DNA from: a virus
Length of the DNA: 64,000 nucleotides
Reading direction: 5' to 3' (one strand)
Virus record (IMG/VR): IMGVR_UViG_3300020200_000009
Location: 25,744-89,743 of that record
Below, in pieces: positions 1 to 64,000 of this stretch. Both the position numbers and the translations under genes were made by a program. Positions within the stretch are counted from its first letter, which is position 1, and every line of letters starts with the position of its first letter. The notes under the pieces are model-generated. The model had not been told where the DNA came from and did no database searches. It worked only from the letters and a program-made list of their open reading frames with translations.

Positions 1-3000
1 GTTGCAAACTGTGCTGATGTTAAATCGTATATTGCAACACTTACTGATATTGCAGTTGATGCCATCGTTGCTGGAAATCTGGATAACATTAATGCACTGT
101 CAAGTATTACTGATGGCACATATGAAGACGGTGAAAATGTTAGGTCAACTAAACTTGCCTTTAAGAATAAATCTACAGGATTATTCACAACTGGAGACCA
201 GATTAAAGGTGTAACTAGTAATGCAATTTTCAAAGCAATTGGGTCTAATACAGGACTGAAGTGGATTTATGCTGGACCAATCACTGGAACATTCCAAGTT
301 GGTGAGTATATTACAAATTCAACTCTTACAAATCAAGGTGGTGTTACTCAAAGTGTTGTTGTTAAGAAAGCAGAATTAAGTGGCACAAAATCTCTCAAAT
401 TCTCTGGCACCTCATATCTTAGTGCAGCAGAATCATATGATTTTAATTTTGGTGCTGTAGATAATTTTACACTTGAGGGTTGGATTAGACCATCTGGTAT
501 CACTGGCACCCAACATATCTTTGATTTAAGAAGGGTTGTTGATTCTGGGTTAAGAGTTATCATGGATAATAAAAAACTCAGAGTTTATGATGGCACAACA
601 TCATTAATCATTAGTGCAGATGTATTTAATACGGCAAACACATGGTATCACGTTTCAGTCGTAAGAACTAATAATGTCCTTCAGGCATATGTAAATGGTG
701 CACAAGTTGGGTCTAATTATGCAGATACTAACAATTATAAGTATGCACCATGCTACGTTGGATCTAGTTTCCAGGGCACCAGTGCATTTACTGGATATAT
801 GGATAATGTATATGTGAAGAAGGGCGAGTCAGACCATACTGGTGCTTTCACACCCCCAACACAAATTGATTATACAGATAGTAACATTGTGCTTGGATTG
901 GATGGAGAAGGTCCACTTATTGTTTCGACAACAGACACTTATGCAACGTTAACTAGTGTTAATGTGTATAGCTCAACTATCAAAGTAGTAGACTATGAGA
1001 ATTTGAGTTTTGTAATTAAAGATATTGACCTTGGTAGAAAAGAATACAGAGATTGTGCAAAAATTATTGGTGTGAATTCAGCTTGGATTGCTGATGAAGC
1101 AGTTGGACGCATGAAAACTCAGTTTCCTGATTTCATTATGCCTGGAGATGACCCAGGAAGTAATCAATATGGTGGCACAAATTACTGCATAAGAGACACA
1201 AGAGATTTTATTATTCCAGCTTTGGTAAAAGATTTAGAAACTGGAGGAAATTATAATACTTTATATACTGCTCGTACATATCTGACAACATCTGGTAAAT
1301 TGCAGCATATTGGAAATGAAATTCTTCAAACTGTATATACTTGGGATGAAGTAAGCAATATTATGATTGATGTAATCACTACAGTAAGTAGTGATTTGAC
1401 TGGTGCATATTCAGATAGACTTCGTATTCCAAATAATTTTGCTTCACCTGCATCACAAGCGGTGCAAGATGAAATCCGTAAACTTATGGATGACATGTTG
1501 GAGGTTATTGCACCATCTCCTGATAGATTCCGTGATTCTGGAGTTATTATTTGGAAAAACCGCGATTATATTGCTGATGAAGTTGTTGGTTATATTCAGA
1601 ACAAATATGTCCAAACTCTTGGTGGTGTTGCAGTAGATTTCCTGATTATTCCTGGTGGAGATGCCGCATGTAAGAAAGATATTAAGACTTATATTATTCC
1701 AGCAATTATTGCTGATTTAGCGACAGGCGGCACATATCAAACACAAACTGTAATTGACAATTATCTCGATAGTCAAAAGAATATTTTGTTTGTTGAAGAT
1801 GAATTAAATCCAATGTTGGATGCATTTAATAGGACAAAAGAATTGTGCCAATATGCAATTAATAATCTTCTGTTGAACCCAGGTGAAACTGCTGCTGGTT
1901 TAGGGGTGCCAACCTGGGTGCAAGATGACTATTATGAGCCACAATATACTACGAAAAATGCATATCGTGATACAACAATTACTATTGATGATGAAGGATA
2001 TCCACAAACCAATCGTGTCAAAAATGATAGATTCATTGATGCAACTAATTTAATCAAGTCTAATAAAGAATTAATTGCTCAAGAAGCAGTTGCAATAATG
2101 AATAATCTATCTAAATTTGGAGATTTACAAATTCCTGGAGGGCACGTTAACTGTGAAGATGATGTTAAAGATGTATTAGATGCACTTATCCATGATTTAC
2201 TGTATGATTGCAATGATAGAATATATGGAGCAGCATCACTGTATATTGAGCCAGAAAATAATTCTCTTAGACATATTGAGTCTGAATGGGAAGCATCTGT
2301 AACAACGTTTAAAATTGTTAGAGATATTGCAACTCTAACAATGAGAAATGCTTTCGGTAGAGATTATATTCCTGGCACAAATAGATCTACTACAGCTGTA
2401 GAAAGCTATGAGCAGAATCCAAAAGACACTATTTTTGCAGACTGCGGTAATGCAATTGATGGAAATATTCGTTATATTGCCGAGCAAGCAGTATATGATG
2501 GACAACAACAATATCCAACTCTTGTAATTCCAGGTGGCTCAATTAACTGTGTGCATGATGTTACTGATATCTTAGAAGCTCTGGTATTTAACCTTAAGTA
2601 TGGTGGTGATAACTGGATGCAATATGCTACAGAATACTATGTAAACTATTCTGGTAATTTACAGCATATTACATCTCAATCAGCTCAAACTATTTGGATT
2701 TTGAATAGAGCTAGAGATCTTGCAATTAAGGCAATTAAAGATGCTCCAATTACAAATAACTCTGGGTCTACTAATATTCAAAGATATTATGATGCTGCAC
2801 CAAATCCAACAAACCAACTGAGAAATTCAAATCAAACAACTGGAGTTATTATTACTGCATTTAATAACTCAGTCACCAGAACGTTTGCAGCAGGTACAAA
2901 TAATATTGAAAATGCTGACAATACTAGCACTGGTATGGATAACAGTGACGATTTTGTTGCTCGTTGTGTTACGATACTTCCATCAACTACTCCAGTGAAT

Positions 3001-6000
3001 TGTGTATTATTTGAAGGTGGTAGCACTGCCCAGGGCACATGGATTGGTTTCAGAGATAATGGCACTTATTTAAGATTACGTGCAGGTACTGGAACTACTG
3101 CATATTCTGGAGGTGCAAGTTATACTAGTGATACTGGATTAGCAATGTTAGATATTCCTGTCTCAACATTGACTACAGCTGGTTACATGGATGGTAACCA
3201 ACATGAATTAGTCTGGGAAGTTAGAGTTGGCGGTAATATTGCAACTGGACCAGGAAGAGTTAGATTGTTTATTGATGGTAACCTTGTTGGCGAAGCATCT
3301 ACACCTGGTGTTTTAAATACTGGTCTTGGCGCTGCAGCAGGACTTTGGTCTAATGGTAACGTAGGAACGTTTGCAGCAACTGCAGCTGCAGTACCAAATG
3401 GAGAGCCAACTACAGCATGGCCATACCAAATTACTGGCACCATGTCTTACTATCGTGGTCGTTTAGTAGACCCAGGTTATACTGGTAATGAGGCAGCAGC
3501 AGTTATTGCTGATATTACGACCTTAATGCAAAAAGTTACCAGTGGTATTCAAACTCCAGCAACGGTTGCAACTCGTACATATACCTTACCAATAGTTTGG
3601 CCAGTTAAATTTACTCCAGAATCTGTTAAGCGTGATTTAAGTATTACATTTGATTCTGCTGGCGGTGGCAGTGGTGCAACCAGTACTTGGAATGCTACAT
3701 GCTCAGAAGTTGCTTCTGCAATCAATACATTAATGGAAATATTAATTGATACTATTGAAAATGCAGCAAATAGTAATATTAATTATCTTTCAAGTATAAC
3801 TAGAACATTTAAACCAACAAATAATACCATATATCAATATGGCACTTGCCATGATGTTGTGTCTGCGATAGATACGCTGTTTACCTTAATGTCTGAGACA
3901 TTAGGTGCTGGTGCAGAGAATGCAAAAATGGTTGCAAATATGATTCTCTTCAATCAAACAGCAATTGCTACAAGAGCACTTGATAAAACTACTTCATATT
4001 ATGGCACAACAAATCTAACGATTGGATTCTGTAATAATGTCCTTAAAGCACTTCGTTATGACATGATTACTGGAGGAAATGGGGCAACATTCTACTTGCT
4101 GCAGAGTTGGTTTGATGGCGAAGGAAACTTTATTGCATTCCCCACTGTAACTAGGTCTCATTTAATATATTGCATTACAAGACTCAGAGAATACATTAAG
4201 AGTGCAATGTATTTACTAGGTAGTGACCCAGCGTGGGCAACATATACCACTTATGACCCACCTGGAAGATTAGAATGGTATCAAGAAGCTGCAGAATTTA
4301 TTATAGATTCTTCTCTTAACCCGATTGAATTTGCATTAAGAAATTCTAAATTCCCAACTGAAGCAAAAGTAACATTCCAAGCATCTGCTCATGCAGTAAA
4401 TCTTAAGAATACTTACAATATGGGAATTGATTACAATACTGACCCAGCACTTGTTACTCTCTTACCATTGATAGAAGTCGGATACGAGCGTGCTGAATAT
4501 AGAATTAGAATTAATCGTCCTAACTTCTTCCGTAGAGGAGATATTCTCCAATATGTCCCAGCATCGTCAACTCCTCTTACTGGTTTGCAAAGTAATGAAT
4601 ACTTCTATGTAATTAATGCAGAAGCAAGTTGGTTTGAAATTGGTGCCCACTATATTCATGATGGAAGATTTAGAAAATTTGAGGTAAGCACTACAAATAC
4701 TGGAGCACAAATTTTACAGGTTGTTAGAAGATCTGGAGTTGTACAGAAAGATCCTATTTTTGCAGTTGACCCATCAGATACACCAGTGCTTGGAGGATTT
4801 AATCTATCTGATATAATCTATGGAGTTACTTCAGAAGCATCTGCTGAGGTTGGGTTTGTGCAGAAGAATCTGGCCAAGATATTCAAAACATTCAACAGAT
4901 ATGACTTGATTGATGTCTCTGAAACATTGGGCGTATATGACAACTTTATAAATGGTGAGCAAGTTGTAGTCCAAGGAGCAACAACTAATACTGGATATGT
5001 TTATCAAACCAAAAATACAAATGATGATGGTGAAACATTTGTAAATATCATTGACAAAATTGGCACTATTTCAATTGGTGATACCATCTTAGGTATTACT
5101 AGTGGCACGACTGCTGAAATTGCTGCTATTTCTGACAGGATGTTGTTAAATGTCAAGTCTGGTGATTTCGCAGCAAATCAATGGTTGTTTGCAGAAAATG
5201 ATGCAACGGAAGCATACATTACCGAATATGTAAATAAGAGCGGCACATTGACAGGGAATACAGGAGGACGTATCACAATTGATGTTGAGACTATTCAGAA
5301 TAGTTGGAATACTGGTGATGTAATTTATGGAAGTTTGACCGATTATATTCTTGATGTCAAAGGTATTTCTGGCACTCAACTTCAATTGAATCAGTATATT
5401 CACGGAACGAATGTTTATCAATTAGAGTTAGGAGTTGCAATTACGGATACTGGTGTTGCCGATACATTTAGACCTGGAGATGAAGTATATCTGCTTCAAG
5501 GAACTACGATTAAGAATCCTGGATTCAAAGCTACCGTGACAGAGTATATTAACGATACTATCAATAATATCCATAGATTGTTTATCGCAAACTTGATTGA
5601 TGTTGGAACAGGAGCACCTATTTCAGAAGTTGCTATCAGCTCAAATAATATTGGTAAAGTTGATATCGGGTCTAACTTCCCAACAGTTTACGCAAACACA
5701 ATTTCTTACACTAATACTGGATATACTTCTTATGGTAAAGTTGTTGCAATTGAGCAAAGTGGGATTACTGCGAAAATCTGGGTAGAAAACGCAGTTGGTG
5801 ACTTTGTTAATAACATGACTGTTAAGTCAGATTATGGATGGGGCGCAGGCGTATCCAAAGCAACTATTCTCCAAGGTAGAGTTGATAGATATTTCCGTGG
5901 ATTTGATGGATCTCAAACAACATTTAGTCTGACTATTAATAATGGAGAAGCATACTTCCCAGATCCAGCAGGACATTTACTTGTATATGTAAATGCTGTT

Positions 6001-7185
6001 TTACAACCACCTGGTCCTACAAATGCTTATATTGCATTCTCTGATAAAATTCAATTTACTGAAGCACCTGAAGTTGGGTCAGAATTTATTGGGTCTTACA
6101 TAGGTAAACTTCGTCAACTAGATGATATTAGCTTTGAGTTTGATTCATTGCGCTCATCGTTTAACTTAAAGCGTGGCGGTCTTTTCTACTCACTAACCTT
6201 AACCGAAGGGTCGTCTTCTGCTACTATTTTACCAGAAAATAATATTCTTGTATCTCTGAATGGAATTATTCAAGAACCAGGTGTTGCTTATAGATTAGTT
6301 GGGTCTAGAATTATTTTCTCAGAAGTGCCAAGATCTGGAGCATCGTTTGTAGGATTCTCATATATCGGTAGTGATGCTGATGTTATTGCTGCAGATGTGG
6401 TGCCACCTATTGAATCTGGAGACAAATTATTCATTGAAGGTGAAGAATTTGCTCGTGAAGTTGCTGTTATTGAGTCTTCTAACTCATTAGTAACATTTGA
6501 ATATACTGGGTCGGTTAAAGGTAGAAATGCTGCTGCACTAGCACAAATTAAAGGTGGTCAACTAACAAGTGCAATTTTAACAAATCCTGGTAATGGATAT
6601 ACAACACGCCCCAACGTAGATATAATTTCATCCTCAGGTTTTGATGGAAGAATTAAAGCTCTGATGGGTATCACAAGAATTGATGTTAAAACTCCTGGAG
6701 TTGGATATAAGAATCCAGTTGTTGCTGTAGACACAACTGTCCCAGATGATTTTGTTTCTCCAACTGGCACTCCAATTAATGGTGGTATTGATATTTACAA
6801 CCCCGATGAAAATGATGATATTATTGATAATCCTATTCCTCCTGGTTTTATCGCTATCAATCAAAACCCTGTAAACGTAACTGTTAACCAAGGTCAAACT
6901 GCATTATTTACAGTTGCTGCTACGGTATCTAATAATCAAACTCTAAATTATCAATGGCAGAAGAAAGAATATGGTGCTGTAACTTGGTCTAATATTATTG
7001 GAGCAAACCAAGCAACATATATTACATTGAATGCTGCTCAATCTGATGATAATGATGAATTTAGAGTTGCAATTACTGCTGCTGGTGCTGCGCCAACTTA
7101 TTCGTTGTCTGCAATTATTACTGTGCAGACAGGAGCAACAGTAATTAATAACTTTAATCCATCAAATATTTTTGATGACATCTAA
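1..7185 (+). CDS. Giant virion baseplate wedge/structural protein (gp7-like), 5'-truncated; LamG-like domain near the window start, Ig-like domain at the C-terminus
   Basis: Frame 1 is open from base 1 through the track start at 562 to TAA at 7185. LamG-like segment (FTLEGWIRP...WYHVSVVR...YVNGAQV...FTGYMDNV), repeated helical 'CxxDVxxxxxA..DL..GG' units, 'FDGSQTTFSL...VNAVLQ.P...IQFTEAP' repeats and a terminal 'QNPVNVTV...YQWQ' Ig-like unit. Lies upstream of gp8. Confidence 0.75.
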   Translation, partial: VANCADVKSYIATLTDIAVDAIVAGNLDNINALSSITDGTYEDGENVRSTKLAFKNKSTGLFTTGDQIKGVTSNAIFKAIGSNTGLKWIYAGPITGTFQVGEYITNSTLTNQGGVTQSVVVKKAELSGTKSLKFSGTSYLSAAESYDFNFGAVDNFTLEGWIRPSGITGTQHIFDLRRVVDSGLRVIMDNKKLRVYDGTTSLIISADVFNTANTWYHVSVVRTNNVLQAYVNGAQVGSNYADTNNYKYAPCYVGSSFQGTSAFTGYMDNVYVKKGESDHTGAFTPPTQIDYTDSNIVLGLDGEGPLIVSTTDTYATLTSVNVYSSTIKVVDYENLSFVIKDIDLGRKEYRDCAKIIGVNSAWIADEAVGRMKTQFPDFIMPGDDPGSNQYGGTNYCIRDTRDFIIPALVKDLETGGNYNTLYTARTYLTTSGKLQHIGNEILQTVYTWDEVSNIMIDVITTVSSDLTGAYSDRLRIPNNFASPASQAVQDEIRKLMDDMLEVIAPSPDRFRDSGVIIWKNRDYIADEVVGYIQNKYVQTLGGVAVDFLIIPGGDAACKKDIKTYIIPAIIADLATGGTYQTQTVIDNYLDSQKNILFVEDELNPMLDAFNRTKELCQYAINNLLLNPGETAAGLGVPTWVQDDYYEPQYTTKNAYRDTTITIDDEGYPQTNRVKNDRFIDATNLIKSNKELIAQEAVAIMNNLSKFGDLQIPGGHVNCEDDVKDVLDALIHDLLYDCNDRIYGAASLYIEPENNSLRHIESEWEASVTTFKIVRDIATLTMRNAFGRDYIPGTNRSTTAVESYEQNPKDTIFADCGNAIDGNIRYIAEQAVYDGQQQYPTLVIPGGSINCVHDVTDILEALVFNLKYGGDNWMQYATEYYVNYSGNLQHITSQSAQTIWILNRARDLAIKAIKDAPITNNSGSTNIQRYYDAAPNPTNQLRNSNQTTGVIITAFNNSVTRTFAAGTNNIENADNTSTGMDNSDDFVARCVTILPSTTPVNCVLFEGGSTAQGTWIGFRDNGTYLRLRAGTGTTAYSGGASYTSDTGLAMLDIPVSTLTTAGYMDGNQHELVWEVRVGGNIATGPGRVRLFIDGNLVGEASTPGVLNTGLGAAAGLWSNGNVGTFAATAAAVPNGEPTTAWPYQITGTMSYYRGRLVDPGYTGNEAAAVIADITTLMQKVTSGIQTPATVATRTYTLPIVWPVKFTPESVKRDLSITFDSAGGGSGATSTWNATCSEVASAINTLMEILIDTIENAANSNINYLSSITRTFKPTNNTIYQYGTCHDVVSAIDTLFTLMSETLGAGAENAKMVANMILFNQTAIATRALDKTTSYYGTTNLTIGFCNNVLKALRYDMITGGNGATFYLLQSWFDGEGNFIAFPTVTRSHLIYCITRLREYIKSAMYLLGSDPAWATYTTYDPPGRLEWYQEAAEFIIDSSLNPIEFALRNSKFPTEAKVTFQASAHAVNLKNTYNMGIDYNTDPALVTLLPLIEVGYERAEYRIRINRPNFFRRGDILQYVPASSTPLTGLQSNEYFYVINAEASWFEIGAHYIHDGRFRKFEVSTTNTGAQILQVVRRSGVVQKDPIFAVDPSDTPVLGGFNLSDIIYGVTSEASAEVGFVQKNLAKIFKTFNRYDLIDVSETLGVYDNFINGEQVVVQGATTNTGYVYQTKNTNDDGETFVNIIDKIGTISIGDTILGITSGTTAEIAAISDRMLLNVKSGDFAANQWLFAENDATEAYITEYVNKSGTLTGNTGGRITIDVETIQNSWNTGDVIYGSLTDYILDVKGISGTQLQLNQYIHGTNVYQLELGVAITDTGVADTFRPGDEVYLLQGTTIKNPGFKATVTEYINDTINNIHRLFIANLIDVGTGAPISEVAISSNNIGKVDIGSNFPTVYANTISYTNTGYTSYGKVVAIEQSGITAKIWVENAVGDFVNNMTVKSDYGWGAGVSKATILQGRVDRYFRGFDGSQTTFSLTINNGEAYFPDPAGHLLVYVNAVLQPPGPTNAYIAFSDKIQFTEAPEVGSEFIGSYIGKLRQLDDISFEFDSLRSSFNLKRGGLFYSLTLTEGSSSATILPENNILVSLNGIIQEPGVAYRLVGSRIIFSEVPRSGASFVGFSYIGSDADVIAADVVPPIESGDKLFIEGEEFAREVAVIESSNSLVTFEYTGSVKGRNAAALAQIKGGQLTSAILTNPGNGYTTRPNVDIISSSGFDGRIKALMGITRIDVKTPGVGYKNPVVAVDTTVPDDFVSPTGTPINGGIDIYNPDENDDIIDNPIPPGFIAINQNPVNVTVNQGQTALFTVAATVSNNQTLNYQWQKKEYGAVTWSNIIGANQATYITLNAAQSDDNDEFRVAITAAGAAPTYSLSAIITVQTGATVINNFNPSNIFDDI

Positions 7186-7199
7186 ATAAAAGGAAAAAC

Positions 7200-8801
7200 A
7201 TGCCTGCAAACGCCAGTTACAACAATGCTACAAAAAGACTTGCAGTGTCTGCGGATAATCTTCCAGGACCTGTAAGTCGTGGCACATTTCCAAACCAGAA
7301 TAATACAAATACTGTAACAGAGCAAGATTTTGATCATGAGTTTTTATATCGTGGTGGCACTTTTGGAGTTACACGTACATTTGATAGTAATGCTTGGACG
7401 CAAACTGGATTTATTAGAAGTATTACTCTATCTGTAGCAGATAATGCATTGTTTGGGGTTAATAATCAAATTAGAAGTGGAGACCATCTCTTCTTTGTTT
7501 TTAGTGATGGAATAAAAAGAAAATTTTTATTTACTGGCACTACATTTACATCGATTGCTGATAGGTGTTGGTTAGCTGCAGATAATAGACTTGATTTGAT
7601 TATGACAAATCAAGCAGCGTCAACTGGCACATACACATACTATGACCAAAGAAATGGGCGATCGGCAACCCCACTTGGTGCTATTGGAATTGCAGCAAAT
7701 GGAGTAGTATTATTCAATCCAAGTGCAGGGACTGCTGCAAATCCACCATTTGGATTTAATTGGAATACATACAGGCAGGATTCTACAACTCCTATTAATT
7801 TCGGTGAAGATACTTGTGGTGGACGACCAGATGTAACAGGTCAATACCACTACCAGGATAGTTCTATTTTAACCTGTTGGCGAACCTCTGGAGCGATGTC
7901 TACTTATAATGATTATTATGGAAGCTCCCAATATAATGGTGATAATATTAGGCATCCAGATGGACATTCAAAAATTATAGGATTTTCATTTGATGGATTC
8001 CCCATATACGGACCATACGCATACAACAGTCCTTGGGATAATTTAAGTGGAGTCAAATATTTGACTTCATCTTTTGAGATTAGAAATACTGAAGTTTCTG
8101 GAAGACCACAATATGGTGCTACACTTCAAAATCCTCCTGCTGGCTCATTAATGCAGGATTGGCGATATGAAGAGGGTTTAGGTGACCTGGATATACATAA
8201 CGGAAGATTTTGTATAACTCCAGAATATCAAGATGGCACGTATGCATATTTTATTTCTATTGATTCTAATGGAAAGCCTGCATTTCCATATATAATTGGC
8301 ACGTCTACTAGGGAAACTATTGACCCACCGCCAGGAAATGGAGCAAGAGCTCCAGAGCTTCCGCCGCCTCCACCACCACCTGATTACGTCAGACCAACTC
8401 TTCAATTCACGTTACAACCACAAAATGCAACTGTAAATGCTAATCAATCTGTAACATTTACTGTACAAGGTCAAGTGGTTACAAGCGAAGCAGCAACTTC
8501 AATTGGATATCAATGGTTTAGATCGACTGATGGCGGTTTTGCGTTTGCTGCTATTACTGGAGCAACGAATAGCACATATACTATAACTGCTCTAGCATAT
8601 ATGACTGGGTATCGATACAGATGTCGTATTACTGGACCTTTAGGAGTGCCTACAAATCGTACTGCATCAAATTCTCCCCTAGATTCAAATACAGCAGTCC
8701 TAACAGTCACTGGTGGTGGAGATGGTGGAAGTCTAAACAATAGATTTGATTCTTCATCATCAAGATTTGACTCGACTTCACAAAGATTTGACGGCACCTA
8801 A
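7200..8801 (+). CDS. YHYH-family domain protein with poly-Pro linker and Ig-like domain; probably virion-associated
   Basis: IGIAANGVVLFNP, DTCGGRPD..GQYHYQ, HSKIIGFSFDGFPIYGPY and DLDIHNGRFCITPEY...FPY match YHYH-family motifs. C-terminal RFDSSSSRFDSTSQRFD tail. Late-promoter-like CTAAATA upstream. Confidence 0.75.
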   Translation: MPANASYNNATKRLAVSADNLPGPVSRGTFPNQNNTNTVTEQDFDHEFLYRGGTFGVTRTFDSNAWTQTGFIRSITLSVADNALFGVNNQIRSGDHLFFVFSDGIKRKFLFTGTTFTSIADRCWLAADNRLDLIMTNQAASTGTYTYYDQRNGRSATPLGAIGIAANGVVLFNPSAGTAANPPFGFNWNTYRQDSTTPINFGEDTCGGRPDVTGQYHYQDSSILTCWRTSGAMSTYNDYYGSSQYNGDNIRHPDGHSKIIGFSFDGFPIYGPYAYNSPWDNLSGVKYLTSSFEIRNTEVSGRPQYGATLQNPPAGSLMQDWRYEEGLGDLDIHNGRFCITPEYQDGTYAYFISIDSNGKPAFPYIIGTSTRETIDPPPGNGARAPELPPPPPPPDYVRPTLQFTLQPQNATVNANQSVTFTVQGQVVTSEAATSIGYQWFRSTDGGFAFAAITGATNSTYTITALAYMTGYRYRCRITGPLGVPTNRTASNSPLDSNTAVLTVTGGGDGGSLNNRFDSSSSRFDSTSQRFDGT

Positions 8802-8826
8802 ATAACACTGTAAAGAGTAACTATCA

Positions 8827-10305
8827 ATGGCTAAACAAAATATTAACATAGGTACATCTGCCAATGATGGGACTGGAGACAGTCTTAGAGATGGCGCTAT
8901 TAAAGTAAATAGCGTAATCAATGAAATTTATACCAATCTAGGCAATGATACTAATCTTTTAGTGAATGTTAATAATCCTGTAGATGGACAAGTGCTCAAG
9001 TGGAATGGCACAGTCTTTGCAGAAGGTCATTTTGATGCGTTAAGTGCAGATTTAAATGTTAAAGGTTTTAGAATTATATCACAAACAAATGGTGATATAG
9101 TAATTAAGCCGCATGGCACAGGGGATATTAAATTTTGGGCAGGCAATACTGGTAGTGCATACACTTATATTGATGGTGCTGATGGTAAATTAAAATACAC
9201 TAATGTGTATGATGATATAACTGATTTACCAAATGCAACTAGTCATCATGGAATGTTTGCTCATGTGCATGAAACAGAAAGAGCATATTATGCCCATGGC
9301 GGTTCTTGGACTCAACTAATTGATAATGGGTCATCAATTGGAGAATTATTCGATGTTGACATGACTGTTGGAGGTGGTCCTTCAGCAGGTCAAGTATTAA
9401 AATGGAATGGAGAATCCTGGGCCCCTGCTAATGATTTACTAGGAGAGGGGGGCGGCGGTGGTGGTGTCGTAAATCAATGGTTATCTATTTTTGCAGATAG
9501 TGGACAAACTACTGCCAGTGCACCTACAGATGTTTTAACAATTGCTGGTGGAACAAATATATCAACTTCTATTAGTGGAGATACTCTTACTGTCGATTTC
9601 ACTGGAGAATTGGGAGGTCCAACTCAAAATGCCTTTGGCACTATTGGGGCTGACAATGGGAGTAATACTGCATCTACACCATCGGCAACAATCAATATTG
9701 TCGGTGGCACAGGTATTACTACAGCAATTAATGGTAGTAATTTAACTGTAACTAATAGTCAACCAAACATTGTCCAAGAAGTTTATAAAACTGTTGCTGG
9801 AGATACTGGGAATACCACAGCACAATTAGCAACTTCTACATTAACCATTGCTGGCGGTTTAGGTCTTACCACTGTAGCAACAACAAATACAATTACAGCA
9901 AATGCTCAGTTTTGGACTAATGGCACAATAGCAGAAAACAAAACTATTATTTTCGATGCTGATGGTCAATCTGTAATTACACCTAGTCCAACACTTGGAT
10001 GGACTATTACTGGCACTACTGGTGGAGGTTATAAATTTACTGGACCTGGAGTTTCAAGTGACACTTCCAATCCGACAATTTATGTGTATAGAGGATTTAC
10101 CTATAGATTTAATAATCAATCTGGAGTAGCGCACCCATTTGCACTACGTCAAAGTAGTGGAGGAAGTTCTGTTACTACTGGAGTAACTGGGTCACTCAAT
10201 GGTGTGCAATTTTGGACTGTGCCTATGTCTCTTGCTGCTGGCACGACATATGTCTATCAATGCACCCAACACCCAGGCATGATAGGAAACCTCGTGGTCG
10301 TATAA
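8827..10305 (+). CDS. Baseplate wedge/tail-fibre connector (gp9/gp10-like N-terminus) with C-terminal cupredoxin-like domain
   Basis: N-terminus MAKQNINIGTSANDGTGDSLRDGAIKVN resembles T4 gp9/gp10 N-termini. GQVLKWNG repeats. C-terminal H...CxxHxxM motif. Confidence 0.75.
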   Translation: MAKQNINIGTSANDGTGDSLRDGAIKVNSVINEIYTNLGNDTNLLVNVNNPVDGQVLKWNGTVFAEGHFDALSADLNVKGFRIISQTNGDIVIKPHGTGDIKFWAGNTGSAYTYIDGADGKLKYTNVYDDITDLPNATSHHGMFAHVHETERAYYAHGGSWTQLIDNGSSIGELFDVDMTVGGGPSAGQVLKWNGESWAPANDLLGEGGGGGGVVNQWLSIFADSGQTTASAPTDVLTIAGGTNISTSISGDTLTVDFTGELGGPTQNAFGTIGADNGSNTASTPSATINIVGGTGITTAINGSNLTVTNSQPNIVQEVYKTVAGDTGNTTAQLATSTLTIAGGLGLTTVATTNTITANAQFWTNGTIAENKTIIFDADGQSVITPSPTLGWTITGTTGGGYKFTGPGVSSDTSNPTIYVYRGFTYRFNNQSGVAHPFALRQSSGGSSVTTGVTGSLNGVQFWTVPMSLAAGTTYVYQCTQHPGMIGNLVVV

Positions 10306-10308
10306 TAA

Positions 10309-12195
10309 ATGGCAAAAACAGTACCTGGAAGTGGCGCAGAAATATTCCCAGTATTTAATAGTATTTCTGGGGTAAGAGAAGTATATGTCATTAATGGTGG
10401 TACAGGGTATAGTCCAACTAATCCACCTAGACTTCGTATCGAAAATTGTGGCACTCCAATTCGTGAGGCAGTTTTAAGACCAGTAATTCAAGGATCTTTA
10501 GGTGAAATTACTGCTGTTGAAATTTTAGATCCAGGAGAAGGTTATAACCCACTTCGATTGGTAATTACAGATGCAAATGCTTCAGTACAAGCTGCTGGTC
10601 GAATATTCCTTAAACCAGATGGAGGAATTGACTATATCCAAGTAACTAAATTTGGAGATGAATATTATAATGCAACTGCAGAAATCGTAGGAGGAGCTGG
10701 ATCTGGTAGTGAATTGATACCAATTACAGGATCGATAACAGGTCTTGCTATTGAAGAGTATGGTAGAAATTATACAGAGACTGATACTAACCTTGTTATT
10801 ACTGGAGGAGGAGGTGGCACGGGTGCTAGTGGTGTTGTATCTGTAAACAGATTTAGTGAAGTATCTGGTATTACATTAACAAACCAAGGTGAGTTTTTTG
10901 AAACTGCTCCCATCATACAATTAATTGGTGGTGGAGGGTCTGGTGCATCTGCACGTGCGAATATTAATTTAGGAAAAATTACTAGCATCAATCTTTTATC
11001 TAGTGGTAGTGGATATGTAAATACCCCTCAAGTTGTTTTTGCAAGAAATACTGATTTAGTTAAAACCACAAGAAATAGACGGTCATTAAATACTACAATT
11101 TATGATTTAACAGGACTTCTTAAAAATGTCACAATAGACGACGATGAAATTTTTGTAGAAACAACGGACCCATATGTGGGGTCTGGAAAAATTCTCTTAA
11201 ATAAAGAAATCATTAGATACACTGGAAAAACACCAATTTCCTTTACTGGATGTGATAGAGGAATTAACTTCCGTTTTGACCAAAAAATTATCCTTGATAG
11301 TTTGCAAAATGACCCAAATACAGGAATTTCAAATTATCAATTCCAAGTAACCGATAAGGTTAGACGTGCAGTTGAAAATGCTAATAATAGAAAGCCAATT
11401 GTATATGATTGGAATCCAGCAGAAAGAGCATTATATTTAACTTTTGAGGTTGATGCACTATCATTTATTGATGGTGGTAGGTCTAATGAGAAATCAAAAA
11501 TTATCGCATTTTCTGCTGGCATCGCTGCTGCATCTGGAACTGGAGTTGCTCCGCACACTTTAGTTGAAGCAGAGGGGCAAAATATTGTTGCATTTACTAA
11601 CCCAATATCATTTATTCTTAATAGAAAATTTGAAGATAATGATGAGCAATATACAGATTCCAACGGAAATTTAATTACTGGTGACGGTATTGCAGACTTA
11701 ATTAATGATAATACAGAATTTGACAATCAAATTAGTTTAGATGGTGGAATTGCATCATCTAAATATGGTATTGAGGAAAATCTAGGTGGCACTAATACTA
11801 CCCTTTTCCAAGTAGGAGACCAACTATACGATGGTAGTCCTAGTGGTGGACTACTTGCAACTGTGCAATCTGCTGGTCAATTAGGTGATGGTGACCCTCA
11901 TGTTTCATCCGCTGATATTGTAATAAAATACGATACAGTAACCTTATTCTCAGTACCAGGTAGTGGTGGTGAAGAAACAGTTACAGGAAGTACATCAGGC
12001 GTAAGTGCAACTACTGTTTCTAGACGAGTTGGCAGTAAACCAGGACAGTTTATTTTGACTGTAAAAAATATTACTAATAATAATCTTGTGTATAAATTTG
12101 CAGTTGGAGAAACACTTGAAGGGGTTACAAGTGGTGCTGAAGCAGAAATTATATCTGTTGCATACACTTCATTCGTCAGAAATGAGCCTGAATAA
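10309..12195 (+). CDS. Baseplate structural protein with 'I.L...GSGY...P.V...GGGGSGA' repeats
   Basis: 628-aa ORF between the gp9/10-like gene and gp8; repeat type typical of cyanomyophage wedge proteins. Confidence 0.65.
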   Translation: MAKTVPGSGAEIFPVFNSISGVREVYVINGGTGYSPTNPPRLRIENCGTPIREAVLRPVIQGSLGEITAVEILDPGEGYNPLRLVITDANASVQAAGRIFLKPDGGIDYIQVTKFGDEYYNATAEIVGGAGSGSELIPITGSITGLAIEEYGRNYTETDTNLVITGGGGGTGASGVVSVNRFSEVSGITLTNQGEFFETAPIIQLIGGGGSGASARANINLGKITSINLLSSGSGYVNTPQVVFARNTDLVKTTRNRRSLNTTIYDLTGLLKNVTIDDDEIFVETTDPYVGSGKILLNKEIIRYTGKTPISFTGCDRGINFRFDQKIILDSLQNDPNTGISNYQFQVTDKVRRAVENANNRKPIVYDWNPAERALYLTFEVDALSFIDGGRSNEKSKIIAFSAGIAAASGTGVAPHTLVEAEGQNIVAFTNPISFILNRKFEDNDEQYTDSNGNLITGDGIADLINDNTEFDNQISLDGGIASSKYGIEENLGGTNTTLFQVGDQLYDGSPSGGLLATVQSAGQLGDGDPHVSSADIVIKYDTVTLFSVPGSGGEETVTGSTSGVSATTVSRRVGSKPGQFILTVKNITNNNLVYKFAVGETLEGVTSGAEAEIISVAYTSFVRNEPE

Positions 12196-12199
12196 TTAT

Positions 12200-12207
12200 C
12201 ATAAATA
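12200..12207 (+). promoter_or_regulatory. T4-type late promoter (CATAAATA)
   Basis: NATAAATA in the short intergenic gap before gp8; the gp55 late sigma factor is encoded in this window. Confidence 0.7.
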
Positions 12208-12231
12208 AACTTATAAGCAAACTGGTATAAA

Positions 12232-13767
12232 ATGGCGTTACTTACTGATCAATTCAGAATTTTTACTGCCAATCGTCTTATCAAAGCATTGGAGGGTCCA
12301 GACCCTACTCAGCCTGATATTGATGCTGGCAGTGACCGTGACCGTCTTTATGTTTTCATTGGTCGTCCACAACCATGGGATAATGAAAATGCGGCACCAG
12401 ACCCGATTGATTCTCTGCAAGAATTCGGAGATACATTTTCTGATATGATTTCTTTGAAGAGAGTGCTTGCAAATGACACAATTCAAGTTATTCGTAGAAT
12501 TGATTGGATTCCACCTGAGCAAACAACTGGTGGACTAGGATACGTTTATGACATGTATCGTCATGATTATAGTGCAACAAAAACAGCATCATCTGGTGCA
12601 ACCAAACTTTATGATGCTGATTTCTATGTTGTAAACTCATCATATCAAGTATATAAGTGCATCTATAACGGCACGTCACCTTCAGACCCCAACGGTAAAC
12701 CATCCACTGTTGAGCCAACAGGGACATCTACATCTATTATCACAACTGCAGATGGATACCGTTGGAAGTATATGTATACAATTCCAGTTGGTATGGTGCT
12801 GAAATTTTTCTCAAATGAATACATGCCAGTGTTGCAAGACACCGCTGTAGTATCTGATGCTATTGGGGGTGAAATTGATACTGTTATTATTTCATCTTCA
12901 GGATCTGGATATAACAATGGCACCTACGAAAATGTGCCAATTAAAGGAGATGGTATTGGAGGAAGAGTCTCCTTAGTTGTAGATGGTGGTCGTCTCGTTT
13001 CTGCAACAGTTACTTCAGGTGGTAGTGGATATACTTTCGGAAAAGTAATTATTGATGAAGTAAATGGTATTGGAGCTGGCACTGGCACTGGCGGTAGTAT
13101 TGAGGTGATTATCTCCCCAACTGGAGGTCACGGGTATCAACCATCAACTGAGATGGGTGGATATAGAGTAATGATTAATACTAAGTTTACCTATGCTGAA
13201 GGAAGTGGTGACTTCCCAACAGATAATGACTATCGTCGTATTGGTCTTCTTATTAATCCATACAAGTATGGCACAAGTGAATTGGCTGCTGAAATTACCT
13301 TATCAGCAACTAAAGCAGTTATTTTCCCTCCAACATTCACTGGGCAATTTGTAACAGATGAAATTATTACACAATCACGCACTATCGGTGGACAGCAGGT
13401 AACTGCTAGGGGTCGAGTAATTTCTTGGAATACTAGCACAAAAGTGCTGAAGTATTATCAAAATAGAATTGATGGTATTTTCCCAGAATTTACTGGTAGT
13501 TTAATTGAATTTGAAGGAGGAAACCCAGTTGTAGGTAGCACCTCTGGTGCATCAGCTGACCCCGATATTAACTTCCCAATTGTATCTGGATCTTCAACTA
13601 GAGTTATTAACAATACGGAGTTTGACCTTGGTATGTCATTTACCAATGGTTATGCAAAACCAGAAGTTGAGCCCAATTCTGGGCAAATTATTTACATAGA
13701 TAATAGAGGTGCGATTACTCGTGCTGGTGACCAAATCGAAGACATCAAGATCGTAGTAGAGTTCTAA
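12232..13767 (+). CDS. gp8: Baseplate wedge subunit gp8
   Basis: YVFIGRPQPW, YDMYRHDYS, FYVVNSSYQVYKCIYNG, DGYRWKYMYTI and C-terminal IYIDNR.I.RA.DQIEDIKIVVEF are typical gp8 motifs. Confidence 0.92.
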   Translation: MALLTDQFRIFTANRLIKALEGPDPTQPDIDAGSDRDRLYVFIGRPQPWDNENAAPDPIDSLQEFGDTFSDMISLKRVLANDTIQVIRRIDWIPPEQTTGGLGYVYDMYRHDYSATKTASSGATKLYDADFYVVNSSYQVYKCIYNGTSPSDPNGKPSTVEPTGTSTSIITTADGYRWKYMYTIPVGMVLKFFSNEYMPVLQDTAVVSDAIGGEIDTVIISSSGSGYNNGTYENVPIKGDGIGGRVSLVVDGGRLVSATVTSGGSGYTFGKVIIDEVNGIGAGTGTGGSIEVIISPTGGHGYQPSTEMGGYRVMINTKFTYAEGSGDFPTDNDYRRIGLLINPYKYGTSELAAEITLSATKAVIFPPTFTGQFVTDEIITQSRTIGGQQVTARGRVISWNTSTKVLKYYQNRIDGIFPEFTGSLIEFEGGNPVVGSTSGASADPDINFPIVSGSSTRVINNTEFDLGMSFTNGYAKPEVEPNSGQIIYIDNRGAITRAGDQIEDIKIVVEF

Positions 13768-13768
13768 C

Positions 13769-16700
13769 ATGCCGCAGAATACTAACCTGAATATCGCTCC
13801 TTATTTTGACGACTTTGATAAGGACAAGAATTTCTACAGAGTCCTCTTTAGACCTGGATTTCCTATTCAGGCAAGAGAACTCACTACCATGCAATCGATT
13901 CTGCAGAATCAGATTGAATCGATTGGTCAACACTTCTTTAAAGAAGGGTCCATGGTCATCCCAGGACAAGTTGGTTATGACCTTAATGTGCAAGCTGTTA
14001 TTCTTCAGCAATCATTCCTTGGTGTTGATATTGAAACGTATCGAGAGCAATTGAATGGGCAAATTATTGAAGGTATTACTACGGGAGTTAAAGCAAAAGT
14101 ACTTTATTCAATCTCAGCAGAAGAATCGGATCGTGGTTATATCACATTATATGTAAAATACGTTGACTCGGGTGATACTGTATCAACAGAAAATTTTAAA
14201 ACATTCCAACCAAATGAGCAACTTCTTGCAGAAAAAGAAATCACATTTGGTGCAACCTTAATTGAAATCGGGTCTCCGTTTGCTCAACTTTTACCAGCAA
14301 ACGCCACTTCACTTGCATCATCAGCATATATTAATGCTGGTGTATATTTTATGAGAGGGCATTTTGTAGATGTCCAATCTGCATATTTGATTCTTGACCA
14401 ATATGGTAATAATCCATCATATAGAATTGGTCTTGAAATAAGCGAATCAATTGTCACTCCAGAGGATGACCCCGAGCTCAATGACAATGCAGCAGGGTCG
14501 TCAAACTATGCAGCACCAGGTGGACATAGATTCAGAATTAAAACATCTCTTACTAAGAAAGTAATTTCAGATGAAACTGATAAAAATTTCATTGAATTAC
14601 TTCGTATTAATAATAGTAAGGTTGAGCAATTTGTTAATGCAACTGCATACTCTGAGTTAGAAAAGAGTCTTGCACGTCGCACGTATGAAGAATCTGGTGA
14701 TTATGTAATTGAATCAATTACAGCTAAAGCACGAGAGCAACTTGATGATGGATTTAATAATGGTGTGTATCGCCCTGGAGAATTGTCAGCACAGAAAAAT
14801 CTAGCGTCTGATGATTTTGTTACATTTGAAGTATCTCCTGGAAGAGCATACGTTAAAGGATATCGAACTGAGTTTTTAGTGCCTCAGTATGTAGATTGCC
14901 CAAAACCAAGAGATTATGAAAGTGTGCAAAATAGCATTCTTTCATTCAGAGTAGGTAACTTCGTTAAGGTATATGATGTATATGGTTGGCCAGATTTAAC
15001 TGGAGAAGGAGTCACGAAAGCATACCAAGTGCTTGAATTATATGATAATTGGACTATTGGCACCACCAATACGGTTGTAGGCACAATGATTGGGCGTACA
15101 CGCACCATTCAAATGCAACTAGATTCTGGTGAGGTATATGATATGTGGATTTTCGATCCACAAATGTTTACTGCTATTAATTTTGCAGCAGGAAATCAGG
15201 CGGTAATAGTTGGAGATGTATTAGTAGGAAGGACAAGTGGTGCTAGAGGATTTGTTGCTCAAGCCCCTGGCGGTACATCATGTATGCTTGAGCAAGTTTC
15301 GGGAGTATTTTTAAATGGAGAAGTGCTTCTGAGAGATAACAGAGTAGTTGGCACTATGACCGCTGCACATACTTACAATCTTACTGATGTTAGAACTTGC
15401 CGTGGTAGAAATAATAACAATGCAATTATTTTTGGAGCAAACTGGCAATTAAATGACCAGCAAGAAATTGAATCATCCACAGTAACAATTGACCAGACTG
15501 GCGGCACTATTACTGGATTCCGTACAAAATTTGCTAATGATTTAAGACCTGGTGATGTAATTACTCCTACTAATACTACTCCAACAGGTAATAATACTCT
15601 TAGAATTACAAGAGTAAACCCAACACAAATTTCCGTGAGCAGTGGAAATGCGTATACTGGGGCACCAGTATCATCACACATTTTTAATTATCTAACTCAA
15701 GTAGCGAAGATTGATTCTGCGCTTAAAAAAGGCACGGTGGCTAGTGGAGAATTTGCATCTCTTACTAGATTAAGACCATTTATCTTCCAAAAAGATTATC
15801 AAGATGGTGAGATGTCTGTTGACTGCGCTCGCGTATCTATGAGGTCTATTACTGATGAATCCTTCTTTGTATATCGCACGTTTACTAATAAGACAGTAGT
15901 TGCTGGTGGCATCACAGTATCTCTGCCAGAATCTGAGCAATTTGCATCGTTAGATAATGAAAACTATGTTTTAACTATCTTGGCACAAAACGGATCTGCA
16001 TATCCTGTCGGAAAAAATCTTGATATTGATGCACTTAATGATGATGGCACTCTTACTGTTACATTTGGTGCAGATAGACAGTCAATTACAATTTCTGGAT
16101 TGACTAATGTGCAAACAGTTAAATTGACTGCACTGATATCAAAAAATATTGTTACTAGAAAAATCAAAACTGCATCAAAGATGCGTGCTATGAAAGTTAT
16201 ACGCACGCAGAATAATAATGATGTGCAGAAATTTGGACTAGCATATGGTAATTTATACGGCACTCGTATTGAAGACAATGAAATATCATTTGCGTTAAAT
16301 GATGTTTATAAGATTCATGCAGTATACGAATCAGAAGATGATTCTGATGCTAGTCCTCCATACATTGTGTTGCAGAATCCAACATTCTTTGATAATGGTA
16401 GTGTAGTTATTGGTAAAACATCTGGTGCACGTGGTAGAGTTATTCAATTTATCAACAGCACATTAAGATTATATTTTATCTCTCTTAACAATATTCCATT
16501 TATAGCAGGTGAGCAAATTGATGGAGTTGATGATGATAATATCCAATTAGTAGGATTTGTAGATGATGCTGAGGGATCTATTTTCAAAGGTAGTAAAGTA
16601 ATTACTACTCAATTTGAATTGGATTCGGGACAGAAACCACATTTCTATGATGTGTCTCGCATGATTCGTTTGCCAGGTTTTTCGGCACCGATTCGTAAAG

Positions 16701-19700
16701 TAATGGTTATCTTTGATTACTTCTTACACGAATCATCTGGTGATTACTTCTCAGCGCAATCATATACAGGTATTGGATTTAAAGATATTCCAAAATATAA
16801 ATTAGATGGGTCCATCAACTGGATTAGAGACCAAGTTGACTTCCGTCCTGGTGTTGGAGAATTGGCATCTGGCACTGGATCTATCACTGCACCATTCTTT
16901 GTAAATTGTGCATCATTGGATTTTGGTGCTCGTCAGTTTGATACTTCAGGTGGAGCTGGTGGGTCTACAATCTTTGATGTGCCTAAAGTAAATACTGAAA
17001 TTAGATTTGACTATACTTATTATATTCCAAGAGCATCAAAACTTTTCTTAACTCATGACAATCAATTAAAGATTGTAAATGGTGCATCTCACCCAGAACT
17101 GCCACCCCCAGATAATATTCAGAATGCTATGTTACTCGCATCTATTGAAATGCGAGCATATGTATATGATGTAGAAAGAGATGTAATCATCAGACCAGAA
17201 ATCATTCGTCGTTATACGATGAAAGACCTTGGGGATATAGAAACTCGTCTACGTAATGTTGAATATTATACTGCACTTTCTTTACTTGAATCTCAAGCAG
17301 AAAATACAAAAACATATGATGACAATGGGTTTGACCGTTTAAAGAATGGTTATGTTGTGGACGATTTCACAGACCATAGCATTGGAGATGTGTTTAACGT
17401 AGATTATAAATGCTCTCTGGATTTCAAAGAAGGTTTCCTTAGACCTTCTCACTATACAACAAATGTGCCATTACAATTGAATTTAGATGCATCTACAGAT
17501 GTTGTAAAAACTGTAGGGAATATGGTCCTTCTTCCATATGAAGATTTGGCTATTATAACTCAACCATATGCATCTCGTACTGAAAATGTTAATCCATTCA
17601 ACGTGTTTGCATTTATTGGTAGAGTTGACCTTTCCCCTGCTTCAGATGATTGGGTGGATATCGATCGTCTACCTGCTCGTATAGAAAACGTAGAAGGTGA
17701 TTTTTCTGCTGTTTCTAGAGATTTACAAGTTGACCAAAACGGATTCGCTCCTATTCAATGGGGGTCGTGGGAGACTAACTGGACTGGAGAATCTTTAGTT
17801 TCAACTAGTCAGTTCACGGGCGACGGTAGTTTTGCACAAGGTGGTCGTCGTCTCGGTCGTTTAGGACACGGACAAGGACAGCAACCAATCTTCGTGCATG
17901 AAAGACGCACATGGAGGGTAGTAAATAACCAAGCACGTCAGGGTGTAAGGACAAGAGTAACCCCAAGAGTTGACCAAAAATCATTGGGCGATACTATCCT
18001 TTCGCAATCTGTAATTCCTTGGGTGCGCTCTAGAAATGTTGGTTTTAACATTGAGAGAGCTAAGCCTCGCACAAGAATGTATCTATTCTTTGATGGAGTA
18101 AACATTACAAATTATGTAACACCAAAAATTATTGAGTTGACAAAGAGTAGCACTCAAGATACAAACACAAATGAAACTCCATTCGTGGTTGGCGAAACTG
18201 TAATAGGACAAACCTCAGGTTGTCGTCTTCGTGTTGCTCCTGCAAATGATGGTTATAAAACTGACCCATATGGTGTCGGCACCGCTCAACTTGCAGAATC
18301 CTATGCATCACAAACCAATTATTTAAATATTGACATTACAGCAATGGCAGAAAGTGTTAATCCAAATTTCTATGGAAATGTATTAACAGGTGAAGTATTA
18401 GTTGGACAAACATCAGGTGCTAGAGCAATTGTTAGAGACCGTCGTATTCTCTGTGATAATATTGGGCAAACAATCGGAACATTCTTTATTCCGTCTCCAA
18501 AAATTGATTCAAATCCACGTTGGGCAACTGGCACCAGAACTGTAAGATTTACAACATCACCAACAAATGATAAAACGCCTGGCACGGTAGATTCTTCTGC
18601 AGAGACTACATATACTGCCTCAGGTCAATTAAGAGTTATACGTGAAAATATTCTTGCAGTACGTAATGCAGAACTTGTTAGAGATACTGTATCGGATGAA
18701 AGAACTGTTATCACTACTAGGACAGATGAGAGACAAATTGGATGGATTGACCCGTTAGCACAATCCTTTATTGTAGATGAGCAAGGCGGAGTATTCTTAA
18801 CAGGTGTTGATGTATTCTTTAGAACTAAAGATGATACTATTCCAATCTCCATGCAAATTCGAACCATGGAAAATGGATATCCGACTAAAGATATTCTTCC
18901 GTTCTCTGATACTACGCTAAGTCCAATAGAAGTTGAATTGTCAGAAAACGCTGCAATTCCAACTAGATTTACATTTAGGTCTCCAGTATACATTAAGTCA
19001 TCGATAGAATATTGCTTTGTGCTCTTATCAGACTCAAACTCATATAATGTTTGGATTTCTAGAATGGGTGATATTGATGTATCAGGCACCAGAACTATTT
19101 CCGAACAACCATATGCAGGTGTGCTATTTAAATCGCAAAACGCATCAACGTGGACAGCAGACCAATATGAAGATTTGAAATTTACAGTTTATCGTGCTGA
19201 CTTTGTATCAAATATTGGTACTGCAATATTTAATAATGCAGAATTAGGTAAAGGAAATTATGGTATTCATAACTTAATTGAAAATCCTATTGAAACTCTT
19301 AAACCAAACCAGCAATTGGTATTAGCAACTGACCAGAATTACAACTTCACAGTTGGAGCCAGAATTGTACAGGAACCCTCAGGTGCATCTGCTACGGTTA
19401 AAGAGTTTGATTCAGTTTCAAATCCAGAAGTATTAAAAATTACTGATATATCTGGTATTTTCTCTGCTGGATTCTTAGATGCTAATGGTAATGCATTCCA
19501 AGGATTGTCATCTTCACAATCAGTAGCAACTATTGTTTTGTCAGCCGTTTATAACGGCACATTCGTAGTTGGTGATATAGTCACTGGCAGCACATCTAAT
19601 GCTGATGGTGTTGTTACATCTTATGCTGCTAATACTCTAACCCTTAACTATGTTGGTAAGAGCTTTAGCACTTCAGATACTTTGACAGCACCAAGTGGTG

Positions 19701-21088
19701 TAAGTGCAACTATTACATCCATTAATTATAGTGGAGATTCTCGTAATGCATATCCAACTGCAGCACCTTCTTATCCTTCTGATGATAAGGAAGTATTAGT
19801 GCGTCATAGAAATCATGGTATGCACCAACGAACAAATAATGTATTGATTGAAGGTGTAGTTTCTGAAGTGCCACCAACAACCCTAACAACAACTTTAACC
19901 GTAGGATCATCAACGATTCAAATTCAAGATGCATCTCAATTCCACAGAATTATTGGTGGAGCAACTATAGGTAACCTAAATCCTGGTTATATTAAAATCA
20001 ATAATGAGTTGATTCAATATGCTGGAATTTCAGATAACGGTCAAACAATTACTGTTGCAACTGGCGGCAGAGGAGCAAGCGGCACTGCTGATGTTGAGCA
20101 CCCATCTGGTAGCGTAGTTGAATGTTACAATCTTGATGGAATTCCCCTGGTTGATATTAATAAACTTCACCAAAAACTTGAGTGTCCATGGATGGATACA
20201 TATATGTTAGCCACTAATCACGTAGCAACTAATGGAATTCGTGCAGGTGGCACTAATGCTTATGGCACACAAAACGTGCAGTTTGAGGTATTGACTCCAA
20301 CAGTATCTACTATGGTATTGCCACAGACACAAATTGTAGCTCGTGTAAATACGACAACTGCAACTTCAGTTGGAGATGGTGGAGGAGAAGGTGGGTCTTC
20401 TCCAATTGACCAAGCGTCATTTATTAATAATGGAAACTTTACAGATGTTGTATTGAATAACAAAAACATTTTCTCATCTCCTCAAATGATTGCTTCTAAG
20501 GTCAATGAAGATAATGAATTAGACGGAAATAAATCCTTTACGATGGCTGTTGAATTGACAACAGAAAAGCCTACTCTTTCTCCATGTATTGACCTTGACC
20601 GCACTTCATTAATCTGCACAACCAATAGAATTAATATGTGGCCAGGTGGACCTAATGTTTATGGTCAACAGAATCAGATTGATAGAACTCAAGATGTTTC
20701 TACCTTCCCAATTGGTGACCAGAATGACGCTGTGTATATTACAAGACTTGCACGTTTAGCTAAAGAAGCTCGCTCGCTGAAGGTTGATTTCCAAATCGCT
20801 CGTCATCCTACTACTGAAGTTAAAATTTACTATAGAGCATTTAATACTGGCGACGCAGCAGACTATAATACTCTTGGTTGGACAATTATGCCTCTACCAA
20901 CAAGTAATATTAATGCAGCAGAAGCATATGATACTTCACCTACAGACCAATTCTTGTGGAAAGATTATTCATATGAAGTAAGAGGTCTAAGTTTTAACGC
21001 ATTCCAAGTTAAAATTGTTATGAGATCTAAGAGTCAAGCTAATGTGCCACTCATTGCAGATTTACGTGCTATTGCACTTGCTACATAA
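13769..21088 (+). CDS. Large virion structural protein, VrlC-like / DUF4815 family
   Basis: N-terminal PYFDDFD..KNFYRVLFRPGFPIQARELTTMQSILQNQ, LARRTYEESGDY, DPLAQSF, GVLFKSQNASTWTADQYEDLKF and terminal DLRAIALA; directly follows gp8. Confidence 0.85.
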   Translation: MPQNTNLNIAPYFDDFDKDKNFYRVLFRPGFPIQARELTTMQSILQNQIESIGQHFFKEGSMVIPGQVGYDLNVQAVILQQSFLGVDIETYREQLNGQIIEGITTGVKAKVLYSISAEESDRGYITLYVKYVDSGDTVSTENFKTFQPNEQLLAEKEITFGATLIEIGSPFAQLLPANATSLASSAYINAGVYFMRGHFVDVQSAYLILDQYGNNPSYRIGLEISESIVTPEDDPELNDNAAGSSNYAAPGGHRFRIKTSLTKKVISDETDKNFIELLRINNSKVEQFVNATAYSELEKSLARRTYEESGDYVIESITAKAREQLDDGFNNGVYRPGELSAQKNLASDDFVTFEVSPGRAYVKGYRTEFLVPQYVDCPKPRDYESVQNSILSFRVGNFVKVYDVYGWPDLTGEGVTKAYQVLELYDNWTIGTTNTVVGTMIGRTRTIQMQLDSGEVYDMWIFDPQMFTAINFAAGNQAVIVGDVLVGRTSGARGFVAQAPGGTSCMLEQVSGVFLNGEVLLRDNRVVGTMTAAHTYNLTDVRTCRGRNNNNAIIFGANWQLNDQQEIESSTVTIDQTGGTITGFRTKFANDLRPGDVITPTNTTPTGNNTLRITRVNPTQISVSSGNAYTGAPVSSHIFNYLTQVAKIDSALKKGTVASGEFASLTRLRPFIFQKDYQDGEMSVDCARVSMRSITDESFFVYRTFTNKTVVAGGITVSLPESEQFASLDNENYVLTILAQNGSAYPVGKNLDIDALNDDGTLTVTFGADRQSITISGLTNVQTVKLTALISKNIVTRKIKTASKMRAMKVIRTQNNNDVQKFGLAYGNLYGTRIEDNEISFALNDVYKIHAVYESEDDSDASPPYIVLQNPTFFDNGSVVIGKTSGARGRVIQFINSTLRLYFISLNNIPFIAGEQIDGVDDDNIQLVGFVDDAEGSIFKGSKVITTQFELDSGQKPHFYDVSRMIRLPGFSAPIRKVMVIFDYFLHESSGDYFSAQSYTGIGFKDIPKYKLDGSINWIRDQVDFRPGVGELASGTGSITAPFFVNCASLDFGARQFDTSGGAGGSTIFDVPKVNTEIRFDYTYYIPRASKLFLTHDNQLKIVNGASHPELPPPDNIQNAMLLASIEMRAYVYDVERDVIIRPEIIRRYTMKDLGDIETRLRNVEYYTALSLLESQAENTKTYDDNGFDRLKNGYVVDDFTDHSIGDVFNVDYKCSLDFKEGFLRPSHYTTNVPLQLNLDASTDVVKTVGNMVLLPYEDLAIITQPYASRTENVNPFNVFAFIGRVDLSPASDDWVDIDRLPARIENVEGDFSAVSRDLQVDQNGFAPIQWGSWETNWTGESLVSTSQFTGDGSFAQGGRRLGRLGHGQGQQPIFVHERRTWRVVNNQARQGVRTRVTPRVDQKSLGDTILSQSVIPWVRSRNVGFNIERAKPRTRMYLFFDGVNITNYVTPKIIELTKSSTQDTNTNETPFVVGETVIGQTSGCRLRVAPANDGYKTDPYGVGTAQLAESYASQTNYLNIDITAMAESVNPNFYGNVLTGEVLVGQTSGARAIVRDRRILCDNIGQTIGTFFIPSPKIDSNPRWATGTRTVRFTTSPTNDKTPGTVDSSAETTYTASGQLRVIRENILAVRNAELVRDTVSDERTVITTRTDERQIGWIDPLAQSFIVDEQGGVFLTGVDVFFRTKDDTIPISMQIRTMENGYPTKDILPFSDTTLSPIEVELSENAAIPTRFTFRSPVYIKSSIEYCFVLLSDSNSYNVWISRMGDIDVSGTRTISEQPYAGVLFKSQNASTWTADQYEDLKFTVYRADFVSNIGTAIFNNAELGKGNYGIHNLIENPIETLKPNQQLVLATDQNYNFTVGARIVQEPSGASATVKEFDSVSNPEVLKITDISGIFSAGFLDANGNAFQGLSSSQSVATIVLSAVYNGTFVVGDIVTGSTSNADGVVTSYAANTLTLNYVGKSFSTSDTLTAPSGVSATITSINYSGDSRNAYPTAAPSYPSDDKEVLVRHRNHGMHQRTNNVLIEGVVSEVPPTTLTTTLTVGSSTIQIQDASQFHRIIGGATIGNLNPGYIKINNELIQYAGISDNGQTITVATGGRGASGTADVEHPSGSVVECYNLDGIPLVDINKLHQKLECPWMDTYMLATNHVATNGIRAGGTNAYGTQNVQFEVLTPTVSTMVLPQTQIVARVNTTTATSVGDGGGEGGSSPIDQASFINNGNFTDVVLNNKNIFSSPQMIASKVNEDNELDGNKSFTMAVELTTEKPTLSPCIDLDRTSLICTTNRINMWPGGPNVYGQQNQIDRTQDVSTFPIGDQNDAVYITRLARLAKEARSLKVDFQIARHPTTEVKIYYRAFNTGDAADYNTLGWTIMPLPTSNINAAEAYDTSPTDQFLWKDYSYEVRGLSFNAFQVKIVMRSKSQANVPLIADLRAIALAT

Positions 21089-21112
21089 TATAGGTACTAG
21101 AGAGTCTCTTTG

Positions 21113-21158
21113 CAACCCTTACAAGGTTGATTATAATTATTTTTAGATACTATGTCAA
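21113..21158 (-). promoter_or_regulatory. Perfect sigma70-type promoter on the minus strand followed by CAACC-N7-GGTTG palindrome (copy 1)
   Basis: Minus strand reads TTGACA(21158-21153)-tagtatctaaaaataat(17 nt)-TATAAT(21135-21130)-CAACCttgtaagGGTTG(21129-21113). Confidence 0.85.
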
Positions 21159-21442
21159 GTCCTTTTTATTCGCAACCACCTCAACATCCATCAACCGATA
21201 AGATTAATATTTTCAAACCAAATCTTATACCTGTTGAAGGTAGAGAGGGTTGGTTTCGAGACCCAGATACAAATGCAATTGTAAATTGTAATGATACTGA
21301 GTATGATAATTACATGGCATCATATGAGCGCCGTCAAAAGAAAGATTCTAAATTAGAGTCTTTACAAGATGATGTTAATACGCTAAAATCAGATCTCGGT
21401 GAAATCAAAGACCTACTCAAATTATTAACTAAAGGAGAATAA
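21152..21442 (+). CDS. Conserved cyanophage hypothetical protein with C-terminal coiled coil
   Basis: VEG...FRDP.T.AIVN....Y..Y motif plus heptad C-terminus; true start may lie further downstream. Confidence 0.7.
   Translation: MSSPFYSQPPQHPSTDKINIFKPNLIPVEGREGWFRDPDTNAIVNCNDTEYDNYMASYERRQKKDSKLESLQDDVNTLKSDLGEIKDLLKLLTKGE
21361..21389 (+). promoter_or_regulatory. Putative sigma70-type promoter for the 72-aa gene
   Basis: TTTACA-17 nt-TAAAAT inside the 3' end of the preceding ORF. Confidence 0.45.
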
Positions 21443-21443
21443 A

Positions 21444-21662
21444 ATGCCCGCTGAAGTGACAGAAACCATGGACCAAGACACCCTTCTTACTCAATTTCGT
21501 ACTCGTTACGAATCTCTAGTTCGTCAAAATCAAGAGTTGGCGAAACAAATCAAAGAAAATGAAGTGACTGCTTTCAAACTCCAAGGAGCAATTGAAACAT
21601 TAGAGTATCTCGGCGGAAACGATGAGGGGTCTAATGAATCTACAGAAGAAGCTGCTGAGTAA
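21444..21662 (+). CDS. Small acidic coiled-coil hypothetical protein
   Basis: AAGGAG Shine-Dalgarno upstream, 72-aa ORF, terminator directly downstream. Confidence 0.75.
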   Translation: MPAEVTETMDQDTLLTQFRTRYESLVRQNQELAKQIKENEVTAFKLQGAIETLEYLGGNDEGSNESTEEAAE

Positions 21663-21669
21663 TGCAGCG

Positions 21670-21689
21670 CCCCCATAAGGGGGTTTTTT
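21670..21689 (+). terminator. Rho-independent terminator
   Basis: CCCCC-ATAA-GGGGG hairpin followed by TTTTTT. Confidence 0.75.
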
Positions 21690-21695
21690 ATTACG

Positions 21696-21703
21696 CATAA
21701 ATA
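21696..21703 (+). promoter_or_regulatory. Late promoter (CATAAATA) for the tail fibre gene
   Basis: NATAAATA right after the terminator and about 45 nt upstream of the ATG at 21748. Confidence 0.7.
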
Positions 21704-21747
21704 AACAAGAAAGACTGTATCCAGTTGTTGCAGGACCCGTATAAGCA

Positions 21748-24700
21748 ATGGCAAATAGAATTCAACTAAGACGAGATGGTGCTCAACAATGGGCAAATGT
21801 TAACCCAATTCTTGCACAAGGAGAGTTGGGAATTGAAATCGATACATCTCGTATCAAAATTGGTGATGGTGTTACAGCATGGAACTCTCTCAAGTATGAG
21901 AGACCCATTGAGTCGGAATCTAATACTGCCAATACTCTGGTAAAAAGAAACGCAGATGGTAACTTCGAAGCAGGTGCTATTACTGCTTCACTTATTGGTA
22001 ATGCTTCAACTGCAAGTAGACTAGCAAACGCTCGTCAAATCACCCTTGGTGGTGACATGACAGGTAGTGGCACATTTGATGGGTCCTCGAATCTTACAAT
22101 CACTGCTGAATTAAACTACGTTCCTGCTCTTCCACACTACGATCCTCTAGATTTAGATGCTACAGGCACATATACCCGTTTTACCGTAGACTCTCGTGGA
22201 CGTATTGTTGATGCTGATACTCCAACTACTCTTGCTCAGTATAATATAGTTGATGCACAAGCATTAGATTCTGACTTGACATCGCTCGCGAGCATGACTG
22301 GTTTTGGATTTATTTCACGTGAAGCTGTAGGCACTTTAGTTAATCGTACTATCACTGGTGGTAGTGGTCGTATTATTGTGCAAAATGGTAGTGCCCAAAC
22401 AGCAAATCCATTCCTTGACCTTGCAGATACTACAGTTGTTGTGGGTAAATACAATCCCATCACAGCGATGGACCCGCTAGTTAATCCAAAAATATCTGCA
22501 ACAACTGGTGAGCAAACTGTTAATACTTGCAACTTACAAGTTGACAGATATGGTCGTTTAATTTATGCTAATACTTCACCCATTGCTACAGCAACCCAGG
22601 GCGCGAAGAATGGCACATCATTTTCTAATTATAATAATTCTACAGCATATCCTAGATTTTCAAAAGTTATTGCAACTAATGGGAGATGTTATCAAGCAGC
22701 GATTAGGGATATTCCAGCTGGACTTGGAGAACCGTCACACAACACCCAGGATGGTGCTGCAGACGATCAAGGTGGATGGAGAGACTTGGGTACTGATGCC
22801 ATCGAGCAAAAAGGTCTGGCGAGTTTTGACCAAGAAGACTTTGACGTAGATGCAAATGGACATGTAACAATTGCTGCTGCAGCAATTGAAAATACACAAC
22901 TACAATCTCTCGGTAGATTGATGTTTACTGACCAAAGTTCTACTGAGGTATTCGAACTTGACACCGAGCGTACGATTAATAATGCATATCACGGCATTAC
23001 CTCTATTAACCATGTTAATGTTAACAACAGGACTGGTAATAGCGTCTTTCGTGTCGTTGGTTATAATACTACTGAATATCCATATCAACCTGGAATTCTC
23101 CCTCAGGGATCTTCCTATCCCGCTGTTGCTGCTGATACTCAATATGGTAATGGCAGTTCTAACTCGGGATCTTCATTTACTGGTGCTTTTGACCTTAATC
23201 TCGACACTACCATCTCTGGTAACATCACTCTTGATGTCTCAAAAACAAATCAATTTATAAAGCGCACTAGCGGTAATGTTGACTTCCATCTTCAAATCAA
23301 TGAAAATGCATCTCGTAATTTAAATATCTATGCAGAAAATGCACATACAACAGGTTTAGCAAATATTAACATCATTGCTGATAATGAAATCACTATTACT
23401 AGCACGGATGGTAATTATTTTGTTAACGTAGAAGATTATAGATTCCAACAGAATACTCTTAGCACTCGTAATGCTACGATGATTCTTGACCCAGGTGATG
23501 ATGATGCTATTACTGGTCTTGTCCAAATTCGTGGTGATTTGCAAGTAGATGGTGTAACTACAACTGTTAATTCGGTTGTAATGACTGTCCAAGACCCTAT
23601 CATTACCTTAGGTGGTGAGGATGTTCTTACAAGTGATGACAATAAAGACCGTGGTATCGAATTTAGGTATTATGATACTCAACAACGTTTTGGTTTCTTT
23701 GGATGGGATGAAAATTATGCAAATGCTAATATCTGGAATGGCACTGGCGGGTATCGCTTCCTCTACAATGCGACTAACACCAATGAAGTTTTTACTGGCA
23801 CTGACGCTGCTCTCATTGCTGGTAACCTCCGACTCACAACAAACACAAACTCAACTAGTACAACTACAGGCACTTTAGTAGTTACTGGTGGATTTGGTCT
23901 TTCTGGAAATGCTCACATTGGGGGCAATGTCACCATTGCAGATTATCTAGAAGTAAATGATACTATTCTTTTGAAGTCGGATAATGAAGACTTCTTAATT
24001 CAAACTGGCGCAGGAGTTACTAAATTTAGTGTAGATTCTGATAATGGTAATACTGTAATTGAGGGCACATTAGATGTGCAACTTGAGACTGAAATTACTG
24101 ATAACCTTATCATTTCTGCCGACGCTAAAGAATTTATTATTCGGACTGCTGGTAATATTAATAAGTTTACAGTTGATACTGATAACGGAAATACTGATAT
24201 CCAAGGCACTCTCCACGTTGTCAATTCTGTTGATTTTGATAATGCTTTTAATGTCGATGGTGCTGTAACATTTAATAGCACTTTAGATGTTGATGATGAT
24301 GTAGTTTTTCATAATGACTTCTTAATGGATGTCAGTGGGAAATTCTTTACTATAACTAACGGGACATCCCAAAAATTCCGAATTGATACAGCAACTGGTA
24401 ACACTGATATTGAAGGCACATTGAATGTTGCCGCATTTAATACATTTGAGCGCACAAATAATATTGTAGTCGATGCCGTAGCATCTGAATCTGACATCAC
24501 TTTGACTACTCAGGGTAATGCAACATTCCAAGGTGGTGTTAATATTGAGAAAGATGTCCGTATTGCGACAGACCTTTACGTTGCTGACCGCATCGTAGTT
24601 AAAGATGCTGGCACTGCTCGCACTCGTCCATCATTACTTAACAACCTTGATGTAAAATATCATCAATATATTGGTGCAAGTGCTGCACATAATGCAACTT

Positions 24701-27700
24701 TTGCAAATGACCCAGGTGCCAACTTAAGGATTGCTGGTGGAGTTGGTATTGTAGATGACCTCCATATTGGCGACGATCTTTTTATTGGTAAAGTTGGAGT
24801 TAACGATACTGTAGAATTTCAAGTTTTAGGTGAATCTGGAGCTACTACTATTGGTAGAGATGGTCAAGGTAATGCTACTGATGGTAGTCTTACTGTCCAT
24901 GGTGATGTTATCTTTAATAGAAATGTAACATTAAATGGTAGTGCACTTACATTAGGTAATGAATCCTCAGATGCATTAGCAATAAATGCAACATCTACAT
25001 TCAATGCTGGAGTATCTCTTTCTGGGTCAAATAATCTTTCCGTTGGCGGAAACGTTTCTATAACGGGTAATCTTACAGTCAATGGTAGCACCACAACTGT
25101 AAATTCGACTACCGTTACAGTTGATGACCCAATCATTACTTTGGGTGGAGACACTGCTCCAACCTCAAATGATGCTAAAGATAGAGGTGTTGAATTTAGA
25201 TATTTTGCTGGCGGTGCTGCTAGACTTGGATTCTTTGGATGGGATGAGTCTGCAGGAAGATATTCATTCTTAAACACTGCGACAAATACATCTGAGGTCT
25301 ACGCAGGCACTCGCTCAGGCATTGATGCTGGGTCGTTAAAACTATTTGATACCACAAATGCTACTAGTCCTTCTAGCGGCACTCTTGTCGTTGGTGGCGG
25401 TGCTGGTATTGGTCTCAAATTATTTGTAGGTTCAGACCTCTCAGTGTCTGGTGGTGCAACAATTACTGGAGCAACTACACTCTCGTCTACTCTGAGTGTT
25501 GCTGGTGATTTCAATGTTTCTACAACATTTACTGTAGATGACACGACTGGTAATACATTTGCTAATGGCACATTTACTGTTAATGGTAATGCTGCAATTG
25601 GTAATGCATCATCAGATGCTCATACATTTTTAGGTACAGTTGCTTTTAACCAACCAATTACTTCTACTGATATTACAGCAGACCAAATCAAAATTGGTGT
25701 TGATGCATCAAATGAAATTAGTACTACTGCTGGTAATTTAATCCTTGATTCCTTTGCTGGCACTGTTGCGATAGACGATAATGCTACTGTTGCTGGCACT
25801 TTAGGAGTTACTGGTGTAACCACACTTTCTTCTGCATTGGTAGTAAATGGTAATGCCACAATTGGTGATGCTGGCACTGATGCTCATACTGTCAATGGCA
25901 CTGTGCAATTCAATCATGCAATTACAGGTGCTGCTCGTGCAAATATCCGAAATATTAAAATTGGCACTGATGGGTCTTCAGAAATTAGCACAAGCGCAGG
26001 TAATCTCATTTTAGATTCCTTTACAGGACTTACACAAGTTGATGATAATTTGAGTGTAGTTGGCACATTATCTGTTGGTGGTAATACTGCAATTGGGGAT
26101 GCTGCAACTGATGCTCATACAGTTACAGGTACAATTACTTTTAACCAAGCAATTACCTCTACTGATATTACTGCAGACACCATTAAGATTGGTGTTGACG
26201 GGTCTTCAGAAATTAGCACAACAGCAGGCAACCTCGTCTTAGATTCTTTTACAGGGACTACTCAAGTTGATGATAATCTTTCAGTATCTGGCACTTCTTT
26301 GCTTACGGGTCAAACTACAGTTACCGATAACATTATTCTTAATGCAGCATCTAAGTCATTTATTATCAGAAGCAATCTTGTAGATAAATTCACTGTTGAC
26401 TCTTCGACTGGTAATACTACTATCGCAGGTAGTTTGGGTGTTACAGGTGCCACCACATTGAGTAGCACTCTTGCAGTAACAAGTGGTGTTACATTATCGA
26501 GTACTCTTGGTGTTACTGGGCAAGTATCAGTTACTAATGCAACTAATCCATCTATCGCGCCCAATAATTTTGCAAATCTTTTACAACCAGCATTCAAAGT
26601 AACTGGTGGGATGCAGGTTGGTGGACACCTTGCCGTCGCTTCTAATCTTAGAGTATATGGCGACTTTGAGATCGACGGCAACGTTCTGACAACTGGTAAC
26701 CAAGGATTCACTGGTAGAGTAACATTTAATAGGAATGAAACTCCAACAACTCTTGCCAGTGGTGCGCCATTGATGATTCCTAATGGTGGTGCAACTATTG
26801 CAACAGATTTGTTTGTAGGATCTGATATTTTTATTGGTGCAAATAATGCTACTAAAATTTCACTTTTTGGGGATACAGGTAATGCAACATTTGCTGGGAC
26901 TCTTGGGGTTACAGGTAATACTACATTAGGGATTCTTGGATGCTCAACCCTTACTACTTCTGGGACAGCAAATATTGCAGGATCTCTACTGGTTAACACA
27001 AACAAATTTACTGTTATAGCAGCAAGTGGTAATACTTCTGTTGCTGGCACATTAGCTGTTACTGGTAATACTACACTTACAGGCGCCCTGAATGTTATTA
27101 GTGCAGTAGATTTTGATAGCACTCTGAATGTTGATGGTGCCACTACATTTAATAATACCATCACTCAGAATAGCACTTCACTCTTTAAAGATAATTTTGT
27201 ATTACAGGGTGCTTCTAAAGTATTACAACTAAAAGATGGTGCAGGGAATATCAAGGTTGAAATGCAATCTACCAGTGGTAATATTACTGCTAATGGATTA
27301 GTTTCTTCTAATACTCTTGCAACAAGTAGTAATGCTACAGTTGGTGGGACTCTTGGGGTTACAGGTCAAATTACTGGTAATGTAACGGGTAATCTCACAG
27401 GGATTGCAGATAAGAGTAATCTGGTTAACATTACAGAAACTGCATCATCAAACCTTTCATATTTTATTCCATTTGTATCTACAAACTCTGGATACACTGA
27501 AGTCCGTACGGATTCTAGCAACCTTACATATAATCCTAGCACTAACACACTTCAAGTTAATAACTTTAAATCAACTACTGACTTTGAAGTCCAAGGTAAC
27601 CTGAATGTTACTGGTACTATTAGTTTCTTCCAATCAACAGTTGGTAGTATTGCTAACCATACTACAAATGCACTTGCAGAAGGCACATCAAATCTTTACT

Positions 27701-28653
27701 TCACTAATGAAAGAGTTGATGATAGAGTTGCTGCTCTGATTAATGGTGGCACGGGTATTGCTGCATCTTACGATGATGCTGGCAATGTTTTGAGTCTTTC
27801 TGTTGACTTTGGAGAAATTAGCACTACAAATCTGACCGAAGGCACCAAACTATTCTATACCCAAGCAAGATTTGATACTGCATTTACTGCTAAAACAACA
27901 ACGAATCTAGCAGAAGGCACTAATTTATACTACACCCAAGCAAGATTTGATACTGCATTTACTGCTAAAACAACAACGAATCTAGCAGAAGGCACTAATT
28001 TATACTACACCCAAGCAAGATTTGATACTGCATTTGCTGCAAAATCAACAACAAATCTAGCGGAAGGCACTAATTTATTCTATACAGATGAAAGAGTCGA
28101 TGACAGAGTTGCTGCTCTGATTATTGGTGGCACTGGAATTTCTTCCACCTACAATGACACGGCAAATACATTAACATTAGCAGTAGACTTTACCGAATTT
28201 TCTACCACTAATATTGTTGAAGGCACTAATTTATACTACACCCAAGCAAGATTTGATACTGCATTTACAGCAAAATCAACTACTAATCTGACGGAAGGCA
28301 CGAATCAATACTTTACAAATGCAAGAGCAAGATCTGCAATTAGTGTTTCTGGATCGTTAGGTTATAATTCATCCACTGGTGTTATTTCATATACTGCTCC
28401 AACAGTTACTGCCTTCGGGCAAAGTCTTATTGATGATGTTGATGCTGCAGCAGCTCGAACAACCTTAGGTCTGGGTACTGCTGCTACAACTGCTAGCACT
28501 GCATATGCAACATCTGCTCAAGGTTCTACTGCCGATGATACTAGTAGTGATTTGAATGCTCTTTATGCTGCTTTAAGAGCAATTGGAAATGATGTTAATG
28601 TCACTGATATCACAACACTTAAAGCTGCTCTTGCTGCACTCACTCGCCCTTAA
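21748..28653 (+). CDS. Long tail fibre-like protein (2301 aa)
   Basis: N-terminal RIQLRRD...W...NPILAQGELGIEIDT..IKIGDG..AWNSL fibre-attachment motif, Gly/Thr-rich beta-helical repeats and C-terminal 'EGTNLYYT' repeats. Confidence 0.85.
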   Translation: MANRIQLRRDGAQQWANVNPILAQGELGIEIDTSRIKIGDGVTAWNSLKYERPIESESNTANTLVKRNADGNFEAGAITASLIGNASTASRLANARQITLGGDMTGSGTFDGSSNLTITAELNYVPALPHYDPLDLDATGTYTRFTVDSRGRIVDADTPTTLAQYNIVDAQALDSDLTSLASMTGFGFISREAVGTLVNRTITGGSGRIIVQNGSAQTANPFLDLADTTVVVGKYNPITAMDPLVNPKISATTGEQTVNTCNLQVDRYGRLIYANTSPIATATQGAKNGTSFSNYNNSTAYPRFSKVIATNGRCYQAAIRDIPAGLGEPSHNTQDGAADDQGGWRDLGTDAIEQKGLASFDQEDFDVDANGHVTIAAAAIENTQLQSLGRLMFTDQSSTEVFELDTERTINNAYHGITSINHVNVNNRTGNSVFRVVGYNTTEYPYQPGILPQGSSYPAVAADTQYGNGSSNSGSSFTGAFDLNLDTTISGNITLDVSKTNQFIKRTSGNVDFHLQINENASRNLNIYAENAHTTGLANINIIADNEITITSTDGNYFVNVEDYRFQQNTLSTRNATMILDPGDDDAITGLVQIRGDLQVDGVTTTVNSVVMTVQDPIITLGGEDVLTSDDNKDRGIEFRYYDTQQRFGFFGWDENYANANIWNGTGGYRFLYNATNTNEVFTGTDAALIAGNLRLTTNTNSTSTTTGTLVVTGGFGLSGNAHIGGNVTIADYLEVNDTILLKSDNEDFLIQTGAGVTKFSVDSDNGNTVIEGTLDVQLETEITDNLIISADAKEFIIRTAGNINKFTVDTDNGNTDIQGTLHVVNSVDFDNAFNVDGAVTFNSTLDVDDDVVFHNDFLMDVSGKFFTITNGTSQKFRIDTATGNTDIEGTLNVAAFNTFERTNNIVVDAVASESDITLTTQGNATFQGGVNIEKDVRIATDLYVADRIVVKDAGTARTRPSLLNNLDVKYHQYIGASAAHNATFANDPGANLRIAGGVGIVDDLHIGDDLFIGKVGVNDTVEFQVLGESGATTIGRDGQGNATDGSLTVHGDVIFNRNVTLNGSALTLGNESSDALAINATSTFNAGVSLSGSNNLSVGGNVSITGNLTVNGSTTTVNSTTVTVDDPIITLGGDTAPTSNDAKDRGVEFRYFAGGAARLGFFGWDESAGRYSFLNTATNTSEVYAGTRSGIDAGSLKLFDTTNATSPSSGTLVVGGGAGIGLKLFVGSDLSVSGGATITGATTLSSTLSVAGDFNVSTTFTVDDTTGNTFANGTFTVNGNAAIGNASSDAHTFLGTVAFNQPITSTDITADQIKIGVDASNEISTTAGNLILDSFAGTVAIDDNATVAGTLGVTGVTTLSSALVVNGNATIGDAGTDAHTVNGTVQFNHAITGAARANIRNIKIGTDGSSEISTSAGNLILDSFTGLTQVDDNLSVVGTLSVGGNTAIGDAATDAHTVTGTITFNQAITSTDITADTIKIGVDGSSEISTTAGNLVLDSFTGTTQVDDNLSVSGTSLLTGQTTVTDNIILNAASKSFIIRSNLVDKFTVDSSTGNTTIAGSLGVTGATTLSSTLAVTSGVTLSSTLGVTGQVSVTNATNPSIAPNNFANLLQPAFKVTGGMQVGGHLAVASNLRVYGDFEIDGNVLTTGNQGFTGRVTFNRNETPTTLASGAPLMIPNGGATIATDLFVGSDIFIGANNATKISLFGDTGNATFAGTLGVTGNTTLGILGCSTLTTSGTANIAGSLLVNTNKFTVIAASGNTSVAGTLAVTGNTTLTGALNVISAVDFDSTLNVDGATTFNNTITQNSTSLFKDNFVLQGASKVLQLKDGAGNIKVEMQSTSGNITANGLVSSNTLATSSNATVGGTLGVTGQITGNVTGNLTGIADKSNLVNITETASSNLSYFIPFVSTNSGYTEVRTDSSNLTYNPSTNTLQVNNFKSTTDFEVQGNLNVTGTISFFQSTVGSIANHTTNALAEGTSNLYFTNERVDDRVAALINGGTGIAASYDDAGNVLSLSVDFGEISTTNLTEGTKLFYTQARFDTAFTAKTTTNLAEGTNLYYTQARFDTAFTAKTTTNLAEGTNLYYTQARFDTAFAAKSTTNLAEGTNLFYTDERVDDRVAALIIGGTGISSTYNDTANTLTLAVDFTEFSTTNIVEGTNLYYTQARFDTAFTAKSTTNLTEGTNQYFTNARARSAISVSGSLGYNSSTGVISYTAPTVTAFGQSLIDDVDAAAARTTLGLGTAATTASTAYATSAQGSTADDTSSDLNALYAALRAIGNDVNVTDITTLKAALAALTRP
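27859..28035 (+). repeat. 75-bp tandem repeat in the tail fibre (two identical units plus a partial third); further diverged copy near 28218-28270
   Basis: Units start at 27859, 27934 and 28009 (acccaagcaagatttgatactgcattt...) and encode TQARFDTAFTAKTTTNLAEGTNLYY. Confidence 0.9.
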
Positions 28654-28659
28654 TAACTA

Positions 28660-29460
28660 ATGTCAACTCCAACTTCTAAAGCAGAATTAAAAGAATATTG
28701 TCTTCGTAGACTGGGTAAACCAGTTTTGGAAATCAATGTTTCTAACGATCAAGTAGATGATGCGGTAGATTACACTTTACAGAAATTTCAACAATTTCAT
28801 TACGATGGTGCTGAGCGAGTCTATTTAAAGCATAAAATTACTCAAGATGTTTTAGATCGAGCAAAGACTTCAACAAATACACAATCTAAGGCAGGTAACG
28901 ATACTTGGAAAGAGGGAAATGGTTATATTGAAGTCCCAGAGCATATCCTTGCTATAGAAGGTCTTTTTTCTTTTACAGATAAAGGTACAGCAAATATTTT
29001 TGATATTCGTTATCAAATGCGTCTCAACGATTTGTATGATTTTACATCTACCCAATTTTATCATTACTACATGATTCAACAGCATTTGGAAACTATTGAT
29101 TTTCTTCTTGAAGGAATGAAACCGATTCGTTATAGTCAAGTGCAAGATAGACTTTATATTGATTGGGATTGGCCAGCTGATGCTCAATTAAATCAATTTA
29201 TTGTAGTTAAGGCATGGAGAGCACTTGACCCAAATACATGGACTGAAATCTACAATCAGATGTGGGTCAAAGATTATGCTACTGCTAAAATTAAAAAGCA
29301 GTGGGGGCAAAATCTCACCAAGTTTACAGGCGTGCAAATGCCTGGAGGTGTTAGTCTTAATGGTGAGATGATTTATAATGATGCTGTTGAGGAGTTAAAA
29401 AATTTAGATGAGCAACTTCGCACTACATGGGAAACACCACCGTTGGACATGATCGGATAA
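28660..29460 (+). CDS. gp13: Neck protein gp13
   Basis: LKEYCLRRLGKPVLEINV and WVKDYATAKIKKQWGQNLTKF.GVQMPGGV.LNG motifs. Confidence 0.93.
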   Translation: MSTPTSKAELKEYCLRRLGKPVLEINVSNDQVDDAVDYTLQKFQQFHYDGAERVYLKHKITQDVLDRAKTSTNTQSKAGNDTWKEGNGYIEVPEHILAIEGLFSFTDKGTANIFDIRYQMRLNDLYDFTSTQFYHYYMIQQHLETIDFLLEGMKPIRYSQVQDRLYIDWDWPADAQLNQFIVVKAWRALDPNTWTEIYNQMWVKDYATAKIKKQWGQNLTKFTGVQMPGGVSLNGEMIYNDAVEELKNLDEQLRTTWETPPLDMIG

Positions 29461-29461
29461 T

Positions 29462-30337
29462 ATGGCACTCAATCCATTCTTTACTCAAGGCACTACGGGA
29501 GAGCAAAATCTACTGGAGGATTTAGTTGCAGAGCAGATTAAAATGTTCGGGAAAAATGTTTACTACATTCCTAGGACTTTAGTTAAAGAGGATACAATTT
29601 TTACAGAAGATACCCTATCACGATTTGATAGTGCATTTGAAATTGAAGTTTATCTTGAAGATGCTATTGGGTTTAGGGGTGATAAGGATATGTTTACTAA
29701 ATTTGGTTTGAGGATTTCAGACCAGGTAACGTTTATTGTTTCTAAGAAAAGATTTAAACAAGCAGTAGACGATAATACAACTTTAATTGTAGAAGGGAGA
29801 CCAAATGAAGGAGACCTTATTCATTTTTCAATGGTCGGAAAAACTTTTGAAATCCAGTATGTTGAGCATGAAGTGCCCTTCTTCCAGTTGGGCAAAGTGT
29901 ATGTTTGGGGTCTCAGATGTGAGCTCTTTGAATTCAGCGATGAGGACATCGATACAGGAGTCCCAGAGGTTGATGCTATCCAAACCAACTTTGCAAATGC
30001 AATCACACTCACCTTGCTTGCAGGTGGGACAGGAAACTTTACCCCTGGTGAGACTATTACGGGATCCGTTACCAATTCTACTGCTGATGTGAAAACTTGG
30101 GATAGTGCCACTGGTAAACTTGTTGTTATTAATAGGTCGGGTAGATTTAGTATTCCTGAAACTATCACTGGGAATACTAGTCTTGCATCTTGGACAACAG
30201 GGAATTTCAATACGATAAATAATGTGAATGATGATACAGATCAGAATTTCGATATTGAAATCAAAGCCGATGCGATTCTTGATTTTACAGAAGGAAATCC
30301 ATTTGGTGACTACGGCAATAAAGGTGGGACAGTCTAA
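29462..30337 (+). CDS. gp14: Neck protein gp14
   Basis: NPFF..G...EQ.L..DLV.EQIKMFG...YYIPR, RPNEGDLI, PFFQLGK, DFTEGNPFG. Confidence 0.92.
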   Translation: MALNPFFTQGTTGEQNLLEDLVAEQIKMFGKNVYYIPRTLVKEDTIFTEDTLSRFDSAFEIEVYLEDAIGFRGDKDMFTKFGLRISDQVTFIVSKKRFKQAVDDNTTLIVEGRPNEGDLIHFSMVGKTFEIQYVEHEVPFFQLGKVYVWGLRCELFEFSDEDIDTGVPEVDAIQTNFANAITLTLLAGGTGNFTPGETITGSVTNSTADVKTWDSATGKLVVINRSGRFSIPETITGNTSLASWTTGNFNTINNVNDDTDQNFDIEIKADAILDFTEGNPFGDYGNKGGTV

Positions 30338-31140
30338 TGCTAGGAACATATGCATATCACGAAATTATTAGAAAGACAGTAGTCAGTTTTGGCACACTGT
30401 TTAATAATATTGAAATTCGTCGCACTTCTGGAAGTAAAACAGAAGTTATGAAAGTGCCTTTGGCATATGGTCCAAAACAAAAGTTTTTATCAAGACTAAG
30501 AGCTATTGGTGATTTAAGTAAAAAAGACCAAGTGCAAATTACTTTGCCACGTCTTTATTTTGAAATTACTGGTATTTCATATGATGCAACTCGTAAGTTA
30601 TCTCCAACCCAAGTTATTCGTCATACAAAAAATGATGGGACTGAAACTAAAGTTTTTATGCCTGTCCCATATAATTTAAATTTTGAGTTAGGGATTCTTG
30701 CAAAAAATCAAGATGATGGTTTACAAATCTTAGAGCAAATCCTTCCATTCTTTCAACCAAGTTTTAATATCACAATGAATTTGGTTTCAGAAGTTGGAGA
30801 AAAAAGAGACTTCCCAGTCACTCTAACATCAGTAGATTACTCAGATGATTATGAGGGTGACTTTGATACTCGTAGGACATTAATCTATACCTTACAGTTT
30901 ACCTGCAAAACTTATCTGTATGGTCCTGTTAGTGACGCTACTAACTCTCTTATCAAGAAAGTGCAGGTTGATATGGCAACTCGTGTAGATGTTACTGCCC
31001 CTAGAGAAGTGCGTTATACAGTAACACCAGATCCTATTAACGCAGATCCAGATGATAATTTTGGATTCAATGAAATTTATAGTGAGTTTACAGATGCAAA
31101 ATCATGGAATCCAGTGACGGGACAAGATGAAGACATTTGA
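30337..31140 (+). CDS. gp15: Tail sheath stabilizer/completion protein gp15
   Basis: FGTLFNNIEI, KVPLAYGPKQKFL, LQILEQILPFFQP. Confidence 0.93.
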   Translation: MLGTYAYHEIIRKTVVSFGTLFNNIEIRRTSGSKTEVMKVPLAYGPKQKFLSRLRAIGDLSKKDQVQITLPRLYFEITGISYDATRKLSPTQVIRHTKNDGTETKVFMPVPYNLNFELGILAKNQDDGLQILEQILPFFQPSFNITMNLVSEVGEKRDFPVTLTSVDYSDDYEGDFDTRRTLIYTLQFTCKTYLYGPVSDATNSLIKKVQVDMATRVDVTAPREVRYTVTPDPINADPDDNFGFNEIYSEFTDAKSWNPVTGQDEDI

Positions 31141-31537
31141 TGGTATTGAAGATGCTTTGGATGTAGAGACTTCTATAGTCCCAGTAGATGAGACTGCAAT
31201 TTCTCAGGCAAATCCTACTACAACAAAAGACCAACTAAAAAAGGATTATGAATATACAAGAGCAAATTTGTATAGTCTAATCGAAAAGGGACAAGAAGCA
31301 GTTGATGGTATTCTTGAATTAGCACAAGAATCTGACCAACCTCGGGCATATGAAGTTGCTGGTCAACTAATTAAACATATTGGAGATGTTGCTGATAAAC
31401 TTGTAGACCTTCAAAAGAAGGTAAATGAAATTGAAAATCCAAAGAAAGAAAAGCAAATTACCACAACAAATAACACCATGTTTGTTGGTAGCACTGCAGA
31501 TCTTGCAAAGTTTTTAAAGTCTCAAACAGATAAATAA
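31127..31537 (+). CDS. gp16: Terminase small subunit gp16
   Basis: DYEYTRANLY.LIEKGQEA, PRAYEVAGQLIK, FVGSTADL. Confidence 0.92.
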   Translation: MKTFDGIEDALDVETSIVPVDETAISQANPTTTKDQLKKDYEYTRANLYSLIEKGQEAVDGILELAQESDQPRAYEVAGQLIKHIGDVADKLVDLQKKVNEIENPKKEKQITTTNNTMFVGSTADLAKFLKSQTDK

Positions 31538-31561
31538 TCATAGGAATATATGGACTTGTAT

Positions 31562-33217
31562 ATGTCATTTTCAAAATTTATGTCCGAGGAAGGTGCGGAC
31601 AGAATTAAAGATCGTAGACTTGAAAGAGGTGGCATGGATGGCAATACACGATATCCTACAAAACCGTCTACATCTGCACCACAATCTGATGCTGATAGAA
31701 AAGCAGCAATGGATAAGCATAGACAGACTGCCAATGACGCACTAGCTGCAGTGAGAGCATCAATAGCAAAAAAGTATGGTAGTAAAGCTCTCCTTCCTAA
31801 TAGAAGTGAAGAAACAGTCTTTGAAAAACTTGGACTGTGGGACCGCATCCATGCTAAAAGAAAGCGTGGAGAACGTCCAGCCAGACCAGGTGAAAAAGAT
31901 TATCCAAAAACTTTAAACGTTGAAGCAAGAGTAGATGATAGGATTCCAGAATGGAAAAGATCTGCTGCTAGAACTGATAGATATGGTAATCCACATGGTT
32001 CTGTGGGCAGTGGACCTCAGAGAGATCGTAGAGCAGAGCATGAAGAAAGAAGAGGTGTCAAGACTAAGGGGTCTAGGGTTACAGAAGACACTATTCAGGA
32101 AGATGAGTATCGTAGATTAATGGCGCAAGAGCGTCGGGATGAGCGAAATAGAGAACAAGCGCGTGCTGGTCGCAAGAGCATTACTCCTGGGGTCCGAGCC
32201 GCCAGTGCTGGTAGAGACTATGCTAATAGCAATATCAAATTTCATGCCAAAGTAACTGGTAAGACGACAACAACTGAAGAGTCTTTACATGAAGCAGGTG
32301 GTCGCCAGGGCGGCGGCACAATTCGACCACCAAAACCAGGCAAAAAACCAGTAGAAACTCAACCAACTAATCGTGGTGCTATCCGCTTCGGAAAAGTTAA
32401 TTCTTCTTATGCACCAGAAGGTGAGGTTATTGATGAAGCAGGTGACTATTGGCATCCAGATCCAGAAAAAGATAAGAAAATTAGTGGTGCTGGAAATAAA
32501 CTTCGTGCACGTGAAGATCAAGCAGCTTCTCAACAACCAAAAGAAGACCCTAAGAAACTACGTCCTGGGGAATCTTACTCAGATTATTCTAATAGAATAC
32601 AAGGAAAGACTAAACCACAACCCGTAGCAAAACCTTCTCTTTCAGATAGAATAAAAAATAAACTTGGTAAAGTAATTGATAAAGTCGGAGGTATTAAAAC
32701 CGAAGGTTGTATTACATATCGGGATTTTATCTTAGAGGGTAATCGCACTGCTCGTATGCTGCATAAATCAAACACTAAAGTCACAGGTCATATTTCTGCA
32801 GATCGTGGCAACGATGAGAGTAAGAATCGTGAAGGTCGTAAGACTCTTGAGAAAGACCTTAAGAAGCACGGCATTGGACATAAGAAAGGTGTAGGTGAAT
32901 ATAAGTATGACAGTGGAGAAACTGGTAGAGAAGTTTCCTATCAAACATCTAAACCAGATAAAATGTCTAAGCGTAGATTTGGAAAGGTAATGCGTCGTCT
33001 TGGTCGTAAACATGGTCAGGAATCTGTTATTACAAAAGATTCCAGCAAACCTGCTAAACTACATTACACTGAGAAAGGTAGTAAAGCAAAGTCTGACTCT
33101 ATTGGCAAATCTAAAGCTGGCAAGCACCCCGAAGGCTATGGTGAAACATCTGGCACTAAGGTGAGAGGCGGCAAACTTCCTGCTAAAACAACTAAAGGGT
33201 CTTATCATTATGGATGA
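31562..33217 (+). CDS. Highly basic modular protein; putative internal head (poly)protein
   Basis: Late promoter GATAAATA near 31529. Likely start MSFSKFMSEE (track start 31550). K/R-rich modules separated by hydrophobic-X-Glu motifs. Confidence 0.6.
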   Translation: MSFSKFMSEEGADRIKDRRLERGGMDGNTRYPTKPSTSAPQSDADRKAAMDKHRQTANDALAAVRASIAKKYGSKALLPNRSEETVFEKLGLWDRIHAKRKRGERPARPGEKDYPKTLNVEARVDDRIPEWKRSAARTDRYGNPHGSVGSGPQRDRRAEHEERRGVKTKGSRVTEDTIQEDEYRRLMAQERRDERNREQARAGRKSITPGVRAASAGRDYANSNIKFHAKVTGKTTTTEESLHEAGGRQGGGTIRPPKPGKKPVETQPTNRGAIRFGKVNSSYAPEGEVIDEAGDYWHPDPEKDKKISGAGNKLRAREDQAASQQPKEDPKKLRPGESYSDYSNRIQGKTKPQPVAKPSLSDRIKNKLGKVIDKVGGIKTEGCITYRDFILEGNRTARMLHKSNTKVTGHISADRGNDESKNREGRKTLEKDLKKHGIGHKKGVGEYKYDSGETGREVSYQTSKPDKMSKRRFGKVMRRLGRKHGQESVITKDSSKPAKLHYTEKGSKAKSDSIGKSKAGKHPEGYGETSGTKVRGGKLPAKTTKGSYHYG

Positions 33218-33356
33218 AAAACATCAATTTTCAGAAGATTTGAAATGTAAATTCTGTGGAATAACTCCACCCAAAGGACATTGGAGACCTAATACTTGGT
33301 TACAAAAACATGAGGAGAATTGTCCTCTTAATCCATCGCTTGCAGACAAACAATGA
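33210..33356 (+). CDS. 48-aa putative zinc-finger micro-protein (not in the ORF track)
   Basis: Translates as MDEKHQFSEDLKCKFCGITPPKGHWRPNTWLQKHEENCPLNPSLADKQ. CxxC...HxxxC motif. Overlaps the upstream stop and shares ATGA with the next gene. Confidence 0.65.
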   Translation: MDEKHQFSEDLKCKFCGITPPKGHWRPNTWLQKHEENCPLNPSLADKQ

Positions 33357-33937
33357 ATACTTTTCAAGAGTTTATAACAGTTACTGAAGGTCTTGATATG
33401 AAGACCTTCAAAGCAAATCGTAGAAAAGCACAGAGAACTGCTGCAACTGCTGATGCTCGTAAGAGAGGGCACGAAGGACACGAATGGCACAATACTGGAA
33501 GAACTTATAGTCCAGATGAAGCAAAGTCTCGTCGTGCAAATATGTCCGATGATGATAGAGCAGCAAGACACCGTGCTGCTGTAGATCCTGATGATGATCG
33601 TGATGAGAATACATACTCAGCAACTAAGACTAAGAATCCTAGGAAGCAACGTAAGCAGGCTGCCATGGGGGAGGGTGTGACTTACCGCGACTTCATTACA
33701 GAAGTTGCAGCGTGGCAACGTAAAGAAGGTAAGAACAAAACAGGTGGACTTAACGAAATAGGACGCAAATCTTACGAGGCAGAAAATCCTGGGTCGGATT
33801 TAAAACCACCCCAACCTGGTGGTGGTCCACGTAAGAGGTCATTCTGTGCCCGTATGGGTGGGGTGAAGGGACCGATGAAAGATGAAAAAGGTCGCCCAAC
33901 AAGAAAAGCACTAGCACTAAGAAAGTGGAAATGCTGA
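33353..33937 (+). CDS. Basic two-module protein, putative internal head protein; C-terminal module resembles DUF6321
   Basis: Starts MNTFQEFITVTE; internal VTYRDFITE; C-terminal AWQRKEGKN..GGLN..GR...RKRSFCARM...ALRKWKC. Confidence 0.65.
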   Translation: MNTFQEFITVTEGLDMKTFKANRRKAQRTAATADARKRGHEGHEWHNTGRTYSPDEAKSRRANMSDDDRAARHRAAVDPDDDRDENTYSATKTKNPRKQRKQAAMGEGVTYRDFITEVAAWQRKEGKNKTGGLNEIGRKSYEAENPGSDLKPPQPGGGPRKRSFCARMGGVKGPMKDEKGRPTRKALALRKWKC

Positions 33938-34006
33938 CATAGTATCATTAGATATATTTTAATTCTATTAAATAGTGATATACTTTCAGTAGTTGCTTGA
34001 TACAAT

Positions 34007-34234
34007 ATGGTAACATTTTATTTTACTCTCGCTATCATAGTATTATTGCTTTGGTATGGGGGATTAGACGGCACTCTGCGATTATTTGCATATGTCGATT
34101 TGCAAATAAGATATGCTGGTATTCAAGCACAACTGTCATGGATGCGTTGGAAACTTAAGAAGCAACTTATTAAGGATACAACAGAATTCCAAAAGTTTCT
34201 TCAAAAAGAGGACAAATATGAAAGAAATATCTAA
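34007..34234 (+). CDS. Small membrane-anchored hypothetical protein
   Basis: N-terminal hydrophobic segment; late-promoter-like TTAAATA upstream. Confidence 0.6.
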   Translation: MVTFYFTLAIIVLLLWYGGLDGTLRLFAYVDLQIRYAGIQAQLSWMRWKLKKQLIKDTTEFQKFLQKEDKYERNI

Positions 34235-34478
34235 TCTTTCTATAGAAAGAAAAGAATGTGAAAGATGTGGTGCAATATGGATGAATGGAGAACACTACTG
34301 GTCTGGCACAGGAAAGAAAGGTAATGAATTAGATCTTGCTGGGTTAGTTTGTAATTCAATAAAAGCACCAGAATGTATAAATCCTAGTTTAGGAAAAAAC
34401 GGGGGCGACACCTGGGAGAAAAGATTGACAGATTTAAATAATGACCATCCATTCAATCACCAGTCAACAATTAAATAA
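34218..34478 (+). CDS. Cys-rich cyanophage hypothetical protein
   Basis: GAGGA SD before the ATG at 34218; CERCGAIW...HYWSGTGK.GNELDLAGLVCN...CINP. Confidence 0.7.
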   Translation: MKEISNLSIERKECERCGAIWMNGEHYWSGTGKKGNELDLAGLVCNSIKAPECINPSLGKNGGDTWEKRLTDLNNDHPFNHQSTIK

Positions 34479-34515
34479 TCCTATATATTAATACTGGCAT
34501 ACAAGGAGATGGAGG

Positions 34516-34632
34516 ATGTCCAAGTCCCCAAACAAAGGTAAAAAGGGTTCTCCTGGAGGTCAAAAGAACTCCAAACAGAATCAAGGAAATGCTACTGCTA
34601 AGAAAGCAAAGAATGGTGGCAAGAAAAAATGA
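34516..34632 (+). CDS. 38-aa Lys/Gly-rich basic peptide (not in the ORF track)
   Basis: AAGGAG/GGAGG SD-like sequences upstream; MSKSPNKGKKGSPGGQKNSKQNQGNATAKKAKNGGKKK; ATGA overlap with the next ORF. Confidence 0.6.
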   Translation: MSKSPNKGKKGSPGGQKNSKQNQGNATAKKAKNGGKKK

Positions 34633-34841
34633 TTCCTCTAATCCTGGCATCAATTTTTACAGCTACTCCCATGGGACCTGGACAGGTACCTCACTTTATG
34701 AGAACTTGTGATAGAATACGTATTCATGATGCTAAGTCAGGCACCAATTGGATTCTTTGTATCAACGGTGTTTATCAGTTTCCTAAAAACGGAAAACCTC
34801 AGGACAGGAGTTTGCCACAACATAAACAACAATTAATTTAA
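34629..34841 (+). CDS. Small hypothetical protein with hydrophobic N-terminus
   Basis: 70-aa ORF coupled to the upstream peptide; contains a Cys pair. Confidence 0.55.
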   Translation: MIPLILASIFTATPMGPGQVPHFMRTCDRIRIHDAKSGTNWILCINGVYQFPKNGKPQDRSLPQHKQQLI

Positions 34842-34845
34842 TAGT

Positions 34846-35001
34846 ATGAACTATATTGTATTTGCTATTGTTGGGATGGTAGAGACTGGACCGAATGTAT
34901 GTAAGATTGATTACTTACGTTATGTTGATGTTGCGTCAGTAACCATTCCTTGCAATGTCATCAAACTAAATACTATACAGGACCCAGGACAAAAGAAATG
35001 A
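34846..35001 (+). CDS. 51-aa hypothetical protein (not in the ORF track)
   Basis: MNYIVFAIVGMVETGPNVCKIDYLRYVDVASVTIPCNVIKLNTIQDPGQKK; fills the gap and shares ATGA with the next gene. Confidence 0.55.
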   Translation: MNYIVFAIVGMVETGPNVCKIDYLRYVDVASVTIPCNVIKLNTIQDPGQKK

Positions 35002-35267
35002 GATTAAAAATTATAGGAACAGAGGTAGCTTTAGCAACCACAGCAGCAGCAGCAAGCGACTTTAGTAACGCAAGAGAAGTTCGTCTTGTGCATGACGCTA
35101 CTGCTGCTACAACTCATTTAGTGACAATCACCGATTCTAGTGGCACTACATTGGCAACTTTTAGTATGCCAGCATCAAATGTTGTTGTTATTAGAAAAGA
35201 GCCAACCCATAAAATTTTTGCTTCTAATGATGATATTAGAGGAGTAGCAGTTTCATACGTCTCGTAA
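34998..35267 (+). CDS. Small beta-rich hypothetical protein, probably virion-associated
   Basis: Start MRLKIIGTE at 34998, downstream of a CTAAATA late-like motif near 34966. Confidence 0.65.
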   Translation: MRLKIIGTEVALATTAAAASDFSNAREVRLVHDATAATTHLVTITDSSGTTLATFSMPASNVVVIRKEPTHKIFASNDDIRGVAVSYVS

Positions 35268-35273
35268 TAAAAC

Positions 35274-35897
35274 ATGATTGATAATGCGATTATGCTTGAT
35301 AAGCGTAATCAAGTTGTGGTAATTGATAACTTGTTTACACTTGCAGAAATTGAATACATCCATGAGTATTTTTTAAAATTCGATGGGTGGCAGTTTATTT
35401 TCGATGATTCTCCAGAAGACGATACTGCATATTATTCCTTGGGTAGAGTAGTAGACCAACCAAACTTTGGTGAGTTTGAAAATTTTTGCATTGATTATGC
35501 ATTTAAACGAGCGGGAATTCCTATACCAAAATTTCACCGTTGCGTACATAATGCATTTAGATTTGGAGATACTGCTGGACTTCACGTAGATGGAGAGCAT
35601 CTAGATGCTCTCAGTTTTTTGATATACGGTAATAAAGAGTGGCACCACAGTTGGGGTGGTGAAACAGTTTTTATGCTTAACAATGAAATATCAGATATTG
35701 TAATCCCCAAACCTGGAAGGTGTGTCGTTTTTCCTGGTTTAGTTTTACACGGGGCAAAACCACTATCGAAAATTCATAAGTTTCCTGCTAGATATAGTGC
35801 TGTCTTCCAATACTGTCCAGGTCAAGAAGACGCAGTGTTAGCACATGCTGCTACACAACCAAAAAATACTAGAACATTTCCTCATGTCTCAACCTGA
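35274..35897 (+). CDS. 2OG-Fe(II) oxygenase (prolyl-hydroxylase-like)
   Basis: HVD...WGGET.F...PKPGR.VVFPG...H...R facial-triad pattern. Confidence 0.85.
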   Translation: MIDNAIMLDKRNQVVVIDNLFTLAEIEYIHEYFLKFDGWQFIFDDSPEDDTAYYSLGRVVDQPNFGEFENFCIDYAFKRAGIPIPKFHRCVHNAFRFGDTAGLHVDGEHLDALSFLIYGNKEWHHSWGGETVFMLNNEISDIVIPKPGRCVVFPGLVLHGAKPLSKIHKFPARYSAVFQYCPGQEDAVLAHAATQPKNTRTFPHVST

Positions 35898-37536
35898 TAT
35901 TTACTTAGGCAATCCTAATCTTAAGCGGGTTAATGTTGCACAAAATTTTACACCAGATGAAGTAAAGGAGTATATTAGGTGTAGTAAAGATCCAGTTTAC
36001 TTTATAAAAAAATACATTAAGATTATTTCGCTTGATAGAGGTTTGATTCCTTTTGAGATGTATGACTTTCAATCTGATATGGTTGAGAAGTTTCATGAGA
36101 ATAGATTTAATATTGCAAAACTACCTCGACAGTCTGGAAAGTCCACAGTAGTTACTGCATATCTACTTTGGTATTCTCTTTTCAATGCAAACTCAAACAT
36201 TGCTATCCTTGCTAACAAAGCAGCAACAGCAAGAGAAATGTTACAACGTTTACAACTATCATATGAAAACCTCCCAAAATGGATGCAGCAAGGAGTTGTC
36301 AACTGGAACAGAGGTAGTCTGGAATTGGAAAATGGAAGCAAAATCATGGCTGCTTCTACTTCTGCATCTGCTGTCCGTGGTATGTCCTTTAATATTATAT
36401 TTTTGGACGAATTCGCGTTTATTCCGACGCACATTGCTGATGAGTTTTTTAGCTCTGTGTATCCTACTATTTCCTCTGGTACATCTACTAAGGTCATAAT
36501 CATTTCTACACCGAAGGGAATGAATATGTTTTATAAACTTTGGCATGATGCGGAATTGAGTAGAAATGAATATGTTACTACTGAAGTGCATTGGTCTCAG
36601 GTGCCTGGGAGAGACTCTGACTGGAAAGAACAAACAATCCGAAATACTTCAGAAGAGCAATTTAATCAGGAATTTGAGTGCGAATTTTTAGGGTCTGTTA
36701 ATACTCTTATTACATCTGCTAAGTTGAAGACCTTAGTATATGACACACCAATTACATCTAATGCTGGATTAGATGTATACGAAGACCCAGAAGAAGACCA
36801 CACATATGTTATGACTGTAGACGTTGCACGAGGACTGACAAAAGATTACTCAGCATTCTGTGTGATTGATACAACCACTATCCCATATAAATTAGTAGCA
36901 AAATATCGCAACAACAAGATTAAACCATTGCTATTTCCAAACGTAATCAATGATGTAGCAAGAGCATATAACCATGCGTATGTCATGGTAGAAGTTAATG
37001 ATATTGGTGGGCAGGTAGCGGACACACTTCAGTTTGACTTAGAGTATGATAACTTATTAATGTCTTCCATGAGGGGCAGAGCTGGACAAGTAGTAGGGCA
37101 AGGATTTTCTGGGTCAAAAGTGCAATTAGGAGTTAAGATGTCCACAGCAGTTAAAAAAACTGGATGTGCAAACATGAAACAATTGGTCGAAGATGATAAA
37201 CTAGTCTTTACTGACTATGATATTATTTCAGAGTTAACTACCTTTATTCAAAGAGGTCCAGCGTGGGAAGCAGAAGAAGGGTGTAATGATGACCTTGCAA
37301 TGTGTCTTGTAATTTTTAGTTGGTTAGCAACTTCAGATTACTTTAAAGAATTACATAATGATGATGTCCGTAAGAGAATGTATCTTGAGCAAAAAGAAGC
37401 AATCGAAGCAGATATGTCACCTTTTGGATTTATCGATGATGGGATTAGTGGAGACACTACATTTGTAGATGAAGATGGTCAAGTCTGGCATACTCCAGAG
37501 TATGGGGATATGGCATACATGTGGGAATATAGATGA
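35884..37536 (+). CDS. gp17: Terminase large subunit gp17
   Basis: YLGNPNLK, Walker A LPRQSGKST, IIFLDEFAF, nuclease DVARG...DYSAF and NDDLAM. Confidence 0.97.
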   Translation: MSQPDIYLGNPNLKRVNVAQNFTPDEVKEYIRCSKDPVYFIKKYIKIISLDRGLIPFEMYDFQSDMVEKFHENRFNIAKLPRQSGKSTVVTAYLLWYSLFNANSNIAILANKAATAREMLQRLQLSYENLPKWMQQGVVNWNRGSLELENGSKIMAASTSASAVRGMSFNIIFLDEFAFIPTHIADEFFSSVYPTISSGTSTKVIIISTPKGMNMFYKLWHDAELSRNEYVTTEVHWSQVPGRDSDWKEQTIRNTSEEQFNQEFECEFLGSVNTLITSAKLKTLVYDTPITSNAGLDVYEDPEEDHTYVMTVDVARGLTKDYSAFCVIDTTTIPYKLVAKYRNNKIKPLLFPNVINDVARAYNHAYVMVEVNDIGGQVADTLQFDLEYDNLLMSSMRGRAGQVVGQGFSGSKVQLGVKMSTAVKKTGCANMKQLVEDDKLVFTDYDIISELTTFIQRGPAWEAEEGCNDDLAMCLVIFSWLATSDYFKELHNDDVRKRMYLEQKEAIEADMSPFGFIDDGISGDTTFVDEDGQVWHTPEYGDMAYMWEYR

Positions 37537-37537
37537 T

Positions 37538-37783
37538 ATGACAGAAGAGTTTGGTATAGACCTAGAGCACTTTCTTTTTGTAGACCGACAGTGTAGGAAA
37601 TGTCTACGTATTATGTCACTGGTAGATAATTTTTATTTGACAAGAAAAGATAGAGGATCTAATCCATCAGCATACTCATATGTGTGTAAAGAGTGCACCA
37701 TAAAAAGAGTATCTAAAACTTACCGAGCGGGAATAAAGCATAAAAAAGAAGTATGTATTGATGAAAATTATCCCGATTGGTAA
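37538..37783 (+). CDS. Small CxxC...CxxC zinc-binding hypothetical protein
   Basis: RQCRKC...FYLTRKDRG..PSAYSYVCKEC; sits between gp17 and gp18. Confidence 0.7.
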   Translation: MTEEFGIDLEHFLFVDRQCRKCLRIMSLVDNFYLTRKDRGSNPSAYSYVCKECTIKRVSKTYRAGIKHKKEVCIDENYPDW

Positions 37784-37829
37784 TATTTTTTTATTCACGT
37801 CATATTTCCCCTCTGTAAACATAGAAAAT

Positions 37830-37837
37830 TCTAAATA
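37830..37837 (+). promoter_or_regulatory. Late promoter variant (TCTAAATA) for gp18
   Basis: The same CTAAATA variant precedes the genes at 7200, 8827 and 43063. Confidence 0.55.
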
Positions 37838-37878
37838 GTTTCAGCATCCAATGATTGAATCTATCAAGGAGATTACAG

Positions 37879-40656
37879 ATGGCATCAACACAGCTTTCCC
37901 CAGGGGTTGTTGTACTAGAAAGAGATCTTACGAGTGTAGTAAACTCGACTGTCGATAATATTGCTGCCATCGTCGGCGCATTTGAAAAGGGTCCTGTAGA
38001 GCAAGTAACCACTGTCACTAGTGAGAAGGAACTTCTCTCTATCTTTGGTCGTCCAAACGACTATAACTACGAGTATTGGTTTTCAGCAGCGCAATTCCTG
38101 CTGTATGGTGGCTCACTCAAAGTAGTGAGAGCGTTTAACGCTTCCCTTAAAAATGCAATTGATAGTGCTCAGTTTGTAGTAAATAATTTTTCAGCATCAG
38201 ATACTACTCTGACTGTTGTTTCTGCAGTAGATTTTGATGTCAATGACATCCTTCTGATTGACGCTGAATTAATGATTGTGCAGAGTGTCTCTGGCAATAA
38301 CGTTGTTGTGCAACGTGGTCAGTTATCAACTTCTGCTGCTTCACACGCTGCTGCAGCGTCTATCACATTAATTGAGCCAGCTGGCACAGCAACTACAATT
38401 AATGAAGGGGCAACTTTTACAGCAACAGATACTACTCTGACTGTTACTTCTGCAACTACACTGGCAGGTGGCACCAACAGTTATATTAGAATTGACAATG
38501 AGTTACTGAGAATTAGTGGTGTTGCTGGTAATAATCTCACGGTGGCACGTGCACAACTTGGCACTTCAGCTGCTGCCCACACTGATGGGTCTGCAGTTAC
38601 TCTGGTTACTGCCACTGCCAATAAGACTGATATTAATGAGTCAACCGCCACTGGAGTTACTGCTCCATTGATTAGAAATCTTGCTGAATATGAAAGTGTT
38701 GTTGAATACGCAGCAAACCCATGGAAGTGGGCAGCAAGAACTGGTGGTAATTATGGCAACTCAATACGTGTTGTCATGACAGATGCTGGTCCAGACCAAG
38801 TTTTATATCTTGCTCAACCACCTTCAGCCCAATCTGAATGGGAGTTTGTGAATGGTGCTGAGGTTTCATATTCTGCTGCAAATATTTACGCTAAAGTTTA
38901 TAGTTACACAGTAACAATAACATTCCAAGATAACAATACCCTTATCGGATCATTTGATGCAGGAAACTTCTTCACATCAAACAGCGGTGGTGTAACTGGT
39001 AGAATAGTTGCATGGGATGCAACAACTCGTAGACTCGAAGTTGAACTTGATTCCACTGTTTCTGCTACTTTAGATCCTGGTGAGGTTGTAACCGAACTTG
39101 CAAATAATAATGGCGTTGCTGGTGCAGCAACTGGTGATTCTGGTAAAATTGAATCTATTACTCGCCAATTACGTATTGCCCTGAATAGATTGTCTGCTAA
39201 ATTCCAAGCAAACCAAACTGTCGTTGACGGTAACTCAAAAACAGCTTCTATTGTAGAAGTTGAATCAGATTATGAAACTCGTGCCTATGGTCCTGGACAA
39301 CTTTGGTCAGCTATTGCTCCACGTCCTACAACTTCTGCTTATATAGCAGAGCGTGGTGGTTATAATGACTTGTTGAATATTCTTGTTTTAGATGGTGATG
39401 GAAAACTGACTGGCACTCCTGGTGCTCTTCTTGAGAAGCACATTGGTGTTTCTAAAGCATCAGATGCTCGCTCGGCTCAAGGTGACAATATCTACTATAA
39501 GGATATGATTAAGACTTTCTCCAGCTATCTGCATTGGGGTAGTCATGAGACCAATAATATTTACGACTATGACCCTAATGCAAATGGCGATTTTGGTCTC
39601 TCTGGAATCAACCGCAACTTTGACCTGATTAAGTCTGATGATCCTATCGAAACTCTCGATGACCCACTGAATGTTAACCCTGCAGCAAAACCACTCCTTG
39701 GCACAAAAGGTCGTGCAACCGTTCGTTATACACTTCAAGGTGGTGTTGATGGATATAGCATCTCACGTCCTGATATCATTGGGGCATATAACCTGTTTGA
39801 TGACGCTGAGACAGTAGAGTTAGATTATATTTTGATGGGATCAGGAATGCAAACTCTGGCTGATACCGTTGCTAAAGCACAGCATATTATCAATATTGCA
39901 ACAAACCGTGCAGACTGCATGGCGTTTGTTTCCCCATATAGAAGTGATGTTTTAGGTCAAACAAATACATTTGATATTGTTAACAAGACGGTAGAATACG
40001 CAAACCAACTTGCTAGCACTTCATATGCTGTTGTTGATAACAACTACAAATACATCTATGACAAGTATAACGATGTATATCGTTACATTCCTTGTAATGC
40101 AGACGTTGCTGGATTAGTTCTTAGCACAACTCTGCAGCAAGAACCATGGTTCTCACCTGCTGGTTTTAATAGAGGTCGTTTGCGTAACGCTATCAAACTT
40201 GCGTATTCACCACTGAAGGCTCAAAGAGACCTTCTGTATGCAGCACGTGTTAATCCAATTGTTGCATTCCCTGGTCAAGGTATTATCCTTTTTGGAGATA
40301 AGACTGCTCTCAGTTATCAGTCTGCATTCGACCGCATTAATGTGCGTCGTCTCTTCCTGGTTATTGAGCAAGCAATCTCAGATGCAGCGAAATCACAACT
40401 CTTCGAATTGAATGATGAGTTTACTCGTCAACAATTCAAGAATGTTGTTGAGCCTTTCCTGCGCTCTGTGCAATCACGTCGTGGTATCGTTGATTTCTTA
40501 GTGGTCTGCGATGGCACAAATAACCCTGCAGAATCAATTGACCGTGGCGAGTTTTATGCTGAAATCTTTGTGAAGCCCACCCGCTCTATCAACTTCATCA
40601 CTCTCACCTTCACGGCAACGAGAACTGGTGCTTCGTTTACTGAGCTTGTCTCGTAA
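37879..40656 (+). CDS. gp18: Tail sheath protein gp18 (925 aa, with inserted domains)
   Basis: AAGGAG SD; SPGVVVLERDLT, GAFEKGPV, PWFSPAGFNRG, FDRINVRRLF, KPTRSINFI. Confidence 0.97.
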   Translation: MASTQLSPGVVVLERDLTSVVNSTVDNIAAIVGAFEKGPVEQVTTVTSEKELLSIFGRPNDYNYEYWFSAAQFLLYGGSLKVVRAFNASLKNAIDSAQFVVNNFSASDTTLTVVSAVDFDVNDILLIDAELMIVQSVSGNNVVVQRGQLSTSAASHAAAASITLIEPAGTATTINEGATFTATDTTLTVTSATTLAGGTNSYIRIDNELLRISGVAGNNLTVARAQLGTSAAAHTDGSAVTLVTATANKTDINESTATGVTAPLIRNLAEYESVVEYAANPWKWAARTGGNYGNSIRVVMTDAGPDQVLYLAQPPSAQSEWEFVNGAEVSYSAANIYAKVYSYTVTITFQDNNTLIGSFDAGNFFTSNSGGVTGRIVAWDATTRRLEVELDSTVSATLDPGEVVTELANNNGVAGAATGDSGKIESITRQLRIALNRLSAKFQANQTVVDGNSKTASIVEVESDYETRAYGPGQLWSAIAPRPTTSAYIAERGGYNDLLNILVLDGDGKLTGTPGALLEKHIGVSKASDARSAQGDNIYYKDMIKTFSSYLHWGSHETNNIYDYDPNANGDFGLSGINRNFDLIKSDDPIETLDDPLNVNPAAKPLLGTKGRATVRYTLQGGVDGYSISRPDIIGAYNLFDDAETVELDYILMGSGMQTLADTVAKAQHIINIATNRADCMAFVSPYRSDVLGQTNTFDIVNKTVEYANQLASTSYAVVDNNYKYIYDKYNDVYRYIPCNADVAGLVLSTTLQQEPWFSPAGFNRGRLRNAIKLAYSPLKAQRDLLYAARVNPIVAFPGQGIILFGDKTALSYQSAFDRINVRRLFLVIEQAISDAAKSQLFELNDEFTRQQFKNVVEPFLRSVQSRRGIVDFLVVCDGTNNPAESIDRGEFYAEIFVKPTRSINFITLTFTATRTGASFTELVS

Positions 40657-40703
40657 TCTCTTCCCCCCACACTCCATCGCAATCTTAAAAGGAGAATTCA
40701 AAA

Positions 40704-41393
40704 ATGTCTAGTTACGACCTAACACAATATCCAGGGCAAACGGAAGGTAGACAGGTTAATGCACCTATTCTGGATTTCCGTAATAGAATTGGGGACCTTG
40801 CCCGCCCCAACCTTTTCCAAGTGGAAATTGGTTTTCCAAGCATTGTTGACGCAGGGACACCAAACTCTGGTGCTACTCCTGGGTCTAATGAGCAGCGTAC
40901 TCAAGAAACTTCTGGTGCATCTCGCGCTGGGTCTGGTGCCCAGTCTAGAGGTCTTGCATCTTTCTTGGTAAAGGCAGCAAACATTCCCGCTTCAACTGTG
41001 GGCGTGATTGAGGTGCCTTATCGTGGACGCACGTTGAAAATTGCAGGAGACCGCACATTCGAACCATGGACAGTTACTGTGCTTAACGATAAAGGTTTTG
41101 CACTTCGCTCCAAGTTCGAAGAGTGGTCAACTAAGATTCAAGCACTGCAGCAAAACATTCAGCAGGCTCGTGTAATCGCTGAGTATCAATCAGATGCAAT
41201 TGTGCGTCAGTACGACCGCCAAGGGGCTGTTGTGCGCTCGTATCAATTTGCTGGCATTTGGCCAAGTAATATCTCCGCAATTGACCTTGCATGGGATAGC
41301 AATGATACTGCAGAAGAATACACCGTTGAATTCCAAGTCCAATACTGGACCTACGCAAATGATACTAACGCTGGTAATGCTATTGCTAGATAA
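40704..41393 (+). CDS. gp19: Tail tube protein gp19
   Basis: ARPNLFQV, FLVKAANIPAS, YRGRTLKIAGDRTFEPWTVTVLND, EEYTVEFQVQYW. Confidence 0.95.
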   Translation: MSSYDLTQYPGQTEGRQVNAPILDFRNRIGDLARPNLFQVEIGFPSIVDAGTPNSGATPGSNEQRTQETSGASRAGSGAQSRGLASFLVKAANIPASTVGVIEVPYRGRTLKIAGDRTFEPWTVTVLNDKGFALRSKFEEWSTKIQALQQNIQQARVIAEYQSDAIVRQYDRQGAVVRSYQFAGIWPSNISAIDLAWDSNDTAEEYTVEFQVQYWTYANDTNAGNAIAR

Positions 41394-41394
41394 G

Positions 41395-41402
41395 TATAAA
41401 TA
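41395..41402 (+). promoter_or_regulatory. Consensus T4 late promoter TATAAATA for gp20
   Basis: Exact TATAAATA between gp19 and gp20. Confidence 0.8.
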
Positions 41403-41427
41403 AATGATAATGTAACGAGACAGTTAA

Positions 41428-43035
41428 ATGTCACAACTTTTTGGTTATTCACTTGATCGTAAGAAGAAGGGCTCCGAGAAGGGTCCTTCTTTCGTGCATA
41501 GCGATAATGACGATGCCGCACAACCGATAGCTGCGGGTGGTTATTTTGGTCAATACATTGACCTTGGAGATAATGCAAATAAAGAAAGCGATGTAAATCT
41601 AATTGGTCGCTATAGGGAAATGTCATTGCATCCAGAATGTGATGCTGCTATTAATGATATTGTTAACGAAGCAATTGCTGGAGATCTTGATGACCATCCA
41701 GTAGATATTGAGTTATCAAATCTTAAAGTATCAAATAGTGTTAAAAATAGAATTCGGGAAGAGTTTGGTAATATTCTCTCACTTTTAGATTTTGATAGAA
41801 AAGCATATGATATTTTCCGTCGTTGGTATATCGACGGTCGTCTTTTTTATCATAAAATGATTAATCCTGAAAAACCTCAGGAAGGAATTACAGAGTTGCG
41901 TTATATCGATCCTCGTAAAATTAAAAAAGTTGTAGAATTTGATAGACCAAAAGATCGTATTTCTCCAGCAGATCCTAATGCCATGGCTCTTATTCCTAAG
42001 GCAGTTGAGTATTTTATTTACTCACCCAAAGGATTAACTGGGTATGAAGATAGAGGTGTGAGAATTGCTCCAGATGCAATTTGTTTTGCACATTCTGGTC
42101 AGTTAGATATGCAACGTAATTTTGTATTATCACACCTCCACAAAGCAATTAAAGCACTCAATCAACTTCGTATGATTGAGGATTCTCTTGTAATCTATCG
42201 CTTGTCACGAGCACCAGAGCGTCGTATTTTCTATATCGATGTTGGCAATTTACCAAAACAAAAAGCGGAGCAATACTTGCGAGAAGTAATGTCTCGGTAT
42301 AGAAACAAACTTGTTTATAACGCGGATACTGGTGAGATTCGTGATGACAAAAAAATGATGTCTATGCTTGAAGACTTCTGGTTACCGCGTCGTGAGGGTG
42401 GTCGTGGGACTGAAATCACTACCCTTCCTGGTGGTCAAAATCTTGGTGAATTAGAGGATGTTAAATATTTCCAGAAAAAACTTTACCGCGCACTTAATGT
42501 CCCAGAGTCTCGTTTAGAGTCAGACTCTTCATTTAATGTTGGTAGGTCTGCTGAGATTACCCGCGATGAAGTTAAATTTCAGAAATTTGTTGTGCGTCTG
42601 CGTAAAAAGTTTAGTGACCTTTTCTCAGACTTATTAAAAACACAATTAGTTCTTAAAGGTGTTGTAACTCTTGAGGAGTGGGATGACATTAAAGAGCACA
42701 TTCAATATGATTTTGTTGCAGATAACTACTTCTCAGAATTAAAGCAACAAGAAATTATGAATGAGCGCATGGCGCTTCTTGCTCAAATGGACCCGTTTGC
42801 TGGTAAATATTTCTCTATTGAGTATCTGCGTCGCCAAATTCTGCGTCAAACTGACAATGAATTCAACGAAATTGATAAGCAGATTGGCAGTGAGATTGCG
42901 GATGGCAAACTCATTGACCCAATGGAAATGCAAAAAATGGAGCATGAGCAGATGGCAATGTCATTGCAACCTCCCGAACCAGATCCTGCGGAGCAAGGAA
43001 TTTCTCCGCAGGATTACAAAAAAGGAAATATCTAA
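41428..43035 (+). CDS. gp20: Portal protein gp20
   Basis: RRWYIDGR, YRLSRAPERRIFYIDVGNLPK, EDFWLPRREGGRGTEITTLPGG. Confidence 0.98.
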   Translation: MSQLFGYSLDRKKKGSEKGPSFVHSDNDDAAQPIAAGGYFGQYIDLGDNANKESDVNLIGRYREMSLHPECDAAINDIVNEAIAGDLDDHPVDIELSNLKVSNSVKNRIREEFGNILSLLDFDRKAYDIFRRWYIDGRLFYHKMINPEKPQEGITELRYIDPRKIKKVVEFDRPKDRISPADPNAMALIPKAVEYFIYSPKGLTGYEDRGVRIAPDAICFAHSGQLDMQRNFVLSHLHKAIKALNQLRMIEDSLVIYRLSRAPERRIFYIDVGNLPKQKAEQYLREVMSRYRNKLVYNADTGEIRDDKKMMSMLEDFWLPRREGGRGTEITTLPGGQNLGELEDVKYFQKKLYRALNVPESRLESDSSFNVGRSAEITRDEVKFQKFVVRLRKKFSDLFSDLLKTQLVLKGVVTLEEWDDIKEHIQYDFVADNYFSELKQQEIMNERMALLAQMDPFAGKYFSIEYLRRQILRQTDNEFNEIDKQIGSEIADGKLIDPMEMQKMEHEQMAMSLQPPEPDPAEQGISPQDYKKGNI

Positions 43036-43062
43036 ATAGTATTATCGAATCCACACATAATT

Positions 43063-43263
43063 ATGCCTTCACAATCCGCGCTTGATATCGTCAATGCAAT
43101 TTTTGCTGGACAAAAAGACCTTTCAGACTATGTTGATACTGGAATGAAACTTGCGTCATTTGATAAAATTGCTGATAAAAAATTAAAAATTGGTGCAACA
43201 GTATTTGCACCACCAGAAGAAGAATCCGAATCCGAAGAGGAAGCAACCGATGAAACTGATTAG
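43063..43263 (+). CDS. Small acidic prohead core-like protein (gp67 position)
   Basis: 66-aa ORF with Glu-rich tail between gp20 and gp21. Confidence 0.6.
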   Translation: MPSQSALDIVNAIFAGQKDLSDYVDTGMKLASFDKIADKKLKIGATVFAPPEEESESEEEATDETD

Positions 43264-43897
43264 AGAAGAGATTGAATCCGCTAAGGTAGTTATTACTGAA
43301 GGTAAAGATGGCAAAAAACGCCACTTTATCGAAGGTGTATTCCTGCAAGGCGGAATCAAAAATCGCAATAATCGCATGTATCCCGTGGAAACACTGGAGA
43401 GAGAAGTTGCTAAGTATAACGACAATTACATAAGTAAAGGTCGTGCTCTTGGTGAGTTGGGTCATCCAGATGGTCCTACTATTAACCTTGACCGCGTATC
43501 CCATTTGATTACTTCTCTGCAAAGAGAGGGTAATAATTTTATGGGTAAAGCACGTATTCTCGATACCCCTATGGGGAATATTGCTAAATCTCTTCTTGAT
43601 GAGGGAGTGCGCCTAGGTGTTTCTTCCAGAGGTCTCGGATCTATTAGAGAAGAAAGTGGTTTGAAAATTGTTGCTGACGATTTTATGCTGGCAACTGCTG
43701 CGGATATTGTCGCAGACCCCTCTGCTCCTGACGCTTTCGTTAATGGAATTATGGAAGGTAAGGAGTGGATTTGGAATAATGGCGCGATATGTGAGCAAAC
43801 CATAGATCAAATTAGACGCCGTATTCATAGAGCAGAGAAGATGCAAATGGAGGAAGTAAAACTTTCCGCGTTTCATCAGTTTCTCCAAAGTTTATAA
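43250..43897 (+). CDS. gp21: Prohead protease gp21
   Basis: Start MKLIREE; NRNNRMYP, ALGELGHP, GVSSRGLGS, DIVADPSAPDAFV. Confidence 0.96.
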   Translation: MKLIREEIESAKVVITEGKDGKKRHFIEGVFLQGGIKNRNNRMYPVETLEREVAKYNDNYISKGRALGELGHPDGPTINLDRVSHLITSLQREGNNFMGKARILDTPMGNIAKSLLDEGVRLGVSSRGLGSIREESGLKIVADDFMLATAADIVADPSAPDAFVNGIMEGKEWIWNNGAICEQTIDQIRRRIHRAEKMQMEEVKLSAFHQFLQSL

Positions 43898-43900
43898 AAT

Positions 43901-43908
43901 AATAAATA
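43901..43908 (+). promoter_or_regulatory. Late promoter (AATAAATA) for gp22/gp23
   Basis: NATAAATA in the gp21-gp22 gap. Confidence 0.7.
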
Positions 43909-43944
43909 ACTATAGTAAATTGCAATTGTACCAGGAGACTACTA

Positions 43945-44979
43945 ATGTCGAAAGAGAATGAAACAATTCTGGATGAATCGAGTGTAACCGCTGGCGCAAA
44001 ATCTGCTGACCCCCAGAAAAAACTGGAAAATGAAGGCAGTAGTCTCGGCGGCGTACAAGACCTCGGTGGTCCTACCCCTCAAAACAGCAGACCAGATGAT
44101 GATAGTAATAAATTTAAAACTATCGCTGGCGGTAATGCACAACCCCCATCAACCAAGCCATCTGATGCGTCAGGCGACAAGCAAGATTCATTCAAGACTC
44201 GCCGCGAAGAAGGAGAGATTGATGGAGAAGTCATTGCGGAAGATGATGAAGCAGAAGAAAACATCATTGAAGTTGACCTGTCTGCAGATGTCGCTGCCCT
44301 TACTGAGGGTGAAGACCTGTCTGAAGAATTCAAAGAGAAGGCACGTACCATCTTTGAAGCGGCAGTAATCTCCCGCCTGAATGAGGAAATTGAGCGTATG
44401 CATCACGATTATGCTCGTGTCCTTGAAGAAGAAATTGAGACCGTTAAATCCGAACTTGCAGAGCAAGTAGATGAGTATCTCTCATATGCTGTGCAACAAT
44501 GGATGGACAGAAACGAAATCGCCATTGAGCACGGCATCAAAGCCGAAATGGCTGAGCACGTTATGGAAGGTCTCAAGCAAGTTTTTGTTGAGAATTTCAT
44601 TGAAATTCCCGACGAAAAATTTGACCTTGTAGATGAAATGCAAGTTCAAATCGAAACTATGGAAACAAAACTCAACGAGTCAATTGAAGAGAATATTGAG
44701 CTTTATAAGCATCTCGGAACTTATATCAAGAATGGGATTGTGGCAGAAATCTCCGAGGGTCTGAGTCTCACTCAACGTGAGAAACTCGCATCTTTGGCAG
44801 AAGCTGTTGAGTTTGAAAATGAAGAATCTTTCCGTATGAAAGTTTCTACTCTCCGTGAATCATATTTCTCAACTAAACCTGAGGTCACCACCGTGTCCGA
44901 AGACGTTCAAGTTGCGAATGCCCCCACTAGCGATTCAATGTCTGTGTATGTGCAGGCGTTGTCACGCTGGAACAAATAA
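43945..44979 (+). CDS. gp22: Prohead scaffolding protein gp22
   Basis: Acidic coiled coil; LSEEFKEKARTIFEAAV, VDEYLSY, LRESYF; lies before gp23. Confidence 0.93.
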   Translation: MSKENETILDESSVTAGAKSADPQKKLENEGSSLGGVQDLGGPTPQNSRPDDDSNKFKTIAGGNAQPPSTKPSDASGDKQDSFKTRREEGEIDGEVIAEDDEAEENIIEVDLSADVAALTEGEDLSEEFKEKARTIFEAAVISRLNEEIERMHHDYARVLEEEIETVKSELAEQVDEYLSYAVQQWMDRNEIAIEHGIKAEMAEHVMEGLKQVFVENFIEIPDEKFDLVDEMQVQIETMETKLNESIEENIELYKHLGTYIKNGIVAEISEGLSLTQREKLASLAEAVEFENEESFRMKVSTLRESYFSTKPEVTTVSEDVQVANAPTSDSMSVYVQALSRWNK

Positions 44980-45014
44980 TCCTTTACCACTAATTAAATT
45001 CTTAGGAGCAAAAA

Positions 45015-46385
45015 ATGTTTAACGCAGAACACCTCCAGGAAAAGTGGAACCCCATTCTTGAGCATTCAGAGCTCGATCCCATCAAGGATACATACAGAAA
45101 GGCGGTTACCTCTATTCTTCTGGAAAATCAAGAAAAATTCCTTCGCGAAGAGCGTGGGATGCTTACAGAAGCGGCACCTACCAACTCATTGGGTGGCGCT
45201 GGTTATACAGGTAGCAGCACAGCAACAGGTCCTGTTGCAGGTTTCGACCCAGTGCTCATCTCCCTGATTCGTCGTTCGATGCCTAAGCTTATTGCTTATG
45301 ACATCTGCGGTGTGCAACCAATGACTGGTCCTACTGGTCTTATCTTCGCAATGCGCTCAACTGAAGGCACCGCTCGCGATATCGCTGCTGGAGCTACTGA
45401 GGCATTCTTCAACGAAGCAAACACCGAGCATTCTTCCGAGAATAGCGGTAACTCACTTGCTTCAAACACTCAAACAGGCACCAACCCTGGTCTCCTGTAT
45501 GATGCTGCAGCTCAGTACACCCAAGGTGGCACGGGTATGACCACTGCTCAGTCAGAAGCACTTGGTGATGCAGCAGGTAATCACTTCCGTGAAATGGGCT
45601 TCTCAATCGAGAAGGTAACCGTTACCGCTAAGTCACGTGCTCTGAAAGCAGAATACTCACTGGAGCTCGCACAAGACCTTAAGGCTGTGCATGGTCTGGA
45701 TGCTGAGTCTGAGCTGGCAAACATTCTGTCAACCGAAGTGCTGGCAGAAATCAACCGCGAAGTGGTTCGCACAGTGTATCGTATTGCACGTCCTGGTGCA
45801 CAAAACAACACCGCTAACGCTGGTGTGTTTGACCTTGACGTTGATTCCAACGGTCGTTGGTCGGTTGAGAAATTCAAGGGTCTGCTCTTCCAAATTGAGC
45901 GTGACATGAATGCAATCGGTCATGAGACTCGTCGCGGGAAGGGCAACATTCTCATCTGCTCTGCTGACGTTGCTTCGGCACTGTCAATGGCAGGTGTGCT
46001 TGACTACTCCAGCGGTATCTCTGCTGCTGTTGGTGGTCTGAGCAACAACGTAGATGACAACTCCAGCACTCTGGTGGGCACCCTCAACGGTCGCATCAAA
46101 GTGTATGTTGACCCATATTCGGCAAACGTTTCTGACAACCACTTCTATGTGGCAGGTTATAAGGGTGGCAGCGCATATGACGCTGGTCTCTTCTACTGCC
46201 CATATGTGCCCCTGCAGATGGTACGTGCCGTTGGACAAGACACCTTCCAGCCCAAGATTGGCTTCAAGACCCGCTACGGAATGGTTGCAAACCCATTCGC
46301 AGAAGGTCTGACCCAGGGTCAAGGTGCTCTCACCGCAAACGCAAACCGTTACTATCGCCGCGTGAAGGTTACCAACCTCATGTGA
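45015..46385 (+). CDS. gp23: Major capsid protein gp23
   Basis: DICGVQPMTGPTGLIFAMR, AKSRALKAEYSLELAQDLKAVHGLDAE, FQPKIGFKTRYG. Confidence 0.99.
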   Translation: MFNAEHLQEKWNPILEHSELDPIKDTYRKAVTSILLENQEKFLREERGMLTEAAPTNSLGGAGYTGSSTATGPVAGFDPVLISLIRRSMPKLIAYDICGVQPMTGPTGLIFAMRSTEGTARDIAAGATEAFFNEANTEHSSENSGNSLASNTQTGTNPGLLYDAAAQYTQGGTGMTTAQSEALGDAAGNHFREMGFSIEKVTVTAKSRALKAEYSLELAQDLKAVHGLDAESELANILSTEVLAEINREVVRTVYRIARPGAQNNTANAGVFDLDVDSNGRWSVEKFKGLLFQIERDMNAIGHETRRGKGNILICSADVASALSMAGVLDYSSGISAAVGGLSNNVDDNSSTLVGTLNGRIKVYVDPYSANVSDNHFYVAGYKGGSAYDAGLFYCPYVPLQMVRAVGQDTFQPKIGFKTRYGMVANPFAEGLTQGQGALTANANRYYRRVKVTNLM

Positions 46386-46411
46386 GCAATCGGACATAAA
46401 ATAATAAACTT

Positions 46412-46434
46412 AGCACCCTTCGGGGTGCTTTTTT
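46412..46434 (+). terminator. Rho-independent terminator with cUUCGg tetraloop
   Basis: AGCACCC-TTCG-GGGTGCT followed by a T run, just after gp23. Confidence 0.92.
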
Positions 46435-46463
46435 ATTAAATAGTATATTATGAATAACCAGAG

Positions 46464-46661
46464 ATGCCTGGCGATACTCCAGTTACTAAACAAGAAGTTC
46501 AAGAGATGATTGATGCTGCTATACGCAAGCACAATCGGAATGCTTCTATTATTTCTATGTGTGTTGGTTGGTTTGTCCTTGCTTTGTTTGCTGAAGGACT
46601 TTTAAGACTTATAGGCGTTATCCCACCACTACTACCATGGCTCAACATTACCCTGAAATAA
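46464..46661 (+). CDS. Small membrane protein
   Basis: IDAAIRKHNRNASIISM followed by a hydrophobic helix; TTAAATA upstream. Confidence 0.65.
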   Translation: MPGDTPVTKQEVQEMIDAAIRKHNRNASIISMCVGWFVLALFAEGLLRLIGVIPPLLPWLNITLK

Positions 46662-46834
46662 TCGGGGTCTCACTCTTACTAATATTTCTTGCTACAATGA
46701 CCTATCATGGAATCATGATTCATAGAGGCTTGCGGGGTTATAGACATCATGCAAGAGAAACAAATGAGTCGATAAATATGAGAAGAAGAATAGAAGAGTT
46801 ACTACAGGATAAAATATATGACGACCTGGAATAA
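46637..46834 (+). CDS. Small membrane-anchored hypothetical protein
   Basis: 65 aa with one hydrophobic helix; overlaps both neighbours. Confidence 0.55.
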   Translation: MAQHYPEIIGVSLLLIFLATMTYHGIMIHRGLRGYRHHARETNESINMRRRIEELLQDKIYDDLE

Positions 46835-47369
46835 ACAGATAGAAAATAGAAATTTTCTATCACCAATTGGATTCAAATTTATGCTAGCAAAATTTCCTAA
46901 AGTAGCATATTTTTGTCAGTCTGCAAATATTCCAGGTATTACTTTAGGGATTAGTAATCAATCAACACCATATAGAGGACTACCCCTCGAAGGGTTTATG
47001 ACTTTTGAGCCTCTTAGTCTTTCATTCATTATAGATGAAGACCTTGAGAATTATATGATTCTCCACAACTGGATTCGCGCTCTTGGCACACCTAATAACA
47101 CTAGGGAAAGAGTTGAGTATCGTAATAAGATGGAATCAATATTTGGTAACAGCGATTTGTACGCTGATGCCACTCTTACTATTTTAAATAGTAACCTCAG
47201 AAGAAACTTTGATATTGTGTTTCAAGACCTTTTCCCAGAGTCCTTGAATGCTTTGGAATTTAGTGCTACAATAGATGGCACAGAGTATGCCATGGCGCAA
47301 GTGCAATTTAGATATCTTGCATATGAAGTCCGCACTAAATCTGGAGATCGTGATAAGAGACTTGACTAA
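46818..47369 (+). CDS. gp3: Tail completion/sheath stabilizer gp3
   Basis: NRNFLSPIGFKF, FCQSANIPGI, IIDEDLENY..LHNW; standard position between gp23 and uvsY. Confidence 0.88.
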   Translation: MTTWNKQIENRNFLSPIGFKFMLAKFPKVAYFCQSANIPGITLGISNQSTPYRGLPLEGFMTFEPLSLSFIIDEDLENYMILHNWIRALGTPNNTRERVEYRNKMESIFGNSDLYADATLTILNSNLRRNFDIVFQDLFPESLNALEFSATIDGTEYAMAQVQFRYLAYEVRTKSGDRDKRLD

Positions 47370-47812
47370 TGAATCTTGAAAAAATTGAGCAGATGTGGGC
47401 AAAGGATTCTGAATCATTTTTTGACCACAGAGACTTGCCAGAATTACTGGCAAACGATAGTATGGAAACCCCAAGACTTCACGCTAAGTATCTACAATTT
47501 TATAATCAATTTAAATTGATGCTATCTGAAGCAGAAGTTAAGTATAGACAACTTTATAGAGAGAAGTTTGAATACTATACTGGAAAAGCACCAGCATCTG
47601 TATACAAAGAAAACCCCTTTGACTTGAAGGTGCTCAAAGGAGATATTCCGATGTATATTGACTCGGACCCAGAGCTATGCAAAACTAAACAGAAAATTGA
47701 CTACCTTGAAACTTGTATAAATTCTATTGATAGGATTCTTAAGCAAATCGACAGTCGTGGATATGCTATCAAAAATACTATCGAAATTATCAAATATTAT
47801 GGTATTAGATGA
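47369..47812 (+). CDS. uvsY: Recombination mediator UvsY
   Basis: P.LHAKY, YYTGKA...Y...PFDLKV, RGYAIKN. Confidence 0.9.
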   Translation: MNLEKIEQMWAKDSESFFDHRDLPELLANDSMETPRLHAKYLQFYNQFKLMLSEAEVKYRQLYREKFEYYTGKAPASVYKENPFDLKVLKGDIPMYIDSDPELCKTKQKIDYLETCINSIDRILKQIDSRGYAIKNTIEIIKYYGIR

Positions 47813-49269
47813 TTACTATTGTAAAGAAGAACGAAATCTATTTAAAGGTCGAAAGTGAGCAACATATCCATAAGGAATTGAGTGAGCACTTTTCGTTTGA
47901 TGTGCCTGGTGCAAAATTCATGCCACAATATAAATCCCGTGTATGGGATGGAAAGATTCGTTTATACTCTCCTGGCACAGGAGAAATATATGTGGGTCTT
48001 TATGATTATCTTATTGAGTATCTAGAAAATAAAGGGTATGAATATGTTATTCAACACAGTAAGTTTTATGGAATTCCCAATGAAACTGACGAATCTATTA
48101 CACCTGAAAATGTTGCATCTTTTGTTAGGTCTTTAAATCTACCCTTTAAGATCAGAGACTACCAACTTAAAGCACTTTTCTCTGCACTTAGAGACAATAG
48201 AAAATTATTATTATCACCTACAGGGTCTGGAAAATCTCTAATTATTTACACCCTAGTGCGTTGGCACTTGCAGCATGATAGAAATATTCTTATCATTGTG
48301 CCTACAACATCTCTAGTTTCGCAATTAAAGAAAGACTTCAATGACTATGGGTGGTATGCTGACCACTACTGTCATGAAATTATGGCAGGTAGAGATAAGT
48401 ATACACATAAAGAAGTTGTTATTTCAACATGGCAATCTATCTACAAAGAGCCTCGCAAATTCTTTGAAAGGTTTGATGTGATAATTGGAGATGAAGCACA
48501 CCTTTATAAAGCAAAAAGTCTGTCAGGCATTCTCACAAAATGCCATGATGCAAAGTATAGAGTCGGGCTGACAGGCACCTTGGATGGAATGCACACGCAT
48601 CAACTTGTACTTGAGGGGTTGTTTGGTCGGTGCGACAAGGTGACGAGTACTGCTGCGTTGATGCAGAAGGGACAATTGACTCCTCTAAAGGTAAAGATTC
48701 TTCTGTTGAAGCATGGTTATGTTCCATTTGATTATTATCAACAAGAGATGGATTATATAGTATCCCATCCTTCACGAAACAATCTAATTTGTAACCTTGC
48801 GAAAGATTTAAATGGAAATACATTGATACTATTTAACTATATCGAGAAGCACGGAGACCCCTTATGGGAATTGCTAAATAGTAAAGTCAGTGGGGACCGC
48901 AAAATATTTTTTATTCACGGCGGAGTTGATGCAGTCCAAAGGGAAGAAGCAAGACAAATTTGCGAAACAGAAAAGGATGCTATTATCCTTGCATCATATG
49001 GTACTTTTTCTACAGGTATTAATATTCGTAACCTACATAATATAATTTTTGCATCTCCATCAAAATCGAGAGTAAGAAATCTTCAATCGATTGGACGGGT
49101 TTTGAGAAAGGGTGATAATAAAGCACAGGCTATATTATATGATATTGCCGACGACTGCTCTAGAAATTCCTCTCACAATTATACACTTCGACATCTCATT
49201 GAAAGAATGAAAATATATGACGAAGAAAAATTTGATTATGAAATCACCAAAGTCAATCTAAAAAAATGA
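47809..49269 (+). CDS. uvsW: SF2 DNA/RNA-DNA helicase UvsW
   Basis: WDGKIRL, SPTGSGKS, DEAH, GLTGT, QSIGRVLR. Confidence 0.96.
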   Translation: MITIVKKNEIYLKVESEQHIHKELSEHFSFDVPGAKFMPQYKSRVWDGKIRLYSPGTGEIYVGLYDYLIEYLENKGYEYVIQHSKFYGIPNETDESITPENVASFVRSLNLPFKIRDYQLKALFSALRDNRKLLLSPTGSGKSLIIYTLVRWHLQHDRNILIIVPTTSLVSQLKKDFNDYGWYADHYCHEIMAGRDKYTHKEVVISTWQSIYKEPRKFFERFDVIIGDEAHLYKAKSLSGILTKCHDAKYRVGLTGTLDGMHTHQLVLEGLFGRCDKVTSTAALMQKGQLTPLKVKILLLKHGYVPFDYYQQEMDYIVSHPSRNNLICNLAKDLNGNTLILFNYIEKHGDPLWELLNSKVSGDRKIFFIHGGVDAVQREEARQICETEKDAIILASYGTFSTGINIRNLHNIIFASPSKSRVRNLQSIGRVLRKGDNKAQAILYDIADDCSRNSSHNYTLRHLIERMKIYDEEKFDYEITKVNLKK

Positions 49270-49697
49270 TTAATTACATTCGCCACGATAACGAATTCTA
49301 TGGTAGTTTAAAGTTGACCTCAGGAGAAGAAGTCCTAGGAGAAATGTTTGCTGTAGAAGAAGATGGTATGTCAGTGTTTTATATTTCAAACCCTGTTTCT
49401 GCACATATGCATCAAGTTGAAAGAGATGGTCAACTTAGCATGGCAGCAGGATTTGTGAAGTGGCAACTTTGGTCTGATGAAGAATTTTTTATTGTCAAAG
49501 AACCAGACATCATTACTTGTGCGCCAATGTCTCAAGAAGCAGTTATGATGTATAAATTATGGTGGAGAAAAGAAAGCGGAAAAAACGATAGTGAAACTAA
49601 TGATAGTTACTCTATAGATATGAATGAAAATATGGGGTTAGTCGGTAAAGTTTCAGAAGCTCGTATTAAACTAGAAGATATTTTTAAGAACTCATAG
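49266..49697 (+). CDS. Conserved cyanophage hypothetical protein (Sm-like KL.SGEE motif)
   Basis: EFYGSLKLTSGEEV; usual gene between uvsW and gp55. Confidence 0.75.
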   Translation: MINYIRHDNEFYGSLKLTSGEEVLGEMFAVEEDGMSVFYISNPVSAHMHQVERDGQLSMAAGFVKWQLWSDEEFFIVKEPDIITCAPMSQEAVMMYKLWWRKESGKNDSETNDSYSIDMNENMGLVGKVSEARIKLEDIFKNS

Positions 49698-49707
49698 AGG
49701 TAACTTT

Positions 49708-49753
49708 CAACCCTGACATGGTTGATTATAATTACTTTTATTCTGTATGTCAA
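49708..49753 (-). promoter_or_regulatory. Perfect sigma70-type promoter on the minus strand followed by CAACC-N7-GGTTG palindrome (copy 2)
   Basis: Minus strand reads TTGACA(49753-49748)-tacagaataaaagtaat(17 nt)-TATAAT(49730-49725)-CAACCatgtcagGGTTG(49724-49708). Confidence 0.85.
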
Positions 49754-49755
49754 CC

Positions 49756-49784
49756 TTGACATATCGTGAAGAATATTATATTAT
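49756..49784 (+). promoter_or_regulatory. Sigma70-type promoter for gp55
   Basis: TTGACA(49756-49761)-17 nt-TATTAT(49779-49784). Confidence 0.8.
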
Positions 49785-49809
49785 TATTTGGTGACCAAGT
49801 TATCGGCAT

Positions 49810-50289
49810 ATGTATACTTTAATGAGCGTTAAGAAAAAACAACACTACGTAGATAACAAACAATTTCTTGACGAGATAGTTAAGTATCGCCAAGCGGTTG
49901 ACGCTGCAAAAAAATTAGATAAACCAAAACCACGTATCAGTAGGTATATTGGAGACTGTTTTTTGAAGATAGCAACTCACCTGTCATATCGCCCTAACTT
50001 CATTAACTACATGTATAAAGAGGATATGATTTCAGACGGTGTGGAAAATTGTGTCCAGTATATAGATAATTTTGACCCAGCAAAATCAACAAATCCATTT
50101 GCATATTTTACTCAAATTGTGTATTATGCTTTTTTACGTAGGATTGCCAAAGAGAAGCGTCAAATGGATATCAGAGATAAGTTAATTGAGAAGAATGGTT
50201 ACGACCAAGTATTCCATTCAGATACAAACGAGGACTCGTCAGAACTTAATTCAATTAAGAGTCGTATTGAAACTAGCATGAGATATTGA
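49810..50289 (+). CDS. gp55: Late-transcription sigma factor gp55
   Basis: HYVDNKQF, YIGDCFLKIA.HLSYRPNF.NY...DMISDG.ENC, NPFAYFTQI.YYAFLRRI.KEK. Confidence 0.96.
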   Translation: MYTLMSVKKKQHYVDNKQFLDEIVKYRQAVDAAKKLDKPKPRISRYIGDCFLKIATHLSYRPNFINYMYKEDMISDGVENCVQYIDNFDPAKSTNPFAYFTQIVYYAFLRRIAKEKRQMDIRDKLIEKNGYDQVFHSDTNEDSSELNSIKSRIETSMRY

Positions 50290-50295
50290 TACTAA

Positions 50296-50355
50296 GTGTG
50301 CCAGTTGATAAACTGTCTACTAAATAAATCAAAACTCTATGAAACGGTTTATAGT
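50296..50355 (+). promoter_or_regulatory. Cyanomyophage early-type promoter (upstream imperfect palindrome plus -10)
   Basis: GTGTGCCAGTTGATAAACTGTCTAC; TATAGT starts at 50350, 49 nt after CCAGTT (50301). Confidence 0.7.
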
Positions 50356-50521
50356 AACTTTGTTATTCAATGATGGGACACTGACCAATTACATAATTGA
50401 CTCATATGCTTCAGAGTGGCTTGTACTCCATTCTCAAATAGCACATAAAGAAAATATTAAATCATATTCAATTATTGATTCCTCTCGTCTTAAATTCTAT
50501 GAAAATCCTCTTAATTACTGA
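50339..50521 (+). CDS. 60-aa hypothetical ORF (uncertain)
   Basis: Fills the gp55-gp47 gap after a CTAAATA motif, but overlaps the -10 box of the early-type promoter. Confidence 0.35.
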   Translation: MKRFIVTLLFNDGTLTNYIIDSYASEWLVLHSQIAHKENIKSYSIIDSSRLKFYENPLNY

Positions 50522-51533
50522 CCAACATTTCGGAGTTAGAAATGATAATCAGTTTTTTGTGGAGAGATATAGACGCTTTTATGATACTGTAGTTATTCCA
50601 TATATTGATGAGCATAGTATTACTCACGTAATTTGCCTTGGTGATACGTTCGACCGTAGGAAAAGTATTAACTTTTCTTCTCTTGCTGCTGCCAAAGAGA
50701 TGTGGTTTGACCAATTAGCATCACGAGGTGTTACCTTGACTATGCTCTGTGGCAATCATGACATTTACTATAAGAATACTTTAAAGATTAATGCTCCTAG
50801 TCTTCTTTTATCTGAGTATTCCAACGTAGATATCATAGACCATCCTACCCAATGCTCAGTCGGGGGAGTCCCTACTCTTCTGTTACCTTGGATTTGTGAT
50901 GAAAATAGAGCAGAGACAATGCAAAAGATGTCTAAGACAGATGCACGACTTTGCCTTGGACATCTAGAACTAAATGGATTTGAAGCAATCCCTGGACATA
51001 AAATGGAGCATGGGGATGACCCAGATATTTTTTCCCAGTTTGAGTTAGTATGTTCTGGGCATTTTCACATGAGAAGTCGTAAAGCAAATATTCAATATCT
51101 CGGTAATCCCTACCAATTATACTGGAATGATTACGGTCAAACTAGAGGGTTTCATATCCTAAATACTGAGGATCTCTCCCTAGAGTTTGTGAGTAATCCT
51201 TATAATACATTTAACAAACTTTATTATAAAAATAATCTTAAACTTACAGAGAAACATCTTAGTCAACTTAGAGGCACATATGTAAAGTTAATTGTTGAAG
51301 ATAAAATTGACCAAGTTAAGTTTGATAAAACGGTAAGAATTTTACAGTCAGCAAATCTTGCTGACCTTAAAATCGTAGAAGATGTAACCTATGATTTGGG
51401 AGAGGTTGATTGTGAAGGGATGGAAATTGAGGATACTTTAAGTATTTTAGAAAAATGTGTTGCAGAATTTAGTAATAAGGATTCAATTTTTGGTATTTTA
51501 AAATCTTTATATGTAGAAGCGCAGGAGGTGTGA
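50499..51533 (+). CDS. gp47: Recombination endonuclease gp47 (Mre11/SbcD-like)
   Basis: ITDQHFG, LGDTFD, GNHD, GHLE, SGHFH metallophosphoesterase motifs. Confidence 0.95.
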   Translation: MKILLITDQHFGVRNDNQFFVERYRRFYDTVVIPYIDEHSITHVICLGDTFDRRKSINFSSLAAAKEMWFDQLASRGVTLTMLCGNHDIYYKNTLKINAPSLLLSEYSNVDIIDHPTQCSVGGVPTLLLPWICDENRAETMQKMSKTDARLCLGHLELNGFEAIPGHKMEHGDDPDIFSQFELVCSGHFHMRSRKANIQYLGNPYQLYWNDYGQTRGFHILNTEDLSLEFVSNPYNTFNKLYYKNNLKLTEKHLSQLRGTYVKLIVEDKIDQVKFDKTVRILQSANLADLKIVEDVTYDLGEVDCEGMEIEDTLSILEKCVAEFSNKDSIFGILKSLYVEAQEV

Positions 51534-51794
51534 GTGTACGTTTTACTCGATAAACAGACTGGCGGTGTCTATGCCGTAAGAGATGACGAAACCGTTGAGA
51601 GAGTCGTCCAGTTGTTTCTTGACAAAGACGATGCAACTCGCTATTATGATATGCTACTAGCAACTGATTACCCAAGAATTTTGGAGGTTGCTGAGGTAGA
51701 AGAAGATGCTGTTAAAGACAACTGCAGACAATACGGTTATCTTTTTACAGTAATTACACCTGACGATTTTGTTATCCCACCCCCACACACATGA
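51534..51794 (+). CDS. DUF3110-like small protein (GTG start)
   Basis: GGAGG SD; GVYAV...F..KDDA.RY..LL.A.D.P...C..YGY...IPP pattern recalled from cyanobacterial DUF3110. Confidence 0.65.
   Translation: MYVLLDKQTGGVYAVRDDETVERVVQLFLDKDDATRYYDMLLATDYPRILEVAEVEEDAVKDNCRQYGYLFTVITPDDFVIPPPHT
51619..51647 (+). promoter_or_regulatory. Intragenic sigma70-type promoter upstream of gp46
   Basis: TTGACA-17 nt-TATTAT. Confidence 0.55.
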
Positions 51795-53509
51795 TTGTAT
51801 TTGAAAATATCCGTTGGAAAAATTTCCTGAGCACAGGAAATGCCATGACGGAAGTTAAACTAAATGATAGTTATTCATCTCTTATTGTGGGTCAGAATGG
51901 TGCTGGTAAGTCCACGATTCTAGATGCATTGTGTTTTGTTTTATTTAATAAACCGTTTCGTAAAATTAATAAACCACAACTCGTAAATAGTATCAACGAA
52001 AGAGAATGTGTAGTTGAGATAGAATTTAAAATTGGCACAGTAAACTATAAGGTTGTCCGTGGTATCAAACCTAATATCTTTGAGATTTATAGGAATCAAA
52101 CTCTCATCGATCAAGATGCTGCAAACAGAGATTATCAAAAATATCTAGAGCAATCAATTCTCAAATTTAATTTTAAGTCTTTCACTCAAGTTGTTATTCT
52201 TGGGAGTAGCACTTTTGTTCCTTTCATGCAACTTCCTGCTGCTCATCGAAGAGAAGTTATTGAAGACCTTCTTGACATTCAAATCTTTTCACGGATGAAT
52301 ACTATCCTTAAAGATAGAATAAAAGATACAAAAGATTCTGTGACTCTATGTAATCATAATTTAAAACTTGCTGAGCAAAAAGTAAATATGCAACGCAACT
52401 CAATTGCAAATCTTGAGAAATTGAATAGCGATCATATATCTAATCTTCAAGCAAAGTTTACTTCTAATGAGCAAAGGTATAGTGATAATATTCAGAGAAT
52501 TTCTGCCGTTGATAGTCAGATTGAAAACTTGACTACATTAGTTGCAGATTTAGATGCTATGGAATCTAAGACCGAATCTCTAAAAGACATGCGCTCTAAG
52601 ATTCAACAAAATTTAAAGAAGGCAGTTAGTGATATTAATTTTTATCAAGACAATGATGTATGCCCGACTTGCTCTCAGACTCTTCATGCTGACCATAAGC
52701 ACGAAAAGATAGATGAGTCTATTAAAAAAGAGAGAAAGTTTCGTGAGGGAATGGCACAGATTACTGATAATATTAATGATATAAATTCAAAACTCAAACA
52801 GTGCAAAGAATATCAAAATGAAATCACCAGCCTACACCATCAAATTGCTGGATGGAATCGAGAGAATAGCAAAATTCTAAAAGATAATAAAGAAATTATA
52901 GAGCATGTTAATAAAGAAACTCCAGATATTAATAACGAGAAACGAATCCTATCTAACTATGAAAAAGATTTAAGCACTACTGAGAAAGCATGTGCAGAAA
53001 TCAACATTGAGTATAAAAATCTAATGACAGTTGCTGCGTTGTTGAAGGACGGCGGTATTAAAAGTCAGATCATTAAAAAGTATATTCCTGCAATTAATAC
53101 ACAGATTAATAAATATTTACAGTCTATGGATTTCTTCGTTGGGTTTACTCTCGACGAAGAGTTTAATGAGATTATCAAGTCTCGTTTTCGCGATGAGTTT
53201 TCTTATGCATCTTTTTCTGAAGGTGAAAAGCAGAAGATTGATTTGGCACTTCTCTTTACCTGGAGAGATATTGCCAAGATGAAAAACTCTGCTTCTACAA
53301 ATCTTTTGATTTTAGATGAAGTATTTGATTCTTCTCTTGATATTTCTGCAACAGATGAATTAATGAAAATTCTTAAGGGGCTTGACAAGACCACCAATCT
53401 GTTTGTAATCTCCCATAAGGGAGAGCAGATGCTAGACAAGTTTGATGCTACTCTTAAGTTTGAGAAAGTCAATGATTTCTCCAAGGTTACCAACGATGAA
53501 AATTCCTAA
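51791..53509 (+). CDS. gp46: Recombination ATPase gp46 (Rad50/SbcC-like)
   Basis: WKNFLSTGN, GQNGAGKST, CPTC zinc hook, FSEGEK signature, LILDEVFD, VISH. Confidence 0.97.
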   Translation: MIVFENIRWKNFLSTGNAMTEVKLNDSYSSLIVGQNGAGKSTILDALCFVLFNKPFRKINKPQLVNSINERECVVEIEFKIGTVNYKVVRGIKPNIFEIYRNQTLIDQDAANRDYQKYLEQSILKFNFKSFTQVVILGSSTFVPFMQLPAAHRREVIEDLLDIQIFSRMNTILKDRIKDTKDSVTLCNHNLKLAEQKVNMQRNSIANLEKLNSDHISNLQAKFTSNEQRYSDNIQRISAVDSQIENLTTLVADLDAMESKTESLKDMRSKIQQNLKKAVSDINFYQDNDVCPTCSQTLHADHKHEKIDESIKKERKFREGMAQITDNINDINSKLKQCKEYQNEITSLHHQIAGWNRENSKILKDNKEIIEHVNKETPDINNEKRILSNYEKDLSTTEKACAEINIEYKNLMTVAALLKDGGIKSQIIKKYIPAINTQINKYLQSMDFFVGFTLDEEFNEIIKSRFRDEFSYASFSEGEKQKIDLALLFTWRDIAKMKNSASTNLLILDEVFDSSLDISATDELMKILKGLDKTTNLFVISHKGEQMLDKFDATLKFEKVNDFSKVTNDENS

Positions 53510-53681
53510 CTGGCAACACCATTCCAAAAAAGACCAAAAACGTCACCTTAAACCCCAAGCATTGCGACAAGCACGTGCTAGACGTAACCAGTTGAAAAAG
53601 CGTCTACTCGGACCCTCTGGACCCTCCAGGGGGTCTTACAGTATGGTTACCCACAGCAACCCCTCCTATGTTCACCAGTGA
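53496..53681 (+). CDS. Small basic conserved cyanophage protein
   Basis: Start MKIPNWQHHSKKDQKRHLKPQALRQARARR at 53496. Confidence 0.7.
   Translation: MKIPNWQHHSKKDQKRHLKPQALRQARARRNQLKKRLLGPSGPSRGSYSMVTHSNPSYVHQ
53587..53642 (+). promoter_or_regulatory. Early-type promoter motif (copy 2)
   Basis: ACCAGTTGAAAAAGCGTCTAC; TACAGT starts at 53637, 49 nt after CCAGTT (53588). Confidence 0.55.
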
Positions 53682-55788
53682 AGTTAAAGGACAACTAGCA
53701 AAACTACTTGCTTCTGAAAACCTCATTATTGAGCATCGAAGCATAGAGACCGCTTGCTTTGACGTGCATCGACGTGTCCTGACTCTCCCTATCTGGGAAA
53801 CTACTGAGTATGTGTATAATCTGTTGGTAGGTCATGAAGTTGGTCATGCTCTCTTTACCCCTGATATTGTTTTCGAAGGTAAAGTGCCGAAGTCTTATAT
53901 CAATGTGACTGAAGATGCTCGTGTAGAGAAACTGATGAAGCGTAAGTTCCCAGGACTTGCTAAAGATTTTTATATCGGATACAAACAGTTGAATGAGTCT
54001 GACTTCTTTGGTATCAATAAACTTGAAATCGAAAAACTTAAACTCATCGATCGCATCAATATGCATTTCAAACTTGGAAGTGTGCGTATGATGCCCTTCT
54101 TGAATGACGTTGAAGTTTCTCTACGTGATGCAGTTGGTGCTGCTGAAACTTTTGATGAGGCATCTGCTGCTGCTCTGGCAATCTTCAAATATGAAAAGGA
54201 GCAACAAGAAAAGGAAAAACAATCTACAAATCAAAAGGGAAATACTGAAGATCTTCAGATTAATCAAAACAACAGCACAGGCACTACTGGTGATAACTAC
54301 GATAGTGAAGAAGATGCTGAGTCTGAGTCTTCAGATACAGACTCTTCTCTACAAGGAGAGAGTGATTCTTTCCAAACTTCAGGTGGAGGGATTGACGAAT
54401 CATTGACCGATAAGATGCTTCAGGAAAATCTTGAGAGTATCACTGATACCAATCCGTATACTGAGATACTATATCTAGAAGTGCCGAAGGTTGACCTCGA
54501 CTATGTTATTGTGAAACCTGAAATTATTTGGGATACTGCACTTAACTATTGGAATGACGATAGTATTAAACATCTTGTAGATTTTCGCCGTGCTGATATT
54601 GAGTATCGTAATTTCAAAACTGAGTGCAATCGTGAGGTTTCTTTCCTTGCTAAAGAGTTTGAAATGAGGAAGTCGGCGTCTGCATACGCCCGCGAGTCTA
54701 TCTCTCGTACTGGTGTATTAGATACCAGTAAACTACATACTTATCGTTACAATGAAGATATCTTCAAGAAAATTACTGTGCGACCTGATGGTAAAAATCA
54801 TGGTTTGATTTTCTTACTTGACTGGTCTGGGTCTATGTCGGATACCATTCATGCTACTTACAAACAACTTCTTTCCCTATGTTTATTTTGTCGTAAGAGC
54901 AGTATTCCGTTTGATGTATATGCATTTGTAAATGATGCAACACATTCTGCAGATAAACAATTTAATAGTGATAAATTTAAAGAGAATGATATCTGTGTGC
55001 CAGAATACTTTCATCTCCTTAATCTTCTAAGCAGCAAACTCAATAATGCAACATTTGATACTTATGCAAAGTATCTCTGGCGAGTTACAATTATGTATTA
55101 CGTACGTAATACTCGTTTGAACATGGGTCCCTTTAACCCCCTGGCAATGGAGATTCCACACTTTATTCCCCCCAATCTTTGTCTCTCTGGCACTCCTCTT
55201 AATGAGGCAGTAACATGTCTAAAATCTGTTATTCCTGCATTCCGTCAGAAGAATAATGTTGAGAAGGTGCATATTTCTCTCTTAACTGATGGTGAAGCAT
55301 GTTGGTCTCAACGTTGGGTTGCTGCACCCTTTGAGGCACGTGATAGACTCTGGAAGCGTCAAGCAGGGGGGCATATCGTTATCCGTAACCGTCAAAATGG
55401 TAGGAGTCATGTTTGCCTAGATAGTAATCGTAACTTGACTAAAACTCTTCTTGAGTATATGAAGTCAGAGTTTCCCGAATGTAACTTTTTAGGATTCCGT
55501 ATTGCATCTACTCGTGAAGTGTATTATTCTATTGATAGATCTGAGTTGGATGAGCGAGTTAATGAAAACCTGAAGAAAGAGTGGGCAAAGAATAAATCTT
55601 GCTGTGCTCCTATCCTTGGTTTTCAAGAAATCTATTTCCTAGCACAAAGCAATCTTGATAATGATACTGAGTTTGTAGTCTCAGAAGACGCTACAAAAAC
55701 ACAAATTAAGAAGGCGTTTCAAAAGTCTCTCAAATCAAAAGCAACTAATAAAAAAATTCTATCGTCGTTTATTGCTCAAATTGCATGA
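53668..55788 (+). CDS. HExxH peptidase-like plus VWA (CobT-like) protein; likely partner of the MoxR-type AAA+ ATPase
   Basis: LAKLLA.ENL, GHEVGHALFTP, NVTEDARVE, MIDAS DWSGSM, LSGTPLNE, LTDGE. Confidence 0.85.
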   Translation: MFTSEVKGQLAKLLASENLIIEHRSIETACFDVHRRVLTLPIWETTEYVYNLLVGHEVGHALFTPDIVFEGKVPKSYINVTEDARVEKLMKRKFPGLAKDFYIGYKQLNESDFFGINKLEIEKLKLIDRINMHFKLGSVRMMPFLNDVEVSLRDAVGAAETFDEASAAALAIFKYEKEQQEKEKQSTNQKGNTEDLQINQNNSTGTTGDNYDSEEDAESESSDTDSSLQGESDSFQTSGGGIDESLTDKMLQENLESITDTNPYTEILYLEVPKVDLDYVIVKPEIIWDTALNYWNDDSIKHLVDFRRADIEYRNFKTECNREVSFLAKEFEMRKSASAYARESISRTGVLDTSKLHTYRYNEDIFKKITVRPDGKNHGLIFLLDWSGSMSDTIHATYKQLLSLCLFCRKSSIPFDVYAFVNDATHSADKQFNSDKFKENDICVPEYFHLLNLLSSKLNNATFDTYAKYLWRVTIMYYVRNTRLNMGPFNPLAMEIPHFIPPNLCLSGTPLNEAVTCLKSVIPAFRQKNNVEKVHISLLTDGEACWSQRWVAAPFEARDRLWKRQAGGHIVIRNRQNGRSHVCLDSNRNLTKTLLEYMKSEFPECNFLGFRIASTREVYYSIDRSELDERVNENLKKEWAKNKSCCAPILGFQEIYFLAQSNLDNDTEFVVSEDATKTQIKKAFQKSLKSKATNKKILSSFIAQIA

Positions 55789-56297
55789 ATATATTTGTTA
55801 CAAATGAAGACCCTGCCTTATCGGCGTATTCACTACCCGATAAGCATATCGTCAAGATGCCCTTAGAATGCTGTCAAATGCTTGCAGTAGTGTACAGTAA
55901 ATGGTATCATAATATTGGACCTATTCTTAAAACAGATGGGTCTTCTTATAAGACAGATAAGGGCGCATTTCGTAACCATCCCTGCACCAAATGGGTTGCT
56001 GCTTCTGACCATAATATTCAGTGGTTAATTCAACATGGTATTGCCCTGTGTGAAGAATATACATATAGATATAATAAATTTCATTCATGTGAGGCTAGTA
56101 TTAGAATGGCAGGATTAATCCACCACGATGGATGTCCTGACGACCATACAGAATTTGTTCGTGCAATGCCTGAGCAGTATAAATTCGATAATAGTATTTC
56201 TACTATTGAAGCTTACAAAAAATATATTGCATCTAAACCTTGGGTGAAAGATAATTATATTAAAAAACCAGAACGTAAACCATATTGGATTGAATAA
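55785..56297 (+). CDS. Pyrimidine-dimer glycosylase/DenV-like family protein
   Basis: MNIF...P..SA..LPDKHIVKM.LE.CQML, NHPCTKW, LCEEYTYRY.K.H, AMP..Y. Confidence 0.75.
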   Translation: MNIFVTNEDPALSAYSLPDKHIVKMPLECCQMLAVVYSKWYHNIGPILKTDGSSYKTDKGAFRNHPCTKWVAASDHNIQWLIQHGIALCEEYTYRYNKFHSCEASIRMAGLIHHDGCPDDHTEFVRAMPEQYKFDNSISTIEAYKKYIASKPWVKDNYIKKPERKPYWIE

Positions 56298-56694
56298 CTT
56301 GAGACACGTGCTTTTTACTTTATATGAGTGTGATGTAAATCTTCTCAACGACCGCATGTTTATTGAAAATCTTTTATATGAGACTTCGCAAGCATGTGGG
56401 TCTACGTTTTTAAATACGGTATCACATCAATTTATTCCACAAGGAATAACAGCAGTTACCTTACTTGCTGAGAGTCATATTAGTATTCATACTTGGCCAG
56501 AGACTGGAATAGCAGTATGTGATATTTTTACTTGTGGAGACCATACTAATCCTATGGCTGGATTTTGGATTATGAAAGAGTCTTTGAAATCTAAAAATGC
56601 TAGACACCGTGAATTTACTAGGTCCGTATCTCCTGTTGTGCCAATTGATGAAGTGGTTTCTACAGTTATCAGTGAGGGCACTACTACCCTATAA
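56290..56694 (+). CDS. speD: S-adenosylmethionine decarboxylase-like proenzyme (TTG start)
   Basis: HQF.PQG.T.V.LLAESHISIHTWPE...DIFTCG pyruvoyl-forming ESH motif. Confidence 0.9.
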   Translation: MNNLRHVLFTLYECDVNLLNDRMFIENLLYETSQACGSTFLNTVSHQFIPQGITAVTLLAESHISIHTWPETGIAVCDIFTCGDHTNPMAGFWIMKESLKSKNARHREFTRSVSPVVPIDEVVSTVISEGTTTL

Positions 56695-56695
56695 T
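56637..56695 (+). promoter_or_regulatory. Early-type promoter motif (copy 3) driving cobS
   Basis: TGTGCCAATTGATGAAGTGGTTTCTAC; TATAAT starts at 56690, 49 nt after CCAATT (56641). Confidence 0.7.
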
Positions 56696-56721
56696 AACTA
56701 TGCAATCGAAACCCCCCAACT

Positions 56722-57876
56722 ATGCCCAAGCATTCCGACCTGAGCACCGAATCTTTGGTTTCCTATCTCATCCAGAATTATGGTGAGCAGGTTAAGACTG
56801 AGCAAGTGCTTGCTGCTGCTGATTATTTTAATGTTTCTTATCCCACGGTAACTAAACGACTCGACACCTATAAGTCTAGTCGTGGTAAGTGGAATCTTAC
56901 AGTGCAAGAAGCACGTGAGCATCTAGAGACACAAGTCCAATCTATCAATGTTCTTGCGGAAAAGAATTTGATTCCTCAAAAAGATAACCATTTCGTACCA
57001 TTTGGCAATTTTCCTGACCTTAAAAAAGTAATTGCTAGTAAAATTTATTACCCTGTTTTTATCACAGGTCTCTCTGGAAATGGTAAAACTTTTAGTGTTG
57101 AGCAAGCATGTGCTCAGACTGGACGTGAATTGATTCGTGTCAATATTACTGTTGAGACTGATGAAGACGACCTGATTGGTGGTTTCCGTCTTCAAGATGG
57201 AAATACCGTATGGCATAATGGTCCTGTGATTGAAGCATTGGAGCGCGGTGCTGTCCTACTGCTGGATGAGATTGACCTCGCCTCTAACAAAATCCTTTGT
57301 CTGCAATCTGTGCTAGAGGGTAAGGGTGTTTTCCTGAAGAAGATTGGTAAGTATGTCCAACCTGCTGCTGGTTTCAATGTAATCGCCACCGCCAATACCA
57401 AAGGTAAGGGTAGCGATGACGGTCGCTTCATCGGCACTAACGTTCTTAATGAAGCATTCCTTGAGCGTTTCCCTATTACCTTTGAGCAAGAGTATCCTAC
57501 TCATTCAATTGAGGTGAAGATGTTGAATAAGTATTGCGTTGACTTGAATTGCTGTGATGACCAATACATCGACAATCTTGTCAGTTGGGCACAGATTATT
57601 CGTGTGACATTTGCAGATGGTGGCGTTGATGAAGTAATTTCTACTCGGCGTCTAGTGCATATTATTCGTGCCTACAGCATTTTCTCTGACCGTTTGAAGG
57701 CAATCAAGGTGTGTCTTAATCGTTTCGATGATGAAACAAAACAATCTTTTCTTGAGTTGTATAGTAAAATCGATTCTGATATTGAGGTAACCTCTGACGA
57801 TGACGAATCTCCAGAAGAAATGGTGCGTCGTCATGCTCGTGAAAGCGCAGAAAACTTGGGACTAGTTACTTCTTGA
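56722..57876 (+). CDS. cobS: CobS-like / MoxR-family AAA+ ATPase
   Basis: GLSGNGKT, RVNITVETDEDDLIGGFRL, LLLDEID, TANTKGKGSDDGRFIGTNVLNEAFLERF, ISTRRL. Confidence 0.92.
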   Translation: MPKHSDLSTESLVSYLIQNYGEQVKTEQVLAAADYFNVSYPTVTKRLDTYKSSRGKWNLTVQEAREHLETQVQSINVLAEKNLIPQKDNHFVPFGNFPDLKKVIASKIYYPVFITGLSGNGKTFSVEQACAQTGRELIRVNITVETDEDDLIGGFRLQDGNTVWHNGPVIEALERGAVLLLDEIDLASNKILCLQSVLEGKGVFLKKIGKYVQPAAGFNVIATANTKGKGSDDGRFIGTNVLNEAFLERFPITFEQEYPTHSIEVKMLNKYCVDLNCCDDQYIDNLVSWAQIIRVTFADGGVDEVISTRRLVHIIRAYSIFSDRLKAIKVCLNRFDDETKQSFLELYSKIDSDIEVTSDDDESPEEMVRRHARESAENLGLVTS

Positions 57877-57901
57877 CAAAACCCACAACTTCTGGTATTT
57901 T
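57873..57901 (+). promoter_or_regulatory. Sigma70-type promoter for the DUF3310-gp45-gp44 unit
   Basis: TTGACA-17 nt-TATTTT at the cobS stop. Confidence 0.55.
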
Positions 57902-57923
57902 ATATACATACTCTAGCAAACCT

Positions 57924-58211
57924 ATGGCATTCAAGTATTCTGAAGAGACAATTTTAGATGAGTTGAAAACTTATATCTCATCTACATATCAACAGCATTA
58001 TTCATCAGGCGATGATGGTATTCAAACTCTAGATCTCATTGCGGCATGTGGTGATGGAGAAGCATTCTGTAGGAGTAACATCCTCAAATATGCTTCTCGA
58101 TACGATAAGAAAGGATCTGCTCGTCGTGACATTTTAAAAGTCCTACACTATGCTGTGCTATTATTGCACTTCAATGATAAAACCGCCCAATTAGAAACCT
58201 ACAATCAGTAA
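57924..58211 (+). CDS. DUF3310-like protein
   Basis: Start MAFKYSE; Y..HY...IQT.D.I...F...NILKY..RY.KK....D..K..HY pattern. Confidence 0.75.
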   Translation: MAFKYSEETILDELKTYISSTYQQHYSSGDDGIQTLDLIAACGDGEAFCRSNILKYASRYDKKGSARRDILKVLHYAVLLLHFNDKTAQLETYNQ

Positions 58212-58213
58212 TT

Positions 58214-58942
58214 ATGGCTCAAGAAGACGCACTCCGCAATTTGAAACTCAGTAAGGGCACTATTGACTTGCTGAAAAACTTTTCACAGATTAACAAGTCT
58301 ATCCTCATTCAACCTGGTAAATTTATTCAAACTATATCCTTGAATAAAAATATCATTGCCATGAGTGATATTCGTGAGTTAATCCCAGAACGAATGGCAA
58401 TTTATGACCTCCCACTATTCTTGGGAGCACTGTCTCTGTTTAAGCAACCAATGCTTTTCTTCCCAGATGAGAAGAAAGTCATCATCTATGATGAAGAAAC
58501 TAAAGGTAAAACCACGTTTTATTATAGTGACCCCGACATCATTGCAACTCCTCCTGAATTTAATCCTAATCTTCCTGATAAAGAATTGCATTTTGATATC
58601 CCTCAGCAAGACCTATTGCAACTGCTGCAGGCATCTAAGGTATATGGTGTTGAAGACCTTTGTGTATACGGGTATGATGGCGAATACAGCATTTGTGTAA
58701 GAGACAAAAAGAATGAAACTTCTAATGTATTTTCGCTCCCTCTCAAAAAGGTAGTATTTGATAATAACCCAGAAACTCCTTCTGATGCAGACCGCACTAA
58801 CTTCTGTTATTGTTTTAAGGTTGAGAATTTGAAATTGCTTGATGGCACGTATCACGTCTGTATCAGTCGTAAAAATATTGCTAATTTTACATCTCTGAAT
58901 GCTAGTTCTCTTAACTACTACATTGCTCTAGAACCTAATTGA
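58214..58942 (+). CDS. gp45: Sliding clamp gp45
   Basis: KLS..T..LLKNFSQINKSI, IYDL..FL, FKVENLKLL.G.Y.V.IS, YYIALE. Confidence 0.92.
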   Translation: MAQEDALRNLKLSKGTIDLLKNFSQINKSILIQPGKFIQTISLNKNIIAMSDIRELIPERMAIYDLPLFLGALSLFKQPMLFFPDEKKVIIYDEETKGKTTFYYSDPDIIATPPEFNPNLPDKELHFDIPQQDLLQLLQASKVYGVEDLCVYGYDGEYSICVRDKKNETSNVFSLPLKKVVFDNNPETPSDADRTNFCYCFKVENLKLLDGTYHVCISRKNIANFTSLNASSLNYYIALEPN

Positions 58943-58963
58943 TTTCTGCTATAACACTACACT

Positions 58964-59908
58964 ATGTCTGACAATTTTCTCTGGGTTGAAAAGTATCGTC
59001 CTCAAACTATTGAGGACTGTATTCTTCCAGATACAACCAAAGAAGTTTTTCGGGGGTTTCTACAGCAGGGTGAAATTCCTAATCTTCTTTTATCGGGCAC
59101 TGCTGGTGTTGGTAAGACAACTGTCGCTAAAGCATTGTGTGCTGAATTACGTGCAGATTACTATGTTATTAATGGGTCAGATGAAGGTAGATTCCTCGAT
59201 ACCGTTCGCAATCAAGCAAAAGGATTTGCTAGCACAGTCTCATTAACTTCTAATGCTCGCCACAAGGTGCTTATCATTGACGAAGCAGACAATACAACTC
59301 CTGATGTACAACTATTACTGAGAGCATCTATTGAAGAATTTCAAAAAAACTGTCGATTCATTTTTACTTGCAACTATAAGAATAAGATTATTTCTCCGCT
59401 TCATTCTCGATGTTCTGTTGTTGACTTTTCTGTTAAGGGTCCAGAGAAAAAACAAATTGCAGCAGGATTCTTTACTAGAGTAAAGCAAATACTTGATGCA
59501 GAGAATGTAGAATATGACCCTAAGGTAGTTGCCGAAATCATTCAGAAATTCTTTCCTGACTTTCGTCGGACTCTAAACGAATTGCAAAGATATGCATCTT
59601 CAGGTCAAATTGATACTGGCATACTAGCATCAGGTGCCGATATCAATCTTACAACTCTTGCAACCTTCCTAAGAGGAAAAGAGTTTACAAACATGAAAAA
59701 ATGGGTTGCCCAAAATATGGATAATGACCCTATTACAATTATGAGGAAAATCTATGACAGTCTCTATTCGTATCTTGACCCCAAATCAATTCCTGAAGCA
59801 GTGCTTATTATCTCTGAGTATCAGTATAAATCTGCTTTTGTTATTGACCAAGAAATCAACATGGTGGCATTTCTGACTGAAATTATGATGCGGTGTGAAA
59901 TCAAATGA
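58964..59908 (+). CDS. gp44: Clamp loader large subunit gp44
   Basis: LWVEKYRP, GTAGVGKTT, INGSDE, IIDEAD, LHSRC, FPDFRR. Confidence 0.96.
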   Translation: MSDNFLWVEKYRPQTIEDCILPDTTKEVFRGFLQQGEIPNLLLSGTAGVGKTTVAKALCAELRADYYVINGSDEGRFLDTVRNQAKGFASTVSLTSNARHKVLIIDEADNTTPDVQLLLRASIEEFQKNCRFIFTCNYKNKIISPLHSRCSVVDFSVKGPEKKQIAAGFFTRVKQILDAENVEYDPKVVAEIIQKFFPDFRRTLNELQRYASSGQIDTGILASGADINLTTLATFLRGKEFTNMKKWVAQNMDNDPITIMRKIYDSLYSYLDPKSIPEAVLIISEYQYKSAFVIDQEINMVAFLTEIMMRCEIK

Positions 59909-60117
59909 AAAACATTAGACATCAAATCAAATCTCAATGGTATTACATCTTCTGGGGTGCGTGTGCTGTTGCTGTTGTTGGTGGTCAATTCTATGTTGGG
60001 TCTGGTTATCGTGAGATGGCAGAAGCAACTAAGAATAATATCACCACAGTTCAATGTCAGGTACCCTATCAGATTCCCGTTCAACCTTACAGAAATAAGA
60101 CAGGAGAGTTTGAGTGA
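59905..60117 (+). CDS. Small membrane-anchored hypothetical protein
   Basis: 70 aa with one TM-like segment; coupled to gp44 and the next gene. Confidence 0.6.
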   Translation: MKNIRHQIKSQWYYIFWGACAVAVVGGQFYVGSGYREMAEATKNNITTVQCQVPYQIPVQPYRNKTGEFE

Positions 60118-60782
60118 GACAACCGTATATTACTAAAGAAATATTTCCAGTCAAATGTTACTCATTTAATGCACCAGAGCAGTTAACCCCCTCTGTTTTA
60201 GAAGAATGTAAAAAACTTCAATATAAAAGTTTGAATGAGCCTGCTGGTGTTGGCACATCTGATGAAATTCAATATCTAGACCAATTTCAAGAGATGCATC
60301 AATGGTTTCAACACTGCGTGGATACCTTACACGTTGACAATGGATGGGAGGTGGACAGATTAGTTGTTAATAAAACATGGGCAAATAGATCTGATGCTCA
60401 TAGTATGCATCATCACGCCGCCCACAGACATCCAATGTCATACCTGAGTGGCATTTACTATCTTACTGGTGGCACTCCTACTGTTTTCTTAGACCCAATT
60501 GATAAAAGAGAGTGGGGTCAGTTTAAACTTGACGGTGGACTTGTAGATGAATCTTTATTTTGGTATCATGGTGGTATAGGAGGTTTAATTATATTTCCTA
60601 GTTATATAGTACATGCATCAGAGCCAAATAATTCTGAGTTTGATAGATATACTATTGCATTTAATACTTTCCCAACAGGACATATAAACTCAGGAGCATT
60701 TGACAGATCTATGGCAAATGTTACAGTTAAGGGTTGGTCTACTTCTGATTTAGGTCCATTAAAATTGAGTGATTTTACATAA
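60114..60782 (+). CDS. 2OG-Fe(II) oxygenase-like protein (TIGR02466-like), GTG start
   Basis: WAN...H.H..S.LSGIYYL...F.DP...G.LIIFPSY..H...N.....R..IAFN. Confidence 0.8.
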   Translation: MRQPYITKEIFPVKCYSFNAPEQLTPSVLEECKKLQYKSLNEPAGVGTSDEIQYLDQFQEMHQWFQHCVDTLHVDNGWEVDRLVVNKTWANRSDAHSMHHHAAHRHPMSYLSGIYYLTGGTPTVFLDPIDKREWGQFKLDGGLVDESLFWYHGGIGGLIIFPSYIVHASEPNNSEFDRYTIAFNTFPTGHINSGAFDRSMANVTVKGWSTSDLGPLKLSDFT

Positions 60783-61624
60783 TGAAGTATTTGAAAACAC
60801 CACTCCGTTATCCTGGAGGTAAATCAAGGGTAGCAGCAATGCTGATTAATAAATTTCCTATCAGTATTGCTGAATTCCGAGAACCATTTCTCGGTGGCGC
60901 GTCTGTAGCACTTTTATTCTCCCAAAAATATCCTGATATCCCCATGTGGGTTAATGATAAGTATGAGCACCTTTACAACTTCTGGGTTTCTCTACAAGAA
61001 AATGGTGACGAATTATCTGATATCCTCGTTGGCATCAAAGAAGATAACAGCACCGAAGAAAAAGCAAAGGAGTTATTCATATCTGCCAAAGAAGAAATAT
61101 CCGAAGCAGATCCTTTTCGGCAAGCTGTGCTTTTTTGGATTCTTAATAAGTGCTCTTATAGCGGGTTGACTGAAAACTCTTCCTTCTCACCACAGGCATC
61201 CAATCAAAACTTTACCACTCGTGGTGCTAGACATCTTAAGGCAGTATCTGAAGTCATTCAACATTGGCATATCACCAATCTAGATTACTCAGACCTTCTG
61301 ATGGACCCAGGATTCGATGAAGGTGAAGCATTTTGCTTCCTTGACCCTCCGTATAAAATCAGCACCTATCTCTATGGCACTAATGCCGAGATGCACAAAG
61401 GATTTAATCACCAGCATTTCGCTGACGTGTGTACTGCTTCTCCAAATCGTTGGTTGGTTACATACAACAACGATGATGAAATCAAAAAGATGTTTCCCAA
61501 CTTTTATCAGGAAGAGTTTCGTATCACCTATGGTATGAAGCACCGTGCAAACAACAAACTCAAGACCGAGTTACTTGTCACCAACTATCGAGCAGTAAGT
61601 CCCTTGCAGCAATTATTTGTATGA
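60782..61624 (+). CDS. dam: D12-class N6-adenine DNA methyltransferase (Dam-like)
   Basis: PLRYPGGKS, EPFLGGAS, DPPY. No cognate restriction nuclease is adjacent. Confidence 0.9.
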   Translation: MKYLKTPLRYPGGKSRVAAMLINKFPISIAEFREPFLGGASVALLFSQKYPDIPMWVNDKYEHLYNFWVSLQENGDELSDILVGIKEDNSTEEKAKELFISAKEEISEADPFRQAVLFWILNKCSYSGLTENSSFSPQASNQNFTTRGARHLKAVSEVIQHWHITNLDYSDLLMDPGFDEGEAFCFLDPPYKISTYLYGTNAEMHKGFNHQHFADVCTASPNRWLVTYNNDDEIKKMFPNFYQEEFRITYGMKHRANNKLKTELLVTNYRAVSPLQQLFV

Positions 61625-62016
61625 GCAAAGAATACGAAATTCCACTCAAAGATTATCTCAACAGTATCAATTTAAAGCAGGGCGATTTGTCGGAAGATGA
61701 GAGGGCAATGAAAAAGTATCCTGGGTTTGTTATTAACAAATGCCTGGCACAACATTTGGATACTGTCATGTATGCTAATCAGATGAATGCTTCACCACAT
61801 CTTGACAATGACCTTCAATATTCATTTTACCTATATAGTATCAGGAAATCTAAAAGATTTTCTCCTTGGGATAAGAAGTCGAGAGATAATGACATTGACC
61901 TAGTGAAAAAATACTATGGTTATAATACTGAAAAAGCTCAACAAGCAATGAAGATTTTGACTAGGGAGCAACTTAAGGTTATTGAAAGTAAATTGAATAC
62001 TGGAGGAAGAAGATGA
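61621..62016 (+). CDS. gp62: Clamp loader small subunit gp62
   Basis: LKDYLNSIN, YP.FVINKCL, RKSKRFSPW, VK.YYGY..EKA. Confidence 0.92.
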   Translation: MSKEYEIPLKDYLNSINLKQGDLSEDERAMKKYPGFVINKCLAQHLDTVMYANQMNASPHLDNDLQYSFYLYSIRKSKRFSPWDKKSRDNDIDLVKKYYGYNTEKAQQAMKILTREQLKVIESKLNTGGRR

Positions 62017-62432
62017 GTGATGAGGTCACTTGGTCTCAAGACATGATGTTAGAAGTTGTGCTAAAGGAACCTGACGACTTTTTAAAAGTGAGAGAAACCC
62101 TCACTCGCATTGGAGTTGCATCCCGCAAAGAGCGCAAACTGTATCAGTCTTGTCATATTTTACATAAACGTGGAAAGTATTACATTGTGCACTTTAAAGA
62201 GTTATTTGCTTTAGATGGCAAACCAACAAATATTACTCAGAATGATGTGCAACGTCGTAATCGTATTGCCACACTAGTTTCAGATTGGGGTTTAATCGAT
62301 ATTGTTTCTACAATTGAGCCTGAAGACCTCGCACCTCTAAATCAAATTAAGGTATTATCTTTCAAGGATAAGAGTGATTGGATTCTAGAGTCCAAATATA
62401 ATATTGGCAAAAAGAAAACTGCTGATGTTTAA
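62013..62432 (+). CDS. regA: Translational repressor RegA
   Basis: EPDDFLKVRETLTRIG, LYQSCHILHK.G.YYIVHFKELF.LDGK, W.L..KYNIG. Confidence 0.96.
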   Translation: MSDEVTWSQDMMLEVVLKEPDDFLKVRETLTRIGVASRKERKLYQSCHILHKRGKYYIVHFKELFALDGKPTNITQNDVQRRNRIATLVSDWGLIDIVSTIEPEDLAPLNQIKVLSFKDKSDWILESKYNIGKKKTADV

Positions 62433-62443
62433 AAGGTACTAAG

Positions 62444-62806
62444 ATGGCTGACCAAACCAAAAGGACACAATGTATGAGCACAGTTGTTAGGATATCAGTT
62501 TTAAGTTGGAGTGCTGCATTACTTACCGCAAGTTATGCAGGATTGCTTGCTAAGATGGACCCAACCTTTATTGCTACAGTATTCACTGCTGCAGCTGCTA
62601 CCTTCGGTGTAGACACCCTCAAAAAGAGTGAAGACAAGAAGGAGGAAGAGGCTAAACCCGATGCTTTACCACCTGTAACTTTGGTTGAAGAGGGCGCCGT
62701 CCGTGCAGAACCATCAATCGAGCCTATCTTCGATGATACTCCAGCGTCTTTAGAGGAGCGGGTTGAAGCATTAGAATCTGATAGACCTCGTAGAGGAGAC
62801 CTTTAA
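62444..62806 (+). CDS. Two-TM membrane protein with acidic tail
   Basis: VLSWSAALLTASYAG and MDPTFIATVFTAAAATFGV hydrophobic helices. Confidence 0.7.
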   Translation: MADQTKRTQCMSTVVRISVLSWSAALLTASYAGLLAKMDPTFIATVFTAAAATFGVDTLKKSEDKKEEEAKPDALPPVTLVEEGAVRAEPSIEPIFDDTPASLEERVEALESDRPRRGDL

Positions 62807-62985
62807 TGTGGATTGCAAAACGCCTGTCTTTTGGCGGTGAATGGGATTATTTTCAAGATAATTATAATGATAGTCCTAAGTGGACTAAAGATAAAACCCG
62901 TGCATTTAAATTTGAAGATGAGCAGACTGCTTTAACACAGTCTAATCTTACTGGTATATATGAAATTTTATTGGAAAAAGTATAA
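62806..62985 (+). CDS. 59-aa hypothetical protein (not in the ORF track)
   Basis: GAGGAG SD; MWIAKRLSFGGEWDYFQDNYNDSPKWTKDKTRAFKFEDEQTALTQSNLTGIYEILLEKV; TAATG overlaps at both ends. Confidence 0.7.
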   Translation: MWIAKRLSFGGEWDYFQDNYNDSPKWTKDKTRAFKFEDEQTALTQSNLTGIYEILLEKV

Positions 62986-63176
62986 TGCAAAAAGTATTTA
63001 ATGTCCTTGCAGTTGCTTCATTCGTGTTAAGTGCCTCAGCGGTTGGTGCTGGGGTCTACGCCTATTTAAATAGAGAAACTTTAATTGAGCAAGCAAAGCG
63101 AGAAATTATTGAGGCAGTAGTGCCAAAAGGCGTAAAAGATTTAAAAGAAAAATTACCTATTAAGTTACCCTTCTAA
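62985..63176 (+). CDS. Small membrane-anchored protein
   Basis: N-terminal TM helix; TAATG coupling at both ends. Confidence 0.7.
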   Translation: MQKVFNVLAVASFVLSASAVGAGVYAYLNRETLIEQAKREIIEAVVPKGVKDLKEKLPIKLPF

Positions 63177-63583
63177 TGGATAAGGACCCCTATATCTATA
63201 GAATCCGTTCAATCGCAAAGGTAGTAGATGGTGACACTATTGATGCTGACATTGATCTCGGTTTTAATATCAGTCTCAGTAAGCGAATTCGTCTTGCGGG
63301 CATTGACACGCCTGAAAGCAGAACAAAAGACGAATACGAAAAGAGACTCGGACTCGAATCAAAAGAGTGGTTGAAGAAACATCTAGAGGGTGCCAAAGAT
63401 ATTCTTATCAAGACCGAACTTCCAGATAGCACAGAGAAGTATGGTCGTATCATTGGACACTTGTATATCAACGGCGGAGAAGTATCAGTAAATAATAAAA
63501 TGATTGACGAAGGATATGCTTGGGAGTATGATGGTGGCACAAAACAAAAAGATTTCTGGTCTCTTTTGAGTAAAAGAAAGTGA
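63176..63583 (+). CDS. Thermonuclease (SNase-fold) family nuclease
   Basis: VVDGDTI, RIRLAGIDTPES, KYGR.IG, N..M..EGYA. Confidence 0.88.
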   Translation: MDKDPYIYRIRSIAKVVDGDTIDADIDLGFNISLSKRIRLAGIDTPESRTKDEYEKRLGLESKEWLKKHLEGAKDILIKTELPDSTEKYGRIIGHLYINGGEVSVNNKMIDEGYAWEYDGGTKQKDFWSLLSKRK

Positions 63584-64000
63584 AAAAATTATTAGCTGCA
63601 GTAACTTTATCTTTAGCTTTTCTTGCCCCAGTACAGGCATCACAAGTCATAAAGAAACAACCAACAGTTGCACCTTATACACCATCAGCGATGGGGTGTA
63701 TGATACTTCTGGAATGCACTGAGGGTGTAGAGCAACTCACAGTAGAGTCGGAGATATTCAAATCTTCAGACTTTGATTTATTCAGAGATGAAATCAAAGC
63801 AATCCTTGTTGGTCTAGATGCTAGTAAGGTGCCTGTGTATCTTGCATCAAGAAGATACTGGATACCAGGAACTATTGGTCTTTATAAACCAGATGCAAAT
63901 CGTCTTTATATTAATGATTATCTTCTCAAAGACCCCAGAGAGTTTCTAGGCACGCTACGTCACGAAGGATGGCACGCTGTCCAAGATTGTATGGCAGGTG
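63580..64000 (+). CDS. Secreted HExxH (zincin-like) protein, 3'-truncated (not in the ORF track)
   Basis: GTG start overlapping the nuclease stop; signal peptide (M)KKLLAAVTLSLAFLAPVQA; TLRHEGWHAVQDCMAG at the window end. Confidence 0.75.
   Translation, partial: MKKLLAAVTLSLAFLAPVQASQVIKKQPTVAPYTPSAMGCMILLECTEGVEQLTVESEIFKSSDFDLFRDEIKAILVGLDASKVPVYLASRRYWIPGTIGLYKPDANRLYINDYLLKDPREFLGTLRHEGWHAVQDCMAG

Follow-up and report, generated by a model that had tools for sequence, protein, structure and literature searches.

A conserved promoter cassette with a start-site box on the gene-free strand of a T4-like cyanophage, probably an early control element

Why should a phage that keeps its genes on one strand carry perfect host-type promoters on the other? 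We asked this of a window of 64,000 nt, the right-hand 64 kb of the 89.7-kb IMG/VR contig IMGVR_UViG_3300020200_000009, which derives from a T4-like cyanomyovirus and is rated about 50% complete. Our best reading, to which we give roughly even odds, is that each site is a cassette of about 50 bp in which an early promoter for the host polymerase would be joined to an operator-like box at its start site, and that the backward copies would fire into late operons.

Two backward promoters and their surroundings

A pattern search for TTGACA-N17-TATAAT found two matches in the window, both on the minus strand, at 21158–21130 and 49753–49725. Shuffled windows contain 0.04 such matches on average, and 0 of 100 shuffles reached two. 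Both sites agree with the sigma70 consensus at 12 of 12 hexamer positions and have a 17-nt spacer. Directly after each −10 stands CAACC-N7-GGTTG, at 21113–21129 and 49708–49724, and these are its only exact copies in the window. A sequence-only reading of this DNA had described both the promoters and the box, and the search bears it out. The features that concern us are as follows.

21153–21158, minus strand: −35 hexamer of backward promoter 1, invariant in the alignment of copies; the ATG with which the 96-aa gene opens overlaps the complement of this hexamer
21130–21135, minus strand: −10 hexamer of backward promoter 1, an exact consensus match
21113–21129, minus strand: start-site box (17-bp palindrome), copy 1, with a predicted start near 21122
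49748–49753, minus strand: −35 hexamer of backward promoter 2, an exact consensus match
49725–49730, minus strand: −10 hexamer of backward promoter 2, an exact consensus match
49708–49724, minus strand: start-site box, copy 2, with a predicted start near 49717
49756–49784, plus strand: gp55 sense promoter, 11 of 12 consensus positions; its −35 lies 2 bp from the backward −35
12201–12207, plus strand: late-promoter core at the head of the operon that contains site 1
13769–21088, plus strand: 2439-aa structural gene (phrog_358); promoter 1 points into its 3' end
21152–21442, plus strand: 96-aa virion protein gene (phrog_473), without a late-promoter core of its own
21669–21684, plus strand: strong terminator-like hairpin that ends the late operon containing site 1
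46772–46778, plus strand: late-promoter core heading a run of tail tube, uvsY, uvsW and Sm-like genes, with site 2 at its far end
49266–49697, plus strand: Sm-like gene (PF16243), after uvsY and uvsW; promoter 2 points into it
49810–50289, plus strand: gp55, the late sigma factor

The long ORFs of the window are all on the plus strand, as is every credible gene. The four longest minus-strand ORFs (four tested of many) lie inside plus-strand ORFs and match no PHROG family, and an Rfam search of the window at gathering thresholds returned 0 families. Behind copy 1 the reading frame is TTG-TAA, and behind copy 2 it is 11 codons long. Hence, the minus strand holds no credible gene and neither promoter drives a real ORF, as had been claimed. 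The exact identity of the two copies extends over only about 15 nt. That reading had also proposed to look for the element in the rest of this genome; within the whole 89.7-kb contig, about half of the genome, there is no third copy of the cassette. On the plus strand, at 60700–60745, a −35/−10 pair spaced by 16 nt precedes a sequence that partly resembles the 3' half of the box. This stretch sits within the end of a 222-aa ORF and may be either a degenerate sense copy or chance.

Site 1 occupies the 63-nt gap between the 2439-aa structural gene and the 96-aa virion protein gene, and site 2 lies between the Sm-like gene, itself downstream of uvsY and uvsW, and gp55. The sequence-only reading had set one copy just past uvsY-uvsW and the other beside the long tail-fibre gene. 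The first placement describes site 2, with the Sm-like gene intervening; the second describes site 1 loosely, since a fibre-like gene of 2301 aa begins about 600 nt beyond it. The gene at 49266–49697, labelled 'methylamine utilization' in the records, matches the Sm_like family PF16243 (5.2e-22).

The 7-base core of T4-type late promoters occurs eight times in the window, always on the plus strand (12201, 21697, 30215, 31530, 41396, 43902, 46772 and 53109), versus 24 occurrences expected from shuffles, and six of the eight stand 14–45 nt upstream of an ORF. Hence, being strongly avoided elsewhere, the cores map the late operons of this phage. The core at 21697 follows directly on the hairpin at 21669–21684, and the core before it is the one at 12201. 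Hence, site 1 lies inside a late operon that needs read-through. The hairpin itself is G/C-rich, carries a T run, comes right after a 72-aa ORF and forms a clear operon boundary between two giant genes. Both backward promoters point into runs headed by a late-promoter core. Downstream of them, the minus strand offers only weak terminator-like sites, at 20372–20355 and 47949–47934. In search of transcript ends, we looked in metagenome contigs for the sequence immediately downstream of the predicted start; all seven matches were internal to their contigs and thus uninformative. A search of sequencing runs with window positions 45,000–54,000 returned no RNA dataset that contains this DNA.

This operon map bears on one alternative, in which the box would work on the plus strand as a terminator or insulator: a hairpin followed by the U-rich promoter spacer, with polymerase parked on the consensus promoter as an additional roadblock. 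The cassette would then separate transcription units and yield no useful RNA. A scan flagged both boxes as terminator-like on the plus strand, site 2 falls precisely at the junction of the uvsW run with gp55, which has its own promoter, and the stem-loops of PeSL (promoter-early stem-loop) cassettes act as terminators, according to the accessible text of PMC2839356. However, box hairpins are weak as RNA, with stems of 5–7 bp, energies of −4.8 to −6.6 kcal/mol and z-scores of −0.85 to −2.38; on the plus strand at the two sites the values are −4.8 and −6.3 kcal/mol, with z-scores of −0.85 and −2.38. The plus-strand hairpin at 21669–21684 is far stronger, and the U-rich side of the sense copies in relatives is not turned toward any gene. 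At site 1 the operon structure rules a terminator out, since the genes downstream lack a late core of their own and termination would silence them. Overall, we consider a terminator or insulator improbable.

Distribution and conservation of the cassette

The full motif, with 22 specified bases, is carried by 43 IMG/VR stretches, which we classed by the adjoining proteins. In 26 of them it faces backward between the giant structural gene and the phrog_473 gene, as at site 1 (setting A); in 9 it is again backward, with the Sm-like gene on one side and gp55 on the other, as at site 2 (setting B); and in 8 it is sense, with the start codon of a CpeT-family gene 2 nt after the box (setting C). The proteins flanking these 43 loci are 53–92% identical to those of the window. 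The two sites are real, conserved copies of a promoter cassette of T4-like cyanophages.

IMG/VR contains 92 exact occurrences of the 17-mer box, 83 of which abut a −10 that has its −35 exactly 17 nt upstream. The other nine comprise eight in unrelated GC-rich coding sequence and one of another kind. Hence, in phage contexts the box never stands alone. In cellular genomes (185,579 species) we found a single box after a −10, on a mis-binned phage contig: NHGE01000026.1 (L156; match at 2047–2069), filed under the Euryarchaeota MAG TMED129, has the Sm-like/gp55 spacer with the backward cassette and so represents cyanophage DNA that was binned with an archaeal MAG.

Complete and cultured genomes gave the same picture. 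A complete 186-kb relative (G001), all of whose genes are on one strand, has three copies: settings A and B backward, and setting C forward before cpeT. The gene-free strand of this relative holds no exact −35 plus −10-type pairs other than those of the two backward copies, and the forward TTGACA promoters apart from that of setting C are without the box. A second complete relative has one copy by pattern. Family-wide, the core of the element is a box of 15–16 bases placed 0–1 nt after the −10. In this generalised form it follows a −10 in 13 of 14 cultured cyanomyovirus genomes, and the reversed control gave 0 matches. With a −35 required, which dropped three pattern matches lacking one, we counted three copies in S-SM1; two each in S-SZBM1, S-PM2, P-SSM4, Syn30, S-P4, S-E7 and S-H35; one each in Syn9 (setting B), P-SSM2 and S-B64; and 0 in P-TIM40. 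ACG-2014a and S-MbCM100 have two copies each, one with a poor −35. The Syn9 match runs from 123710 to 123690 on the minus strand of NC_008296.2 and opens with the −10, directly past which the backward start is predicted. The sense copies precede cpeT, CP12-cpeT, a 2OG-Fe(II) oxygenase gene or a 67-aa ORFan. The sequence-only reading had proposed a search in related cyanophages, and the 43 stretches and 13 of 14 cultured genomes answer it: the element is conserved at syntenic positions.

In the record of S-MbCM100, a 36-aa hypothetical protein (S-MbCM100_126; L277, 338–448) is annotated across the Sm-like/gp55 cassette and is probably no gene. More generally, small ORFs called across the cassette are probably spurious, which is a warning for annotation. 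Our literature searches returned no cyanophage description of the cassette, within a reach that stopped short of the Syn9 start-site study (Doron et al. 2016), reportedly a published transcriptome study of that phage. In the accessible text of Sullivan et al. 2010 (PMC3037559), whose promoter logos are in a supplementary figure, we found no mention of such a motif, and a paper on a podovirus MarR protein (PMC9692554) does not, in its accessible part, concern T4-like phages and has no bearing here.

We also sampled gp55 loci by protein instead of motif (n = 80). The backward promoter and box were present at 48 of the 80; the other 32 have a short spacer with the sense promoter only (one of the 32 judged from a looser scan alone). 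The gp55 sense promoter is conserved in relatives both with and without the backward copy. Among 12 loci found through the 96-aa protein, setting A was present at three, belonging to the closest relatives; elsewhere the two genes abut. Some members of the family thus do without the backward copy: it is absent from 32 of the 80 gp55 loci and from P-TIM40, and setting A occurs at only three of the 12 loci just named. This counts against our preferred reading.

Where the element is kept, it is kept closely. We compared mean pairwise identity in 33 distinct gp55 lineages that carry it. Third codon positions of gp55 reached 57% and the 17-nt spacer 54%, against 89% for the −10, 91% for the box and 91% for the first and second codon positions of gp55. 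The −35 was fixed by the way sites were extracted for this comparison; in a looser scan the same hexamer appeared in every true copy. The spacer drifts, but the hexamers and the box are held as firmly as the codon positions one and two of gp55. In setting A, phages differ in the frame in which the 96-aa gene reads through the −35, and yet the hexamer is kept. Hence, selection acts on the DNA motif. The claim that identical boxes and arms reflect selection and not recent duplication is thereby supported, since relatives with flanking proteins 53–92% identical retain the hexamers, the 17-nt spacing and the box.

A second alternative takes the cassette for a mobile promoter linker of the PeSL type, spreading as a patch for recombination and leaving backward copies as orphans with no regulatory role. 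Its several genomic settings, varied cargo genes and patchy distribution agree with such spread, and the uniformity of boxes within genomes (below) is compatible with exchange between copies, as with the recombination and mini-circles that PeSLs mediate, without being specific to it. Against it, the orphans keep exact hexamers and spacing at fixed syntenic sites where synonymous sites are near saturation; a genome has only one to three copies of the cassette, which sit in core modules instead of hyperplastic regions; and the exact identity of the window copies is short for homologous exchange. We regard a linker with orphan copies as unlikely, though somewhat less so than a terminator.

The locations near uvsY-uvsW and a fibre gene had also suggested R-loop origins of replication, in which the backward transcript would stay annealed and prime the leading strand, as at T4 oriF and oriG, until UvsW removed it. 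As described in the accessible text of Kreuzer and Brister 2010 (PMC3016281), oriF(uvsY) and oriG(34) consist of a middle-mode promoter followed by an A+T-rich unwinding element, and the transcripts of oriF, oriG and oriE need not encode anything. The cassettes resemble them in being strong promoters without a gene behind them, in the position of one site near uvsY-uvsW, and in the conserved G run at the start of the predicted RNA. They differ in having a full host-type −35 and −10 in place of a MotA-dependent middle-mode promoter, and a consistent unwinding tract is not seen at the two sites: 50–100 nt after the box, A+T content is average at site 1 (45th–55th percentile) and moderately high at site 2 (91st–93rd). 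Cumulative GC skew rises monotonically, without inflection at the two contig copies or the three G001 copies; since skew says little about phages whose replication relies mostly on recombination, this is a lack of support and no refutation. The same cassette stands in the sense direction before ordinary genes such as cpeT, CP12-cpeT, the oxygenase gene and the 67-aa ORFan, and many relatives, as at the 32 gp55 loci, do without a backward copy. The origin claim thus finds no support, and we think it very improbable, the least probable of the alternatives considered here.

The gp55 control region and the start-site box

An early promoter with an operator-like box remains our preferred reading. 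In the window, the backward and gp55 promoters stand back to back, with predicted starts about 74 bp apart. In Syn9 (L310, 1500–1560), P-SSM4 (L274) and the Syn30 group (L275) the two promoters interlock, each −35 lying within the spacer of the other. In the interlocked arrangement one polymerase should exclude the other. Lambda PR and PRM are likewise divergent, back-to-back promoters that share a control region, where operators overlap the core promoters and occupancy of one promoter affects its partner. By analogy, the gp55 region may be viewed as two promoters in one short control region with an operator-like box over a core promoter; it differs in that no repressor is known, the predicted starts are about 74 bp apart in the window, with a shorter distance predicted for the interlocked promoters, and one arm has no gene.

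We place the start at the purine of an invariant TG step, near 21122 and 49717, because of the usual spacing from −10 to +1 and because this pyrimidine-purine step is invariant. The box would then span about −6 to +11, a symmetric site overlapping the predicted start. The RNA of the promoter itself would carry the 3' arm only. Hence, the symmetry should matter on DNA or in read-through RNA.

The degree of symmetry varies across the family. Members of the canonical group share almost the same 17-mer, even in the loop. Family-wide, invariance is confined to the outer three bases of each arm, the loop's TG step and some of the 3' half, and this half, which corresponds to the predicted first 10 nt of the RNA, is the best conserved part of the box. 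Among 30 distinct sequences, 82.2% of cells are paired versus 80.2% in shuffled alignments (7 of 500 shuffles reach the observed value), a count in which six rows with longer loops are out of register and were scored as unpaired. The covariation score in the arms is a modest 0.091 versus 0.070 (2 of 500). At the outermost pair, 12 sequences have CG, two have AU and one has UA. The palindrome over the start site, as the sequence-only reading had called it, is fairly described as an operator-like site; across the family, however, it is only partly palindromic, and the remainder is a sequence-specific box.

Positions 4–5 of the box fall into three classes. All ten multi-copy lineages (the window; G001 with G004; G003; S-SM1; S-SZBM1; S-PM2; P-SSM4; the Syn30 group; the ACG-2014a group; S-H35) are uniform in class within the genome, which only 6 of 200,000 label shuffles match. 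Spacers and −10 hexamers differ among copies of the same genome despite their common class. Concordance is incomplete elsewhere in the box: the window copies differ at two loop positions, and the box of the forward copy in G001 differs from those of its backward copies. Settings B and C both occur in lineages of unlike class (e.g. S-SM1 and ACG-2014a). Hence, at least two loci changed in parallel. Three phages isolated on WH7803 (S-PM2, Syn30 and S-MbCM100) differ in box class.

These patterns bear on a third alternative, in which the box acts through RNA or polymerase, either as a tuned discriminator and initial transcribed sequence or as a conserved 5' end of the transcript, with a Shine-Dalgarno-like run in the sense copies. 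The strong conservation of the 3' half fits this, as does the start codon 2 nt after the box in eight sense copies. HTH_18, HTH_3, RHH_1 and MarR profiles gave no candidate regulator over the cut-off in 5–16 genomes, which also leans this way. However, the positions that change in step sit upstream of the predicted start and hence would lie outside the RNA, the outer arm pair changes on both sides in three sequences, and a preference of the host polymerase alone is insufficient when phages of the same host differ in class. An action through RNA or polymerase thus seems doubtful, on a par with the mobile linker.

The preferred reading instead places a protein factor at the box; the empty profile searches count against it, as does the incomplete concordance of the copies. 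The agreement in class is somewhat better explained by a phage-encoded factor that reads the box than by short-patch exchange between cassettes, because the neighbouring −10 and spacer are not homogenised; however, PeSL crossovers, in the accessible text of PMC2839356, were mapped to the stem-loop itself. Since the variants are concordant within a genome but unlike among phages of one host strain, the factor would probably be encoded by the phage. Most likely, the box serves as the site at which a sequence-specific factor would shut these few promoters. As to individual genes, an AraC-type annotation two genes past cpeT in ACG-2014a was rejected as the regulator since it is not conserved, and for the 67-aa gene that follows one sense copy of S-SM1 we found no relative in G000, G001 or the other loci compared.

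Proposed role and related systems

Both cassettes probably act as an early control element. As we see it, a consensus promoter for unmodified host RNA polymerase with its primary sigma factor, followed by a box of 15–17 bp, would fire early, ahead of the takeover by gp55; in relatives, the same cassette would drive ordinary early or auxiliary genes. Copy 1, within a late operon, would fire into the 3' end of the giant structural gene, and copy 2 backward at the end of the tail tube-uvsY-uvsW-Sm-like run. Early antisense transcription may oppose read-through of the late operons, and copy 2 may also compete with the gp55 promoter for polymerase. A factor, probably encoded by the phage, would then bind the box and shut these promoters.

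At both sites the promoter stands opposite a gene, the arrangement of a cis-antisense RNA gene. Antisense RNA against late operons is plausible because both copies would fire into operons headed by a late-promoter core. A precedent exists in PAK_P3 and PAK_P4, where, according to the accessible text of PMC5563952, early antisense RNAs arise inside structural genes, from promoters opposite late or structural genes as here; the antisense promoters of PAK_P4 are more active early and were proposed to hold back late genes. There the RNAs were detected experimentally, whereas the cyanophage promoters are known from their sequence, and the accessible text describes no shared consensus promoter with a start-site box at syntenic sites.

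The nearest described kind of element is the PeSL cassette of the T4-type phages RB49 and phi1 (Arbiol et al. 2010, PMC2839356; Comeau et al. 2014, PMC4122927), whose accessible texts do not mention cyanophages. It too is a repeated early promoter of sigma70 consensus with a small inverted repeat, here with 12 of 12 hexamer positions; in one subclass the stem-loop follows the −10 (PMC2839356). It is portable and stands before accessory genes, as do the sense copies of the relatives. However, according to the same texts, PeSLs number about 50 per genome, mostly in hyperplastic regions, versus one to three in core modules here; they are oriented with a downstream ORFan, its Shine-Dalgarno sequence and start codon, whereas both contig copies are backward; and they have stable G/C-rich terminator stems, often of polyG/polyC, whereas the box forms a weak hairpin without a G/C run. 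Backward copies at syntenic sites, a sequence-specific box concordant within genomes, and the coupling to the gp55 promoter go beyond the PeSL description.

A more specific version of the preferred reading, which we hold only tentatively and as unlikely in its full form, makes of these cassettes a mini-regulon defined by the box: one to three host-type promoters per genome that a co-evolving phage protein would switch off. The copy beside gp55 would compete or interlock with its promoter, so that shutting it would release the late sigma factor, and the copy in the late operon would quiet structural genes early through convergent transcription. If true, cyanophages, which work without AsiA and MotA, would have here a switch that times their passage from early to late transcription.

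Cyanomyoviruses lack alt, modA, modB, motA and asiA, the genes of the T4 proteins that reprogramme polymerase, according to the accessible text of PMC2984593. Hence, the timing of early, middle and late expression in cyanophages is only partly understood. Even if the cassette were merely a portable promoter with orphan copies, it would extend the PeSL idea to cyanophages. A conserved promoter that bears the box and is coupled to that of the late sigma factor gene, with a further copy aimed into a late operon, offers a concrete cis element for this timing, and one that is present in cultured phages, Syn9, S-SM1, P-SSM4 and S-PM2 among them.
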